From the NCBI GenBank assembly GCA_040954595.2, contig CM082580.2, positions 734,783 to 798,782 of the forward strand: DNA of 64,000 nt, read 5' to 3'. The position numbers were made by a program, and so were the translations under genes. This DNA is from Balanoglossus misakiensis (taxonomy: Eukaryota > Animalia > Hemichordata). Positions 1-64,000 of the stretch are shown in pieces. How positions within the stretch are numbered: the first letter of the stretch is position 1; every line of letters begins with the position of its first letter. Under the pieces are notes generated by a model. The model was given only the letters and a program-made list of their open reading frames with translations. It was not told where the DNA came from and did no database searches.

Positions 1-792
1 GGTTGCACCCCCACGACGGAGGCTGTGACCCGAGTACATGTCAGCAGGAAAGCCTGCCCTCTGAACTAAACATTTGATACTTTTCACCAGCCCTGAATGG
101 GTCAAGGGGACCAATTTGCCACATTTGGGAAAAACAAATGCTGGGCTAGAGGGTGGGGCTGGGATGATCTCACACATGTGATTGTATGCCTGTAAAGGGC
201 ACAACACCGAACCTGGAATGCGGGCAAGTGGAATAGTCAAACAGCGTTCGCGAAACTGAATGGTTTTTGACCAAGTCACGCCGATTATAAGGCCAGAATC
301 TGAGGAAATGACTTTACCCCTACAGAGGTGTTTAGCCGGATCAAAGTCGGTTGCAGACTTCGGAACAAGATTTGACTTGCGAAAAAAGGAGAAAAACCCT
401 ATCAAAAGGCATGCCCACAAAGTAACATCGAATGGAACAGCCACATCTAGAAGCCCGAAAAACTGTAGCAACAACTGGGGGGTGATGGGTAATTTCTGCC
501 TCACTGGCTGGAAAGTGCTACGGGAAAGACATTTCAAAAGTAATTTGACAACATACTGATCAGCGGCCAATGGCGTGAAGCCATGGATTCTATGCAAGGT
601 ACGAATTGCGTACAAATAATTCTGAATGGTGCCAGTAGCAGTTACTGATCTTGCAAGAAACTGGATAAATCTACACACTGTAAGAACAGATGCTGGAACA
701 GGAGTAAAATTGAAAAACTGACAAAACAGGAAGTAACTCTTCAACTGTGACGACAAATTCCGACGAGTTCCTTCCGCTAATGCTGACCTCAT
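1..792 (-). CDS. Tyrosine recombinase (partial, no stop within window)
   Basis: Manual translation from ATG at 792: MRSALAEGTRRNLSSQLKSYFLFC...FFSFFRKSNLVP...WSKTIQFRER...LCPLQAY...YSGHSLRRGGAT. Catalytic R and HxxR present. Missing from the ORF track, presumably because it has no stop here. Confidence 0.92.
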   Translation of the reverse strand, partial: MRSALAEGTRRNLSSQLKSYFLFCQFFNFTPVPASVLTVCRFIQFLARSVTATGTIQNYLYAIRTLHRIHGFTPLAADQYVVKLLLKCLSRSTFQPVRQKLPITPQLLLQFFGLLDVAVPFDVTLWACLLIGFFSFFRKSNLVPKSATDFDPAKHLCRGKVISSDSGLIIGVTWSKTIQFRERCLTIPLARIPGSVLCPLQAYNHMCEIIPAPPSSPAFVFPKCGKLVPLTHSGLVKSIKCLVQRAGFPADMYSGHSLRRGGAT

Positions 793-860
793 TGAGATAG
801 CGATTTGAGCGTCTAAGGCTTGGATAGTTTGGCAGTGATCTGAAATAAAAATAAAATCAG

Positions 861-3719
861 TCACCACTCATTGAGAAAGCGAATGTCATCCTCGGCGACT
901 GGGTGCTCGGTCATTTGAGAAATATTAACAGATGATTTGAAGAGTTGCTCATAACTTGGGTCAAGATGCCAGCGACTGAGCGCATCAGCCAGCCGGTTCT
1001 CGGTGCCTGCGATGTGCACAGCACGTAGCTCAAACTCGTGAATCGCTGCTACCAGCCATAATTCCCTCAAGCAAGACAGCATTAGTTTATCCCTAGCTCT
1101 ACCGGTATTAATGACCCAAACTGTTGCCTGGTTGTCGCAAGAGACCTGTATTTTCTTTCCAGACCATCTATCACCCCAAATTTTTGCCGCTATAGTAATA
1201 GTGAGTAATTCGAGGGCATTAATGTGAGGGTCCCCAACCTTTACAAAGTCAGGGAACTCCACGTGGAAATACTCGTTGTCGCAAAGCCCCCCTCCCCCTG
1301 TTGGGCATGCATCCGAAGAAAATATTTCATCTGGCGGGCACCAACCTGACTCTTTAATGAGAGACACCCCATTATAAACCCTAATGAAATTAATCCACCA
1401 CCGTAGATCTGCCTTGAAATCACTGTTCAGATAGATATGGTAGTGATTGCGGGTGACGGTACGCAACACATCTAGCATTCTCGCCAGGAATAGCCTACCA
1501 GGCTTGACACATTTGGCAATAAAGGAAAGCTTGCCTATGAGTGATTGCAGCTCGCGCTTAGTTGCTTTTGTTTTAGTGACCCATACACCCAGCTCTTGCT
1601 CTATTTCATTAAGCCGGTCAGGAGTAACTTCCATAGTCATTGTAAGGGAGTTCAACTGGATTCCAAGAAAAGTCATGATTGATGACGGGGGCACCGCTTT
1701 GTGTTTGGCTTCTTGCAAACCCAGTCTATCCAGCGTGTCACCTAGCTCCGCAAATGCCTTGTGGGCTTTGTTGGAGGTCTCTGCACCACCGAAGTCGTCA
1801 AGGTAATTAACACAGTCATACCCTTTCGTGGAATAGATATAAGAAACCGCATTAGTGGTGCGCTGGCAGGCTAGCGCTGCGGTTCGCAAGCCAAATGGCA
1901 ATGTAAGGTCAAAGAACAATAAATTACGCCACGTGTAGCCCAGCAAATGGTAGTCCGCTGGATCGACTGGTATTTGCCGATAAGCTCTGCTTAAATCGCG
2001 CTTAAATAGGAGGCATCCCCTGCCCTTACGGGTCATCATTGCAGTGAAATCATCAATGGAAGGATATTGAAGCTGAAAACTCTCCCCAAGATATTCCCCT
2101 TTGGGGATACCGTCATTTACTGAATGGTGGATTGGGGAACTAAGATCAAAGACTATACGCCGATTAACACTATCTTTTTTTTCGACAGTCTGAATGGGGG
2201 AAGTACTGAGTGGTGTGGCAAGGGGGTTAGTTAAGAACGGACCCGCTGTAGCCCCGGCTGCGACTTCGTTAATGATCCAGTTGTCGACATGCGCCGAGTA
2301 ATTTATAGCTGATGGGTGGTTTTTCACTGTAGAGTATGGCAATTCTGAGGCTGTATAGTAGACGGGCCAACCATATTGTAGGTAATCGCAGATGATTTTG
2401 TCATCATATTGCTGCAATTCGGCTCGCCAAATTGGGATTTGAAGATTTGATGAAACGGGTATTCTGCAAAATTGAGAATTTGGTAAACCTGATTCAACAA
2501 CTATGTCATGAACGGTTATAACTTCTGTTAAATCAAGGGGTGACGCTTGTGGCCATGACGACGGGGGACAGACATCCCCGCCCACGGGAGTATCTGATAA
2601 CTCAGAATACTGCATATCATTGCCCAGTGGATAAGTGTCTGGAACACTGTGATCAACAAGGGTGGGGTTGGGAGGCCCCATATTTGGAACATTTTCCACA
2701 GTAAACATATCACTAACAAAGACATCGTGGTCATCACTGATCATACCGTCAGAGGAACCATGAGCGCTAATCTCACATGCAAATTCAGTGGTATCACCGA
2801 CGGTATGGGCTAGTGATTCAATAGGGATTTGCTTGTCAAGATCAGTCTCAATATCAGGTTCTATCAAATCAACTGTATGAGTTTTACAAAGGTATTTGTC
2901 AACATTATCCCTGCTAACAGAGGTATCAAAACAACCTGTGTGTTCAGAGGCAACATTGGCAATGGTACATGTTACTGGCTCGTCAATCGAAAGCACTGGT
3001 TCAGAAATACTACTAGGGTTAACAATAGCATCCCGCAAAACCTCCGGGTTGCACATTGACAGGCTTCTTGAAATATCAATCTCCATGTCAGTTTGTACAG
3101 AGCGATCACACTTGTGCACTGCCTGATCTGTGATGCCCATCAATGTATAAAAGTCATTGATATTACACTCCGTGCCTGCACTTTTGACTCTATGGTTCAA
3201 TTTAGGAATTAAATTGCTGTCACAGTCATGAGAGTCTTGTTTAGACTTATCTACCTCTGCTTTGCCAGAACTATCGGTCAACTTGTTGCTCTCTTGCTCT
3301 CTAAAGGCCTTATCCTTCCAGGGGCAGGCAATCTTGGGATGCTTGGCCAGGTTGTTACGCAACTTCATGCAGGCTTCACATATGTGTTTGAATGCGCAAT
3401 CCTCCTTCTCGCACTTGTTACTTTGGTATTTGAAACATACATTAATCTGATCCTTCTTTTTGGATTTGTCCGCTGTTTTATCCCGTCTGATCTTGCCGAT
3501 TCGCGGCAGCAAATATAGCTCTCTCAGATCTGCGGTGTCATTTGCCCATGTTCTGAGTCCTGACTCCATGTCAGAGAGGAGCGCGCCCTCGAACTTCAAG
3601 ATGGCGTCCCAGGGGAACAAATTGGCGTCTTTCATAAGCGACTGTAAGTGTTGTAATCGCTGCTGTTTCTCTGTGTCACTCAAAGTAGGAAGTTGCACTA
3701 TCGCGAGATTACCTTCCAC
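861..3719 (-). CDS. Gag C-terminus (CCCH zinc finger) in frame with reverse transcriptase and RNase H
   Basis: CFKYQSNKCEKEDCAFKHIC zinc finger; RT motifs DLSRAYRQIP, LPFGLR, YLDDF; DIRS-type RNase H (SDAC...HINALELL...CDNQA...NRLADALSR). Confidence 0.93.
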   Translation of the reverse strand: MEGNLAIVQLPTLSDTEKQQRLQHLQSLMKDANLFPWDAILKFEGALLSDMESGLRTWANDTADLRELYLLPRIGKIRRDKTADKSKKKDQINVCFKYQSNKCEKEDCAFKHICEACMKLRNNLAKHPKIACPWKDKAFREQESNKLTDSSGKAEVDKSKQDSHDCDSNLIPKLNHRVKSAGTECNINDFYTLMGITDQAVHKCDRSVQTDMEIDISRSLSMCNPEVLRDAIVNPSSISEPVLSIDEPVTCTIANVASEHTGCFDTSVSRDNVDKYLCKTHTVDLIEPDIETDLDKQIPIESLAHTVGDTTEFACEISAHGSSDGMISDDHDVFVSDMFTVENVPNMGPPNPTLVDHSVPDTYPLGNDMQYSELSDTPVGGDVCPPSSWPQASPLDLTEVITVHDIVVESGLPNSQFCRIPVSSNLQIPIWRAELQQYDDKIICDYLQYGWPVYYTASELPYSTVKNHPSAINYSAHVDNWIINEVAAGATAGPFLTNPLATPLSTSPIQTVEKKDSVNRRIVFDLSSPIHHSVNDGIPKGEYLGESFQLQYPSIDDFTAMMTRKGRGCLLFKRDLSRAYRQIPVDPADYHLLGYTWRNLLFFDLTLPFGLRTAALACQRTTNAVSYIYSTKGYDCVNYLDDFGGAETSNKAHKAFAELGDTLDRLGLQEAKHKAVPPSSIMTFLGIQLNSLTMTMEVTPDRLNEIEQELGVWVTKTKATKRELQSLIGKLSFIAKCVKPGRLFLARMLDVLRTVTRNHYHIYLNSDFKADLRWWINFIRVYNGVSLIKESGWCPPDEIFSSDACPTGGGGLCDNEYFHVEFPDFVKVGDPHINALELLTITIAAKIWGDRWSGKKIQVSCDNQATVWVINTGRARDKLMLSCLRELWLVAAIHEFELRAVHIAGTENRLADALSRWHLDPSYEQLFKSSVNISQMTEHPVAEDDIRFLNEW

Positions 3720-4432
3720 AAATTCGCCATTGACATATCATCGAATTTTGGTGGGGCGCCCGAGAATGTCCGAGCCCTGACGAACATGTGCGGCCATAGG
3801 ACGTGCTGTCGCACACGATCGGTTCTGGTGTTGAACCGCATCGATTTCATTGGTACGTTACCTGCTTTGCTCTGCGCTGCTGTGTATAAACCGGACTGTG
3901 CCAGGAGTTGGTTCGGTTGGAGGTCTTCACCGCCGCCAGCGGCCCCTGTCGCTGGTAGCCACGGACTGCCTGATGGTAACGACCACTGCAATTGTGAGTC
4001 TTCTTTCGCCATCCTCTTGAGATCGGGTAGCGTGAGTTGACTCAGGTCGTGACTTCTGGGACTTCCGCTCGAAGCGGCTGGCGGGCTGCGTCGTTCCTTC
4101 TCCAGTTTCATTTCTTTTAGTTGTTTTCTTAAATTGTCTACTTCAGATTGCTCCTGCAGTCTCGCTATCTCCGCCTGCAACTTCTCTTTCTCTGACCTCA
4201 CATCTTCCCCGTCAGATGAAGTGTCTTCTTCCTTGACAGGTTTGCTACATTTCCCGCCTTTCGAACGAGCTGACGCCATTGGTACTTTGGAAAGTTTGGT
4301 GGGGGGGACCACGCGAACTTTTCGACCGGTCGATGCTCTTGTCGTAGTCTTACTGCGAGTTGCAGGTCCCTTTTTGGCGACTGGACTGGGCTCTATTCCC
4401 AAATCCAGCAGCTGTTGTTCAGCGTTCTCCAT
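3698..4432 (-). CDS. Gag-like ORF1, N-terminal part
   Basis: Basic and coiled-coil N-terminus. Its C-terminal LWPH...FDDMSMAN appears to continue in the other frame as VEGNLAIV, implying a frameshift near 3720. Confidence 0.75.
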   Translation of the reverse strand: MENAEQQLLDLGIEPSPVAKKGPATRSKTTTRASTGRKVRVVPPTKLSKVPMASARSKGGKCSKPVKEEDTSSDGEDVRSEKEKLQAEIARLQEQSEVDNLRKQLKEMKLEKERRSPPAASSGSPRSHDLSQLTLPDLKRMAKEDSQLQWSLPSGSPWLPATGAAGGGEDLQPNQLLAQSGLYTAAQSKAGNVPMKSMRFNTRTDRVRQHVLWPHMFVRARTFSGAPPKFDDMSMANLWKVISR

Positions 4433-4614
4433 AATAACGGTGAGAAATTGAAATTGAGGCAGAGAGAGCGAGCACTGCAGGACACGCTCCGAACCCTTGA
4501 AGTGGCCGTGAGTGATGGATTATGGGATTTTTGAGGCTCGTTTGAGGTTGAGGGCGCCCCTTTTCGAGTTGCTTAATTGGGTAACATTATGCCGTTGATC
4601 GCAATGTTACCTAC

Positions 4615-7600
4615 ATGATTTTTTTTTTAAATGGACGAAAATCGACGAAATTGTGAGATTTTGCAAAGTCAAAAATTTGTCATTTTTTGATGATTTTCAC
4701 CCATGTTTTTTTTAAAAAAATCGACGAACCTATGATTTTTTTCAAAATCGACGAAATTTTGAGATTTTGCAAAGTCGAAAATTTTGTCATTTTTTGATGA
4801 TTTTCACCCATGATTTTTTCAAAAATCGACGAAATGTTGAGACTTTGCAAAGTCGAAAATTTGTCATTTTTTGATGATTTTCACCCATGATTTTTTTCAA
4901 AAATCGACGAAATGTTGAGATTTTGCAAAGTCGAAAATTTGTCATTTTTTGATGATTTTCACCCATGATTTTTTTCAAAAATCGACGAAATGTTGAGATT
5001 TTGCAAAGTCGAAAATTTGTCATTTTTTGATGATTTTCTCCCATGATTTTTTTTCAAAAATCGACGAAAATTTGAGATTTTGCAAAGACGAAAATTTGTC
5101 ATTTTTGATTATTTTTACCCATGATTTTTATTCAAAAATGGACGAAATTTTGAGATTTTGCAAAGACGAAAATTTGTCATTTTTTGATGATTTTCACCCA
5201 TGATTTTTTTTCAAAAATCGACGAAATTTTGAGATTTTGCAAAGTCGAAAATTTGTCATTTTTTGATGATTTTCCCCCATGTTTTTTTTTTAAAATGGAC
5301 GAAATTTTGAGATTTTGCAAAGCCGAAAATTTGTCATTTTTTGATGATTTTTACCCATGATTTTTTTTCAAAAATGGACGAAATTTTGAGATTTTGCAAA
5401 GTCGAAAATTTGTCATTTTTTGATGATTTTCACCCATATTATTTTTCAAAAACCGACGAAATTTTGAGATTTAGCAAAGACGAAAATTTGTCATTTTTTG
5501 ATGATTTTTACCCATGAATTTTTCAAATATTGACGAAATTTTGAGATTTTGCAAAGTCGAAAATTTGTCATTTTTTGATGATTTTCACCCATGATTTTTT
5601 TCAAAAATCGACGAAATTTTAAGATTTTGCAAAGTCAAAAATTTGTCATTTTTTGATGATTTTCACCCATATTATTTTTCAAAAACCGACGAAATTTTGA
5701 GATATAGCAAAGACGAAAATTTGTCATTTTTGATGATTTTTACCCATGATTTTTATTCAAAAATGGACGAAATTTTGAGATTTTGCAAAGACGAAAATTT
5801 GTCATTTTTTGATGATTTTCACCCATGATTTTTTTTCAAAAATCGACGAAATTTTGAGATTTTGCAAAGTCGAAAATTTGTCATTTTTTGATGATTTTGC
5901 CCCATGTTTTTTTTTTTAAATGGACGAAATTTTGAGATTTTGCAAAGACGAAAATTTGTCATTTTTTGATGATTTTCACCCATGATTTTTTTTCAAAAAT
6001 CGACGAAATTTTGAGATTTTGCAAAGTCGAAAATTTGTCATTTTTTGATGATTTTCCCCCATGTTTTTTTTTTTAAATGGACGAAATTTTGAGATTTTGC
6101 AAAGACGAAAATTTGTCATTTTTTGATGATTTTTACCCATGATTTTTTTTCAAAAATGGACGAAATTTTGAGATTTTGCAAAGTCGAAAATTTGTCATTT
6201 TTTGATGATTTTCCCCCATGTTTTTTTTTTTTAAATGGACGAAATTTTGAGATTTTGCAAAGTCGAAAATTTGCCATTTTTTGATGATTTTCACTCATAT
6301 TATTTTTCAAAAATCGACGAAATTTTTAGATTTTGCAAAGTCAAAAATGTGTCATTTTTTGATGATTTTCACCCATAATTTTGTTTCAAAAATCGACGAA
6401 ATTTTAAGATTTTGCAAAGACGAAAATTTGTCATTTTTTGATGATTTTTACCCATGATTTTTTTTCAAAAATCGACGAAATTTTGAGATTTTGCATAATC
6501 GAAAATGTGTCATTTTTTGATGATTTTCACCCATGATTTTTTTTCAAAAATCGACGAAATTTTGAGATTTTGCAAAGTCGAAAATTTGTCATTTTTTGAT
6601 GATTTTCACCCATGTTTTTTTTTTTAAAAATCGACGAACCTATGATTTTTTTCAAAATCGACGAAATTTTGTGATTTTATAAAGTCGAAAATTTTGTCAT
6701 TTTTTGATGATTTTCAACCATGATTTTTTTTCAAAAATCGACGAAAATTTGAGATTTTGCAAAGACGAAAATTTGTCATTTTTGATGATTTTTACCCATG
6801 ATTTTTATTCAAAAATGGACGAAATTTTGAGATTTTGCAAAGACGAAAATTTGTCTTTTTTTGATGATTTTCACCCATGATTTTTTTTCAAAAATCGACG
6901 AAATTTTGAGATTTTGCAAAGTCGAAAATTTGTCATTTTTTGATGATTTTGCCCCATGTTTTTTTTTTTAAATGGACGAAATTTTGAGATTTTGCAAAGA
7001 CGAAAATTTGTCATTTTTTGATGATTTTCACCCATGATTTTTTTTCAAAAATCGACGAAATTTTGAGATTTTGCAAAGTCGAAAATTTGTCATTTTTTGA
7101 TGATTTTCACCCATGTTTTTTTTTTTAAATGGACGAAATTTTGAGATTTTGCAAAGACGAAAATTTGTCATTTTTTGATGATTTTCCCCCATGTTTTTTT
7201 TTTAAATGGACGAAATTTTGAGATTTTGCAAAGACGAAAATTTGTCATTTTTTGATGATTTTTACCCATGATTTTTTTTCAAAAATGGACGAAATTTTGA
7301 GATTTTGCAAAGTCGAAAATTTGTCATTTTTTGATGATTTTCACCCATATTATTTTTCAAAAACCGACGAAATTTTGAGATTTAGCAAAGACGAAAATTT
7401 GTCATTTTTTGATGATTTTTACCCCTGATTTTTTCAAAAATTGACGAAATTTTGAGATTTTGCGAAGTCGAAAATTTGTCATTTTTTGATGATTTTCACC
7501 TATGATTTTTTTCAAAAATCGACGAAATTTTGAGATTTTGCAAAGTCGAAAATTTGTCATTTTTTGATGATTTTCACCCATGATTTTTTTCAAAAATCGA

Positions 7601-10600
7601 CGAAATGTTGAGATTTTGCAAAGTCGAAAATTTGTCATTTTTTGATGATTTTCTCCCATGATTTTTTTCAAAAATCGACGAAATGTTGAGATTTTGCAAA
7701 GTCGAAAATTTGTCATTTTTTGATGATTTTCACCCATGATTTTTCTCAAAAATCGACGAAATTTTAAGATTTTGCAAAGTCGAAAATGTGTCATTTTTTG
7801 AAGATTTTCACCCATGATTTTTTTTAAAAAATCGACGAAATTTTAAGATTTTGCAAAGTCGAAAATTTGTCATTTTTTGATGATTTTCACCCATGTTTTT
7901 TTTTAAAAATCGACGAACCTATGATTTTTTTCAAAATCGACGAAATTGTGTGATTTTGCAAAGTCGAAAATTTTGTCATTTTTTGATGATTTTCAACCAT
8001 GATTTTTTTTCAAAAATCGACGAAATTTTGAGATTTTGCACAGTCGAAAATTTGTCATTTTTTGATGATTTTCACCCATGATTTTTTTCAAAAATCGACG
8101 AAATGTTGAGATTTTGCAAAGTCGAAAATTTGTCATTTTTTGATGATTTTCTCCCATGATTTTTTTCAAAAATCGACGAAATTGTGAGATTTTGCAAAGT
8201 CGAAAATTTGTCATTTTTTGATGATTTTCACCCATGTTTTTTTTTTTAAATGGACGAAATTTTGAGATTTTGCAAAGACGAAAATTTGTCATTTTTTGAT
8301 GATTTTCCCCCATGTTTTTTTTTTAAATGGACGAAATTTTGAGATTTTGCAAAGACGAAAATTTGTCATTTTTTGATGATTTTTACCCATGATTTTTTTT
8401 CAAAAATGGACGAAATTTTGAGATTTTGCAAAGTCGAAAATTTGTCATTTTTTGATGATTTTCACCCATATTATTTTTCAAAAACCGACGAAATTTTGAG
8501 ATTTTGCAAAGTCGAAAATTTGTCATTTTTTGATGATTTTCACCCATGATTTTTTTCAAAAATCGACGAAATTTTGAGATTTTGCAAAGTCGAAAATTTG
8601 TCATTTTTTGATGATTTTCACCCATGATTTTTCTCAAAAATCGACGAAATTTTAAGATTTTGCAAAGTCGAAAATGTGTCATTTTTTGATGATTTTCACC
8701 CATGATTTTTTTTAAAAAATCGACGAAATTTTAAGATTTTGCAAAGTCGAAAATTTGTCATTTTTTGATGATTTTCATCCATGTTTTTTTTTAAAAATCG
8801 ACGAACCTATGATTTTTTTCAAAATCGACGAAATTGTGTGATTTTGCAAAGTCGAAAATTTTGTCATTTTTTGATGATTTTCAACCATGATTTTTTTTCA
8901 AAAATCGACGAAATTTTGAGATTTTGCACAGTCGAAAATTTGTCATTTTTTGATGATTTTCACCCATGATTTTTTTCAAAAATCGACGAAATGTTGAGAT
9001 TTTGCAAAGTCGAAAATTTGTCATTTTTTGATGATTTTCTCCCATGATTTTTTTCAAAAATCGACGAAATTGTGAGATTTTGCAAAGTCGAAAATTTGTC
9101 ATTTTTTGATGATTTTCACCCATGTTTTTTTTTTTTAAATCGACGAACCTATGATTTTTTTCAAAATCGACGAAATTTTGAGATTTTGCAAAGTCGAAAA
9201 TTTGTCATTTTTTGATGATTTTCACCCATGATTTTTTTCAAAAATCGACGAAATGTTGAGATTTTGCAAAGTCGATAATTTTGTCATTTTTTGATGATTT
9301 TCAACCATATTATTTTTCAAAAACCGACGAAATTTTGAGATTTTGCATAGACGAAAATTTGTCATTTTTTGATGATTTTCACCCATGATTTTTTCAAAAA
9401 TTGACGAAATTTTGAGATTTTGCAAAGTCGAAAATTTGTCATTTTTTGATGATTTTCCCCCAATGGTTTTTTTCAAAATCGACGAAATTTTGAGATTTTG
9501 CAAAGTCGATAATTTTGTCATTTTTTGATGATTTTCAACCATATTATTTTTCAAAAACCGACGAAATTTTGAGATTTTGCAAAGACGAAAATTTGTCATT
9601 TTTTGATGATTTTCACCCATGATTTTTTCAAAAATTGACGAAATGTTGAGATTTTGCAAAGTCGAAAATTTGTAATTTTTTGATGATTTTCACCCATGAT
9701 TTTTTTCAAAAATCGACGAAATTGTGAGATTTTGCAAAGTCGAAAATTTGTCATTTTTTGATGATTTTCACCCATGATTTTTTTCAAAAATCGACGAAAT
9801 GTTGAGATTTTGCAAAGTCGAAAATTTGTCATTTTTTGATGATTTTCTCCCATGATTTTTTTCAAAAATCGACGAAATTGTGAGATTTTGCAAAGTCGAA
9901 AATTTGTCATTTTTTGATGATTTTCACCCATGTTTTTTTTTTTAAATCGACGAACCTATGATTTTTTTCAAAATCGACGAAATTTTGAGATTTTGCAAAG
10001 TCGAAAATTTTCTCATTTTTTGATGATTTTCCCCCATGTTTTTTTTTTAAAATGGACGAAATTTTGAGATTTTGCAAAGTCGAAAATTTGTCATTTTTTG
10101 ATGATTTTTACCCCTGATTTTTTCAAAAATTGACGAAATTTTGAGATTTTGCGAAGTCGAAAATTTGTCATTTTTTGATGATTTTCACCCATAATTTTTT
10201 TCAAAAATCGACGAAATTTTGAGATTTTGCAAAGTCGAAAATTTGTCATTTTTTGATGATTTTCACCCATGTTTTTTTCAAAAATTGACGAAATTTTGAG
10301 ATTTTGCGAAGTCGAAAATTTGTCATTTTTTGATGATTTTCACCCATGATTTTTTTCAAAAATCGACGAAATTTTGAGATTTTGCAAAGTCGAAAATTTG
10401 TCATTTTTTGATGATTTTCACCCATGTTTTTTTTTAGAAATCGACGAACCTATGATTTTTTTCAAAATCGACGAAATTTTGTGATTTTACAAAGTCGAAA
10501 ATTTTGTCATTTTTTGATGATTTTCAACCATGATTTTTTTCAAAAATCGACGAAATTTTTAGATTTTGCAAAGTCGAAAATGTGTCATTTTTTGGTGATT

Positions 10601-13600
10601 TTCACCCATGATTTTTATTCAAAAATGGACGAAATTTTGAGATTTTGCAAAGACGAAAATTTGTCATTTTTTGATGATTTACACCCATGATTTTTTTTTA
10701 AAAATCGACGAAATTTTGAGATTTTGCAAAGTCGAAAATTTGTCATTTTTTGATGATTTTCACCCATGTTTTTTTTTTAAATCGACGAACCTATGATTTT
10801 TTTCAAAATCGACGAAATTTTGAGATTTTGCAAAGTCGAAAATATTCTCATTTTTTGATGATTTTCCCCCATGTTTTTTTTTTAAAATGGACGAAATTTT
10901 GAGATTTTGCAAAGTCGAAAATTTGTCATTTTTTGATGATTTTCACCCATGATTTTTTTCAAAAATCGACGAAATGTTGAGATTTTGCAAAGTCGAAAAT
11001 TTGTAATTTTTTGATGATTTTCACCCATGATTTTTTTTCAAAAATCGACGAAATTGTGAGATTTTGCAAAGTCGATAATTTTGTCATTTTTTGATGATTT
11101 TCAACCATATTATTTTTCAAAAACCGACGAAATTTTGAGATTTTGCAAAGACGAAAATTTGTCATTTTTTGATGATTTTCACCCATGATTTTTTTCAAAA
11201 ATCGACGAAATGTTGAGTTTTTGCAAAGTCGAAAATTTGTAATTTTTTGATGATTTTCACCCATGATTTTTTTCAAAAATCGACGAAATTGTGAGATTTT
11301 GCAAAGTCGAAAATTTGTCATTTTTTGATGATTTTCACCCATGATTTTTTTCAAAAATCGACGAAATGTTGAGATTTTGCAAAGTCGAAAATTTGTAATT
11401 TTTTGATGATTTTCACCCATGATTTTTTTCAAAAATCGACGAAATTGTGAGATTGTGCAAAGTCGATAATTTGTCATTTTTTGATGATTTTCCCCCAATG
11501 GTTTTTTTTCAAAATCGACGAAATTTTGAGATTTTGCAAAGTCGAAAATTTGTCATTTTTTGATGATTTTCCCCCATGTTTTTTTTTTAAAATGGACGAA
11601 ATTTTGAGATTTTGCAAAGTCGAAAATTTGTCATTTTTTGATGATTTTCACCCATGATTTTTTTCAAAAATCGACGAAATTGTGAGATTTTGCAAAGTCA
11701 AAAATTTGTCATTTTTTGATGATTTTCACCCATGTTTTTTTTTAAAAAAAAACGACGAACCTATGATTTTTTTCAAAATCGACGAAATTTTGAGATTTTG
11801 CAAAGTCGAAAATTTGTCATTTTTTGATGATTTTCACCCATGATTTTTTTCAAAAATCGACGAAATGTTGAGATTTTGCAAAGTCGAAAATTTGTCATTT
11901 TTTGATGATTTTCACCCATGATTTTTTTCAAAAATCGACGAAATGTTGAGATTTTGCAAAGTCGAAAATTTGTCATTTTTTGATGATTTTCTCCCATGAT
12001 TTTTTTCAAAAATCGACGAAATTGTGAGATTTTGCAAAGTCGAAAATTTGTCATTTTTTGATGATTTTCACCCATGTTTTTTTTTTTTAAATCGACGAAC
12101 CTATGATTTTTTTCAAAATCGACGAAATTTTGAGATTTTGCAAAGTCGAAAATTTGTTATTTTTTGATGATTTTCTCCCATGATTTTTTTCAAAAATCGA
12201 CAAAATTGTGAGATTTTGCAAAGTCGAAAATTTGTCATTTTTTGATGATTTTCACCCATGTTTTTTTTTAAAAAAAACGACGAACCTATGATTTTTTTCA
12301 AAATCGACGAAATTTTGAGATTTTGCAAAGTCGAAAATTTGTCATTTTTTGATGATTTTCACCCATGATTTTTTTCAAAAATCGACGAAATGTTGAGATT
12401 TTGCAAAGTCGATAATTTTGTCATTTTTTGATGATTTTCAACCATATTATTTGTCAAAAACCGACGAAATTTTGAGATTTTGCATAGACGAAAATTTGTC
12501 ATTTTTTGATGATTTTCACCCATGATTTTTTCAAAAATTGACGAAATTTTGAGATTTTGCAAAGTCGAAAATTTGTCATTTTTTGATGATTTTCCCCCAA
12601 TGGTTTTTTTCAAAATCGACGAAATTTTGAGATTTTGCAAAGTCGAAAATTTGTCATTTTTTGATGATTTTCCCCCATGTTTTTTTTTTAAAATGGACGA
12701 AATTTTGAGATTTTGCAAAGTCGAAAATTTGTCATTTTTTGATGATTTTCACCCATGATTTTTTTCAAAAATCGACGAAATTGTGAGATTTTGCAAAGTC
12801 AAAAATTTGTCATTTTTTGATGATTTTCACCCATGTTTTTTTTTAAAAAAAACGACGAACCTATGATTTTTTTCAAAATCGACGAAATTTTGAGATTTTG
12901 CAAAGTCGAAAATTTGTCATTTTTTGATGATTTTCACCCATGATTTTTTTCAAAAATCGACGAAATGTTGAGATTTTGCAAAGTCGAAAATTTGTCATTT
13001 TTTGATGATTTTCACCCATGATTTTTTTCAAAAATCGACGAAATGTTGAGATTTTGCAAAGTCGAAAATTTGTCATTTTTTGATGATTTTCTCCCATGAT
13101 TTTTTTCAAAAATCGACGAAATTGTGAGATTTTGCAAAGTCGAAAATTTGTCATTTTTTGATGATTTTCACCCATGTTTTTTTTTTTTAAATCGACGAAC
13201 CTATGATTTTTTTCAAAATCGACGAAATTTTGAGATTTTGCAAAGTCGAAAATTTGTCATTTTTTGATGATTTTCACCCATGATTTTTTTCAAAAATCGA
13301 CGAAATGTTGAGATTTTGCAAAGTCGATAATTTTGTCATTTTTTGATGATTTTCAACCATATTATTTTTCAAAAACCGACGAAATTTTGAGATTTTGCAT
13401 AGACGAAAATTTGTCATTTTTTGATGATTTTCACCCATGATTTTTTCAAAAATTGACGAAATTTTGAGATTTTGCAAAGTCGAAAATTTGTCATTTTTTG
13501 ATGATTTTCACCCAATGGTTTTTTTCAAAATCGACGAAATTTTGAGATTTTGCAAAGTCGATAATTTGTCATTTTTTGATGATTATCACCCATGATTTTT

Positions 13601-16600
13601 TTCAAAAATCGACGAAATTTTTAGATTTTGCAAAGTCGAAAATGTGTCATTTTTTGATGATTTTCACCCATGATTTTTATTCAAAAATGGACGAAATTTT
13701 GAGATTTTGCAAAGACGAAAATTTGTCATTTTTTGATGATTTTCAACCATGATTTTTTTTCAAAAATCGATGAAATGTTGAGATTTTGCAAAGTCGAAAA
13801 TTTGTCATTTTTTGATGATTTTCACCCATGATTTTTTTCAAAAATCGACGAAATTTTGAGATTTTGCAAAGTCGAAAATTTGTCATTTTTTGATGATTTT
13901 CACCCATGATTTTTTTCAAAAATTGACGAAATTTTGAGATTTTGCAAAGTCGAAAATTTGTCATTTTTTGATGATTTTCACCCATGATTTTTTTAAAAAA
14001 TCGACGAAATGTTGAGATTTTGCAAAGTCGAAAATTTGTCATTTTTTGATGATTTTCACCCATGTTTTTTTTTTAAATCGACGAACCTATGATTTTTTTC
14101 AAAATCGACGAAATTTTGAGATTTTGCAAAGTCGAAAATTTTCTCATTTTTTGATGATTTTCCCCCATGTTTTTTTTTTAAAATGGACGAAATTTTGAGA
14201 TTTTGCAAAGTCGAAAATTTGTCATTTTTTGATGATTTTCACCCATGATTTTTTTCAAAAATCGACGAAATGTTGAGATTTTGCAAAGTCGAAAAGTTGT
14301 CATTTTTTGATGATTTTCACCCATATTATTTTTCAAAAACCGACGAAATTTTGAGATTTAGCAAAGACGAAAATTTGTCATTTTTTGATGATTTTTACCC
14401 CTGATTTTTTCAAAAATTGACGAAATTTTGAGATTTTGCGAAGTCGAAAATTTGTCATTTTTTGATGATTTTCACCCATGATTTTTTTCAAAAATCGACG
14501 AAATTTTGAGATTTTGCAAAGTCGAAAATTTGTCATTTTTTGATGATTTTCACCCATGTTTTTTTTTAGAAATCGACGAACCTATGATTTTTTTCAAAAT
14601 CGACGAAATTTTGTGATTTTACAAAGTCGAAAATTTTGTCATTTTTTGATGATTTTCAACCATGATTTTTTTCAAAAATCGACGAAATTTTTAGATTTTG
14701 CAAAGTCGAAAATGTGTCATTTTTTGATGATTTTCACCCATGATTTTTATTCAAAAATGGACGAAATTTTGAGATTTTGCAAAGACGAAAATTTGTCATT
14801 TTTTGATGATTTACACCCATGATTTTTTTTCAAAAATCGACGAAATTTTGAGATTTTGCAAAGTCGAAAATTTGTCATTTTTTGATGATTTTCACCCATG
14901 TTTTTTTTTTAAATCGACGAACCTATGATTTTTTTCAAAATCGACGAAATTTTGAGATTTTGCAAAGTCGAAAATTTTCTCATTTTTTGATGATTTTCCC
15001 CCATGTTTTTTTTTTAAAATGGACGAAATTTTGAGATTTTGCAAAGTCGAAAATTTGTCATTTTTTGATGATTTTCACCCATGATTTTTTTCAAAAATCG
15101 ACGAAATGTTGAGATTTTGCAAAGTCGAAAATTTGTAATTTTTTGATGATTTTCACCCATGATTTTTTTTCAAAAATCGACGAAATTGTGAGATTTTGCA
15201 AAGTCGATAATTTTGTCATTTTTTGATGATTTTCAACCATATTATTTTTCAAAAACCGACGAAATTTTGAGATTTTGCAAAGACGAAAATTTGTCATTTT
15301 TTGATGATTTTCACCCATGATTTTTTCAAAAATTGACGAAATGTTGAGATTTTGCAAAGTCGAAAATTTGTAATTTTTTGATGATTTTCACCCATGATTT
15401 TTTTCAAAAATCGACGAAATTGTGAGATTTTGCAAAGTCGAAAATTTGTCATTTTTTGATGATTTTCACCCATGATTTTTTTCAAAAATCGACGAAATGT
15501 TGAGATTTTGCAAAGTCGAAAATTTGTCATTTTTTGATGATTTTCTCCCATGATTTTTTTCAAAAATCGACGAAATTGTGAGATTTTGCAAAGTCGAAAA
15601 TTTGTCATTTTTTGATGATTTTCACCCATGTTTTTTTTTTTAAATCGACGAACCTATGATTTTTTTCAAAATCGACGAAATTTTGAGATTTTGCAAAGTC
15701 GAAAATTTTCTCATTTTTTGATGATTTTCCCCCATGTTTTTTTTTTAAAATGGACGAAATTTTGAGATTTTGCAAAGTCGAAAATTTGTCATTTTTTGAT
15801 GATTTTCACCCATGATTTTTTTCAAAAATCGACGAAATGTTGAGATTTTGCAAAGTCGAAAATTTGTCATTTTTTGATGATTTTCACCCATATTATTTTT
15901 CAAAAACCGACGAAATTTTGAGATTTAGCAAAGACGAAAATTTGTCATTTTTTGATGATTTTTACCCCTGATTTTTTCAAAAATTGACGAAATTTTGAGA
16001 TTTTGCGAAGTCGAAAATTTGTCATTTTTTGATGATTTTCACCCACGATTTTTTTCAAAAATCGACGAAATTTTGAGATTTTGCAAAGTCGAAAATTTGT
16101 CATTTTTTGATGATTTTCACCCATGTTTTTTTTTAGAAATCGACGAACCTATGATTTTTTTCAAAATCGACGAAATTTTGTGATTTTACAAAGTCGAAAA
16201 TTTTGTCATTTTTTGATGATTTTCAACCATGATTTTTTTCAAAAATCGACGAAATTTTTAGATTTTGCAAAGTCGAAAATGTGTCATTTTTTGATGATTT
16301 TCACCCATGATTTTTATTCAAAAATGGACGAAATTTTGAGATTTTGCAAAGACGAAAATTTGTCATTTTTTGATGATTTACACCCATGATTTTTTTTTAA
16401 AAATCGACGAAATTTTGAGATTTTGCAAAGTCGAAAATTTGTCATTTTTTGATGATTTTCACCCATGATTTTTTTCAAAAATCGACGAAATTGTGAGATT
16501 TTGCAAAGTCGAAAATTTGTCATTTTTTGATGATTTTCACCCATGTTTTTTTTTTAAATCGACGAACCTATGATTTTTTTCAAAATCGACGAAATTTTGA

Positions 16601-19337
16601 GATTTTGCAAATTCGAAAATTTGTAATTTTTTGATGATTTTCACCCATGTTTTTTTTTCAAAAATCAACGAACCCATGATTTTTTTTCAAAAATCTACGA
16701 AATTTTGAGATTTTGCAAAGTCGAAAATTTGTCATTTTTTGATGATTTTCACCCATGATTTTTTTCAAAAATCGACAAAATTTTTAGATTTTGCAAAGTC
16801 GAAAATTTGTATTTTTTTGATGATTTTTACCCATGATTTTTTTTTTCAAAAATCGACGAAATTTTGAGATTTTGCAAAGACGAAAATTTGTAATTTTTTG
16901 ATGATTTTCACCCATGTTTTTTTTTCAAAAATCAACGAACCCATGATTTTTTTTCAAAAATCGACAATATTTTGAGATTTTGCAAAGTTGAACATTTGTC
17001 ATTTGTTGATGATTTTCACCCATGTTTTTTTTTTCAAAAATGGACGAACCCATGTTTTTTTTTTTCAAAAATCGACGAATTTTTGAAAATTTTGTTAAGT
17101 CGAAAATTTGTAATTTTTTTGATGATTTCCCCCCCCACGATTTTTTTTTTCAAAAATCGACGAAATTTTGAGATTTTGCAAAGTTGAACATTTGTCATTT
17201 GTTGATGATTTTCACCCATGTTTTTTTTTTCAAAAATGGACGAACCCATGTTTTTTTTTTAAAATCGACGAATTTTTCAAAATTTTGCAAAGTCGAAAAT
17301 TTGTCATTTTTTGATGATTTTCACCCATGATTTTTTTCAAAAATCGACGAAATTGTGAGATTTTGCAAAGTCGAAAATTTGTCATTTTTTGATGATTTTC
17401 ACCCATGTTTTTTTTTTAAATCGACGAACCTATGATTTTTTTCAAAATCGACGAAATTTTGAGATTTTGCAAATTCGAAAATTTGTAATTTTTTGATGAT
17501 TTTCACCCATGTTTTTTTTTCAAAAATCAACGAACCCATGATTTTTTTTCAAAAATCTACGAAATTTTGAGATTTTGCAAAGTCGAAAATTTGTCATTTT
17601 TTGATGATTTTCACCCATGATTTTTTCAAAAATCGACAAAATTTTTAGATTTTGCAAAGTCGAAAATTTGTATTTTTTTGATGATTTTTACCCAAGATTT
17701 TTTTTTTCAAAAATCGACGAAATTTTGAGATTTTGCAAAGACGAAAATTTGTAATTTTTTGATGATTTTCACCCATGTTTTTTTTTCAAAAATCAACGAA
17801 CCCATGATTTTTTTTCAAAAATCGACAATATTTTGAGATTTTGCAAAGTTGAACATTTGTCATTTGTTGATGATTTTCACCCATGTTTTTTTTTTCAAAA
17901 ATGGACGAACCCATGTTTTTTTTTTTCAAAAATCGACGAATTTTTGAAAATTTTGTTAAGTCGAAAATTTGTAATTTTTTTGATGATTTCCCCCCCCCCA
18001 CGATTTTTTTTTTCAAAAATCGACGAAATTTTGAGATTTTGCAAAGTTGAACATTTGTCATTTGTTGATGATTTTCACCCATGTTTTTTTTTTCAAAAAT
18101 GGACGAACCCATGTTTTTTTTTTAAAATCGACGAATTTTTCAAAATTTTGCAAAGTCGAAAATTTGTCATTTTTTTGATGATTTCCCCCCCCCACGATTT
18201 TTTTTTCAAAAATTGACGAAATTTTGAGATTTTGCAAAGTCGAAAATTTGTCATTTTTTGATGATTTTTACCCATGATTTTTTTTCAAAAATTGACGAAA
18301 TTTTAAGATTTTGCTGTCGAAAATCTGTCTTTTTTTGACGATTTTACCCATGATTTTTTTCAGAAATCGACGAAATTTTGAGATTTTGCAAAGTCGAAAC
18401 TTTGTCTTTTTTGATGATTTTCACTCATTATTTTTTTCAAAAATCGACGAAATTTTCAGTTTTTGCAAAGTCGAAAATTTGTCATTTTTTGAAGATTTTC
18501 ACCCATGTTTTTTTTCAAAAATCGACGAACCCATGATTTTTTTCAAAATCGACGAAATTTTGAGATTTTGCAAAGTCGAAAATTTGTCATTTGTTGATGA
18601 TTTTCATCAGCTATAACCCATTTTTTTTTCAAAAATCGACGAATTTTTGAAAATTTTGCAAAGTCGAAAATTTGTCATTTTTTGATGATTTTCACCCATG
18701 ATTTTTTTCAAAAATCGACGAAATTTTGAGATTTTGCAAAGTCGAACATTTTTCATTTATTGATGATTTTTACCCATGATTTTTTTTCAAAAATTGACGA
18801 AATTTTAAGATTGTGCAGTCGAAAATTTGTCATTTTTTGATGATTTTCACCCATTTTTTTTCAAAAATCGACGAAATTTTGAGTTTTTGCAAAGTCGAAA
18901 ATTTGTCATTTTTTGAAGATTTTCACCCATGTTTTTTTTTTAAATCGACGGACTTTTGAGATTTTGCAAAGTCGAAAATTTGTCATTTTTTGATGATTTT
19001 CACCCATGTTTTTTTTTCGACGAACCCATGTTTTTTTTTCCAAAATCGACGATATTTTGAGATTTTGCAAAGTCGAAAATTTGTCATTTTTTTATGATTT
19101 CCCCCCCCCCCCCACGATTTTTTTTTTCAAAAATCGACGAAAATCTCGAAGTTCTTGCAAAGTCGAAAATTTGTCATTTTTTGATGATTTTCACCCATGA
19201 TTTTTTTTAAAAATCGACGAACCCATACTTTTTTCAAAATCGACAAAATTTTGAGATTTTGCAGTCGAAAATTTGTCATTTTTCGATGATTTTCATCCAT
19301 GTTTTTTTTCAAAAATCGACGAAATTTTGAGATTTTG
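4615..19337 (+). repeat. 78-bp satellite array, orientation 1, with higher-order repeats
   Basis: Consensus about ATGATTTTTTTCAAAAATCGACGAAATTTTGAGATTTTGCAAAGTCGAAAATTTGTCATTTTTTGATGATTTTCACCC. The 26-aa periodicity of the spurious ORFs equals 78 bp. Some units carry an extra ~30-bp partial duplication (AAATCGACGAACCTATGATTTTTTTC). Confidence 0.98.
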
Positions 19338-20163
19338 CAAAATCTCAATATTTCGTCGATTTTGAAAAAAATCATGGGTTCTTGCAAAATCTCAAAATTT
19401 CGTCGATTTTGAAAAAAATCATGGGTTCGTTGAATTTTGAAAAAAAAAACATGGATGAAAATCATCAAAAAATGACAAATTTTCGACTTTGCAAAATCTC
19501 AAAATTTCGTCGAATTTGAAAAAAATCATGGGTTCTTGCAAAATCTCAAAATTTCGTCGATTTTGAAAACAATCATGGGTTCGTTGAATTGTGAAAAAAA
19601 ACATGGATGAAAATCATCAAAAAATGACAAATTTTCGACTTTGCAAAATCTCAAAATTTCGTCGATTTTGAAAAAAAATTATGGGTTCGTCGATTTTTGA
19701 AAAAAAAAAATGGGTGAAAATCATCAAAATGACCAATGTTCGACTTTGCAAATCTCAAAATTTCGTCGATTTTTGAAATAAAAAATCATGGGCTATAGCT
19801 CATGAAAATCATCAACAAATGTCAAATTTTCAACTTTGCGAAATCTCAAAATATCGTCGATTTTTGAAAAAAAAACATGGGTTCGTCGATTTTGAAAAAA
19901 AAATCATGGGCTATAGCTCATGAAAATCATCAACAAATGTCAAATTTTCAACTTTGCGAAATCTCAAAATTTCGTCGATTTTGAAAAAAATTATGGGTTC
20001 GTCGATTTTTGAAAAAAATCATGGGTGAAAATCATCAAAAAATGACAAATTTTCGACTGCAAAATCTCAAAATTTCGTCGATTTCGAAAAAAATCATGGG
20101 TTCGTCGATTTTTGAAAAAAAAAACATGGGTGAAAATCATCAAAAAATTACAAATTTTCGACT
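19338..20163 (-). repeat. 78-bp satellite, inverted orientation, more diverged
   Basis: Reverse-complement monomers (CATGGGTGAAAATCATCAAAAAATGACAAATTTTCGACTTTGCAAAATCTC) begin at the palindromic junction. Confidence 0.95.
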
Positions 20164-23100
20164 TAGTGTTGTATGATGTGTATTCCCGTAGGATTTTTGT
20201 GCTAAAATTGATTTTTTTGCTGTTTTGGCTTCTACGGGGACCCAACTACCCGAAAATGATGGGGTGCAATTTTAAGGGCCCCTCCATCATATTTTTCTGG
20301 GGGGGGGGGGTACTTCCGTTTTGTGGTATGATGTGTATTCCCGTAGGATTTTTCTGCTAAAATTGATTTTTTTTGCTGTTTGGCTTCAATGGGGACCCAA
20401 CTACCCAAAAATCATGGGGTGCAATTTTTAGGGCCCCTCCATCAATTTTTTTCGGGGGGTCTCTTCTGTTTTGGTCACTCGAGGATATTTGTTCACCTAT
20501 TTACTCTATCATCATGGGAATTTGGGCTACAATTAATTTGTTTTTGTTGTGTTTGCTTTGGAGGAGACCAACCTGGCCAAAAATAATCGGGTGCAAATTA
20601 TAGGGCCCCTCCATCATTTTTTATTTGGGGGGGGGGCACTTCCATTTTGGCCACTCCGAAGTTGTTTGTTGGCCTATTTACTCCCTTCTCATAGAATATT
20701 TTGCTAAAAATATTATTTTTCTTTGATGTTTTGGTTTCAATGGGGCTCCACCAGAACTAAAATGATGGGGTTCAAATTTTTGGAACCTTCCATCATGTCT
20801 TGGGGGGGGGGAGGGTAATCATTTCTGTTTTGGCCACCCTGAAGATACTTATTCACCTATTTACTATACGGTTAGTATTGTCGTGGTATTTCTTGCAATT
20901 TGGTTTGCTCCTTTGGCTTGAATGCAGACTGACTGCCGAAAAGTGATGGTGTGCAAAATGTTGGACCCCTTTACCACATTTTTTGGTGGGGGGGGGGGGT
21001 TCTCTATATTTGTTTTCGCCAACCCGTTGTAACAGTAGTTTTTTTTTATCTTAGATTTTTTCGTTTATTCTAAATTTAGTATACTAAGGTAAATTAAAAC
21101 TCCTTTATATATAATAAAGTACATAATGTGTATTTTAGTTTATTTTCCGAGCTACAGTCCCATCTCATAAAATGGACCCTTGAGGCACCCTCCCTACCAC
21201 GGACGGTGCAATAAACAACCCAAGAAGCATAACGATTCTTTTCTGATATCTTGGTATTATCAATCATCATTTTCACGAAACCCAGTTCTGTTTGATCTAC
21301 TCATCGCCAGTGTCGTTATCTTCAAGAACATTTCCCCCTGGTTTTCAGTCTCCACCATAGCATTTGCAGAGGGGAGTACATAGTAAATCATTCTTTGAGC
21401 AACTGCAACGTCCCCTACAACCTGCTTTGCAGCCACATTTGATAAGCTCTAGTACTGCCTTTGGTGCAGGGAGAGCAAGACATTTTACTGGATAAAACAC
21501 GCCATTCTCCGATTTCCACCCATTCTTTTTGATTGGGGGAAGTTCAGGACAATTTGTTGCGTATGATTTATCTCTCATTGTGATGAAGGGGTGGCACCCT
21601 TTTCACAGATCACGCAAATCTTATTTTTATCTACATATTAATTCTGTAGTTTATTGCAAAATGTCCTAATAGCTATCGAACTGGAACGTAAAACGCTGCT
21701 TACGGTGCTAAGAAAATAGCCAATATGTATTTAGTAATAAAACTGAGATGTAGTTCACAGACTTGTTTTATTTTCAGTAGTATTGAGCTACAAAATGAGC
21801 CAAATTTGATATTGTTAATGTTTACCAAAACAAGTTTTAGAAGTAAGACATAGTTCAAGGGCTTTTTACAGCACTATTTTGCTATTGGCATGAAAATTTT
21901 GAAAATACTACTTTAAAATAGACAATACTTCAACTGATATGGCTTTATTTACGACAGTATTTAACTTTGAAATGAGTTCAACTGAATATCGTTTTAATAC
22001 CCCAAAAAACAAGTGTTGATTAAAACGTACTTCAGAGTTTATGCACAGACTTATATCGATGAGAATTTTAGTACAATGGTAAATATCTCAGACATTGATT
22101 GTGCTACGAAAGAATAAACAACTCTTAACGAAAAAGTTACCAGAATCATATGCATATGATTCTGGTAACTCACGGCCCCTCGGGTGTAATAAACGGCTGC
22201 TATGGCCCTCATGGCCAGGCAATAGGTGTTCACTATTTGGTATAGCCTAGTATACTATATTTTTGTAAACCATAGAAAACATGAGTGTGGTGATGAGTTG
22301 GGTGGCGGTCCAAGGTGAGGGGAGGTATATTATGCTAAGTCCAAACCAGAGAGATATTTGTGGTTGATTTGTTAGTGTCAAAATTCAACTAAGTATATTT
22401 ATAAAAATAAGATAGCGCTGTAGTATATATGACAACTGATACAAATGTAGGTAACTGATATGTTTACCCATAAACCGTCTAATATTTAAGATTCCCAATA
22501 TGTGGAGAGGCCCTAAAATTTGACCTCATTTTTGAGCAGTTAGGTCCCCATAGAAGTTAAAAAAAAAGAAATTGGAAGAAATCCTTTACAAATACACATG
22601 TCACACTATGAACAAATATCTCCAGGGCTGCTAAAACTAAAGTGACCCCCCCCCCTGCAAGAAAATGTGATGGAGGGGTCCAACAAATTGATTTCCATCA
22701 TTTTGGGGATGTTTATTCATCATTGAAACCAAAACAGCAAACAAAACAAATAACTATTAGCAAAAACTCCTACGAGAATACACGGTATAGGTGAACAAAT
22801 ACCGTTAAGATTGTCGGAATGTAAGTGCCCCCCCCCCCACAAATGTAATAGAGGGGCCCTAAAATTTGCATGTGATCTTTTGTGACCAGGTGTCAAAACA
22901 GCAAAAAAAAAATTCTTTAGCAGAAAATTCTACGAAAATGGAGTAGATAGGTGAATAAATATCTTCGGGGAGGCCAAAACAGGAGTGACGACCCCCCCCC
23001 CCCCCGAAAAAATATGATGGAGGGGCCCTAAAAATTGCACCCCATCATTTTCGGGTAGTTGGGTCCCCATTGAAGCCAAAACAGCAAAAAAATCAATTTT

Positions 23101-23310
23101 AGCACAAAAATCCTACGGGAATACACATCATACCACAAAACGGAAGTACCCCCCCCCCCCCCCGAGAAAAATATGATGGAGGGGCCCTTAAAATTGCACC
23201 CCATCATTTTCGGGTAGTTGGGTCCCAATAGAAGCCAAAACAGCAAAAAAATCAATTTTAGCACAACAATCCTACGGGAGCTGTTTTTCATGACATACCA
23301 TACCGCACTA
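20164..23310 (-). mobile_element. Non-autonomous Academ(X)-like DNA transposon
   Basis: Ends TAGTG...CACTA; 3-bp TSD ACT (20161-20163 and 23311-23313); removing it restores the satellite monomer TTTTCGACT|GCAAAATCTC. About 0.8-kb inverted arms of tandem subrepeats and an internal Cys-rich transposase tail. Confidence 0.82.
21345..21578 (-). pseudogene. C-terminal Cys8/CXC zinc-finger fragment of an AcademX-type transposase
   Basis: LPPIKKNGW...PAPKAVLELIKCGCKAGCRGRCSCSKNDLLCTPLCKC; no upstream DDE or XPG coding sequence is visible. Confidence 0.75.
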
Positions 23311-25135
23311 ACTGCAAAATCTCAAAATTTGGTCGATTTTTGAAAAAAATCATGGGTTCGTTGATTTTTTAAAAAAACATGGGTGAATTTTCGACTTTGC
23401 AAAATCTCAAAATTTCGTCGATTTGGAAAAAAAATCATGGGTTCGTTGATTTTTAAAAAAAAACATGGGTGAAAATCATCAAAAAATGAAAAATTTTCGA
23501 CTTTGCAAAATCTCAAAATTTCGTCGATTTTGAAAAAAAATCACGGGTTCGTCGATTTTTTAAAAAAACATGAGTGAAAACCATCAAAAAATGACAAATT
23601 TAAGACTGCAAAATCTTAAAATTTCGTCGACTTTTGAAAAAAAGCATGGGTTCGTTGATTTTTTAAAAAAACATGGGTGAAAATCATCAAAAATTTACAA
23701 ATTTTCGACTGCAAAATCTCAAAATTTCGTCGATTTTTGAAAAAAAAATCATGGGTGAAAATCCTCAAAAAAACGACAAATTTTTGATTTTGCAAAATTT
23801 CAAAATTTCGTCGATTTTGAAAAAAAATCATGGGTTCGTTGATTTTTTAAAAAAACATGGGTGAAAATCATCAAAAAATGAAAAATTTTCGACTTTGCAA
23901 AATCTCAAAATTTCGTCGATTTTGAAAAAAATTATGGGTTCGTCGATTTTTGAAAAAAAATCATGGGTGAAAATCATCAAAAAATGACAAATTTTCGATT
24001 TTGCAAAATCTCAAAAGTTCGTCGATTTTGAAAAAAAATCATGGGTTCGTCGATTGTTTAAAAAAAACATGGGTGAAAATCAACAAAATGAAAAATTTTC
24101 GACTGCAAAATCTCAAAATTTCGTCGATTTTTGAAAAAAAAATCATAGGCTATAGCTCATGAAAATCATCAACAAATGTCAAATTTTCAACTTTGCGAAA
24201 TCTCAAAATATCGTCGATTTTTGAAAAAAAAAACATGGGTGAAAATCATCAAAAAATGACAAATTTTCGACTTTGCAAAATCTCAAAATTTCGTCGATTT
24301 TGAAAAAAAATATGGGTTCGTCGATTTTTGAAAAAAATCATGGGTGAAAATCATCAAAAAATGACAAATTTTCGACTGCAAATCTCAAAATTTCGTCGAT
24401 TTTTGAAAAAAAATCATGGGTGAAAATCATCAAAAAAATGACAAATTTTTGATTTTGCAAAATCTCAAAAATCACGGGTTCGTCGATTTTGAAAAAAATC
24501 ACGGGTTCGTCGATTTTTTAAAAAAACATGGGTGAAAACCATCAAAAAATGACAAATTTTCGACTGCAAAATCTCAAAATTTCGTCGATTTTTGAAAAAA
24601 AACATGCGTTCGTCGATTTCTGAAAAAAAAAATTTTTGATTTTGCAAAATCTCAAAAATCACGGGTTCGTCGATTTTGAAAAAAATCACGGGTTCGTCGA
24701 TTTTTTAAAAAAAACATGGGTGAAAACCATCAAAAAATGACAAATTTTCGACTGCAAAATCTCAAAATTTCGTCGATTTTTGAAAAAAAACATGCGTTCG
24801 TCGATTTCTGAAAAAAAAAACATGGGTGAAAATCATCAAAAAATGAAACATTTTAGACTGCAAAATCTCAAAATTTCGTCGATTTTGAAAAAAATTATGG
24901 GTTCGTCGATTTTTAAAAAAAAATCATGGGTGAAAATCATAAAAAAATGACAAATTTTCGAGTTTGCAAAATCTCAAAATTTCGTAGATTTTTGAAAAAA
25001 ATCATGGGTGAAAATCATCAAAAAATGAAAAATTTTCGACTTTGCATAATCTCAAAATTTCGTCGATTTTGAAAAAAATCATTGGTTCGTCGATTTTTGA
25101 AAAAAAAAACATCGGTGAAAATCACCAAAAAAAAA
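23311..25135 (-). repeat. 78-bp satellite, inverted orientation, diverged terminal block
   Basis: Continues the 19338-20163 block after the Academ-like insertion; many truncated monomers and GGGTTCGTCGAT sub-units. Confidence 0.95.
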
Positions 25136-26123
25136 TAGGTATTTGACTCAGAGTAAACAAGATTGTGTAATTGATACATGTCAGAACGAGATAGAGATAT
25201 CACGCGCTAAGTTCATGTTTAAGAAATATTAAGATGACGTGTTCCTTTTATGACATAATACTTGACTAACGTATTAATAAGAGGTGGTGAAATTTGATAT
25301 CACATTATTATCACCGGAGATCCGTGACGGGAGTCAACGAGCATGGATAGAGTCGTGTAATTCTTACGTGTGACCAGTAATAAACCACAACTATTTGTGT
25401 TACTCGGAAAACTTGTTGAAAGTCTCGTTATGCCTCTCGTTAAGTTTACGATATGCCGGGTACCTCTCTCTGACTCTATGAATATGTTGGGTGGAGAAGG
25501 AGAGGGAGAAAATTTACACTCTCACCCTTCGGACGTGGCTGATTCCCCAAAGAAGCCCCGATGAGGTAAACGTCCGACCGAAGGATGGCGGGCGTAACAA
25601 AACTACAGTGTTCGCAACATGACCTCAGGTCCGCCGCAGGTTTTGCATGTTACAGCAGAAAACGTCTCCGTCAGACCACTAAAAGTAATACCTTTAGGAC
25701 ATAAATTATTTATCTTGAAAGATATTGCTGTATGCAAATTTCATCTCCGGATTGCTATCGGCGAAACATACCGAGGCTGTCGTCGCTATAGTTGGGACCG
25801 ACAGTCGAGACCCACATTGTATTGTAAGGAAAGTTTTAGACGCAACTTAATCAAAGCAGGTATAGTTAGCAGAGCAGATTAAGTTAGCAGAGGAGTGTCG
25901 GTATCGTCCACCGTAAACAGGTGTATTCCTATCGGATTTCAAGCGACAGTCAATTCCACTGGTCATCGATGTTTTTCTCCAAGGTGTTTGAAATACGTCT
26001 GTTCGATAGAGTCGTTGTTCCAAAATATGCACGGATGCACGGAATGCGACCACATCTGGTTGTTGACAACAAACTAAGGTAGATTATGACTATAATCCCA
26101 ACTGTCTCCTGTGTGACACACTC

Positions 26124-28091
26124 CTGTTGTGATTATTGCTGGAATAGGCAATGTTTTAATCTGCCTGCAAAGACTCGTGTGACAAAGATTGTCGGCCAGT
26201 CAACATCACCAACGATATTAACAATATAAAATAAATAAAATTTCAACGATTCAACTTCTTTCTAGCTTCCTATCTGGATAGTTTGTTTTTTTTTACTCTA
26301 AAGATCGCCTTTCTTCCAGGCCACGTGGCAAGAGACGTTATCAACTTCTACTATGATCGATGCGAGAGTACTATAGTATTCTCATATACACAGACAAAGG
26401 CCACCAAAATAAGAGAATCATTTGGTCAAATGGTAGAGGGCGCAAAAACAGATATTTCAAATGACAAAATTTTCCGATAAACGTGTTTAATCAAATCAAA
26501 CTGTGCTCAATGGTATGCTTGCAAAAATTGAATACAAATGAAACAAAACACAGCAACTGCCATGAACAAGAAGTTTATTCATGTCAAAATTCAATTTTTT
26601 TGAATCATTGATTTCAATTATCAGCTGAAAACTAAAATTAGATTGTCATCTTGAACAGTATAAAATCAGCGAGCCATTAGACATTAAGTACCCAGCATAC
26701 TAAAATAAAACCATGTAAACATGCACAATTAGATAATCAAATAATTTTTATTTATTCACCATGATGTTTTTAATGTATGTCAAGTCAAAGTACTTGAAGT
26801 TATGGACGATCAATTAAAATAGAAAACTGTAATTTTAATGGCTGGGTAATGTATCCAATTTCTGCCCAATATATGAAATTTCCGAGTTAGCAACTGAAGA
26901 ATTCGTGGGGAAAATAGTTACGTGATGTGTAACAGAATTCACTTGGAAGTAAGGAGTTTTTGTAAAATCAACATGCATATTACAATTTATTTGTAAAAAC
27001 TTGATTGGCAATGGAAAATTGGCGTTTAAATATATAGTACTTCAAGATGAACAGATAAAATATAAGTTATTACAGATGTCATTTTACGACAACAAGGAAT
27101 GGTAAATCGTTCTTTAATATCTTTAAAGATGCCAGGTCAAAGGTCACCTTTGCAAATTCAACCACTGGTACCATAGCCATTTCAAATGTAGCCAAAAGTG
27201 CGCCACCACTTTCTTCAAACATACTGAAACCATCTACAGGTTACCGTAGTCATATATCTCTTGGCATCCATGGCAGTTTAGCTAGTCATGAGCTGGCAAG
27301 GGGTGACCTGTAAGCTTTAAACTCTGGCTTCGGTAATGTCGACTCTGGCTCTGGCATATACTTGCAGGTCCATATGACCTTGGGGTGAACATGGTCATGA
27401 AGAAATAAATAGAATCTGTTTGGTGCATTGTCAACTTCATTTTATAGTTTCAAAAAATTACAATATGATGAGTAATATTGTTGTTGTTTTCAAAGAGACT
27501 CACCACACACTTTAGTAAATCAATGACTTGAAAAAGTTTTGAGGACTATCATTTGTCAGAATCTCGGACCGCGAGGCACATACTACCTTAAATAGTTTCA
27601 CTCGCAGCTTCTTGTGGGCAGTTTCTCCTTGCGTACCTGTACAGACACACCAGGAGGCCGTTCCCGATGAACAACTCAACCCACATGAAAACATTCAAGC
27701 GTCTGGTCACACCCATTTCCGTCAAACAAGAACATGAATGAAACTGCGGAGGAAGAGAACGGGAGAGTGCCCATTAACCCTGTAATGACCAATCATTTAC
27801 TGGAACAAGGTTCAGGATGTACGATCACTGGAGTTGAAAATAAGGTCATGGATTTGAAAATTATTTTGAGTTATGAAATTGAAAATACATATTTTTCATT
27901 GTGGATTCTCCGACATAAATATTATCAAAAACAATAAGGGTTGTCTTTTTAATTTATGACATATAACGCCATGAATCTAGCCCATTAATACAAAGGCAAT
28001 ACTAAAACACATTTCGGGTTAGCGTTATGACAACTTGAAGAAAGTATGAATACAAACTTTCTAAAGTAATATTTTAAAGGTTGGCGTATTG
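26124..28091 (+). repeat. Segmental duplication A, copy 1
   Basis: Colinear and highly similar to 42920-44888; near-identical short ORFs at 26283/43081, 27512/44310 and 27734/44532. Confidence 0.93.
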
Positions 28092-28205
28092 ATTACAGCT
28101 TGTTTGTTCTGCTATTAATGGAAATTCGGTTAGAGCTGTTTGAGGCAACTCTTATTCTGTCAAAGTTATGGCGTTAACTTATTCTGATAAAGTTATGTTA
28201 ACGCT

Positions 28206-28314
28206 AATCTGATTAAAATCAGATGTAGGGAACGGCGACGTGTTTTTTATGCTGTCGCAGCATCAAAAAACTACGTCGCCATTCCCTAGGCCTACATCTG
28301 ATTTCAAACAGATT
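28206..28314. repeat. Short palindromic (hairpin) element; related copy at 28575-28678
   Basis: AATCTGATTAAAATCAGATGTAGGGAACGGCGACGT...ACGTCGCCATTCCCTAGGCCTACATCTGATTTCAAACAGATT; the second copy has the same ends. Confidence 0.65.
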
Positions 28315-28348
28315 GTGTTAACATCAGGAACACTTTACATACATAAAC

Positions 28349-28559
28349 TACTGTAAAACACTTTATTTTAGCGAGTTGAAATTTTCACGATATCGAGAGA
28401 GGCTACTGTTTCGCGAGTATTAATTTTCGCGTTCTCTTATTTCATTCACTGCATCGTTATCTTCAAAAATAATTATGCGACCTCTTATTTTCATACCATT
28501 TTGGCTCTCACGTATCTCGCGAAAATGTATTGCTCGCGAAAATAACTTGTTTCACAGTA
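28349..28559. mobile_element. TA-flanked MITE
   Basis: TACTGTAAAACACTTTATTTTAGCGAG ... CTCGCGAAAATAACTTGTTTCACAGTA inverted ends with internal TTTCGCG repeats. Confidence 0.7.
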
Positions 28560-29241
28560 TATGCAAATATGCAGTAATCTGAATAAAATCAGATGTATGG
28601 TACGACGACGTCTTTTACTTATGTGGTACAGTATTATTAGTATGCTGTCGTCATACCAACTGCGATTTTAGTCAGATTGTATGTACGTCAACACTGATTG
28701 TTGTGGCTGCCTTAAATAGGTTTTCACTTTGCGCTACCTCTATACGTAACGCGTTCACTCAGTAGACCAAAGTACACGGATGTCCAGCAGACAAGAGTTC
28801 CTGTTTATACCATGAGGCTAGAAGACTGTATTGTGTTATTATACAGTGGTGCAGTCTAGATTTTAGTGAGGGATTGAAGCGAATCCAATTGCTTGCTTGA
28901 AACTCGCCCATCGTGATTGTGCATTGATAAAATACAATAATCATACCACAGAAACATAAATTCCAGCTGCGCCTATCAGCGAGATTGTCATAGCCTGGAG
29001 ACCAGGGCGTCGGGGAAAAGAAACGCCCGGGGACAGTCTCTATTTACGAACAGAATTCTGTTCGTAGAACGACACGTGTGGTAAATCTTGCGTGTAAGCT
29101 AATTGGTCACTCAATGTTAACCACATGACATCGTCGCCTTCTAAATAAGGAAATAGAGGTGGAGTCATGTGTGAAATTCCCGCGATGGGATGTGGGAGTG
29201 GTTTTGAAAGTGTATGAATATTCATAACCAAGCTTTGTTAA

Positions 29242-29745
29242 AGGCACGTAAGGTGTAACTTTTGGGATAATTTTCATAATTTTTGTTTCAAACTGCACTA
29301 CCATTAGTCCATGCAGATGGAGGTAGTGAACAATACACAAGCATTATAAACCCTAAGTATGAGTGCATATGCAAGTTTTAACCAAATAAATAATAAAGCT
29401 TTGCCGCAAGCGATTATGGCCGCCACCGTGGGAAAATGCAAGAAACAATGAAAATGTTGCATTTCCGGTTGTGAAACTTCATAAACAAAACATGATCTCA
29501 TCCACTTGAGCTCATGGAAGTAAATGTACACCACTGAGACATCAGATTTTCATTTTTCATTGCAATATTGCGCTTTTTTTAAAATTGCAGGAATTTTCGT
29601 TTTTCTTTAATTTTTGGCCATTTTGTCATAAATAAGTGTTGAGCTTGATATATTATCATGAAATAGCATTTAATAGACATAATTAAAAGCATATATGAGA
29701 TTATTTAAAACTTTAATTTTTTATCCAGTTACAGCTTACGTGCCT
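29242..29745. mobile_element. Kolobok/T2-type MITE
   Basis: TTAA|AGGCACGTAAG ... CTTACGTGCCT|TTAA. Confidence 0.82.
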
Positions 29746-31457
29746 TTAATTATATCATCCAACCACTGGCGCCCGTCAACATTTGATAGATCACTCGTTA
29801 TCCATTTGTTACTAAGCGACCTCGATCGTTGCCAAGACTACTATCTTTCAGCTCAGCAGGACTTGCTCGACTGTCCCCGAGCGTTGTATTTTAGATCGAC
29901 GCCCTGGTCTCCCGGCTAAGATTGTCAATATATACGCCGCATGTTGCCAGCCAGGGCCCCGACTGACATTCCCTCTGAATATACACACCCCTCTATTGAA
30001 AATGGAACATTCCTGCAAGCAAAGCATGTTGTACTTGCTTACATCAGCTGTAGTGACTTGTGTAGACCCCCAGCGCGCGGCCTCTACTGTCTGTATATGG
30101 TCTGTCACAGTCCCCGGGAGTAACTGTCATGACAGAAATCGGTTTGTCAACGGCAAAACGGAGATAAGGTGTTTTTTCCGAATATAGAATATTCAATTCT
30201 GTTTGATTCGGTCATGCCCAAAGTGTGCGTAGCTGTCGTCCTCTGACAACGCTCGCTCATATTTCATGCGGAGAACTTAAGTAGGTTCAAGCCAAGTTTT
30301 AATAGTTGGGCTAAGGTCTTCCCTGATAAGTGTTGAAATGTTTGGGGTGTTACTGTCCGGGCTGTAACGACTTGGGTCGTGGAAAATGGGGGCTGAAACG
30401 ACTGGGGCCGAAAGGGTCAGAGTGCCGGAACGACCTGTTTAAACATGTCGTTCCAGCACTATGACCCTAAAGTGTTACCTAAGATAGTGTCCAGCGTCTA
30501 GCCGTTATTGAAATTATAGACCCTGCAGCGAGACTGGGCATGATTTGTTGTTGTCATGAAACTCATCTCGTACTCCAGTCACTTTCATACAAAACGGCTA
30601 TGAGTGTCCAATGGTCTTTGTTGAGACTGTTTGACATTGAATGGCATTGACCTCGCGGGAGGATATCCTTCATGAATACAATGCAGGATATAATTTACAT
30701 TGGCAAAGGGCTTTGAGGTGCACCAAATTAGTAATTTAGACACACCTTAATTATTACATGCCACCCCAAACTTTTTTAAAGCAAGAAACAAAATTGCAGT
30801 GCTTTTCCAATGACGCTTTTTAAAATGTAGAATCAGATTGTTTTCTTGTCGCTCAGGTGTCCAAAATAAATATAGCTGTGATCAATTCCTACTTAAAGCA
30901 AACAAAAGTAAATTGAGTTGAATGGGCACGTCCGGCCCATATTTGACCCATTTCACATTTTTTCTTTCTTAGGCTGCATTCACAAACACCTCTGGAGGGG
31001 GGGGGGAATTCATCTTTTACCGCTAATTTTCACATGCCCCCCCCCCCTTTCACAACCCGAAATATTTTGAAATCCCCCTTCCGAACTGCCAAAATTTTGA
31101 AATCCCCCCATTTTCTTTCACAGAGCAAAACTCATAACTCTGCTCAAGCGCTCCCATGAAAAGAATTTGAAACTGATGTTTCCCCTCATCAGTGGGTATT
31201 AAAACTGAACATTGTTTTTATTTTTTAAGTATTTTGTATGATTATAATTAAAAAATATACAACTTAGCTAAAATGCTCAGATGAGTTAATCAGATTTTCA
31301 AAGTCCACCTAAAAGATCATTTAATCTTTCCAGGGTGCGGTTTATGTTGGAGATAGTATCAGTTAGGCTATTTCTCAGAAAATCAATGAACGATCTGCGG
31401 ACACCCCGAATAATATGTTACCACAACGCTAGCCAGGAAGCACATGGGACATTTCAC

Positions 31458-31770
31458 AATGAGGCAGTGAACACTGGGGGGACCAGACTGACACGTTAAC
31501 CAATCAGGGAGCTGTATGGTGAATAAATACATATTAATAAGACCTAACCTACAAGGTCCTGCATAATGAGGCAGTGAACACTGGAGGACCAGACCTACAC
31601 ATTAACCAATCAGGGAGCTGTAAAGTGAATAATGCATTGTAATAAGACCTAACCTACAAGGTCTGGTGAATAATACATAGTAATAAGACCTAACACATAA
31701 GGTCCCTCCAATCAGCGAGCCGCAAGTGGACCTTAGAGAAGTGGATAAACCAATCAGAACATGTAATACG
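31458..31770. repeat. Short degenerate tandem repeat (~105-bp units with sub-repeats)
   Basis: AATGAGGCAGTGAACACTGG...TTAACCAATCAGGGAGCTGTA...AATAAGACCTAACCTACAAGGTC recurs; it abuts the broken end of the Gypsy RT. Confidence 0.7.
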
Positions 31771-31811
31771 TGTGCATAGGACCTGTAATGTAGGTCATTT
31801 TGAAACAGGAC

Positions 31812-33823
31812 TAGTTCACCATGACCAACCACATGACCCAGGAAATCGATCTGCTCATAACCCACATAACACTTAGTTGGTCTCGCTGTTAACTTTGCCT
31901 TTCGTAGTCTGCTCATCAAATCTGTAATTGTCTTGATATGTTCTTCCCATGATGCAGTGTGGATCAGTATGTGATCGATATAGTTGTCTACGTTCTTCAT
32001 ATCTCTTAACAATCTTCTCATAATTCTGCTAAAAGTCGCAGCACTATTTACAAGTCCGAAAGGCATTTTGATAAATTGGTATAGCCCATCATGCGTGATA
32101 AATGCCGTCAATTGTTTAGAATTATCAGTCAACGGGACTTGCCAATATTCTTTGCTGAGATCTACTTTAGTGAAATAGTGATCCTTGGATAACTTAGCAA
32201 AAAGCAAAAAGCTCACTCAGGTCTGGTGTAGGCTCTGCATCAAACACTGTTATGCGATTGAGCTTTCTCATGTCAACACAACAACGATTGGACCCATCAG
32301 ATTTCTTCACCATTACCAGTGGAACAGCATATGGACTCTCTGAAGGTTCAGCTACTCCCATCTTAATCATCGTTTTGACTTCATCTTTCACTGCTTCACG
32401 GAGTGCATGAGGGATGGGGTATGGCCTACTGCATACTGGTGTTGGATCCATCAACTTGATGTCATGGAAACCCAGGTTGGTGTTACCACGAATATCAGTT
32501 AACATATCTTTGTAATTGATCAGCAACCTCCTCACCACTTGCTTCTGTATGTCTGACAAGTTGTCACATACATTCACATCTGCAGCAAATTCTTTCTGCT
32601 TGAATGCAGGAACCCGCAGTAAGTCATCGTTTACTTTAACCCCTGTGTTCTCTTGTACTTCTGAAGATTCATAACTCTGCTCATCTATCACAGATACACA
32701 CACAATCTCAAGAAGTCCAGCTGATACTTCATCTAGCTGATCAGTTCTTCGATAGTACCTCTTCAACAGGTTGGCATGGAATGTTTTCACCCTATGACCA
32801 AAGTCAATCTTGTAATCCATATTGCTCGCTTTCTCCACCACTGGAAAAGGACCCTTCCAGTGCATAAGTAGTTTATTATGGTCAGTAGGTAGTAGCAATA
32901 ACACCTCGTCACCTTTGTTGAACTTCCTCCATTTGGCCTTTCTATTGTAGTAGGACTTGTATTTGCCTTGTGATATCTTCAGTTCTTGTCTTGCTAAATC
33001 GCATGCCTTCTTTAATTTCTTTTGAAGATCAAGGATGTATTGATAAGTCGTTTTGGTTTCTGGTTCACTGATCTCTCCAGTCCATAGTTCTTTCAAGATA
33101 GCCATTGGACCACGCACACTCCTCCCATAAAGTAACTCAAACGGAGAGAATCCTGTGCTCGATTGAGGCGTTTCTCTGTAGGCAAATAGTAAAGCATTCA
33201 GATAACGATCCCAATATGTTGGACGTTCCTCACACATCTTCCTGAGCATGAGTTTCAATGTACCATTGAACCGTTCCACTAGACCATTGAATGCTGGGTG
33301 GTATGGGGTGGTAGTCATCTGCTTTATAGACAAAAGCCGGCTGACCTCACGCATCACATCTGATGTAAATTGAGTTCCTTGATCTGTCAGAATTTCACGT
33401 GGACACCCCACTCTTGAGTAGATGTCCAGGAGCGCCTCTGCAACAGTCTTGGTATCAATGTTAGTCAATGCAACAGCCTCCGGATAGCGTGTTGCATAAT
33501 CAACAACAGTAAGTATGTACCTATTCTTGCGTTCAGTGCATGGATGAATAGGGCCAACCAGGTCTACTGCAATACGTAGGAAAGGGATATCTATTAGTGG
33601 CATACTTCCAAGTGGTACCTTGGTCACCCGTCCCTTTGGTTGTGTCCGTTGACATGAATCACAGGACTGACAGTAACGGGAAACATCTGATGTTAGCCCA
33701 GGCCAAACGAAGTTGCTGAGGATCTTGTCTGTGGTCTTGTGAGTTCCGTGGTGACCACCCAGCACTGATTCATGGGCTAGTCTCATCACCTGGTTACGAT
33801 ACACTCTGGGAACCACCACCTGT
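31812..33823 (-). pseudogene. Integrase followed by reverse transcriptase (frameshifted, truncated)
   Basis: H2C2 (AHESVLGGH...CQSCDSC), rve core (AVDLVGP, LTDQGTQF, NGLVERFN), WKGPF. RT: VDMRKLN, then after a frameshift near 32200 DLSKEYWQV, MPFGLVN, YIDH (mutated YxDD). Confidence 0.9.
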
Positions 33824-34672
33824 CACTACAGCTTGAACGACGCCACCTATGGGCAGTATTTCCGTGGCAGCCTATGAAGCTCATGAATATTTAATTAGAC
33901 ACAGTAATGGCGTTCGCGATCGAACACAGCTGTCGATGCACAGCATAATTCGGTGAGTAATATTGCTTTATTCCAAGTTTTGTTTAGTAAAATTAGCAAG
34001 ATGTCAGAGACAATATGAAATAAAGTTGCGATTCTGCTGTGTTATTTATGTGTATCAGCCAAATAACTTGAACATTTTGATCACCCGCTGACAGTCCCTG
34101 GCCGTTGCTATAGCAGAAGCCGTCCTAAGCAACCATAAACAAACACTAAAAATTACAACGATTCAGCTTCACAGAATTGTTTTTTTCAATTTGAAAACCA
34201 TACGAATTTAGTCTTTTATACGTAAACATAGGATTCCATGTTTAAAATGCTGCTACAAGCAATATGACGAAATCATACCAAGCGAAAATATACGACCCTG
34301 TGTGTTCCTTGGCAGCAGCACGGGTTACATTGATTGTAATGGCGGCGCTTCGAATTTTCGGCGACATGGTGATATTGTTCATAGAATTGACAGAAAATAA
34401 GACCGTAACTGAAAAATCAGAAACCAATAGTTTGTGCTAAAATATATTCTTGATATAATTCGCTGGAAATTCGAGGGTGAAAACGAAATAAGAAAAAAAT
34501 GAATGGGCGAGATTGTTATGGTAAGGTTACCCACATTCTTTCTATGTCACCTTTGACCTCAATTTCTGGAGGAAGTATAATGAGCAGGTGTTTTGTTTTT
34601 GCTTCCCTCGGATAGATAATTATTGTAAAGATATTTCTCTTGTTCACCCTTTTCAGGTATAGATTTAGAGCC

Positions 34673-37600
34673 ATGTGGGGCAAACTATTCAACAGGAGTA
34701 GCGCACTTCTTAAAAGTTTGTCTATTGTTATGCCGAATAGAAAAGGGAAAAGTTACTTCAACATAGGCCAGTGGGCAAAGGACCAAAAGATAGCGAGACA
34801 GGTAGCTGAAGAGAAGTGTTTACAACAACTATATCAGGAGAAATTGAAGACTAGATCTTTGTCTGGGAGCGTGGCCAACAACCTATTGGTAGTTAGAACA
34901 AAGAGAGGACAGACTAAACACAGGTTTAACTTAGGAGAGTGGTGTAGACAGAGAAAGAGAAAGAGAGATGAGGAAGAAAGCATAATTCAGGATAAGTTGA
35001 ATAAGTTGAGTGCAGCTAGGAGACTAGTAAAAAGATCCTCAACCCAGCTAGCTAGACTAGAGAAGAAGAACAGTAAGATTTGTGAGATCTTAGCTACAAA
35101 GAATAATAAGAGAAAGGTAAGCTAGATCAGATAAATAGACTTAGTCATAATTTTAAAAATCTCAGATTTGTATAAATCCTCTTCAAATTTTAGCCCAAAT
35201 TCGCTTTTTGAACTTCATGTCACATGATCCTGTGTAAACAATGATAACAAAATGGGTTCAGCTTTGATGCAAAACATCTAGGTTTTCCAACAAACTATGT
35301 ATATTTTTTAGGATTTTTATTGCAGAAGTTGTCAGAAAAATACAGGCTACACGTGTGTATTTCTTATCAAGGACATTTAAATTAATGATTAACTTGTAAG
35401 AAGATTTTATTTTATATATAATGATTATATTCTAATTAGTATATATTTATCACACACTTAATCTTTCAGATTCCTGTTGATGTTGTTAATGTGAAACGCT
35501 CTAAATGGGTCCACAAGAACACTGAAGTATGTGCAGATAATAGTGAATCTTTGAAGCTGTCGCGACGTCAACAGTATGAACGTAGGTGTGAAACCTTATC
35601 AGCAGCCATAAATATTCATGTAGCAACTACAGATGTAAGCCCAGCCAAAGGTATAAATAAACCGAATGTACTACATCCACCAAAAGCAGCACTTGATGGT
35701 TTGTGGTATACTCTTGTTAATTCTGCCACTCCTGACCAAATGAAAACATTCTTCAGAACCTCTCCCCAAATCAGTAAAAAAGTAATGCCATCAGTATTTG
35801 ATAAATACATCAGTAAATTTGAGAAAAGTGAGAACAATTTGGTGAGGAGTGTCAGAACTATGTATGAGGGCGGAGTACTATCCAAACGAAAATATAACTG
35901 TCTGAGGCAGAGTGAACTTCAGATGTTCTCCAACTTGAAACATCCTAGGAAAGCAGTAGAAATTCATTCTGGCTGTAGAATACCAAGACTGCTCCCATAC
36001 ACAAAAGTTGTACAGTATGTAAGTAACCTTGACATTGGAAATCTTGAGCCAATTATATCATCTGAAGGCAAACAAGTCGGCTTAAAAAGAAACCCTGAGG
36101 AGTTGCTTATTAAGATTGCCAGTTTATATTTAAATATGGGGGAAACACAGCCTGATATTCTTAACTGGTTCGGTAAACAGGAGGGCTCATTTCAAATCAG
36201 TATAGGTGCTGACGGGGCTCCGTTTGGCAAACATGGACAGGCCACTGCATGGCTAGTTAGTTTCTTGAATGTGACCCACCGTGTTGCTAGCCCAGACCAC
36301 AATTTTCTCCTATTAGGGGCAAACATAAAAGAGGATGACCCCATAATGATTGAATTTGCAATTGCATTGTCAAAAGACCTTGAGTGTATTGAGAAACGTA
36401 AATATAAAGTTGGCAGTCTTGATGTAACTTTTCAGGTGTCACTTTTACCCTTTGATCAGAAGGGATTGGCCAGTGTGTCTGGAGAACTAAGCAATGCAGC
36501 AAAGTATTTCAGCTCATTTGCTAACGTTCCAAAAATGATATTGATTGTATTGGAGCAGAAATTGGCCCAGGTAAGAAGTGGGATGAATGGAAATATCAGA
36601 AAAGAATTAAAGATGCAGAAGCTGTTGAAAAGTTGAAGTCAACTAAGAAAATTAAAACTGGAAAGCCCAAAACAGTGCGACCCAAAATCACACAATTTAT
36701 AGCCAGTCTGAGGTCAAGACAGGAATTTGTACCACCGTTGGGTAGATTTATTGATTGTGCCAAGGCTGAGCCATTGCATTTAAAGAACAATGCATGGCAA
36801 TACTACTTCCAACGATTACTGATTGACGCAGTTGCCCACACTTCGGAAAAGGGTCGTGAAAATGGAGTTAAAATTGAGAATCTACCTAACGAGTCATATC
36901 TGTACAAATTCCTGTCTGCCCTAAAATATCAAGTAAAAGCTGGAAAGTTGTATAATAAGATTGTAAAATACTTCAATGAAAATAGTGTCAAGTCAAATGC
37001 CAACATTAATGTGGTTTATCGCTTCACTGGTGAGGAGTCTCGCAAACTTGCTTGGCATTTCATAGGATTGGTATTAGCATTGAGAAGCGATACAGACAGA
37101 CCAAAGCGTCGGGCTCAATTAGCTCTCTACACATATACTGGTATCTTGCTTAGAGATATCACTTTGTTATTCTCACGATTCAACATAAATGAGGGAGATT
37201 TGCTTGTACTTAGGCATAAGTGTCGGTGGTACTTTAATCTACATTCCCTGTTTCTGAATGTCAATAATACTGTGTGGCACATTGGTTATGTAGTCCCAAA
37301 ACACACCACTAGTATCTATAAGCAATTCAGTCTGGGATTAGGCCTAAACACAATGGAAGGCAGAGAGGCAAAGCATCTACGCCTGCTAGAATTCAGTGAA
37401 AATTCTACACCTCAAAATAGGTGGGCCCTCATATTTCGACACGAATATGTGATGCTTTTTTGGCTGAGGAACAAAAGTCCAAAAGCTGACAACTATAGAA
37501 ATGCAAATGTAGGTCAATTTGAGCTTAAAGAAAAAGAAAAATACATTCCCAGTCGATATTATGAGAATGCAGGCTACTGTATGTGTGGCAATTTAAAAAA

Positions 37601-37710
37601 ATGAAACAATGACTGCCTGTGAAATATGTGTTGACCCAATTATGGATGACATAAAAAAAGCAGCTGTCACTGGTAAAATATCAAATAAACTCAAGAAACT
37701 TATGCTGTGA
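34673..37710 (+). pseudogene. Spliced RAG1/Transib/Chapaev-related DDE transposase with two single-base frameshifts
   Basis: Exon 34673-35116 (AAG|GTAAG) joins in frame to 35470 (TTTCAG|ATT). Motifs GADG, PFDQK, EPLH, RFTGEE, GLNTMEGREAKH parallel RAG1 CDG, GYDEK, DALH and GAWASEGNESGNK. Frameshifts near 36528 and 37598; restored C-terminus CMCG...CEIC, stop at 37708-37710. Confidence 0.75.
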
Positions 37711-38562
37711 ACAATGATTGAATTTGAAACAGTGGATTGTGTCACTGTGTGCTACTTTAGAATTAAAGGATAACTATAGTATTAATTACATTACAGAATT
37801 ATAAAGACTCATCTGTAGTTGAGAGCTGCATTTAATAAAAATGGAGATCACAAATCACATGAATTCACACTTTTTGAACTGGAGATGATATGTTTCTTAT
37901 GGGATTTTGTATATGTGTGCATGTATGGGGACAGGGAAATTGAAACTTATCTTACCACTATTAAGTATTGTGAATAAACCCTTAATCGTATAGTGATTGC
38001 AGTGCTTTGCAAAATTAAAATGTATGACATACATAAGCTTGATAGAAAAGTTTTACATTTTTCTTGAGGAGTTGTTTATTCTGCACCTGCACGAAATTTT
38101 AATGAATTTGTGAAAAAATAAAGAATTAAGTCTCATCAAATTCTTGATATTTATAAATTTTGTCATGGAATTAATTGTAAATATTAATTAAATTTAGACC
38201 AGAAATCCTGGTTAACTGTTAGATGAGCAGTTTTGATTGACTTATCAATGTTGATTGTAGGTAACATACATTTTTTTCTGAAACTAATGAAAAATCTATG
38301 TTACAATAATGATGGAAAAAAAGAATTTTACAGTTTAGGAAATTTTGTAAACATTATCTGTTCATTTGTATTGAATGTAGATAAATAAAGACAAGTGATG
38401 AATTTTTGAGTCTTCTAATTTTCCTTTTTTTATTTGAATATATGTCAATTGTGAGAGGACTGTCTTGACAGACTGATACATCTACACTGAACAACATGTG
38501 CCACAGATCAGGAAAAAAATGTTCCTCAGATGGGTTGAATCAGTGTGAAAAATCAATAGGGT

Positions 38563-39213
38563 TCAGTTCTCTGGATGTAATGGAATTCCATGTTTGTTCC
38601 AGGCACCAAAGCTGAATCTAACAGCAACAGTCTCCCTGTTGATAAAATATTTCACAACACAGGGCTTCTCAGGTGTGAATATAACAGCTACCCTCTTTCC
38701 ACGGACTTTCTTCTCTAGGATATTCTCTGTATGCTGACCGATAGCGCCCTCGTAGCAATAACCTTTCCGTATCACATACAATAGCTTCAAGGAACTTTTG
38801 AAGGTCAAGGTTATGATAGCCCTGGAGGTCTTCTCGTCGATACCAAAACCGGTCTGAGTAGCAAACTGATGAAAAACATCAAATACTTCCCTCGGCATTT
38901 GTCGTGTAAAGCTGCTTTGCCATGGTGACCTTAACGACGGGGATGTTGACAGCCGAGCGTAGAAGGTCTTCTGCCAGTAGGTCATATCACGCTGAAACAT
39001 GGGAAATACGGCGACGTCACGCCAACGAATCTTGTCCTTTGACAGCTTGTCGTTTCGAAATATGGCCCTTGTTGTCACATCCTCAAGTTCATCAAAGAGT
39101 GGGTGTATATACAGATTGTCCGACACGCATTTTTTACGTTTAAGCACAGATTTTGCCTCTCGCAATTTGCGTTTTATAACTTTCTCGGCATCGATCAACA
39201 CGGGCGCCGCCAT
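38563..39213 (-). CDS. Hypothetical 216-aa basic protein, second gene of the transposon
   Basis: Intact ORF starting 85 bp inside the right end, strong start context CCAAGATGGCGGCG, convergent with the transposase across an AT-rich 3' region. No recognisable domain and no kelch repeats. Confidence 0.72.
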   Translation of the reverse strand: MAAPVLIDAEKVIKRKLREAKSVLKRKKCVSDNLYIHPLFDELEDVTTRAIFRNDKLSKDKIRWRDVAVFPMFQRDMTYWQKTFYARLSTSPSLRSPWQSSFTRQMPREVFDVFHQFATQTGFGIDEKTSRAIITLTFKSSLKLLYVIRKGYCYEGAIGQHTENILEKKVRGKRVAVIFTPEKPCVVKYFINRETVAVRFSFGAWNKHGIPLHPEN

Positions 39214-39297
39214 CTTGGCAATGCGTTGCTATGGTGAACATGGGAGCTCGCGCTTCGCGGAATACTGCCCAACATAGCTCTAGTATTTCCCGCAGTG

Positions 39298-41110
39298 TGT
39301 AACAGCTTTTCACCAAATTGGACCATTGGCGAATTGAACTCTCTGTACAGGATCCCATCTTTCATGATGAACTTCAACCTACCTCCATTCCTAGTCACTT
39401 TCTCGTCACCCAAAATTGCCTTCTCACGTAGTTTGTCAAGAGTGGAGTCTTCTTCTTGAGCTTGTTGAAGCTTCCCTGGCATCACCACTTCACCAACAGC
39501 TTTAGGTACTTTAAGCTCTCTAATTGGTTTTTGGTTGGCTATCTTCTGGGCTCTGGTCTCCACAGCATTTGCTAAACCTGGTACCTGTCCAACAGTTGTA
39601 CACAGTCTACATGTCGGCAATGGTTCCTGCCATGTAGTATCAGGATTCGAAGGGTCAGATACACCATCAATGTTGCCCAGTATTAAATCATACACATGGT
39701 TCATCATGCACAGTGCAGTAACATCACCAACAAAGTAAGGGGTATCAACTTTTATAGAGGCTACAGGTACTCTTCTAATAGTCCCATCTATCAGAACACA
39801 CGTCCTGTACTCACCAGTCAGCTGATTACTTGACACCAGACTTCTTCGAACTACCACGCTACTACACCCACTATCACGCAAAACGCTAACCAGCTTACCA
39901 TCGAGCAATCCCTTCATTACCGGCATCTTCTTCACTCCATGGGCACTACAAGCAGCACTCATCACTGGGAGCTTATGACCACATGGTAACACGAACTCCT
40001 TATTCAGTGTTGCATCTGTTTTATCTATTTCCATTGCTACCACCATACATGCATAACCAGTGTCTAGTCCCCTGGGCTGTTGACGGTTGCCCCAATGTGT
40101 ACATTCTTGTTTAGGTGGATAGTTTCTATCTTCTTCAGTTAACAATACCGCCGTCTTATGCATCTTTGGCTTACTTCTACAATCTTTGGCCATATGACCA
40201 CCTTTACCACATACGAAGCACGTACCTTTAAAAACATGGGAACCATTGGTTTTGTTATTAAACTTATTTACTTGATTTGGATATACAGCAGGCTTGGTAT
40301 TTGCTGTCGGCTGGCTCCTTGGATTATTCTTGGCATTACTTGGCAGTTTCCACCACCCTCGGGCATCTAAGTATTTTGAGGCAGTAGATACCATCTCTTG
40401 GACATTCTCTGGCCGTCGCTCTCTAATGAACATTGCCATGTCTCTGGAACATACTCCAATAAACTGCTCTCGAAGTAACAGATCTGTAAGCCCATTGTAC
40501 GTCTTTGGAGTACCAGCCAGTTCTACCCATCTGCCCAAATAGTCACCAATACGGTCCATAAACTTTTGAGCACTTTCATCATAATGTGGCATACACGAAC
40601 GGAACTTGTCATGAAAACTCTCCTCACTTAACTGGTAAGCCCTCAATAACTCTGGTTTCAATTCATCATAATTATTTGCAGACGCTGCAGGCATTTGGTT
40701 GTATGTGGATACATCCTTACCTTGTAACAATATGCACTGAGATTCACCCCCAGTCATCTTTTTCCCACTTCTGAGCAGTGGCGTAGCGCTGAAAACGTTG
40801 AAGGTACGCATCCATATCATCAACATCCTCACGAAAACCCTGTAGTCTCGGAGCACGCGCTTTGGCCAAATTATTTTCAGTAACCTGCTGTTCTGTATTT
40901 TCCCCTTTCAATTTTAATTCTTGTAAGTGAATTTGCATTTTCAGTATCTCTCTCTCATGTTCCTCGCGCCGCCTATTATCTTCTCTCTGCTCCTCTCTCT
41001 CAGTAGCCCTAAGATCCCTCTGTCTAATTTGTTCCTCTCTAACATAATCTTTTAAAGCAGTCCCTTCCAACCCAAATTTTCTCCCTATCTTAGATATTCT
41101 TTCTGCATAT
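39298..41110 (-). pseudogene. Gmr1-type gag and protease, frameshifted near 40745
   Basis: DMDAYLQRFQRYA...W, LLREQF, CCHC knuckle CFVCGKGGHMAKDC, protease LRDSGC; in frame with the integrase once the insertion is removed. Confidence 0.88.
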
Positions 41111-41390
41111 ATGCTTTGCTGTATCGCGATTTACAACCCCCAGTTTGACAACCCCTAGCAGTACAGGGCATTCAGCACAAGTCAACACAGCCAAACGCAC
41201 GACGCAAACCAACACGGCCCATATTATATAGCAGGAAACCACAAGCGCACATACAGTAACAGTACCAGCCTACAGACCCAGCACCGTCTTCACAATTTGC
41301 AGAATCTCTACCTATCAAAACCATGGTCTCCACTATATGGCAACAATTTATGATAGTATACAAACAAATGCACAACAAAACGATAAAACT

Positions 41391-41408
41391 CCCGGACGAG
41401 CCCCCAAA
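41391..41408 (-). promoter_or_regulatory. Primer-binding site, tRNA-Pro type
   Basis: Minus strand reads TTTGGGGGCTCGTCCGGG immediately after the LTR end TGACA. Confidence 0.88.
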
Positions 41409-42705
41409 TGTCAGAGGTGGAGGGCACCCCTCTGATTCCAGGATAAATATTGAGCAGCTCTCAGTGCCAAGGAGTAAACATCCGTGGATAAGGTATGGGG
41501 AGAAACTACACAAACCAGTGCGGATACAATAATACAGTTGATTTAATTTAAATCAATTAAATAATATAAAGATAATACTAGGAATATAATTTTTGTGCAC
41601 AATATGCACAATATCAAATGTCTCTGTCCTAACCAATTTAGCAGGTACAGGTATGCTGATACAATTGGTCATACAATACAATGGGTTACTTAATATATTA
41701 CATAAATGAATATATTCACAATATCACTATAGTTTATTGTCTATTGCATATTGTCTAAACAATGGTAAGTGTCACTTAGCTGTATATAACATTCATAGTA
41801 AACAATCATGATTCAACCACAATATGGGATGGAGTCCTGTATAGATGAACGATGTAGCGACGATCCACATTACACATACAATCTGTGATACACCATGTTT
41901 TCTACCACTTGTAGTCCTCCAGTAGTCAAGTAAACACACTGAAGACTGACTTGTTAGATGCAAGTCTTGGGTTAAATGGCTGAATGAAAAATCAACAAAC
42001 ATTGACTGAAATGTCCACCTTAGCAACTGTTCACAAATGAATACTGACGTTTCTCAATAATAATTATCAGAAATTTGGACTAGTTAAAGCGTCATGATTA
42101 CATGTGATATCATGGAAAATTATGCTTTAACTATGACCGTCCTATTACTTACAAATTGTCGAATTTGACATAAATATCCATAAAATATAAATTTAAGTTA
42201 TAGTAAATAAATAAACAAATACATTACTTACACGAGAATTCTTCACCACACTTCATGCTCAGCAATACCGGGTCTATAGGATGGTTCCACAGAACTCTGC
42301 TTGGAGCAATTTCCAGCCACACCACATACGACCATGCCAGCCACGCCAATCGCCCGACCACACCGGTTTGCACTGAATAAGCACAATTCTGCTTTCTAGA
42401 AGTACTGAATTTACTTCCACTCGAATTGCAGAAACAGTGGTCCTGAGAGCACTAATGCGCGCTACAGCATTACATGGACACAGCAAGGTATGGTGCAATA
42501 TTTCCCCTAGTATTTCTACTCACTGAGCAGGGAGACCCGACTTGTTGCTCCCTTCAAGACCTAAATTGAAGTGTGCTCTCTTACTACACGAAACTTAGCT
42601 AACGAAGCCCTATTCATTAACATGACAATACACGGTGTCACTACACCTGAAATTATGCGGGCACCTGGGTTTCCACTGACTCCAGTACTACCTAATTATA
42701 TGACA
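41409..42705 (-). repeat. 5' LTR of the Gmr1-type element (~1.3 kb)
   Basis: TGTCA...TGACA ends. The outer flank AGTTGGGACCGACAGTCGAGACCCA also occurs at ~25790 without an LTR, supporting the boundary. Confidence 0.78.
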
Positions 42706-42919
42706 AGTTGGGACCGACAGTCGAGACCCATACAGCATTACAATCAACAAATAGTAAAAAAAATAAAAAAGTAAACAAAAAACAGGAAAACATTTTAAAA
42801 ATACGAATAAAATTATGAAACTACTAAAAAAACAAAACAAAAACAAAAACAACACAAAAACACAAAACAACAAGCGAGGTCAATAAAGATTAACGCTTAC
42901 AAAGATAGAAAAAGTAAGA

Positions 42920-44888
42920 CTGTTGTGATTATTGCTGGAATAGGCAATGTTTTAATCTACCTGCAAATACTGGTGTGACAAAGATTGTCGGCCAGTCAAC
43001 ATCACCAACGATATTAACAATATAAAAATAAATAAAATTTCAACGATTCAACTTCTTTTCTAGCTTCCTATCTGGATAGTTTGTTTTATTTTACTCTAAA
43101 GATCACCTTTCTTCTAGGCCACGTGGCAAGAGACGTTTTCAACTTCTACTATCATCGATGCGAGAGTACTATAGTATTCTCATATACACAGACAAAGGCC
43201 ACCAAAATAAGAGAATCATTTGGTCAAATGGTAGAGGGCGCAAAAACAGATATTTCAAATGACAAAATTTTCCGATAAACGTGTTTAATCAAATCAAACT
43301 GTGCTCAATGGTATTCTTGCAAAAATTGAATACACATGAAACAAAATACAGCAACTGCCATGAACAACAAGTTTATTCATGACAAAATTCAATTTTTTTA
43401 ATCAGTGATTTCCATTATCAGCTGAAAACTAAAATTAGATTGTCATCTTGAACAGTATAAAATCAGCGAGCAATTAGACATTAAGTACCCAGCATACTAA
43501 AATAAAACCATGTAAACATGCACAATTAGATAATCAAAGATTTTTTATTTATTCACCATGATGTTTTTAATTTATGTCAAATCAAAGTACTTGAAGTTAT
43601 GGAAGATCAATTAAAATAGAAAACTGTAATTTTAATGGCTCGGTAATGTATCCAATTTCTGCCCAATATATGAAATTTCCGAGTCAGCAACTGGAGAATT
43701 CGTGGGGAAAATATTTACGTGATGTGTAACAGAATTCACTTGGAAGTAAGGAGTTTTTGTAAAATCAACATGCATATTACAATTTATTTGTAAAAACTTG
43801 ATTGGCAATGGAAAATTGGCGTTTAAATATATAGTACTTCAAGATGAACAGATAAAATATAAGTTATTACAGATGTCATTTTACGACAACAAGGAATGTT
43901 CAATCGTTCTTTAATATCTTTAATGATACCAGGTCAAAGGTCACCTTTGCAAATTCAACCACTGGTACCATAGCCATTTCAAATGTAGCCAAAAGTGCGC
44001 CACCACTTTCTTCAAACATACTGAAACCATCTACAGGTTACTGTAGTCCTATATCTCTTGGCATCCATGGCAGTTTAGCTAGACATGAGCTGGCAAGGGG
44101 TGACCTGCAAGCTTTGAACTCTGGCTTCGGTAATGTCGACTCTGGCTCTGGCATATACTTGCAGGTCCATATGACCTTGGGGTGAACATGGTCATGAAGA
44201 AATAAATAGAATCTGTTTGGTACATTGTCAACTTCATTTTAAACTTTCAAAAAAATAACAATATGGTGAGTAATGTTTTTGTTGTTTTCAAAGAGACTCA
44301 CCATACACTTTAGTAAATCAAAGACTTGAAAAAGTTTTGAGGACTATCATTTGTCTGAATCTCGGACCGCGAGGCACATACTACCTTAAATAGTTTCACT
44401 CGCAGCTTCTTGTGGGCAGTTTCTCCTTGCGTACCTGTACAGACACACCAGGAGACCGATCCCGATGAACAACGACACCCACATGAAAACATTCAAGCGT
44501 CTGGTCACACCCATTTCCGTCAAACAAGAACATGAATGAAACTGCGGAGGAAGAGAACGGGAGAGTGCCCATTAACCCTGTAATGGCCAATCATTTACTG
44601 GCACAAGGTTCAGGATGTACGATCACTGGAGTTGAAAATAAGGTCATGGATTTGAAAATCATTTTGAGTTATGAAATTGAAATACATATTTTTCATTGTG
44701 GATTCTCCGACATAAATATTATCAAAATCAATAAGGGTTGGCTTTTTAATTTATGACATATAACGCCATGAATCTAGCCCATTAATACAAAGGCAATACT
44801 TAAACACATTTCGGGGTAGCGTTATGACAACTTGAAGAAAGTATGAATACAAACTTTCTAAAGTAATATTTTAAAGGTTGGCGTATTG
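42920..44888 (+). repeat. Segmental duplication A, copy 2
   Basis: Colinear with 26124-28091. Confidence 0.93.
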
Positions 44889-44891
44889 CTT

Positions 44892-45960
44892 AGCATAATC
44901 ATTTTTCCGTTTGCTGTGACATTTGTCTCCCTGTGAGAGTTTAAGTAAATGTAGAGTCACGCAAATTAGGCAACATCAATATCCCATACGTAATTCAGTG
45001 TGTTTTGTTCGCATTTTTGGTTTTCATTTTGAAAATGAACAAAGGACTTTCCTATCATTGACCAACACTCGTATGAATACATCCAAATTACCCAACTTTA
45101 ATTTTCCTTAAAGAATTGGTCAGCTCTGCGAATATATTTCACCTGACCACTTCCTTTGCTAAGGAAGAGTGTTGTTTATGTAATAATATTTTTATAATAT
45201 TTATAACTTATGTAGCACATTAAATCTCAACGTGCTTTAAGTTGTCCCATGGTCATTTGAGCTAGGATGTTGGACCTAAATATTCCATTCAACTCCCTGG
45301 GGAGCAAACAACATCTCACCATCATTAGAAATGCCAAATTACAGTGCTTTTGGCCACGTATTAACCTGGGGATTTACAGTTAACTTTAAATACACACGCA
45401 TATGCATTTAATCCCCATGTGAGGGACAAAGTCTCTCTCTCGCTGCCCTTTTCCCATATTATATTTGATAAGAGACACCGTTTGTTATTCTACATGTGGA
45501 TATATAGCGAATGAACGTTCAACCACACACAACTTCCATCCCTCTTATAGACAGGAGAGTGAAAAACTCGCCAAAATGAATAATCGTTCTTTACCATTTA
45601 TTCATTTTGGGCGAGTTTTTACTCTCATATCGTACAAACGAGACGGAAGTTGTGTGTGGTCGAATGTTGATTCACCATATATCCACATGTAGAATAACAT
45701 CAATGGCGTCTTGTATCATACATAATTAATTGAAAAAAGGCAGCGATGAGAGACTTTGCCCCTTTAAACAATTGGTCAGCTCTGCGAATATAGTTCACCT
45801 GACCACTTCCTTTGCTAAGTAAGAGTGTTGTTTATGTAATAATATCAATATAATATTTATTACTTATATAGCACATTATGCAATAAATCTCAATGTGCTG
45901 CTTTGAAGTGTTTCCCATGGTAATTTGACCTAGGTCGTTGGACCTAAAATATTCCATTCC
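44892..45960 (+). repeat. Duplicated block B (related copies at ~48997-49520 and 62927-64000)
   Basis: TCATTTTTCCGTTTGCTGTGACATTTGTCTCC... begins all three copies; the 45-kb and 63-kb copies share the same MITE. Confidence 0.88.
45422..45763. mobile_element. Kolobok/T2-type palindromic MITE
   Basis: AGGGACAAAGTCTCTC...GAGACTTTGCCCCT|TTAA; the left TTAA is missing (flank deleted relative to the 63.5-kb copy). Confidence 0.85.
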
Positions 45961-46190
45961 ACTCCATGGGGAGCAAACAACAGCTCACATGTGCAGCTTT
46001 TATATCAGCAAAGCAGACCTATACATACACATTACAATATCCGATCCACCAAATTACCCTTTTCTTATAGGCGGGGAGAGGCAAGGAGATGTAAATTGCC
46101 TTGCCAGAGGACACAACACCACAACCATGCCAGGGATCAAACTCTTGATTCTTTGATTATGGGTCTGATGCTCTAACCACTGGACTATGA
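45840..46190 (-). mobile_element. tRNA-derived SINE, degenerate
   Basis: Minus strand: A-box-like TAGTCCAGTGGTTAGAGCAT, B-box-like GAGTTTGATCCC, core GTGTCCTCTGGCAAGGCAATTTAC, tail ...GTGCTATATAAGTAATAAAT resembling L2-type 3' ends. Confidence 0.7.
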
Positions 46191-46959
46191 CATTAATTTG
46201 AGGCCATCGCTTTCGTCAATTTCCCTGCGCTCCCCCTGGTAGTTTACGTCCAGTCCCTTACTTGTAATTGTCTTTGTTTGGCAACTGCAGGCCAAAAAGT
46301 TTTACTACCATGAATAAATCTACCCTAATCGATTATTCATAAAAGTACAACGTTTTTTTTTTGGAACTACTGTCGACATTGTAAAAACCCCAGGTAGTAA
46401 CTTGGGGGTGAAACAAGGCAACTCTCAGTAGCTCCTGGGAACAGTTCAATTTCATGGTCATATCATTAAATGTGCTGGTCCAGTGAAAAAAAAAGGGTCT
46501 CATGAACGTTCCCCAATTCATGACTCATCGCCAAGGTCCTTGGAATGAAGCACATTTTAAAACAGGCAACTGGTCTGGTCTTTTGCTTTGTCAACTTTCG
46601 ACAAGCTTTAGCCGTGCATGCCCTGTAAGTCACAATGCACATTAGACATCAACATTACTTTAGAACATGGTGAATTTCACACAGTGTGTAGGTTATATTA
46701 TTGACTGCTACAATATTTTCAGTGTTTGGGTGTAAAATGAACCCAGGTAGCTGGCAGTTGAAACACTACTGAACAAACAGTTTCATGTCAATGTAATCCA
46801 GACATTATCACTGAAGAGGTGTGAACGAGCGAAGACATTCAGGAGGCTCCTCTGTGCAAACACTGCCCTTGGCTACCAGCTGTGAAGTGATATGATAGAA
46901 TTGTACCACATCAACTAGCAAGGCCCTGCACTGTAAGATGTTAAGTGTTATTTTTTGTG

Positions 46960-47400
46960 TGTTTTATTTGGTCCCATTTGTATAGGTATATACAGTGGGA
47001 CCTTATGGATTTGGTTGCGTCTGTATGTATGTATGGACATATGGACGGATAGATGGATGTATGTCCGTACACATCAAAAACTTGAAAACCGTTGCGCCAA
47101 TAACCTCGATATTTGGTGTGTAGATGCATGCTAGGCTGTAGATGGGAGTTTGTTCAAACGAAGTTGTCATTGCCAAAAATATATACAAATTAGCTGGGAA
47201 AACCTTAATTTGGTCAAAACTCAGAAACACGACAAGTCCTGGTCATGTTGATTTGAAAAAATGGTATGATAGTACCTTATATTAGCCTCACACATTTCTG
47301 TATGTTTTAAGCTAATAGTGTGAATTTTCTACTTGTTATGCATTTTTTGTCTTTTTCCACATTTTTGGTAAAAAATCTACTTTTCTGGAATTGATCAGCC
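46960..47400 (+). mobile_element. Possible non-autonomous Helentron/HINE (DINE-1-like) element
   Basis: Short inverted repeat GGTCCCA...TGGGACC, then a GTAT/GGAT microsatellite and AAACCG...ATATTTGGTGTGTAGATG core. Right boundary uncertain. Confidence 0.45.
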
Positions 47401-47654
47401 GACTTCTGTGAAATTTACTATGGAGCTTCATATAGGTGATCTGAGTTACATGATGGATACCAACGTAAAACCACATATTGCCACCAGTCAAATATGTTGA
47501 AAACAGTGTCATATTTGCTACCGAAACAGATCCTACTGTATCCTTTAACACCCCATTAGGGAACATGTATTCAAAGCATAGTAAGTTTCCACAGTGGGAA
47601 AAATACATGCAGTAAATGTCACAGTGCATTGTTAACAATGCATAAATTAGATAA

Positions 47655-49520
47655 TTAAGTCAAAGGCTGACATTTCTCACTGTGTGTGACCAGGGTATCA
47701 TTTTAAACACAGACTGGACTTTGAGTATTGTGTCCAATGGAAAAAATACATCAGCATCTACGTCTGCAAAAATGGTGTCAGAACTGACATATCTTATCAT
47801 GTATGCCATCGAACTCAAATGATAAAATCTTCCTTTCATGTGACCTGTCTGGTTAAAGTTTACTGCCAACATTTCACCATGCTTTACCCACCCAAGACAC
47901 AGTGTGTCAAATCCAATATTTGGTTCAATGAATGAACCATGAAAGTTTCCGAATTGGTACTACCCGAAAACGTCACATCAAGCTAAATTTGGAATTTTGA
48001 TGGGGTGGGGAGGTAAAGCTTATCTAACATATAGTCGTTTAGATTAAACACTATGCCTGTGAGTTACATGTTAATATTTTCTGCATGTCTGTCGCGTACA
48101 ATGCGTCGGTGCGCAAAAATGATCACAGGTACTATTCAGAAGAATTCCGCTGATTCATGATGACTATGTGCATGGAAAAACCCTGATTATGATCTAACTG
48201 ATAAACAATAGCATGATATTAATAAAATATACACATTAACCAATGAATGAACCATCATGAAGATTGTGCCCTAACACTTATTTAAGCTTTTATCACTATT
48301 ATACCTGTGTCATTACTAAAGATATGAACAGCCCTGTACACCAAAGCTATCACCACATTTGTTAACCTTTATTACACCATTCATATGAAACCATTCACCA
48401 TCATCAACCTCTATTATATTCATTGTTTTGCCCATTATAATCTGTGTACCCTCAATTTTACCACAAACCATCACCACATCAGTTAACTGTTTATTAAACA
48501 CTTCCACATGTGTTGCCCATTATTATACCATTGAAATTTGTAAATCGATCATTATACCTATCATACAAGCAATTGCTGATTGCTGTTAACCCTTGTGTAC
48601 CACAAGCCATTATCATGAAATAGGCAACATGAATTTCACATAACACAGTTTGTCAGCTCTGAAAATGAAGTTATCATGATCATTATCTATGCTAATTAAA
48701 AGTGTACGTGGGAAATTGACCTTAGCAGGCGCTGCCTTATTAAGCTCAAAGTCAGAGTATAAATAAATGTACAGGCGTATAAATTAGACAACATCAATAT
48801 AACGCAGATAACACAGTTTGTCAACTCTGAGAATATTGTTCTCAGGACCATTTCCCATGCTTAATTAAAGTGTTGTGTATGTGGTACAGTTTGGATTCCT
48901 TGTCAGATTTCCTATAACACAGGTCGTGAGCCCCGAAAAGTACCATAACACAATTCTCATGAACATTTTCCATGATCAATAAAAGTGTTGTGTGTAGCAT
49001 AGTCATTTTTCCGTTTGCTGTGACATTTGTCTCCCTGTGAGAGTTTAAGTAAATGTGGAAACACGCAAATTAGGCAACACCAATATCCCGTACATAATTC
49101 AGTGTGTTTTGTTCGCATTTTTGGTTGCCATTTTGAAAATGAACAAAGGACTTTCCATTGACCAACACCCGTATGAATACGTCCAAATTACCCAACTTTA
49201 ATATTCCTTAAATAATTGGTCAGCTCTGCAAATATTTTTCACCTGACCACTTCCTTAGCTAGGTAAGAGTGTTGTTTATGTAATAATATTAATATAATAT
49301 TTATAACTTATGTAGCACATTAAATCTCAACATGCTTTAAAGTTGTTCCATGGTCATTTGACCTAGGTCGTTGGACCTAAACATTCCATTCAACTCCCTG
49401 GGGAGTACAGCTCACCATCATTAGCAATGTCAAATTACAGTGCTTTTGGCCACATATCAACCTGGGGATTTACAGACAACTTAAAATCCCCCTCAGCATG
49501 CATTTAATCCCCATGTCAAA
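47655..49520 (+). repeat. Segmental duplication C, copy 1
   Basis: Colinear with 61754-63450; starts at TTAAGTCAAAGGCTGA. Confidence 0.92.
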
Positions 49521-50060
49521 GTGCAGAGCTTGCATCACCATCTACCCCTTACAGTACTTATGGCCATGTATTAACCTAGGGATTTACAGTCAACATTAAA
49601 TACCCATGCATATATTAACCTGGGAATTTACATTCAACATTAAATACCCATGCATATATTAACCTGGGAATTTACATTCAACATTAAATACCTATGCACA
49701 TGCATTAAATACGTATGCCAAAGCGCAGAGCTTGGATCACCATCTACACTGATGCATCATTAGGCTTGCTACGCCATTTCCCCTAATGCAAAGAATCACA
49801 TTCAATGTCACCATTGTATTAGCTATGTCAAATTTCAGTGCTTTTGGACTTGTATTAACCCAGGGATTTTCAGTCAACTTTTAATCCCCACATGCATTTA
49901 ATACCCATGTCAAAGTGAAGTGTTTGCATCACTATCTACCGGGATGCATCATCAAGCTTGCATCGCCATTTACCCTGATGCAAAGAATCAGATTCAGTGT
50001 CACCATTTCATTAGCAATGTAAAATAAAATTGCTTTTTGCCAAGTATTAACCAGGGGTAC
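49420..50060 (+). repeat. Degenerate tandem repeats (~50-bp and ~190-bp units)
   Basis: TATTAACCTGGG(G/A)ATTTACA...CAAC...AAATACCC recurs several times. Confidence 0.65.
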
Positions 50061-50451
50061 CAATTCTCTGCCCTAGCAAGGGCCAGGGGTACTTATTCTC
50101 TGCCCTAGTAAAGTTTACAATCCCATAAATCACTATTGCAATAACATGAACTATGACATGTTCAATGCACAGCAAAACAGCAGCAACCAATCCAATTGAA
50201 TGTTAAAACATGTCTCAATATTTATTATCAAATATTAATTTTTAAGATTACCCTAAGAAGTCTCTATAGTATCACACATTTTAACATCTAGGCTAGCTGA
50301 TGATAAGTAATACTTACCAGAAACTTGTCCATATCTGATGCTTTTTGACAACAATACCAAAAGTGGTTCACAATGTGGGTCACCCATTTCAGCAGTGGTT
50401 TGCACTCTTTGTTTTGTGCAGCCTTAAAAAAACACAGAATACACTCATGAT

Positions 50452-50605
50452 TGTGATGTCCGGGGAGGGGTTATTGACAGTCGACAACGACGGAGTTCCA
50501 CAGAAGTGATGTTTATTGAATGACAACCACGCGGGAACTAACAGTTACAGGAAATCACGTATACAGACCATGTGACAATCACGTGATCATGACAATACTA
50601 TCACA
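50452..50605 (-). repeat. 3' LTR
   Basis: TGTGATG...TATCACA; appears identical to 55298-55451; preceded on the minus strand by purine tract AAAGTTGAGGAGA. Confidence 0.95.
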
Positions 50606-51078
50606 TCTCCTCAACTTTAGAAGAAAACTTGTACTTTAAGTTTACAACTCGCTTTGGAAAGTATGAAATTTGCCAACACTGTCAAATTGTAATGCTTTGT
50701 GAATGATCATGTTCTAACAAACGAAAACAAACAGAACCTTAACCTTAACAAGAACTTGAGAACTTCATAACTAGGAAAATACAAATCTCCAAGAGAAAAT
50801 TTGCTCTACAGAAACTCATTCCATAATGTTTGTGGACAGTCTTATGTCAATATAATCTATCCTTCTGGCATGCAATAGTCTTTGTGCCAAGGAGGTTTAG
50901 ATTTTATTCTTGTTGAGCGTCTCACATCAGTACTATTGGGGTTTACATTTGTCTTAGGTGATATTGTCACTGGCATTGTTGGAGGAACATTTACAATCGT
51001 TTCCAACGATGCTGTACCAGTAGGTGAAACAGGACTAGGACATGCTGGTCCAGTTGATTTCTGACTAGAACAGACGGG

Positions 51079-52240
51079 TTATACTGGCAAGTTATCCAGG
51101 TTGTTATGTGTAGACAAATCATGGATATGGGGGTTACAGGATGGAACACCATTTTGAACCCTTTGAGGTTGTTCATATGTCAAATGTTTGGAGTTCCATT
51201 CAGTGCCCTGGAAGGAAAATTCTGGATATTCCTCAACATATTTCTTTACATGTCCAGTGGACCTTCTTTTTACACCTTTGGAGTTTTCCAATACTAACGC
51301 ACCTCCATCTTTCTGGATGACTTTGTATGGTTCTGTCTCGAAATTGGGAGTGAGTTTGTTTTGCCTAAATGCTTGCTGGAGCAAAACAGTATCACCTTCC
51401 CTGATATCTGAGGAAGTGGCATGTCTCCTGTTGTCGGCATAGAACTTTTGTTTCATTTTCATTCTGTTGTTTCTTTCTCTCATTTTGATTTGCCAATCAG
51501 ACTCATTGATTGTTTGGGATGGAATTCTCAGTCTAGGAATTTTGTCCCTAAACTCTCTTCCCATCAGAGCCATAGCAGGAGATATGCCTGTCACAGTATG
51601 GGGTGTATTTCTATATTCAAATAGAAAATGTGTCAAATCTTTGTACCAACTTTTCTTTTGCAATTTAGCAATTCGTACAGACTTCAAAATTATTTCATTC
51701 AGCCTCTCAACACTTCCATTGCTCTGAGGCCAGTATGGAATGGAATATTCATGATCAATACCTAAGTAATCAAGGAAACCTTCAAACTCGGCTGAGGTAA
51801 AAGGTGGACCATTGTCTGATTTGACACAGTAAGGCAACCCATGTGTAAGAAACATAGCTTCCATGGCTTTTATGACATGGGCAGCATCTGTTTTCTTTAA
51901 CAAAACTACTTCAGGCCATCTAGAGTATAAATCAGTTACCACTAGTAATTTCTCACCATCACATACATCCAAAAGATCAACTGCTAAATCGAACCATGGT
52001 CCTTCAGGTAACTGTGTGGGTAATAATGGCTCTGGGTTTGGCCTGGCACTGACCAATTGACATGGATGACAGGATCGTATCAGTTTTTCCACATCCCTGT
52101 CCATTCCTGGCCACCAAACTCTGTCACGTAAACGAGCCTTTGTCCTCACAATTCCCTGATGACCCTGGTGTGCAATTTTCAAGATTTTTCTTTGCAAAAC
52201 TTGAGGAACAACCAATCTGTTACCACGCATATCAATCTGC
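51079..52240 (-). CDS. Integrase portion of pol
   Basis: AHQGHQG...CHPC, AVDLL, SDNGPPF, SNGSVERLN; joined to RNase H by a frameshift near 52240. Confidence 0.9.
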
Positions 52241-53675
52241 CATACAACCATAATTCGTCTTTCACATGCCAATAGGGTGAAGACTTCAATTTTGACCAAT
52301 TTGCAGAGGTAATACACTTTTCAACCAATTGCAAGCTCTGGTCTTTTGCAGATTCTCTCTCAATATCACGTGGGGTGATAGCAGATGGCATAGCCTCTAA
52401 AACAACACTACATGCAAAATCTTCAGTCTCTCTACAATAGTTGTCAGATGGTTCGTCCACGGGCAATCTACTCAACATGTCCGCATAATTATTCTTTCCC
52501 TTGATATGGGTGATATGATAATCAAATTGTTGCATATATAACAGCCATCTCTCAATTCTAGCTGAAGGGGGCCTGGAGTTAGGGCTGAATACTTTCAATA
52601 AAGGCTTATGGTCAGTTCTGACCTCAAAATGACTGCCTAGCAGAAACTGCTGAAGTTTCTCACATGCCCATTTAACTCCAAGCGCCTCTCGCTCAAACTG
52701 AGAGTACCTCGACTCAACATGTGTAAGCTTTCTGCTAACATAGTACACTGGTTGATATGAACCATTACTTTGCATTTGTTCAAGGATTGCTCCAACACCA
52801 ACGGGCGATGCATCAGAAGTGACTCGAGTTTTAGCACCCTGCTTGAAATAAGCCATGAATGGACTTGTGGTCAATTTATGTTTGATGAGATTGAATACTT
52901 TCTCATGCTTGGGAAGCCATTTCCACTTTGCATCTTTGCGAGTCAAATCCCACAGTGGGCTTGTCACTGTTGCAAATTTATCGACATATTTTGAGCAAAA
53001 TTGAGCCAGCCCAAAGAAACTTCTCAATTCTGATTTGTCAGTTGGCGTTCGAGCTTTTACAATAGCTTTGACCTTCTCATCAGTGAGTTTCATACCCTGG
53101 GCCGTCATCAAGTGACCCATGAATATCATACTGTCTCCTAGCTTACATTTTGTAAAGTTCAGCGTTAAACCATGCTCACTAAAACGCTTGATCACTTTCC
53201 CAACTCTGGCATGCAGCTGCTCATAATTTTCAGCTACTACTCTAATATCATCATGCATGTTGTGGGCACCCTCACAGCCCTTCAAAACCTGGCTAATTAG
53301 ATTTTGAAACTTTTCAGTCGCCATGTTCACACCAAAAACTAAACGCTTGTAGCGATACAAAGAGTTGGGCCCTGAAAAGGTTGTAATATCCCTGCTCTTT
53401 TCATCGAGCTCAATTTGATGGAAAGCCATATTCATATCAAGCTTGCAAAATACCTTGGCCCCTGAAATTTCCTCTAGCGTTTCATCCATGGTGGGAACAG
53501 GGTGTCTTTCCCTAACAATGGCTTGATTTGCTTTTCTCATGTCCAGACATAGTCTGATATCCCCATCAGGCTTTTGTACTGTTACAAGGGGGTTGACCCA
53601 AGAGGTCGGACCCGAAACCTTCTCTATTACTCCCAGCTTTTGAAGCTCGTTGAGTTTTTTCAACAACTTTAGCAC
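52179..53675 (-). CDS. Reverse transcriptase and RNase H portion of pol
   Basis: CLDMRKAN, LDMNMAFHQIEL, LVFGVN, MHDD, DASPVG, YSQFEREAL, TDHKPL, NYADMLSR. Confidence 0.92.
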   Translation of the reverse strand: MLKLLKKLNELQKLGVIEKVSGPTSWVNPLVTVQKPDGDIRLCLDMRKANQAIVRERHPVPTMDETLEEISGAKVFCKLDMNMAFHQIELDEKSRDITTFSGPNSLYRYKRLVFGVNMATEKFQNLISQVLKGCEGAHNMHDDIRVVAENYEQLHARVGKVIKRFSEHGLTLNFTKCKLGDSMIFMGHLMTAQGMKLTDEKVKAIVKARTPTDKSELRSFFGLAQFCSKYVDKFATVTSPLWDLTRKDAKWKWLPKHEKVFNLIKHKLTTSPFMAYFKQGAKTRVTSDASPVGVGAILEQMQSNGSYQPVYYVSRKLTHVESRYSQFEREALGVKWACEKLQQFLLGSHFEVRTDHKPLLKVFSPNSRPPSARIERWLLYMQQFDYHITHIKGKNNYADMLSRLPVDEPSDNYCRETEDFACSVVLEAMPSAITPRDIERESAKDQSLQLVEKCITSANWSKLKSSPYWHVKDELWLYGRLICVVTDWLFLKFCKEKS

Positions 53676-55197
53676 GGCGGTTGAAAGGAATTCGCCGGTA
53701 CTGGGCTATGGGTTTGACACTCTCATCAATATGCAAATGGAGCTTGTAGCCCTTTAACTTACCCAACCCATTAAATACCTCAGAATATTTCCTCCGCAAT
53801 TCTGCAAGAATTGGCGAAGAATTATCAGCAGATATTGAATTTATCGTGTACAGATTCACATTTCCAACTCTCAACATATCTAAATTCTCAGAAGTACTCC
53901 GACTCAACAAAATCGGTTGATCAGCCTTGATCACTATAAAATCAGCAATACATTTCTTTTTAGTAGGCGCTTCAACATGTAAGGCACATTTACCCAATAT
54001 ATCTAAAGGTTTACTAGAACCATAGGTAAACACTTTATTGTTACAATTTCGAACTTTCACACCACGCTTTTCAGCAAGTCTGCGAAATTGTCTTTCACCA
54101 ATGAGATTACGTGTAGCACCACTGTCGATGATAACCGGCACGTGTTGATTCTCGATCTGAATACCTGTATCAGTGAGGTCCTTCCCACTGGAAGCACGGA
54201 AAGCAGCATTGAAAGCATAGTACGCTTTCTCCTCGTCAGTCTCGACGTCTGCATGGCCACCATCGGCGTTTGCATCAGTAGTCGTCTGAGCTACCTTGTG
54301 TGTACCGCGACCATCACCACGCGTACGGCCACGTCCACGTGCGCTGCGGTTATCACCACTGCCTCGACTGTTGCCATTTTCACTGTCTTTAGACGGACAG
54401 TCTTCCCACTTAGCACGACAGTCTGCAGCTCTGTGTCCCGGTTTTTGACATCGGAAACACCGGTCGGACTTTTGTTCGGCATTGCGAGAACTACCACTTG
54501 TACTGGCGCGACATTCACGTTGCATGTGACCTTTCCTTCCACAACGGAAACAGGCTAAGTCCGCCATTTTGTTTTTGGCGCGCGTACGTTTACCGCCAAT
54601 ATTGACTGCATTTGCACTCACAGCTTGAGTACCAGACACCAAAACTAGTGCATCTTTGTCGTGATACGACCGTATGATTTGTAGTAGTTTGGTAGTGTCC
54701 AAATTCTTTTCACGATACAGCTTGCTTTTTAGCACCTTGTCGCTGATGTAGAGCAAGACACGATCTCTTATCTGGTTGTCTTTTTCCGTCTCGGGAAAAT
54801 CACAGTCTTTCAGTAGGTTCTTGAGACGTATTACGTAGCTGTCGACCGTCTCCCCGGACGTGGGAGTTGCGCTGTAAAACTTCTGTCTCGCCATAGGAAC
54901 GTTTTTCTGCAGTTGAAAGTGTTTATCCAAACATGCTATCAACGTTGCGCAGTTTGTGACGTCACCAGTTTCATCTTCAGATTTAGTGCTAACAATGTCT
55001 CTGATGCCCGCTCCAGCCATGTGCAAAAGTAAGGCACGCTTCTGCGCATTATTTGAAACACCAGAAGCTGCTACGAACAGTTCAAATTCCTGAAGCCAAC
55101 GCTCCCACCTTTGCTGAAGAGCCTCCGGTTCGCCTTCACAGTCGAATCCCGCCACTCCTGGCAGTCCGGACAGCGTTACGGGTGTAGACATTTTCAT
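53566..55197 (-). CDS. Gag (two CCHC knuckles) and aspartic protease
   Basis: CFRCGRKGHMQREC, CFRCQKPGHRAADC, IIDSGAT; frameshift into RT near 53665. Confidence 0.92.
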   Translation of the reverse strand: MKMSTPVTLSGLPGVAGFDCEGEPEALQQRWERWLQEFELFVAASGVSNNAQKRALLLHMAGAGIRDIVSTKSEDETGDVTNCATLIACLDKHFQLQKNVPMARQKFYSATPTSGETVDSYVIRLKNLLKDCDFPETEKDNQIRDRVLLYISDKVLKSKLYREKNLDTTKLLQIIRSYHDKDALVLVSGTQAVSANAVNIGGKRTRAKNKMADLACFRCGRKGHMQRECRASTSGSSRNAEQKSDRCFRCQKPGHRAADCRAKWEDCPSKDSENGNSRGSGDNRSARGRGRTRGDGRGTHKVAQTTTDANADGGHADVETDEEKAYYAFNAAFRASSGKDLTDTGIQIENQHVPVIIDSGATRNLIGERQFRRLAEKRGVKVRNCNNKVFTYGSSKPLDILGKCALHVEAPTKKKCIADFIVIKADQPILLSRSTSENLDMLRVGNVNLYTINSISADNSSPILAELRRKYSEVFNGLGKLKGYKLHLHIDESVKPIAQYRRIPFNRRAKVVEKTQRASKAGSNREGFGSDLLGQPPCNSTKA

Positions 55198-55280
55198 GCA
55201 CTCAAATCACGGCTAAAAAGTCACCAAATCTCGTAAAGGTTGCTTGCGTATGTTCTTCGATAGTTAATTTAGACAACTAA

Positions 55281-55293
55281 ATCCTCGTCGCCA
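55281..55293 (-). promoter_or_regulatory. Primer-binding site, tRNA-Ser(GCU) type
   Basis: TGGCGACGAGGAT just inside the 5' LTR, complementary to the tRNA-Ser 3' end ATCCTCGTCGCCA. Confidence 0.85.
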
Positions 55294-55297
55294 TTTA

Positions 55298-55451
55298 TGT
55301 GATGTCCGGGGAGGGGTTATTGACAGTCGACAACGACGGAGTTCCACAGAAGTGATGTTTATTGAATGACAACCACGCGGGAACTAACAGTTACAGGAAA
55401 TCACGTATACAGACCATGTGACAATCACGTGATCATGACAATACTATCACA
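55298..55451 (-). repeat. 5' LTR
   Basis: Same sequence as 50452-50605. Confidence 0.95.
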
Positions 55452-55937
55452 ATGATCTGATATAAACTGATGGTTCATAACTATTCACCATAGACCTGAA
55501 CTTGTTTGTGACATTTACTGATGCAAATAACAACTGCACAATTTGAATATTGCCATAACTATTTTCAAAGGTAGTTTGACACCCACCCCACCCAAAATGA
55601 TAGAAGGATCAGTTAGTAACATTCTATACCCTTACATTTTTATGTGTCAGTGTCACACATATTTAGAAGATAAATGAAAACTGAATACAAGAATAAAAGT
55701 TTGTCTAACCTTTATGATCTTCTTTGACAAGTTCTTGGCAGCATGCCAAATGTCATGAGAATGTTTTATGTCTGGGTGATCGTCTCCTATAAGAGTGGGT
55801 AAATGTGATTACAAATGGAGCTTCAAAATGACAGTGTTATGATTGCCAAATACATTATCTCAGAAAAACAAAATCAACATTGACCTGTATAACAGCTTTG
55901 CTTTTGGCATTTCAAAGCAACATATAACCCAAGTTAA

Positions 55938-56732
55938 GATGGGTCCCTAGGATCTTTTTGCTCGTTGCTATGGGCCTTTATAGGACACTACACTCAATTT
56001 TGATCGAAACCGTTATGAACGTCCGACAAGGGGCTTGTAACTAGTTAAAAATACGCACGATTGTGTGCACACCCCCTGTCCGAGTATGGTTACGGCAGCT
56101 ACCGCCCGGCCATAGGCCGCCACGCTAATATGGCAAAGCAGCAGTCACCGATAGCGTGCGCGTCCTGTAACCACAGTAACTGGATCGAACGCTAAATATC
56201 CAATGTTTTGTACACAGAGATTTTGTACCGTTCACGAAAATCCCTAAGGCTTTTTTCATAGGCGACGTAGGCCAGCCAAATTTGACCTGCTTGTTGAGAA
56301 CGCACTTCCGCATAGTGTGACGGATCGTTTTTTCGGTTTTCGTCGTGCTAAGAAGCGATACCGGTGGAAGAGTGCGTCCAAAAACACCCAAAATCGATGA
56401 CTTTTTCAGGTGTGGTACGGGTATGCTGAAATCGTAGGATACAACGATAATATTCGAAAACAAAATCCGTCACGATCTTCCCTGGTTCAAGCAACTAATG
56501 AATACGTATCAAGTTCGTTTTTGAGGTCACGGAATAAAAAGCCTTAGGCTTTTGAAATTTGACCTAGCTAATTTGCATATCAATGGCGTCAGGGGGCGCG
56601 CGCTCACAATCGTGCAGATTTTCAACTAGTTACCAGCCCCTTGTTAGACTCTGAAAACGGCTTAGTCCAAATCGGGGTGTAATGTCCTATAAAGGCCCAT
56701 AGCAACGGGCAAAAAGATCCTAGGGACCCATC
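55938..56732. mobile_element. TTAA-specific non-autonomous TIR element in a Kolobok intron
   Basis: TTAA|GATGGGTCCCTAGGATCTTTTTGC...GCAAAAAGATCCTAGGGACCCATC|TTAA; TIRs longer than 50 bp. Confidence 0.88.
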
Positions 56733-58051
56733 TTAAAATCATAAAATTACACTTACTCATCAGAGCTGTAATCTGCATGTGGGCATCTGTTACGACTTCT
56801 TTGACATTTACACCTTTCTCCTGAAGCTGGTTTAGACTTTTAACAAGGCAGGCCTTTTCCATGTTTGTTGACTTCTTCTCTGTTTCTCTTTTGTCCATGG
56901 TTATTATCGACAGAATTTTCTTGGTGGTTTCCTCCATCACAGTATAGGTGCAATATTGCGCACAAAAACCCGGGGAATCCATTCGCCCATCACCTGAGAC
57001 ATAATCAAGTAAATATGTCAGTCAAATTATACATAAGTATGCATAAGTGAGAACATTTCCAATTCAATGATTTTACAATGAGTATGAAATGATGCAAATG
57101 AGGAAGTAAATGCCACCAAATAATAACTATTGTATTCTTTTCTAAATCAGCAGAATAGAGTGTGTAAGTATAAACTTTTAGACATAAATTACAAGTGCAT
57201 TGGCCGACATGTGATGGATAATCAGTGGGGTGAGCCAATCAGATTAGGTGCGTGTCATTAACAATGAAGCTAAAAACTTACCCAGTAAAACAAGTTCTTG
57301 GCCATCAAATGAATCAATGATGTCTTGTTGTTGTCGTATCCAAAATTCATCAAGACATGGTATTAAATAAGGTTTCTGAATTCTATTGTAAGTATTCTGG
57401 GAGCAAATTCTGAGTGACAGAATGCTTGCCAAAAAATTAATTTTGGCATAATTATTACCAGACAATAGAATGGCAGCTGCTGTGAAGAGATCACCACTAT
57501 GAAGTCTCCTGTTCAAAATTGGTTGTGAACACCATTCGTACTCAAGGTGACCAGCTGAGCATTCCTGAAAAAAAAAAGTTTAAAGATTCATGCTTATTTG
57601 ATCATTTCATGTTGATTTCTCCAAGACACGATAAAACAGATGTTAATACCGATAACTTTGTAATTTCAGTTGACTATTGTTTTTTATTATAAACCTAAAG
57701 GAACAATGTGCACCCACATAGGATTATAACTAGAGTTTCCTGTTCATCTAAATAATACTGGCATAGTGATTGTCCATACAATGCACACTACAGTTGGTAT
57801 AGTTTAACAATAATTGTCAAGAATATACCATATTTAGTTCACACTCACCCACTTTAGATATAAAGCTGAGCCAACAAACTTTGAAGTAGAGGATATCAAT
57901 CCACTGCAAGACTTCAATGCACAGACTTGCCTAATAGATTTTTTGCCAAGGGCCAGAAGCTGGTTAAAAAAAACAGACATGTTGTAGAGTCACCAAGGAG
58001 GCTTTCCCCATCTTCTTCTGTGACAACTCTCTGCAGACCCGGTGATGGTGT

Positions 58052-58088
<37 letters not shown>

Positions 58089-59260
58089 CCACCGTCACTT
58101 TCAATATCGTCGTCACCAATGGCAGGAACCACCTGCACGCCATTAGTTCTGAGAAATGGACAAAAAATCCTAACAATGCTCATGACTTGTCCATCAGAGT
58201 TTGTCAGTCAGCTGTTAGTACAAATGTTGTAAGTTGATGTTTCATTCATAAAAGAAAATTTATCATATATATGAATTTTAGCGTCCAACACTTAGGCTTT
58301 TTTTAACCATGAGGATATTTTGCTTTCCATTTGTTGTGTACCCATCCAATAAGGAACTTTGATGATAGTGATAAATGCGCACTTACATTATAGAAATATC
58401 AAAGCTGGGCTCATAGTCATAATCATCATCGTCACATAGGTTCATGTCTTCCTCTTTGTCTTCCTCAGAAATATCAATGCTCAACCTGGTAGTAATAAAA
58501 CCAAGGAATTAATCTGAATAGTGGGACAATGCTGCTCACTAAAAATACATATAGTCACTCATAAGCACAAAAAAGAAAGAAAACATTTCCCATGAATTTA
58601 AGTACAAGCAAATGTTCTGACACACGTGATGCATGTCATGAAACTGATTTTCCCAACAAATTTAAATTTAGTGTAACAGGAGAAAAGAAGCAATCGAAAA
58701 GGCTTGCTCAAGCAAGGGAAACATGCATGCCGTATATGACAATAGAATAAGGAAAACTTACTCAAATGGATTGATGAAAGACTCAGACAAATTTCTTGGA
58801 AATCTTACACGGCCGCTGGAGAAAAAAATGACAAAATAGGCACACATGAGACGGCAATATGTACTGAACTAATTTACAGCTGTGAACTAAATATAACACA
58901 CATGAAAATTGAACTCTGAAACAAAGTGACAGGGGCACACAGGGACAGCAGCATCACTGCTTATTTTTACAGGTTCCTCTCTATCTTGGTTTCACACAAG
59001 TAAATTTAGGGTGCTTGGTAAACATTTGCCATTTTGCTTTCTAAGAAATATTTTCATGTTGATAGCTACACAGAATAACTTATTCACACAAGCATAAGCA
59101 AGGGAGTTAGAAATTAGTACATTTACATGTATGTAAAGCAGTCGCTCCTGCTTTTGTCCTAAAGCAGGAGATTAATGTTTATCACAAAAGGTACAAAAGA
59201 GGGGGAAAGCCACATTTCACTATAAAAGTTTACCTAACTACAGTTTATCTTCAGATTAAT

Positions 59261-59408
59261 AGAATCTCACACTCCCAAGGACCTGGGATCACATTTCTCA
59301 CAAGAGTTGGGGATTTTCTGTCCCACACGAGCCGCAGGCTAGTGTGGGACAGAATATCCCCGACGAGTGTGAGAAATATGATCCCAGGTCCTTGGTGTGT
59401 GAGATTCT
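59261..59408. repeat. Long hairpin (palindromic element) in an intron
   Basis: AGAATCTCACAC...TGTCCCACAC-GAGCCGCAGGCTA-GTGTGGGACAG...GTGTGAGATTCT; arms about 68 bp. Confidence 0.8.
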
Positions 59409-61753
59409 TTTTCTCACACGGTCACAAATTAGCCAAGTTCGTTAAAAACATTGAATAAATGACTCTGGAATTGTTGTCTGGGGGCACGTTGTAGTCTCTG
59501 TGCCTGTAATACACATCGCGCCATTGGATAACATTTAGTGCGCGTAGCGACAGAACACTTTGTTAACCAATCAGCACTCACGTCATATACAGCTTTCTAT
59601 TCAGTGAGATTGTGAGAACAATTTGTTCCCACACTCTGTTCTCACACTCCCAGCGTACGGGGAGTGTAAGAAAAGATAGTGTCATACCTTTCACTTTGTA
59701 CTGGCTGTGATGGGCCTTCTGTAGATTCCATAGGTTTCTCTTGTGATGATTCTCCTATCTCCTGAACATCTATCTCTGCAATTCCAGAGATGGAAGAAAC
59801 CCTGTACAAAGAAAAAAAAGACTAAAATTTGATACATGACAAACTAGGTCTGCACAAACGTTGTAGGTTCCAGTTCCCCCTAATCCCCCAACCAGTAAGC
59901 AGTGAAAAACCTATGTTTGCTGGATTAAAACCATAGACGTGAATGTCTTGGTCAACACACTGAATAAATTGTATAGGATGATTTTGGTTGTTTATTGGAG
60001 GGCAAATGTCAGGTATACTTCGCCATTGTTATGTTGATTATTGTCACCTGAGAGTTTGAGCAGAGGCTTTTCCTCATACTACAGATTGTGGCTAGAAGCA
60101 TTGAAATTATCATGTAATGTAAAAAAACAGTTCTTAAACACCTACCTGACTGATGATATTTCTGATGCAACTAATTCTTCTAAATTTTTTTCGATATCAC
60201 AAAGATGGCCATTTCCTGGCGTTGATGTCATAGGAAAAGTTTGGGTGGCTTGTCCTTGATCATCACGTTGCCTATAAATTTTAAGAAACAAATATATACT
60301 TTTAGGTATTCCCATCTATCACACAGATAACTATGTGGAATGCAACATTTCATTGTTTCATTTCTATAAATTATATTACGGACACAATTACTTTTCATGA
60401 GCCATAAAAACATGTCACCTCTTTAAAACAATATACATCATGTATACTGCAAGAGCCCCATCAAATATGAAAATCTATTGTGTACTATACAAAGCTCAAA
60501 GTATCATGATCAAAATTTATTTGGTACCTAGTTTCCATAGACGGTGCAAATACTTGCAGTGTTTCTTGGCCACTTGGAGATGATGCAGGCCTGGTAAATT
60601 CTGCATCTGTTGTTGCTGTAACTTGATGTTCATAATACCTGTCCACACAAATAATAAGACACAATGAACCTTTTTTGCCTTTACAATGGCTTGTTTACGT
60701 AGCCAATTTCTGTCTTTAGAAGGGATTACACACAGCCATAATTTGCCTCAGAGGACAGGTTACAGACACGTAAGGTGAGAATAAGATAACTACGAGAAAA
60801 TAGCCAAATTTTTCTTCAGTTCATATACAGCTCAAGAAATGTACACAACTGGCTATAACAAAACGGAAGTTGTAGCAGAACAAAGAACAACCAAATTCCG
60901 CTAAAAGCATATTGTCTCGTATGTTCGATAACAGTAATACATGTAGATTGTCCGGAGGAAAAAAAAGAAAAAAAAAAAAAATTGCAGTACCGTACAATTT
61001 ATCTCGCATAGTCATACATTGATAGAAACGGTCCAGCGTACTACATACAACTGCTGGTCGAGGGCGAGGTATGCGCTGGGCAAAATCACTAAGTGAAATA
61101 CGACTTGAAACAGCACATTTAGAATTACATTGAGATGATGCTCGCAGTGATTCTGTGAGACACAGATTCTAAATTCATGTACACAATTCATGCCGTATCT
61201 TTGGCTATGGAGTACGTACACAGTGAATGCACGAATATGTACTTACCGGTCGATCAGTACCTTTGCGACCTGGCGGTTCGTTTCCAATACCAAGGAGCGT
61301 TTGATTTCATTCCAACGATGAATTTCCGAGAAAATGTTTATCTGACCTACTTGTTTCAGCAATTGTTTACGTTTTTTTGCCGAAGCAGTGGTTTGTGGGC
61401 GGCCACGAGCACGTTTACGTTTACCACTGCTACTGGGAACAGACGCCAAAGCATCCGCCATGACTGTCGCTACAGCTATAATTATATGTATGACGTTTCA
61501 TTTTGTGTATATACCCTTGCACATGCGCACATTGGTAATGATCGAAGCCCGGCCCGCGTCCGCGCTCGAATAAATGGTAAAGAACGATTATTCATTTTGG
61601 TGATTTTTTTACTCTCGTGTCTACAAGCGGGATGGAACTTGTGTGTGGTCGAACGTTGATTCACTATATATCAACATTTAAAATAACATACACAGTGTCT
61701 TGAATGAATCAAAAGTAATGGAAAAAAGGCAAAAAGAGAGAGACTTTGTCCCT

Positions 61754-64000
61754 TTAAGTCAAAGGCTGATATTTCTCACTGTGTGTGACCAGGGTATCAT
61801 TTTAAACACAGACTGGACTTTGACTACTGTGTCCAATGGAAAAAATACATCAGCATCTATGTCTGCAAAAAGGTGTCAAAACTGACATATCTTATCATGT
61901 ATGTCATCAAACTCAAAGGATAATATCTTCATTTCATGTGACCTGCCTGGTTAAAGTTTACCGCCAACATTTCACCATGCTTTACCCACCCATGGCACAG
62001 TGTGTCAAATCCAATATTTGGTTCGATGAATGAACCATGAAAGTTTCCGAATTGGTACTACCCGAAAACTGCATGGCAAGCTAAATTTGGAATTTGGATG
62101 GGGTGGGGAGGTAAAGCTAACCTAACGTACAGTCGTTTAGATTTAACATTATGCCTGTGAGTTACATGTTAATATTTTCTGCATGTCTGTCGCGTACAAT
62201 GCGTCGGTGCGGAAAAATGATCACAGGTACTATTCAGAAGAATTCCGCTGAATCATGGTGACGATGTGCATGGAAAAATCCTGATTATGATCTAACTGAT
62301 AAACAATAGCATGATATTAATAAAATATACACATTAACCAATGAATGAACCATCGTGAAGATTGTGCCCCAACACTTATTTAAGCTTTTATCATTATTAT
62401 ACCTTTGTCATTACTAAATATATCAACAGCCCTGTACACCAAAGCTATCACCACATTTGTTAACCTTTATTACACCATTCATATGAAACCCTTCACCATC
62501 ATCAACCTCTATTATATTCATTGTTTTGGCCCATTATAATCTGTGTACCCTCAATTTTACCACAAACCATCACCACATTAGTTAACTGTTTATTAAACAC
62601 TTCCACATGTGTTGCCCATTATTATACCATTGAAATTTATAAATCGATCATCATACCTATCATACAAGCAATTGCTGATTGCTGTTAACCCTTGTGTACC
62701 ACAAGCCATTATCATGAAATAGGCAACATGAATTTCACATAACACAGTTTGTCAGCTCTGAGAATATTGTTCTCAGGACCATGTCCCACGCTTAATAAAA
62801 GTGTTGTGTATGTGGTACAGTTTAGATTCCTTGTCAGATTTCCCATAACACAGTTCGTGAGCCCCGAAAAGTACCATAACACAATTCTCATGAACATTTC
62901 CCATGATCAATAAAAGTGTTGTGTGTAGCATAGTCATTTTTCCGTTTGCTGTGACATTTGTCTCCGTGTGAGAGTTTAAGTAAATGTGGAAACACGCAAA
63001 TTAGGCAACATCAATATCCCGTACAGAATTCAGTGTGTTTTGTTCGCATTTTTGGTTGCCATTTTGAAAATGAACAAAGGACTTTCCATTGACCAACACC
63101 CGTATGAATACGTCCAAATTACCCAACTTTAATATTCCTTAAATAATTGGTCAGCTGTGCAAATATTTTTCACCTGACCACTTCCTTTGCTAAGCAAGAG
63201 TGTTTTTTATGTAATAATATTAATATAATATTTATAACGTATGTAGCACATTAAATCTCAATGTGCTTTAAAGTTGTCCCATGGTCATTTGATTTAGGTC
63301 GTTGGACATAAATATTCCATTCAACTCCCTGGGGAGCAAACAACATCTCACCATCTTTAGAAATGTCAAATTACAGTGCTTTTGGCCACGTATTAACCTG
63401 GGGATTTACAGTTAACTTTAAATACACATGCATATGCATTTAATCCCCATGTGACTATAAAACAGTTTGTAAATGTGAATATGTCCACATTACACAACTT
63501 GAATTTTACTTAAAGGGACAAAGTGTCTCTCTCGCTGCCCTTTTTACCATTAATTATGTTTGATACAAGACATCGTTTATGTTGGCTGTATAGTGAATCA
63601 ATGTTCGACCAAACACAACTTCCACCCCACTTGTACACACAAGAATGAAAAAACTCGCCAAAATGAATAATCGGTGTTTACCATTTATTCATTTTTGCGA
63701 GATTTTTACTCTCAGATTCTACAAACGGGATGAAAGTTGTTGGTTGAATGTTGATTCACTATATAGCCACATGTAGAATAACATAAATGGGTTCATGTAT
63801 CAAACTTAATTGAACAATGGTGGCGAAAGAGAGACTTTGCCCCTTTAAACAATTGGTCAGCTCTGCGAATATAGTTCACCTGACCACTTCCTTTGCTAAG
63901 TAAGAGTGTTGTTTATGTAATGATATCAATATAATATTTATTACTTATATAGCACATTACACAATAAATCTCAATGTGCTGCTTCAAAGTGTTTCCCATG
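61754..64000 (+). repeat. Segmental duplication C copy 2 running into block B
   Basis: Colinear with 47655-49520 and then with 44892-45960. Confidence 0.9.
63513..63844. mobile_element. Kolobok/T2-type palindromic MITE
   Basis: TTAA|AGGGACAAAG...CTTTGCCCCT|TTAA; same family as 45422-45763. Confidence 0.88.

Follow-up and report, generated by a model that had tools for sequence, protein, structure and literature searches.

Probable two-gene DNA transposons of marine invertebrates with a predicted RAG1/Transib-type transposase and a co-inherited convergent partner gene

The window, a stretch of 64,000 nucleotides from Balanoglossus misakiensis, harbours an element (33824-39297) with a spliced transposase gene and a convergent partner gene, ORF2, inserted in a Gypsy-type LTR retrotransposon (Table 1). 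The letters of the window read CACTAC from 33824 at the left terminus and CACTGC, inward from 39297, at the right terminus; the CAC termini and the flanking TGT are as the original prediction had them. At both ends, TGGGCAGTATT begins 27 positions from the terminus. This sequence has two matches in the 64-kb window, both at the element ends (0.02 expected; two reached in 0 of 100 shuffles). Each terminal inverted repeat is therefore bipartite, its two parts separated by a 20-nt spacer that does not match between the ends. The right end also exhibits, at 39259-39290, an internal inverted pair, GGAAATACT and AGTATTCC, so that the subterminal box is present there in both orientations.

Table 1 Features of the element and of its insertion site in the window
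Feature	Position	Strand	Remarks
Host Gypsy-type LTR retrotransposon	26124..44892	-	Broken frames; gag-protease right, integrase and RT left
Target-site duplication, left copy (TGT)	33821..33823	.	Window sequence; 3-bp length from relatives
Left bipartite terminal inverted repeat	33824..33862	+	CACTRC, unmatched 20-nt spacer, TGGGCAGTATT at position 27
Transposase exon 1	34673..35116	+	148 codons, basic; start codon and intron inferred
GT-AG intron, phase 0	35117..35469	+	Inferred from splice signals
Transposase exon 2	35470..37710	+	Predicted RAG1/Transib-fold DDE core, C-terminal CxC..CxxC; two frameshifts
Partner gene ORF2	38563..39213	-	216 aa, intact, pI 9.95
Right bipartite terminal inverted repeat	39259..39297	-	Layout as left
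Target-site duplication, right copy (TGT)	39298..39300	.	Window sequence

The insertion point lies in the Gypsy pol, just ahead of the integrase zinc-binding domain. The direct repeats of the host (~2 kb; 26124-28095 and 42920-44892) are 96.9% identical, and the window copy was inserted later than this host, whose LTRs are 3.1% diverged. It had been proposed that restoration of the host frame fixes the ends and the target-site duplication (TSD). The host frames are in register across the element for 0, 3 or 6 duplicated bp, which excludes 1, 2, 4 and 5 bp; the frame alone thus leaves the length open, and it is the relatives described below that settle on 3 bp. Elsewhere in the window, positions 4600-25130 hold a 15-kb array of an AT-rich 78-bp satellite, in which inverted blocks (~19300-20160 and 23310-25130) flank a 155-bp repeat region. 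The minus strand carries a second gag-pol retrotransposon with three ORFs (51082-55206) and, at 1-3737, ORFs of 958 and 289 aa, which we take to resemble a DIRS-type retroelement.

Transposase exon 1 exhibits two [RY]FN[IL]G.W repeats, which are also present in 4 of 158 relatives, and a weak, sub-threshold match to Pfam HA (E 3e-4). Exon 2 comprises the motifs GADG (36205), PFDQK (36448), EPLH (36768) and MEGREAKH (37353) and has no C(2)C, the site reading YFSSF at 36505. Frameshifts are located near 36526 and in the A-run 37597-37603, and the stop codon is at 37708-37710. This reading agrees with the spliced, twice frameshifted plus-strand gene proposed earlier. Two runs, X1 and X2, from a single sample that may be the source of the window cover the gene. 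At the first frameshift the X1 contig agrees with the window and an X2 contig carries an additional base; at the second, no gap is listed for the contigs of either run. The window copy is dead for the transposase, as the full-length enzyme cannot be made. Ahead of the transposase start, 34500-34657 may contain a 5' intron (donor near 34522, acceptor 34657), and an upstream ATG in this region is out of frame.

The intact minus-strand ORF of 216 aa was correctly read at the outset. ORF2 has a helical N-terminal half and an alpha/beta C-terminal domain ending with a conserved YGxWNxxGxPQH-type motif. Its model (pLDDT 89.8) consists of three long helices, then a small alpha/beta domain, and has no propeller, and kelch and PHD Pfam domains are absent from 64 ORF2 members, in keeping with the earlier statement that the second gene is not kelch/PHD. 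No match to ORF2 was found in Pfam or among PDB sequences, and fold searches with the whole protein, in which the N-terminal helices dominated, gave no clear structural match. A word-indexed protein search found no relatives, and an exhaustive search found 76 representatives (50% clustering), mostly of 200-245 aa. The pI is above 8.5 in 76 of 85 members. Some clusters have many members spread over different large contigs, a pattern expected for a mobile gene. Two further observations concern the partner sequence. In Tubulanus polymorphus (P0144, XP_074652023), the partner domain is found at the C-terminus of a 613-aa host protein, either an annotation fusion or a domesticated exon; this protein has repeats that presumably resemble the microtubule-associated type. 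Inverted partial copies of the partner gene are located within the left arm of L081 (~8777-9167), L073 (1165-1263), L074 and L075, which suggests end-to-end copying or repair.

With regard to the ends of the relatives, these are imperfect inverted repeats of 15-35 bp, mostly starting with CACG and mostly contiguous, in elements of 4.2-8.5 kb; the bipartite end is clear in the window copy. Among 35 related loci with both genes, 11 have both ends and usable flanks. Not used were L068, with a single flank base, L011, L050 and L051, whose terminal bases are changed or absent, L062, whose ends could not be delimited, and loci truncated by contig ends or devoid of recognisable repeats. An exact 3-bp duplication is observed in 5 of the 11 (ATT, TTA, TAG, ATT and ATA), never a longer one, against mismatched pairings at P ~0.003. 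Among the other six, one matches over 2 bp, two over 1 bp and three not at all. Loci of the same family share one flank and differ in the other, and short-read assembly, by joining the ends of different copies, probably accounts for the missing duplications. L081 is inserted in a satellite, and the two ATA copies flanking it correspond to one stretch of three bases in 55 of 56 empty units, so its TSD is 3 bp. The 3-bp TSD proposed for the window copy is thus corroborated by the duplications in relatives and by these empty sites. The L081 contig, a 134/160-bp satellite array (1-8240 and 16783-21959) around an animal-type transposon, is filed as a bacterial MAG, most likely through host contamination of the bin. 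In L048 and L052 another left end of the CACGCCG type, nested or alternative, lies outside the inner one, ~850 bp further upstream (listed for L048-L052).

The transposase is predicted to share the RAG1/Transib fold. In the structural comparison of the model, RAG1 is the top match, slightly above Transib, with small Z gaps among RAG1, Transib and BbRAG1L and identities of 10-13% in the structural alignments, which accords with the fold proposed originally. The family profile gave no sequence match to RAG1/Transib PDB chains at E<=10. As the solved chains matched comprise no EnSpm, Mirage or Chapaev transposase, the top rank of RAG1 cannot place the family within the clade. The conserved acidic residues follow the RAG1 order in the family alignment, as had been expected, and D181, D262 and E566 of P0001 (spacing D-D 81, D-E 304) are predicted to correspond to D600, D708 and E962 of RAG1 on the basis of motif order, conservation and secondary structure rather than residue-level superposition. 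The N-terminal part has helices of its own (residues 5-51). No Chapa-type zinc finger is found in the inferred exon 1 of the window, and alignment A1 has no conserved N-terminal C or H, although many database proteins may miss upstream exons.

Unlike RAG1, the family lacks the zinc site. CxxC is absent within 45 aa after the second D in all 154 scorable relatives (of 158), and the site reads [YF][FP]SxF. Of the H(3-4)H pair before the catalytic E, the second H is present in 64 of 66 members; the first position is T in 56 and H in 4, and 24 of the 66 have an H four residues ahead of the second one. According to the sections consulted of a 2025 survey of the CMCT transposases (PMC12730594), C(2)C and H(3-4)H are common to all its lineages. 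The family exhibits neither, while it has a conserved DDE triad, a predicted RAG1-type fold, and termini and TSDs within the CA..TG and 2-5 bp given there for CMCT elements. A cysteine-rich C-terminal tail is present in 131 of 158 relatives.

Co-occurrence of the two genes was assessed at loci retrieved by the transposase profile alone, namely one genome locus and the best 80 of the 212 metagenome loci, which were then searched for the partner with its own profile. Where 2 kb or more of downstream sequence is available, 22 of 23 loci carry the partner there, on the strand opposite to the transposase; the counts are 13 of 19 for 1-2 kb and 0 of 39 for less than 1 kb. These counts are not independent, since many loci are replicate samples of the same hosts. 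The median gap between the genes is 798 bp, and the upstream control gave 0 of 23. The sole exception among the longer loci is L037, with 6 kb of downstream sequence and no partner. Both genes are present at 36 loci, window included; 22 of these have long unbroken pieces, and 16 are left after pairs more than 85% identical were dropped. For these 16, the distance matrices of transposase and partner are correlated (Spearman 0.58, 0/5000 permutations) and the two trees have three clades in common. Third codon positions of the partner are the most divergent in 4 of 4 pairs. The partner is thus passed on with the transposase and is under purifying selection across lineages of 31-65% identity, and the second gene is a stable part of the family, as the original prediction implied; among the loci with at least 2 kb downstream, L037 is the one devoid of it. 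The mirror trees are a sign of co-inheritance, not of contact between the two proteins.

Taken together, the window element is very probably a two-gene cut-and-paste DNA transposon, in a copy broken by frameshifts. RAG1/Transib biochemistry provides the basis for its likely mechanism: a transposase dimer would bind the two ends, cut at the CAC termini and join the ends to target DNA with a 3-nt stagger, although the six relatives without a 3-bp match count against the last figure. The aromatic YFSxF segment probably takes the place of the zinc-held core of the insertion domain. The family would hence work like Transib and RAG1, and it is laid out like ProtoRAG. Given a two-gene transposon, we cautiously favour the partner as a transposition cofactor that acts through the element ends or the transposase. 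It could recognise the subterminal sequence (here the TGGGCAGTATT box) or stabilise the transpososome, a candidate role comparable to that of TnpA for CACTA elements and of RAG2L for ProtoRAG. Nevertheless, the N-terminal helices of the transposase could read the ends unaided, L037 has no partner, and co-inheritance does not amount to contact.

The family may already have a Repbase or Dfam entry, for example among the animal EnSpm, Chapaev-like or unclassified DNA elements with a 3-bp TSD, but this is doubtful. Members occur in Nematostella vectensis (P0226) and Acropora, whose genomes have curated repeat libraries. EnSpm/CACTA elements share with the window copy the CAC termini (CACTA/CACTG) and the 3-bp TSD and, like the family, encode a second protein, the accessory TnpA. 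In contrast, their genes are co-directional and those of the family convergent, the relatives mostly start with CACG, and the family exhibits no C(2)C and no match to Transposase_21, other CACTA or RAG Pfam domains (0/66). CAC..GTG ends with a 3-bp TSD are the criteria by which weakly similar elements are filed as EnSpm, as stated in portions of PMC12730594. Chapaev3 elements are likewise animal CAC..GTG elements with a 3-bp TSD and an LH motif. However, their TSD is always TWA and they keep C(2)C, H(4)H and the Chapa domain, according to parts of PMC4079192 and PMC4411706, whereas the family TSDs (ATT, ATT, TTA, TAG, ATA and TGT) include TWA once in six and the family, unlike Chapaev3, has a second gene. 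A catalogued identity is further opposed by the C(2)C, missing in 154 of 154 relatives and present in all lineages of the survey, and by the NCBI names, all "uncharacterized" or "hypothetical". The full-text literature, with a coverage short of Repbase Reports and most subscription journals, yielded no two-gene family that combines a RAG1 fold with the absence of C(2)C.

The main alternative for the partner, though an unlikely one, is an anti-silencing or host-interference factor, for instance RNA-binding or Argonaute-mimicking, which would help the element to evade small-RNA or chromatin silencing and would not be involved in cutting and joining. Eukaryotic Argonaute N/L1/PAZ clusters come first in both ESM Atlas feature searches (0.92 for the whole ORF2, 0.93 for residues 85-216), yet only 111-135 of 256 features are shared, a count below the 170 usual in true family members, the recognition score is low (1296), and no Argonaute Pfam match is found in 64 members. 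ORF2 diverges far more quickly than the transposase (median identity 21% vs 38%), and transposon-borne anti-silencing cargo has precedents in the TET/JBP genes of fungal EnSpm, ESTA and Plavaka described in part of PMC12730594. The cargo cited there moves between transposon lineages, while ORF2 tracks one transposase tree.

The closeness to ProtoRAG/RAG that had been proposed is not sustained, and a direct sister or precursor of ProtoRAG, with RAG2L replaced by another gene or arisen in parallel with it, is improbable. Such a relationship would fit the convergent two-gene layout inside the inverted repeats, the CAC termini, the bipartite ends of the window copy, the cysteine-rich tail and the top rank of RAG1, which however stands on small Z differences among solved chains that include no other CMCT lineage. 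ProtoRAG (RAG1L and RAG2L; PDB 6B40) has a 5-bp TSD instead of 3 bp, and its partner RAG2L is a six-bladed kelch propeller with or without PHD, whereas that of the family is an alpha/beta protein of 205-245 aa. The RAG1L tail reads CCGHC in the part of PMC7204232 consulted, versus CxC..CxxC. The family has no ZnC2 cysteines and is ~12% identical to ProtoRAG, and no RING or Chapa domain was seen. The mean identity to the RAG1 core is ~26% for RAG1L core and Transib combined (PMC9435367), in contrast to 10-13% and no PDB profile match for the family. Canonical Transib (HzTransib, PDB 6PQX) is single-gene with a 5-bp TSD and, like the vertebrate RAG1 core, keeps C(2)C and the first H of H(3-4)H, both absent here; indeed, the zinc motif missing from the family is common to RAG1, Transib, Chapaev and EnSpm. 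Since Transibs with a 3-bp TSD exist, namely the Nozomi lineage in the accessible part of 10.64898/2026.08.26.747230, TSD length alone is not diagnostic. Other RAG1-core-like sequences appear in passages of PMC1131882, and Lanisha in passages of 10.1101/2020.07.03.163634. The suggested parallel to RAG2 concerns the layout of two convergent genes rather than any demonstrated function.

That ORF2 is a chance ORF or a passenger picked up by a single element, as the empty word-indexed search and the lack of Pfam or PDB sequence matches might suggest, is refuted by the 76 relatives, the fixed position and orientation, the co-divergence, the purifying selection and the pLDDT of 89.8.

We tentatively propose, as a possibility still short of probable, that the two-gene family is an uncatalogued, old, superfamily-level branch of RAG1-fold transposases, which dropped the zinc site, became dependent on a partner of new fold and acquired two subunits independently. 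The family is widespread in corals and other marine invertebrates and accounts for hundreds of cnidarian and other invertebrate protein clusters named "uncharacterized". It is an exception to the published rule by which the C(2)C/H(3-4)H zinc site is kept in all CMCT/RAG1 transposases. L048, L073 and L081 are intact, and intact copies that seem to be mobile occur in coral-type hosts, which makes the role of the partner and the replacement of the zinc site directly testable. The origin of V(D)J recombination still poses the question of how a single-gene Transib-like enzyme came to need RAG2 as a second subunit, and the family provides a natural parallel, in which an enzyme of predicted RAG1 fold has a stable, unrelated partner encoded in the convergent arrangement known from ProtoRAG.

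Follow-up and report, generated by a model that had tools for sequence, protein, structure and literature searches.

We report that positions 33824-39297 of a 64,000-nt stretch of Balanoglossus misakiensis DNA, the whole of which is called the window in what follows, are a complete mobile element, a DNA transposon of 5,474 bp delimited by comparison of its ends, flanks and reading frames. A terminal motif, a spacer of fixed length and free sequence, and an inner box make up the ends of its family, which is a new variant within the CACTA/Mirage/Chapaev/Transib (CMCT) clade. The element is probably a cut-and-paste transposon with two-part ends, in which CACTRC is the likely cleavage site and the box starting at position 27 likely docks the element's own transposase complex.

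The element boundaries are fixed independently by a split pol frame, the flanking TGT and the codon phases. The insertion interrupts a single Gypsy-type pol frame on the minus strand (32194-33822 and 39298-40907), and arithmetic on the frame coordinates shows the codon phases of both pieces to be consistent with a simple insertion accompanied by a 3-bp duplication. According to Pfam, the piece at 39298-40907 contains gag-like, CCHC and protease-like parts and the piece at 32194-33822 the integrase H2C2 and rve domains, and the element sits in the integrase region. No second copy of the element was found elsewhere in the 64-kb window. The features of the element and its insertion site are collected in Table 1.

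Table 1. Features of the transposon and of its insertion site, with positions counted from the first letter of the window
Feature	Position	Strand	Basis or remark
Left target-site duplication TGT	33821..33823	.	same three letters after right end
Left terminal motif CACTAC, predicted cleavage site	33824..33829	+	CAC universal in family
Left spacer, 20 nt, differs from right spacer	33830..33849	+	end comparison
Left inner box TGGGCAGTATTTCCG, from position 27	33850..33864	+	end comparison
ATGGCG, 84 nt from left end, echoes ORF2 start motif	33907..33912	+	sequence
Predicted N-terminal transposase coding exon, ATG at 34673	34657..35116	+	splice sites, phase
Main transposase exon, predicted RAG1/Transib-fold core and C-terminal 4-Cys tail	35470..37704	+	tblastn, model
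Asp of GADGAPFG, predicted first catalytic carboxylate	36211..36213	+	invariant; end of model strand 173-183
Asp of LPFDQK, predicted second catalytic carboxylate	36454..36456	+	D and K invariant; just after strand 250-260
Glu of GREAKH, predicted third catalytic carboxylate	37365..37367	+	GREAKH invariant; helix 562-575
Second gene ORF2 (216 aa), convergent, of an unnamed family	38563..39213	-	reading frame; starts 85 nt from right tip
GCCATCTTG overlapping ORF2 start codon	39207..39215	+	identical to 9-bp YY1-type TR5 of ProtoRAG as given in the available text of PMC7481187
Right inner box, TGGGCAGTATTCCG on minus strand, from position 27	39258..39271	-	end comparison
Right spacer, 20 nt	39272..39291	-	end comparison
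Extra exact box core AGTATTTCC in right spacer, inverted relative to right box	39282..39290	+	word search
Right terminal motif CACTGC on minus strand	39292..39297	-	end comparison
Right target-site duplication TGT	39298..39300	.	pairs with left TGT

Laid side by side without gaps, the two ends of the window element are identical at positions 1-4 and 6 (CACT-C) and then again at positions 27-37 (TGGGCAGTATT), and, with an additional T on the left, the box extends to 14/15 nt. Across positions 16-26 of the spacer, left and right match at 2 of 11. The first-pass annotation had cited the letters of both ends, which are indeed present (left at 33824-33864, right at 39258-39297 as the reverse complement), and had held that only CACTRC and a box at position 27 are common to the ends while the spacer differs, a description borne out by 11/11 matches in the box against 2/11 in the spacer. 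Among 200,000 shuffles of the right end, 2 give an unbroken in-register match of 11 letters beyond position 6, and the TGGGCAGTATT 11-mer has only two sites in the 64-kb window when up to one mismatch is allowed. The additional inverted copy of the box that had been noted at the right end is likewise real: the 9-mer AGTATTTCC occurs exactly at 33855 and 39282, on the plus strand in both cases, and nowhere else in the element. The copy at 39282 is missing from one sister right end, and it may act as a left/right mark in the window subfamily, though it is not conserved. Box arrays of the CACTA kind were not found in the element, where the 9-mer core at up to one mismatch gives only scattered near-hits in coding regions. 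Folding of the right end into a hairpin was considered and rejected, as the stability of the DNA folds is unexceptional and does not exceed that of shuffled sequences (z -1.5 and -0.7).

The sister end was seen in contigs of two sequencing runs covering this stretch, which include a diverged copy from the same genome that is about 81% alike to the window at 39159-39272 and skips 38613-39158. Beyond the match to 39272 it continues with 25 unlike letters ending in GTAGTG and then with unrelated sequence, so that its box again starts at position 27, 26 nt inside the tip, behind a different spacer. By manual count, the first nine letters of the sister and window right ends are 8/9 alike and the other 17 spacer letters 7/17, a comparison that for the window's own family covers one sister end and 30 letters of it. 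The sister right end is without the extra inverted core.

Ends of related elements were obtained by scanning metagenome contigs with the family alignment, which yielded 148 confirmed relatives, with 80 loci kept (31-49% identity). In 26 of the 80 loci a convergent ORF2 homologue lies downstream of the transposase (tblastn), many other loci being short of flank. These 26 were searched for CAC...GTG pairs, which gave candidates in 17 and none in 9, and the end boundaries were tested against the similarity between copies. Candidates from L005, L038 and L066 were discarded as weak or within ORF2. Longer internal inverted repeats accounted for L053 and for the top pairs of L021, L022, L024 and L059, and an internal end-like copy for the 'inner' pair of L008 and L011; L007, L015, L021, L022 and L024 were left out of the comparison because their families were already represented. 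One element per family was retained (L001, L012, L025, L027, L059, L065 and L011), making eight with the window element.

Among these eight elements, which are mutually related and selected from the 17 candidate loci, all 16 compared ends begin with CAC, the relatives with CACGC and not CACTA. Left and right ends carry the same letter in 7-8 of the eight elements at positions 1-11, in just 2-6 at positions 16-28, and in 8, 7, 8, 8 and 8 at positions 29-33, past which agreement falls to chance. The match at positions 29-33 is 5/5 in seven elements and 4/5 in one, and it depends on the register, since shifting one end by 1-3 nt reduces it to at most 3/5. The check on related families that the first-pass annotation had proposed, run on these eight elements, supported the two-part layout in its reading of the ends, with agreement at 1-11 and 29-33 in 8/8 and only in register. 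The inner 5-mer itself exists in six different versions among the eight elements, only the related L025 and L027 having one in common, and left ends compared with the right ends of other elements match on average at 2.4 of 5 of these positions. Because the inner element co-varies between left and right within each element, it points to the element's own protein and not to a host factor.

The claim that such ends stand in place of continuous terminal inverted repeats holds for part of the family. Five of the eight elements (the window element, L001, L012, L027 and L011) have unlike spacers (2-4/11 matches), with the trough and the peak of similarity at the same positions, whereas L025, L059 and L065 carry continuous repeats of 33-36 nt (spacers 9-10/11 alike); counted over the seven relatives, four have unlike spacers of equal length and three have continuous repeats. 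A free spacer is therefore not universal. In base composition, an A/T tract at positions 23-27 (G or C in 5, 2, 1, 0 and 5 of the 16 ends) is followed by a G/C box at positions 28-32 (11, 16, 15, 12 and 12 of 16), and hand counts over the same 16 ends give A in 11 and T in 4 at position 25, C in 12 at position 22 and G in 14 at position 29. In the near-identical pair L012 and L015, the right spacers differ in length by 8 nt, which either counts against a strict rule on length or comes from a dead copy or an error of assembly. Duplications of 3 bp were seen in 6 of the 12 listed end pairs (window TGT, L015 TAG, L025 ATT, L027 AGC, L065 ATT and the inner pair of L008 TTA); the pairs without a duplication may be chimeric assemblies. 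In L059 and L065 the ends consist of a CAC-heptamer, 13-14 nt and then a C-A5-type tract, and their resemblance to the 12-type recombination signal printed in the available part of PMC1131882 is suggestive only.

The transposase of the window element is read in three frames (35671-36534, 36459-37598 and 37597-37704) by tblastn of P0001, an uncharacterised 679-aa protein of Ptychodera flava that is 58-74% identical to them. The predicted N-terminal exon lies between an acceptor TTTTCAG ending at 34656 and a donor AAG|GTAAGC at 35116/35117, joins 35470 in phase via GT-AG sites, contains the motif (K/R)xxFN(I/L)G(Q/E)W twice, and gives a weak match to the Pfam HA model (E 4e-4, below the cut-off). 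Upstream, the ATGGCG near the left end together with a GTGAGT donor near 33953 likely marks a short non-coding first exon. The transposase has 76 database relatives, the named ones from Ptychodera, Dendronephthya, Desmophyllum and Xenia, and a search for relatives longer than 1190 aa found none. In Pfam scans the transposase pieces, P0001 and the relatives matched no meaningful family: RAG1 or transposase models were matched by 0 of 23 members at E<=10 and 0 of 7 at E<=1, and Transposase_21 by none of the 30 proteins scanned. A family profile search against PDB sequences returned chance-level rows only.

An AF2 model of P0001, the P. flava homologue (74% identical), was built from an alignment of 26 relatives and reached a pLDDT of 85.6 and a pTM of 0.83. 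With this model, at least the top 40 Foldseek rows were all RAG1 core (best E 9e-12), followed by HzTransib (1.3e-7) and amphioxus BbRAGL (6e-6). VIA-align gave Z 22.1 over 470 residues at an rmsd of 4.0 against mouse RAG1 460-1007, and Z 19.7 for HzTransib, 19.4 for BbRAGL, 12.3 for P element transposase and 6.5 for Hermes; no CACTA-type transposase structure occurs among the solved-structure matches listed by the two programs. In a structure search of the Atlas, where Cnidaria were the commonest taxon among the matches, the RAG1, Transposase_21 (CACTA TnpD) and Plavaka clusters were similarly near (TM 0.59-0.63). As the Transposase_21 and Plavaka clusters are about as near as RAG1, the fold indicates the whole clade and not RAG1 in particular. 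Given the predicted RAG1/Transib fold, a comparison of the ends with recombination signal sequences (RSS) rests on a likely common enzyme architecture and not on looks alone.

Invariant or near-invariant motifs of the family are GADGAPFG, D-x-K after the fourth strand, (E/D)PLHxxNN ('LH'), P-x-H and GREAKH, and a catalytic D-D-E at 36211, 36454 and 37365 is predicted from model topology and invariance. No conserved Cys pair of a C(2)C motif lies between D262 and LH in 26/26 sequences, where the stretch reads YFSSFANV. Of the H(3-4)H motif before GREAKH, the second His (P-x-H) is general, and the first is found in some sequences and replaced by Y, V or N elsewhere. A tail of the form C-x-C-G...C-x-x-C follows the core. 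In full-length relatives a basic patch, G-R/K-R-R-R ... E-T ... I-H-G-G, precedes the first modelled helix by about 25 residues, at roughly the place of the nonamer-binding domain in RAG1, and some alignments carry model residues 1-49 onto RAG1 421-460 at a higher rmsd. Neither a Cys-rich Chapa domain nor a Cys/His cluster was seen in the N-termini of eight full-length relatives, and no N-terminal zinc or RING region was found.

The second gene, ORF2, has 75 relatives at E<=1e-3 and 11 at <=1e-10, mostly of 200-245 aa, in an exhaustive representative search; a word search among proteins of near length had returned no relatives. Its dN/dS is 0.18 in one pair over 170 codons, with eight further pairs saturated at silent sites. 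Pfam scans of ORF2 and its relatives gave no meaningful family match, and neither kelch nor PHD domains. The ORF2 model (pLDDT 90.6) comprises three long helices and a mixed alpha/beta domain; the best Foldseek row had E 0.02, and a wide VIA search matched only helical hairpins to residues 1-62 (Z <=7.6). With no solved fold matching it, ORF2 does not look like RAG2. A features search of the Atlas gave Argonaute N/L1/PAZ clusters (0.92, 133/256 shared features, low recognition), which we treat as a lead only, and a complex prediction for the cognate transposase and ORF2 protein of L001 gave no verdict (score 0.00). The six-letter start motif of ORF2 lies 85-122 nt from the right tip in 9/9 elements, compared with a frequency of 0.30 per kb across loci. 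Since inward start regions with ATGGCG stand 84/85 nt inside both ends, the transposon ends likely double as promoters of the two convergent genes, and from its sequence the GCCATCTTG at 39207-39215 may have a regulatory role.

In the available text of Kojima (PMC12730594), the CMCT clade is characterised by 5'-CA...TG-3' termini and target duplications of 2-5 bp. All 16 ends compared here are of the form CAC...GTG, and 3-bp duplications flank the window element and five further end pairs. A DDE transposase of the RAG1/Transib/CACTA type is recognisable at the fold level only; the LH motif is present, the C(2)C motif is missing, and only some members have the first His of H(3-4)H.

RSS, Transib and ProtoRAG are established cases of two-part ends in which the length of the spacer is critical (PMC1131882, PMC8289069). 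Transib ends consist of a heptamer, a 23-bp spacer and a nonamer, and ProtoRAG ends of TR1, a TRsp of 27/31 bp and TR5. The family resembles these systems in its predicted protein architecture, from the dimerisation/DNA-binding domain to the C-terminal domain (Z 19-22 over 420-470 residues), and, with the RSS included, in having a CAC tip and an inner conserved element at a set distance; the two-part layout corresponds to that of Transib and RAG-like (RAGL) elements in form only, as the sequences differ save for CAC and the A/T tract. As in RAGL elements, so far as the accessible descriptions go, two convergent genes lie between the ends, and like the ProtoRAG TIRs in the available text of PMC7481187 the ends have start regions near them and a YY1-type 9-mer. 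In invertebrate RAG1L, according to the consulted part of PMC10629977, a CCGHC zinc knuckle clamps the TR2 part of the ends, and the Cys-rich C-terminal tail of the window family stands where this clamp is.

The family also differs from these systems. No RAG1 or Transib model matches it at the level of sequence, the C(2)C motif is lacking in 26/26 sequences, the N-terminus has no zinc or RING region, and the duplications of the window element and five relatives are of 3 bp, not 5 bp, although the accessible part of the Nozomi preprint describes 3-bp and TA duplications in Transib relatives. The partner protein has about 210 aa and a model with three long helices and an alpha/beta domain, whereas the text at hand describes the core of RAG2 as a 6-bladed kelch domain. 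Left and right boxes both begin at position 27, without the 12/23 asymmetry of RSS or the 27/31 asymmetry of ProtoRAG. The analogy with heptamer-spacer-nonamer that had been drawn from the window element is supported for the layout, seen in 8/8 elements, and by the predicted RAG1/Transib fold; it does not extend to an asymmetry of the 12/23 type, since both spacers have one length.

With EnSpm/CACTA elements the family has in common the 3-bp duplication, CACTA/CACTG tips, a second protein, and a short terminal repeat with an inner motif that occurs in both orientations at one end, and the Transposase_21 clusters of the Atlas lie at TM 0.61-0.62, as near as RAG1. En/Spm elements carry multiple subterminal repeats in both orientations, and their second protein is an alternative product of one transcript. 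The family, in contrast, has no subterminal repeat arrays, the left end of the window element holding one box and the right end one box and an inverted core, and its second gene is convergent, starting within about 100 nt of the right tip; nor does the transposase have a C(2)C motif or match Pfam Transposase_21. Chapaev and Chapaev3 elements, in the available text of PMC4079192 and PMC3014272, share with the family animal hosts, CAC...GTG tips, 3-bp duplications and the LH motif. The Chapaev3 duplications described there are TWA between A and T, a pattern that 1 of the 6 duplications found here fits, and the Anolis Chapaev3 elements are of 1.8-1.9 kb with one ORF, whereas the window family has 4-7 kb and two genes. 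Unlike Chapaev, the family has no Chapa domain in eight N-termini and has not kept C(2)C or H(4)H.

We propose that the CAC tips of the two ends would sit in RNase-H-type active sites of a transposase dimer, formed by the predicted D-D-E residues, and that a second DNA-binding surface would grip the A/T tract and box about 2.5 helical turns inward of the tip. A grip at this distance would fix the spacing and leave the spacer sequence free to drift. Candidates for gripping the box are the conserved basic patch with the helices N-terminal of the core, or else the ORF2 protein. By analogy with RAG, Transib and other enzymes sharing the fold, cleavage might proceed by a nick and then a hairpin on the flank, and integration would occur with a 3-bp stagger, in line with the duplications seen. 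We infer the box-binding surface, the chemistry and the promoter role from these comparisons.

Other explanations of the ends have to be weighed against this proposal. The 3-bp duplication, the literal CACTA at the left tip and the two proteins would suit an ordinary CACTA/En-Spm element, in which the box is a subterminal repeat through which ORF2, in the manner of TnpA, pairs the ends and the transposase sees the CACTA tip only. The right end, which holds the box core twice in opposite orientations, can be read in the same way, as En/Spm subterminal motifs occur in both orientations, and ORF2 is conserved and under purifying selection. We nevertheless consider this account unlikely, because each end has one or two boxes and no array, the register of the box to the tip is strict in 8/8 elements, and neither a recognisable DNA-binding fold in ORF2 nor a Pfam Transposase_21 domain in the transposase was found.

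It is improbable that the inner box serves mainly the inward genes, as a promoter or host-factor site kept alike for the sake of expression and not of transposition, since a host factor would require a constant motif, whereas the eight elements have six different 5-mers that nevertheless agree between left and right, and since a promoter element has no need to stand in register with the cleavage tip. The start regions 84/85 nt inside both ends and the ORF2 ATG 85-122 nt from the tip (9/9) do speak for such a role, as does the case of ProtoRAG, whose inner TR5 is also a YY1 site and whose TIRs act as promoters in the available text of PMC7481187. The TR5-type 9-mer is itself present at 39207-39215; this motif, however, lies about 85 nt in and outside the box. 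Very improbable, in our view, is the absence of any functional partition, with a continuous repeat of about 35 nt that has drifted in its middle and an identical box that is a mere remnant. The continuous 33-36-nt repeats of three of the eight elements would agree with drift, but not the 11/11 box beside a 2/11 spacer and a run reached by 2 of 200,000 shuffles, nor the recurrence of trough and peak at the same positions in five elements. The right end of the sister copy, moreover, has a third, different spacer of equal length, and the perfect duplication and long open frames of the window copy indicate little general decay.

What is new in the element with the box read as the docking site of its own transposase complex is a combination of features: a sequence-orphan enzyme of predicted RAG1 fold without C(2)C, equal spacers, 3-bp duplications that are not TWA, no Chapa domain, a convergent partner with no match among solved folds, and hemichordate-like together with cnidarian-type hosts. 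The family is possibly an unnamed lineage. No name or description was found in the literature; Repbase and Repbase Reports were outside that search, and 'unnamed' is therefore not established. As a joint reading that we hold tentatively, possible rather than probable, the family would be an ancient lineage of RAG1-fold transposons, as yet unnamed and living in hemichordates and cnidarian-type hosts, which has kept ends of the recombination-signal type (a CAC tip, a spacer of about 13-20 nt, an A/T tract and an element-specific G/C box at 29-33), convergent genes and promoter-bearing ends, and which would differ from RAG-like transposons in its 3-bp stagger, its lack of a structural zinc site and its new-fold partner.

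If this joint reading is true, the heptamer-spacer-nonamer logic and the two-subunit layout would predate the Transib/RAG branch and extend beyond it or, alternatively, would have arisen twice on the same enzyme scaffold. The origin of the V(D)J signals has been argued from few transposon lineages, namely Transib and RAG-like elements, and the family offers a further lineage on the same predicted scaffold, an independent system in which to ask what a RAG1-type architecture dictates. Tip recognition, spacing and bending at the A/T tract are the signal features to compare, and the role of a partner other than RAG2 can be asked as well. For annotation, the analysis gives a likely role to a nameless protein family, whose two genes have 76 and 75 relatives in the database, and the CAC tip, the 3-bp duplication and the in-register box at positions 29-33 could be used as a diagnostic in repeat libraries.

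With regard to the state of individual copies, the one in the window has a perfect target duplication and long open frames, yet two frame shifts interrupt its transposase. Both are of 1 nt, near 36526 in a TT/TTT run and near 37597 in an A7 run, and at 36526 an additional T is seen in a minority contig of the sequencing runs. Intact two-gene copies are present in public contigs.

The ends of the transposon (33824-39297) carry start motifs close to their tips, the outermost bases of the element. The motif at the start of ORF2, the convergent second gene of the element, GCCATCTTG, has the same letters as TR5, the YY1-type element in the ends of ProtoRAG, as printed in PMC7481187. ATGGCG is present at both ends of the transposon, 84 nt from one tip and 85 nt from the other, and the AAAATGGCGGC-type starts of related elements on metagenome contigs are located 85-122 nt from the right tip.

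The retroelement into which the transposon is inserted has its domains arranged as gag (SCAN-like, CCHC), protease-like, integrase (H2C2, rve) and last the start of reverse transcriptase. It is a Gypsy-type element with a Copia-like domain order. Such an order within a Gypsy-type element is a feature of the Gmr1-like elements of deuterostomes.

Coordinates of features in the window and in related-element loci (L numbers, metagenome contigs)
Feature	Location	Strand	Remark
Long open frames, 958+273 aa	window 861-4519	minus	
Long open frames, 413+508+546 aa	window 51079-55206	minus	frames overlapping
Host retroelement	window 32194-33822 and 39298-40907	minus	two pieces, Gypsy-type
ATGGCG	window 33907-33912		left-hand copy
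GCCATCTTG	window 39207-39215		overlaps ORF2 start codon
Internal end-like sequence	L011:1513 and L008:4552		inside element with outer left end L011:668
Internal inverted repeat	L021:3705-3857 / 7945-8100		
Internal inverted repeat	L006:796-899 versus L007:9307-9411		
Internal inverted repeat	L012:1170-1267 / 6653-6750		

In contigs of diverged copies from the same sequencing runs, 546 nt comprising most of ORF2 (window 38613-39158) and 700 nt of the transposase region (window 35724-36423) are missing; these copies probably represent deletion derivatives or members of other subfamilies. Among the relatives, three families contain internal inverted repeats of 100-155 nt. The two arms are 90-96% alike and lie a few hundred nt inward of the ends. 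The repeats listed for the window element include none of this length.

The right spacers, between terminal motif and inner box, differ in length by 8 nt in two 99%-identical copies (L012:7289-7313 versus L015:6925-6941), so that the right-end inner box starts from position 28 in one copy but from position 20 in its counterpart. Because the two copies have a common left flank but different right flanks, one of these contigs may be chimeric.

An extra end-like sequence was also observed approximately 845 nt inside the left end in one cnidarian-type family (L011, L008). It matches the right end at 33 of 40 positions, and in L008 matching TTA is found on both sides of the internal end-like pair; the element may be nested or composite and have two left ends.

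Elsewhere in the window, an A/T-rich satellite with a 78-bp unit extends over approximately 15 kb (4638-19323), with higher-order periods of 156/184 bp, and is followed by a second array with the unit inverted (19311-25133). A piece of approximately 3 kb between the arrays is edged by inverted 155-159-bp units (20167-20459 and 22992-23279).

Follow-up and report, generated by a model that had tools for sequence, protein, structure and literature searches.

A small-protein gene convergent to a predicted RAG1/Transib-fold transposase inside a CAC...GTG transposon of Balanoglossus misakiensis: a putative transposition cofactor

DNA transposons that carry two genes are already known. In MuDR, two convergent genes are each transcribed inward from a TIR, and one of them encodes MURB, a protein of about 200 aa without known domain; the TSD of Mutator is about 9 bp. 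Other two-gene systems have been described with different partners. According to the accessible portion of PMC12730594, PIF/Harbinger is a two-gene transposon with a 3-bp TSD and a DNA-binding Myb/SANT-like partner. The same portion (Kojima 2025, PMC12730594) regards CAC...GTG termini with a 3-bp TSD as consistent with EnSpm, which it places in a wider CMCT clade including Transib, and gives C(2)C and H(3-4)H as motifs of that clade. For En/Spm of maize, both TNPA and TNPD were essential in the excerpted text of PMC1636069. The RAGL elements are arranged as TSD-TIR5'-RAG1L-RAG2L-TIR3'-TSD; RAG2L is convergent to RAG1L, lies about 600 bp downstream of it and is made up of a six-bladed kelch domain, an acidic hinge and a PHD, as set out in the sections consulted of PMC10629977. 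In current models, as these sections give them, RAG goes back to the capture of a RAG2-like gene by a Transib-type transposon (PMC10629977).

In the window, that is, the whole stretch of 64,000 nt of Balanoglossus misakiensis DNA that was analysed, a DNA transposon of 5,474 nt was delimited at 33824..39297, with both junctions read and a single copy within the window. Its termini follow the pattern CACT.C/G.AGTG, the left end beginning with CACTACAGC... and the right end finishing with ...CCGCAGTG. Alignment of the left end with the reverse-complemented right end showed an imperfect TIR of about 110 nt (33824..33933 on the plus strand and 39188..39297 on the minus strand), with TGGGCAGTA.TTCCG common to both ends and an ATGGCG about 85-86 nt in. 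The termini are directly abutted by the two copies of a TGT TSD (33821..33823 on the left and 39298..39300 on the right). When one TGT copy is counted, the flanks give a single open pol frame of the surrounding retroelement across the junction, which supports both the boundaries and the 3-bp TSD. An earlier placing of the ends as CTGT.AC at 33820/39305, without a duplication, was replaced by 33824/39297 with TGT. Contigs from two DNA runs of one sample (X1 and X2) reproduced the element as assembled.

The insertion is hosted by an LTR retroelement on the minus strand (31602..41070) with Pfam matches to SCAN, zf-CCHC, Asp_protease_2, Integrase_H2C2, rve and RVT_1, and the transposon splits its pol at the start of the integrase. 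The minus-strand ORFs of the retroelement are gag (40744..41070), gag-protease (39195..40856), integrase-reverse transcriptase (32194..33819) and reverse transcriptase (31602..32216), with a frame change between the last two. The integrase therefore precedes the reverse transcriptase (gag, protease, integrase, reverse transcriptase), a position that is unusual among gypsy-like elements and that we take to be reminiscent of Gmr1-like elements. A second, unrelated LTR retroelement on the minus strand (51079-55197) showed the usual order, with a gag carrying two zinc knuckles, protease, reverse transcriptase, RNase H and integrase in three overlapping ORFs, and no nucleotide similarity to the retroelement at 31602-41070. 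The window also contained about 14.5 kb of a 78-nt AT-rich satellite (4728-19200; 26-27% GC), in which higher-order periodicity was seen at 156-157 and about 184 nt.

The transposase is represented by three plus-strand ORFs (34640..35125, 35491..36636 and 36633..37604). ORFs 1 and 2 connect in frame through a canonical intron (GTAAGC...TTTCAG; 35117..35469, plus strand), a splice inferred from the sequence. Exon 1 (34730..35116, plus strand) begins with MPNRKGKSYFNIGQW... and matches the N-termini of the relatives P0026 and P0082. Exon 2 (35470..37704, plus strand) retains GADGAPFGK, P.D.K and MEGREAKH, which supply the candidate D, D and E. Comparison with the 679-aa relative P0001 placed two frame changes in exon 2, near 36530 and near 37598, in agreement with the sequence-only reading of this DNA, which had described a transposase with two frameshifts. 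Downstream, a spacer of 858 nt (37705..38562) with AATAAA-type signals on both strands (38384 on the plus and 38429 on the minus strand) separates the transposase from a second, convergent gene.

Relatives of the transposase of about 700 aa numbered 107 at E<=1e-3. The best was an uncharacterized Ptychodera flava protein (74% identity), and others include proteins of corals and Nematostella. In an alignment of 20 sequences, D181, D262 and E566 (P0001 numbering) were kept in 20/20, 19/20 and 20/20 sequences, respectively; the only columns 80% conserved between D262 and E566 in this one alignment were E272, E352, H370, C518 and H545, and a CxC...CxxC cluster follows E566 at 637-653. None of these proteins carried a Pfam domain (thresholds of E<=10 for the pieces from the window and E<=1 for 20 relatives), and neither phmmer with the pieces nor a search with the 20-sequence profile gave a match among PDB sequences. 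An AlphaFold model of P0001, which is 74% identical to the window transposase, had a pLDDT of 85.8 and a pTM of 0.85. Foldseek with this model returned 49 PDB matches at E<=1e-3 and, among the matches listed, all were RAG1, HzTransib or BbRAGL. The top match was the RAG1 core 4wwx_B (E 4.8e-11, TM 0.53/0.58 over about 700 columns), while the P element transposase reached only E 1.9e-2. Because the best Foldseek matches are RAG1, HzTransib and BbRAGL, the transposase is predicted to be RAG1/Transib-like in fold over its whole length.

The second gene is an intact ORF of 216 aa on the minus strand (38563..39213). It starts with ATG in the context GCCAAGATGGCG, with A at -3 and G at +4, and ends in ...FSFGAWNKHGIPLHPEN. 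The ATG at 39213 lies 84 nt from the right terminus at 39297, and the right inverted repeat covers this 84-nt leader together with the first ORF codons. The N-terminus of the protein is basic (KRKLREAKSVLKRKK) and the pI of the whole protein is 9.95. The sequence-only reading had proposed an uninterrupted ORF with a strong start just inside the right end and a basic N-terminus, and on these points it was correct. It had also called the ORF an orphan that could not be assigned to a family, and here the homologue searches gave the opposite result.

A full HMMER scan with the 216-aa ORF over 1.84 billion representative proteins yielded 76 homologues at E<=1e-3, 11 of them at E<=1e-10, so that the ORF is more than a chance open frame. 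The best homologue (P0108, 207 aa) had an E-value of 1.7e-16 and 29% identity. Members of the family are mostly about 200-250 aa long, with some shorter fragments, and the alignments reach the C-terminal end, where the family signature YG.WN..G.PQH is found. Near-invariant positions in 37 aligned sequences were P97, F111, Y202, G203, W205, N206 and H213. The genes are multi-copy, with 90% clusters of up to 216 members over many contigs. A profile search showed that 43/43 matches carried the precomputed Pfam accession PF26709.1, including the alignment members P0128 and P0135, and the small-protein family is thus already catalogued. A word-index protein search with the ORF alone gave no match, Pfam gave none for the ORF at E<=10 and no consistent one among 37 relatives, and a sequence-profile search of the PDB gave at best a helical stretch (E 0.055). 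Comparison of the small-protein and transposase families by hhalign showed no relation (probability 0.2%), and scans of viral contigs with the transposase alignment, P0124 and P0128 found no match. For P0294, Pfam gave no support to the name "RNase P subunit RPR2" assigned by JGI. Two gene models of Tubulanus polymorphus (P0175 and P0236, 613-633 aa) join tau/MAP tubulin-binding repeats to a family-like C-terminus at 459-609; the fusion reflects an exonised transposon gene or else a faulty joining of the model. Within 38565-39272, diverged contigs of the same sample align with the ORF at its two ends only, skipping 38612..39159, with about 80% likeness, and become unlike from 39272 on, a hint that older paralogous copies exist in this genome.

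The AlphaFold model of the 216-aa protein, built from a 37-sequence alignment, had a pLDDT of 87.6 and a pTM of 0.70. It predicts three long helices (4-87) followed by an alpha/beta domain (99-205) that bears the conserved C-terminal motif. Strands were modelled at 99-105, 125-138 and 167-205, in line with the beta-rich C-terminus that had been suspected from the letters. Pfam gave no match in the small protein to kelch, RAG2, PHD, Myb or Transposase_24, and Foldseek found none at E<=1e-3 in the PDB or BFVD. A wide VIA-align search matched only helices 1-61 (Z<=8.2), within the noise of the tool for helical models, and in a second structure search the alpha/beta domain reached at best Z 4.8 (KICSTOR) and 4.6 (RnlA) against the PDB, below the noise level. 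An Argonaute N/L1/PAZ lead (Atlas, score 0.92, low recognition) did not recur with the relative P0124. The predicted fold is accordingly described as one with no convincing structural match; a new fold is not claimed, the C-terminal domain having been modelled only within the full protein.

The arrangement of the two genes recurs in a 21,959-nt stretch (L005) from a contig that bears the label of an Anaerolineae MAG. One open frame there, of 742 aa, encodes a transposase relative about 40% identical to the window transposase; about 4 kb downstream, an open frame of the small-protein family occupies the opposite strand and is therefore convergent. The closest relative of this partner is P0128 (53% identity), and it is 25% identical to the window ORF (E 7e-10). 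The pair is flanked by a perfect inverted repeat of 15 nt, CACGGTGGGCACAAG, at 8241 and 16782, the termini read CACGGTG.../...CACCGTG, and the ATG of the partner is 92 nt from the terminus. The element has 40% GC and interrupts a satellite of 55% GC with the consensus CTAATACCACC; judged against this consensus, its junctions (...CTAATA|element|ATACCACC...) give a 3-bp ATA TSD. Among 401 genomes of the bacterial class concerned, only this MAG (1/401) contained the small-protein family; in view also of the satellite and an apparent intron, L005 is likely to be a eukaryotic contaminant of a bacterial MAG. The stretch combines a 134/160/294-nt satellite array with a eukaryote-type transposon. It also contains an inverted duplication of about 340 nt (8777-9115 against 16329-16661; 92-95% complementary), by which the 5' part of the partner gene is present a second time near the left end, upstream of where the transposase starts. 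At the left end of the window element, the only vestige of such a copy is the ATGGCG about 86 nt in.

Further copies extend the linkage to varying degrees. A metagenome scan with the single protein gave L001-L004, of which L001-L003 are too short to show linkage to a transposase. In L001 and L003, the copies are alike from CACGCC onwards, a point 82 nt upstream of the ATG, and have different flanks; by this alignment, the two are a third lineage in which a CAC terminus lies just outside the gene. L004 holds a 3' fragment of a family gene, and the 5.8 kb downstream contained no transposase at E<=1e-5. Records of transposase and small protein coincided in contig size at 243385, 5281 and 294651 (one pair of 90% clusters), and another match occurred at 5166, in a cluster that includes a Pocillopora meandrina protein; contigs of 5.2-5.3 kb are element-sized. 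These coincidences suggest linkage in two more lineages, although distance and orientation are not given by such matches, and the 5166 match could be due to chance, since about 0.3 chance size matches are estimated among short contigs. Orientation and spacing of the pair were thus seen directly in two elements only, those of the window and L005. Between L005 and the lineage of the 5166 contig (P0048/P0249), the partner was 65% identical and the transposase 42%, which points to either wrong pairing or an exchange of modules. Linkage of homologues to the same transposase thus found partial support: the pair is convergent in L005, and the L004 fragment has no transposase match in the 5.8 kb downstream. 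The proposal of an accessory gene of the transposon is supported, as the ORF lies inside the ends and convergent to the transposase in a layout that recurs in L005.

The intactness of the window ORF beside a broken transposase, pointed out in the sequence-only reading, was found to carry no statistical weight. With two lesions per about 2.7 kb of transposase coding sequence, about 0.5 would be predicted for 651 nt, so that the chance of no lesion is about 0.6 and intactness is uninformative on selection; the open frame of the window copy may be luck. Within a dead element carrying two transposase frameshifts, this copy could act in trans only, if at all. Among copies, dN/dS was 0.29 over the longer divergence between L001 and L004 (95 codons), while close copies gave 0.69 (204 codons) and 0.91 (70 codons), as expected for decay. 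These values agree with selection acting on active lineages, inserted copies then decaying neutrally. Constraint on the aligned proteins shows chiefly in their length, frame and motifs, which are deeply conserved at 20-30% identity.

From these results, the small protein is regarded as a conserved convergent partner, encoded 82-92 nt inside the right terminus of CAC...GTG transposons with 3-bp TSDs and a transposase of predicted RAG1/Transib fold, and we lean, with moderate confidence, towards a role as transposition cofactor. Under this reading, both genes would be transcribed inward from the similar terminal repeats of about 110 nt. The basic small protein would then join the transposase on the element ends and may serve end binding, synapsis or integration. 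Such a partner role would be parallel to that of RAG2L with RAG1L, TNPA with TNPD, or MURB with MURA.

A role as regulator rather than subunit, in which the protein would act on the terminal promoters or on host silencing, as activator, repressor or anti-silencing factor, and outside the DNA chemistry, is considered unlikely. It would agree with the position of the ATG 82-92 nt inside the terminus in three lineages. It would also agree with the terminal repeat of the window element, which recurs at the transposase end and, because it covers the gene start, makes terminal DNA of the small protein's own promoter region. TNPA offers a precedent, as it reactivated a methylated promoter and repressed an active one in the excerpted text of PMC1636069. 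The family as a whole is basic (median pI 9.3, n=47), but the charge of the N-terminal region is not conserved, since this region is basic in the window copy and acidic in L005 (pI 5.79). Nor did Pfam, PDB-profile and fold searches recover a DNA-binding or chromatin-reader domain, and the Argonaute-N/PAZ lead was not reproduced with P0124.

It is still less probable that the gene is a passenger, captured or selfish, that contributes nothing to transposition. Elements with transposases of only about 40% identity have it in the same place and orientation and at the same distance from the terminus, and its frames are intact with motifs kept at 20-30% identity. No single-copy relative resembling a host gene appeared among the 10 + 4 clusters listed, and the named relatives were unnamed or hypothetical products, one fused model and the one unsupported RPR2 label. 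A passenger would nevertheless account for the L004 fragment without transposase, for the Tubulanus gene model fused to tau/MAP repeats, and for the divergence of the gene pairs, which was not congruent (Spearman -0.26 in six comparisons over four putative pairs). An inhibitor that limits transposition (self-restraint) is very improbable. Element-encoded repressors, such as truncated repressor products, are precedented in other transposons, and intact small-protein copies persist beside a broken transposase, as in the window. This persistence is compatible with chance (about 0.6), however, and the small protein has a conserved gene and a fold of its own, unlike the usual truncated-transposase repressors, with an hhalign probability of 0.2% for relation to the transposase.

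The reading as a conserved partner and probable cofactor would bring together known and new parts. Two-gene DNA transposons and the Pfam accession PF26709 of the small-protein family are on record, and perhaps the linkage may be too. In open-access papers and preprints, no two-gene animal CACTA or Transib-like elements with such a partner were found, and as far as these papers and preprints show, what is new is a non-kelch protein in the RAG2 position as the partner of a RAG1-fold transposase, a pairing that recurs across distant invertebrate lineages. A second RAG1-fold family with a different partner in the same position, if true, is a natural comparison, which could show whether a partner is used in cleavage, in synapsis of the ends, in the choice of target or in access to chromatin. 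Since both genes of the L005 element are open and its ends perfect, it looks suitable for a test of activity, which makes the question experimentally approachable.

Compared with the described systems, the element shares some features with each. The convergent pair with a small partner protein recalls mudrB of MuDR, and the TIR of about 110 nt over the gene start in the window is in keeping with that arrangement, MURB being compared by description only; unlike in MuDR, no MULE Pfam match was found, the transposase model is RAG1-like and the TSD, at 3 bp, is shorter than the roughly 9 bp of Mutator. Two genes and a 3-bp TSD are shared with PIF/Harbinger as described in the accessible portion of its source, but no DDE_Tnp_4 or Myb/SANT match was found in either protein, and the termini and transposase fold are of RAG1/CACTA type. 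The ends resemble those of EnSpm/CACTA, with CACTAC.../...GCAGTG and TGT in the window and CACGGTG.../...CACCGTG and ATA in L005. Unlike in EnSpm/CACTA, a Transposase_21 (PF02992) match was absent, both from the pieces of the window transposase (E<=10) and from 20 relatives (E<=1), a Transposase_24 Pfam match was likewise not found, and the C(2)C and H(3-4)H motifs, as the available text defines them for CMCT, were not conserved in the one alignment of 20 sequences. A second, smaller product alongside the transposase is a likeness to TNPA, to the extent that the excerpted source describes it; TNPA arises by alternative splicing of one same-strand transcription unit, whereas here a separate convergent gene is present. 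Transib differs in having a single gene and a 5-bp TSD against two genes and 3 bp here. Some Transib-lineage elements are reported with a 3-bp TSD in the consulted part of a preprint (10.64898/2026.08.26.747230), so that TSD length alone is not decisive against Transib, and the L005 terminus CACGGTG is one base off the RSS-like heptamer CACAGTG. Based on the RAG1/Transib-like predicted fold, the EnSpm-type ends and TSD, and the lack of conservation of C(2)C and H(3-4)H, the element was filed as a divergent member of the CMCT clade, and not as Transib, RAGL or canonical CACTA.

The RAGL/ProtoRAG elements, within the description given in the sections consulted, share with the window and L005 a convergent second gene downstream of a RAG1-fold transposase (a predicted fold here), inside ends that start with CAC, and the spacing is about 600 bp to RAG2L against a spacer of 858 nt in the window element. 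The TSD is 5 bp in RAGL and 3 bp in 2/2 elements with both ends seen here (TGT in the window, ATA in L005). The transposase had no sequence match to RAG1 by phmmer, PDB profile or Pfam, while by predicted fold (model of P0001) RAG1, at an E-value of 4.8e-11, HzTransib and BbRAGL were the best PDB matches. The partner differs as well, being a protein of 216 aa with three helices and an alpha/beta domain and no kelch, RAG2 or PHD match. The sequence-only reading had placed the gene in the RAG2 position, which holds as geometry, with a transposase model that best matches RAG1, Transib and BbRAGL, but not for the partner itself, which is not RAG2-like. We tentatively suggest that RAG1-fold transposases may have gained an obligate small partner at least twice, the kelch protein RAG2L in one case and, in a widespread invertebrate lineage, an unrelated protein of about 210 aa with an unmatched fold in the other, in the same convergent 3' position, and that the two-subunit, convergent layout of the RAG locus might be a recurrent solution rather than a one-off capture.
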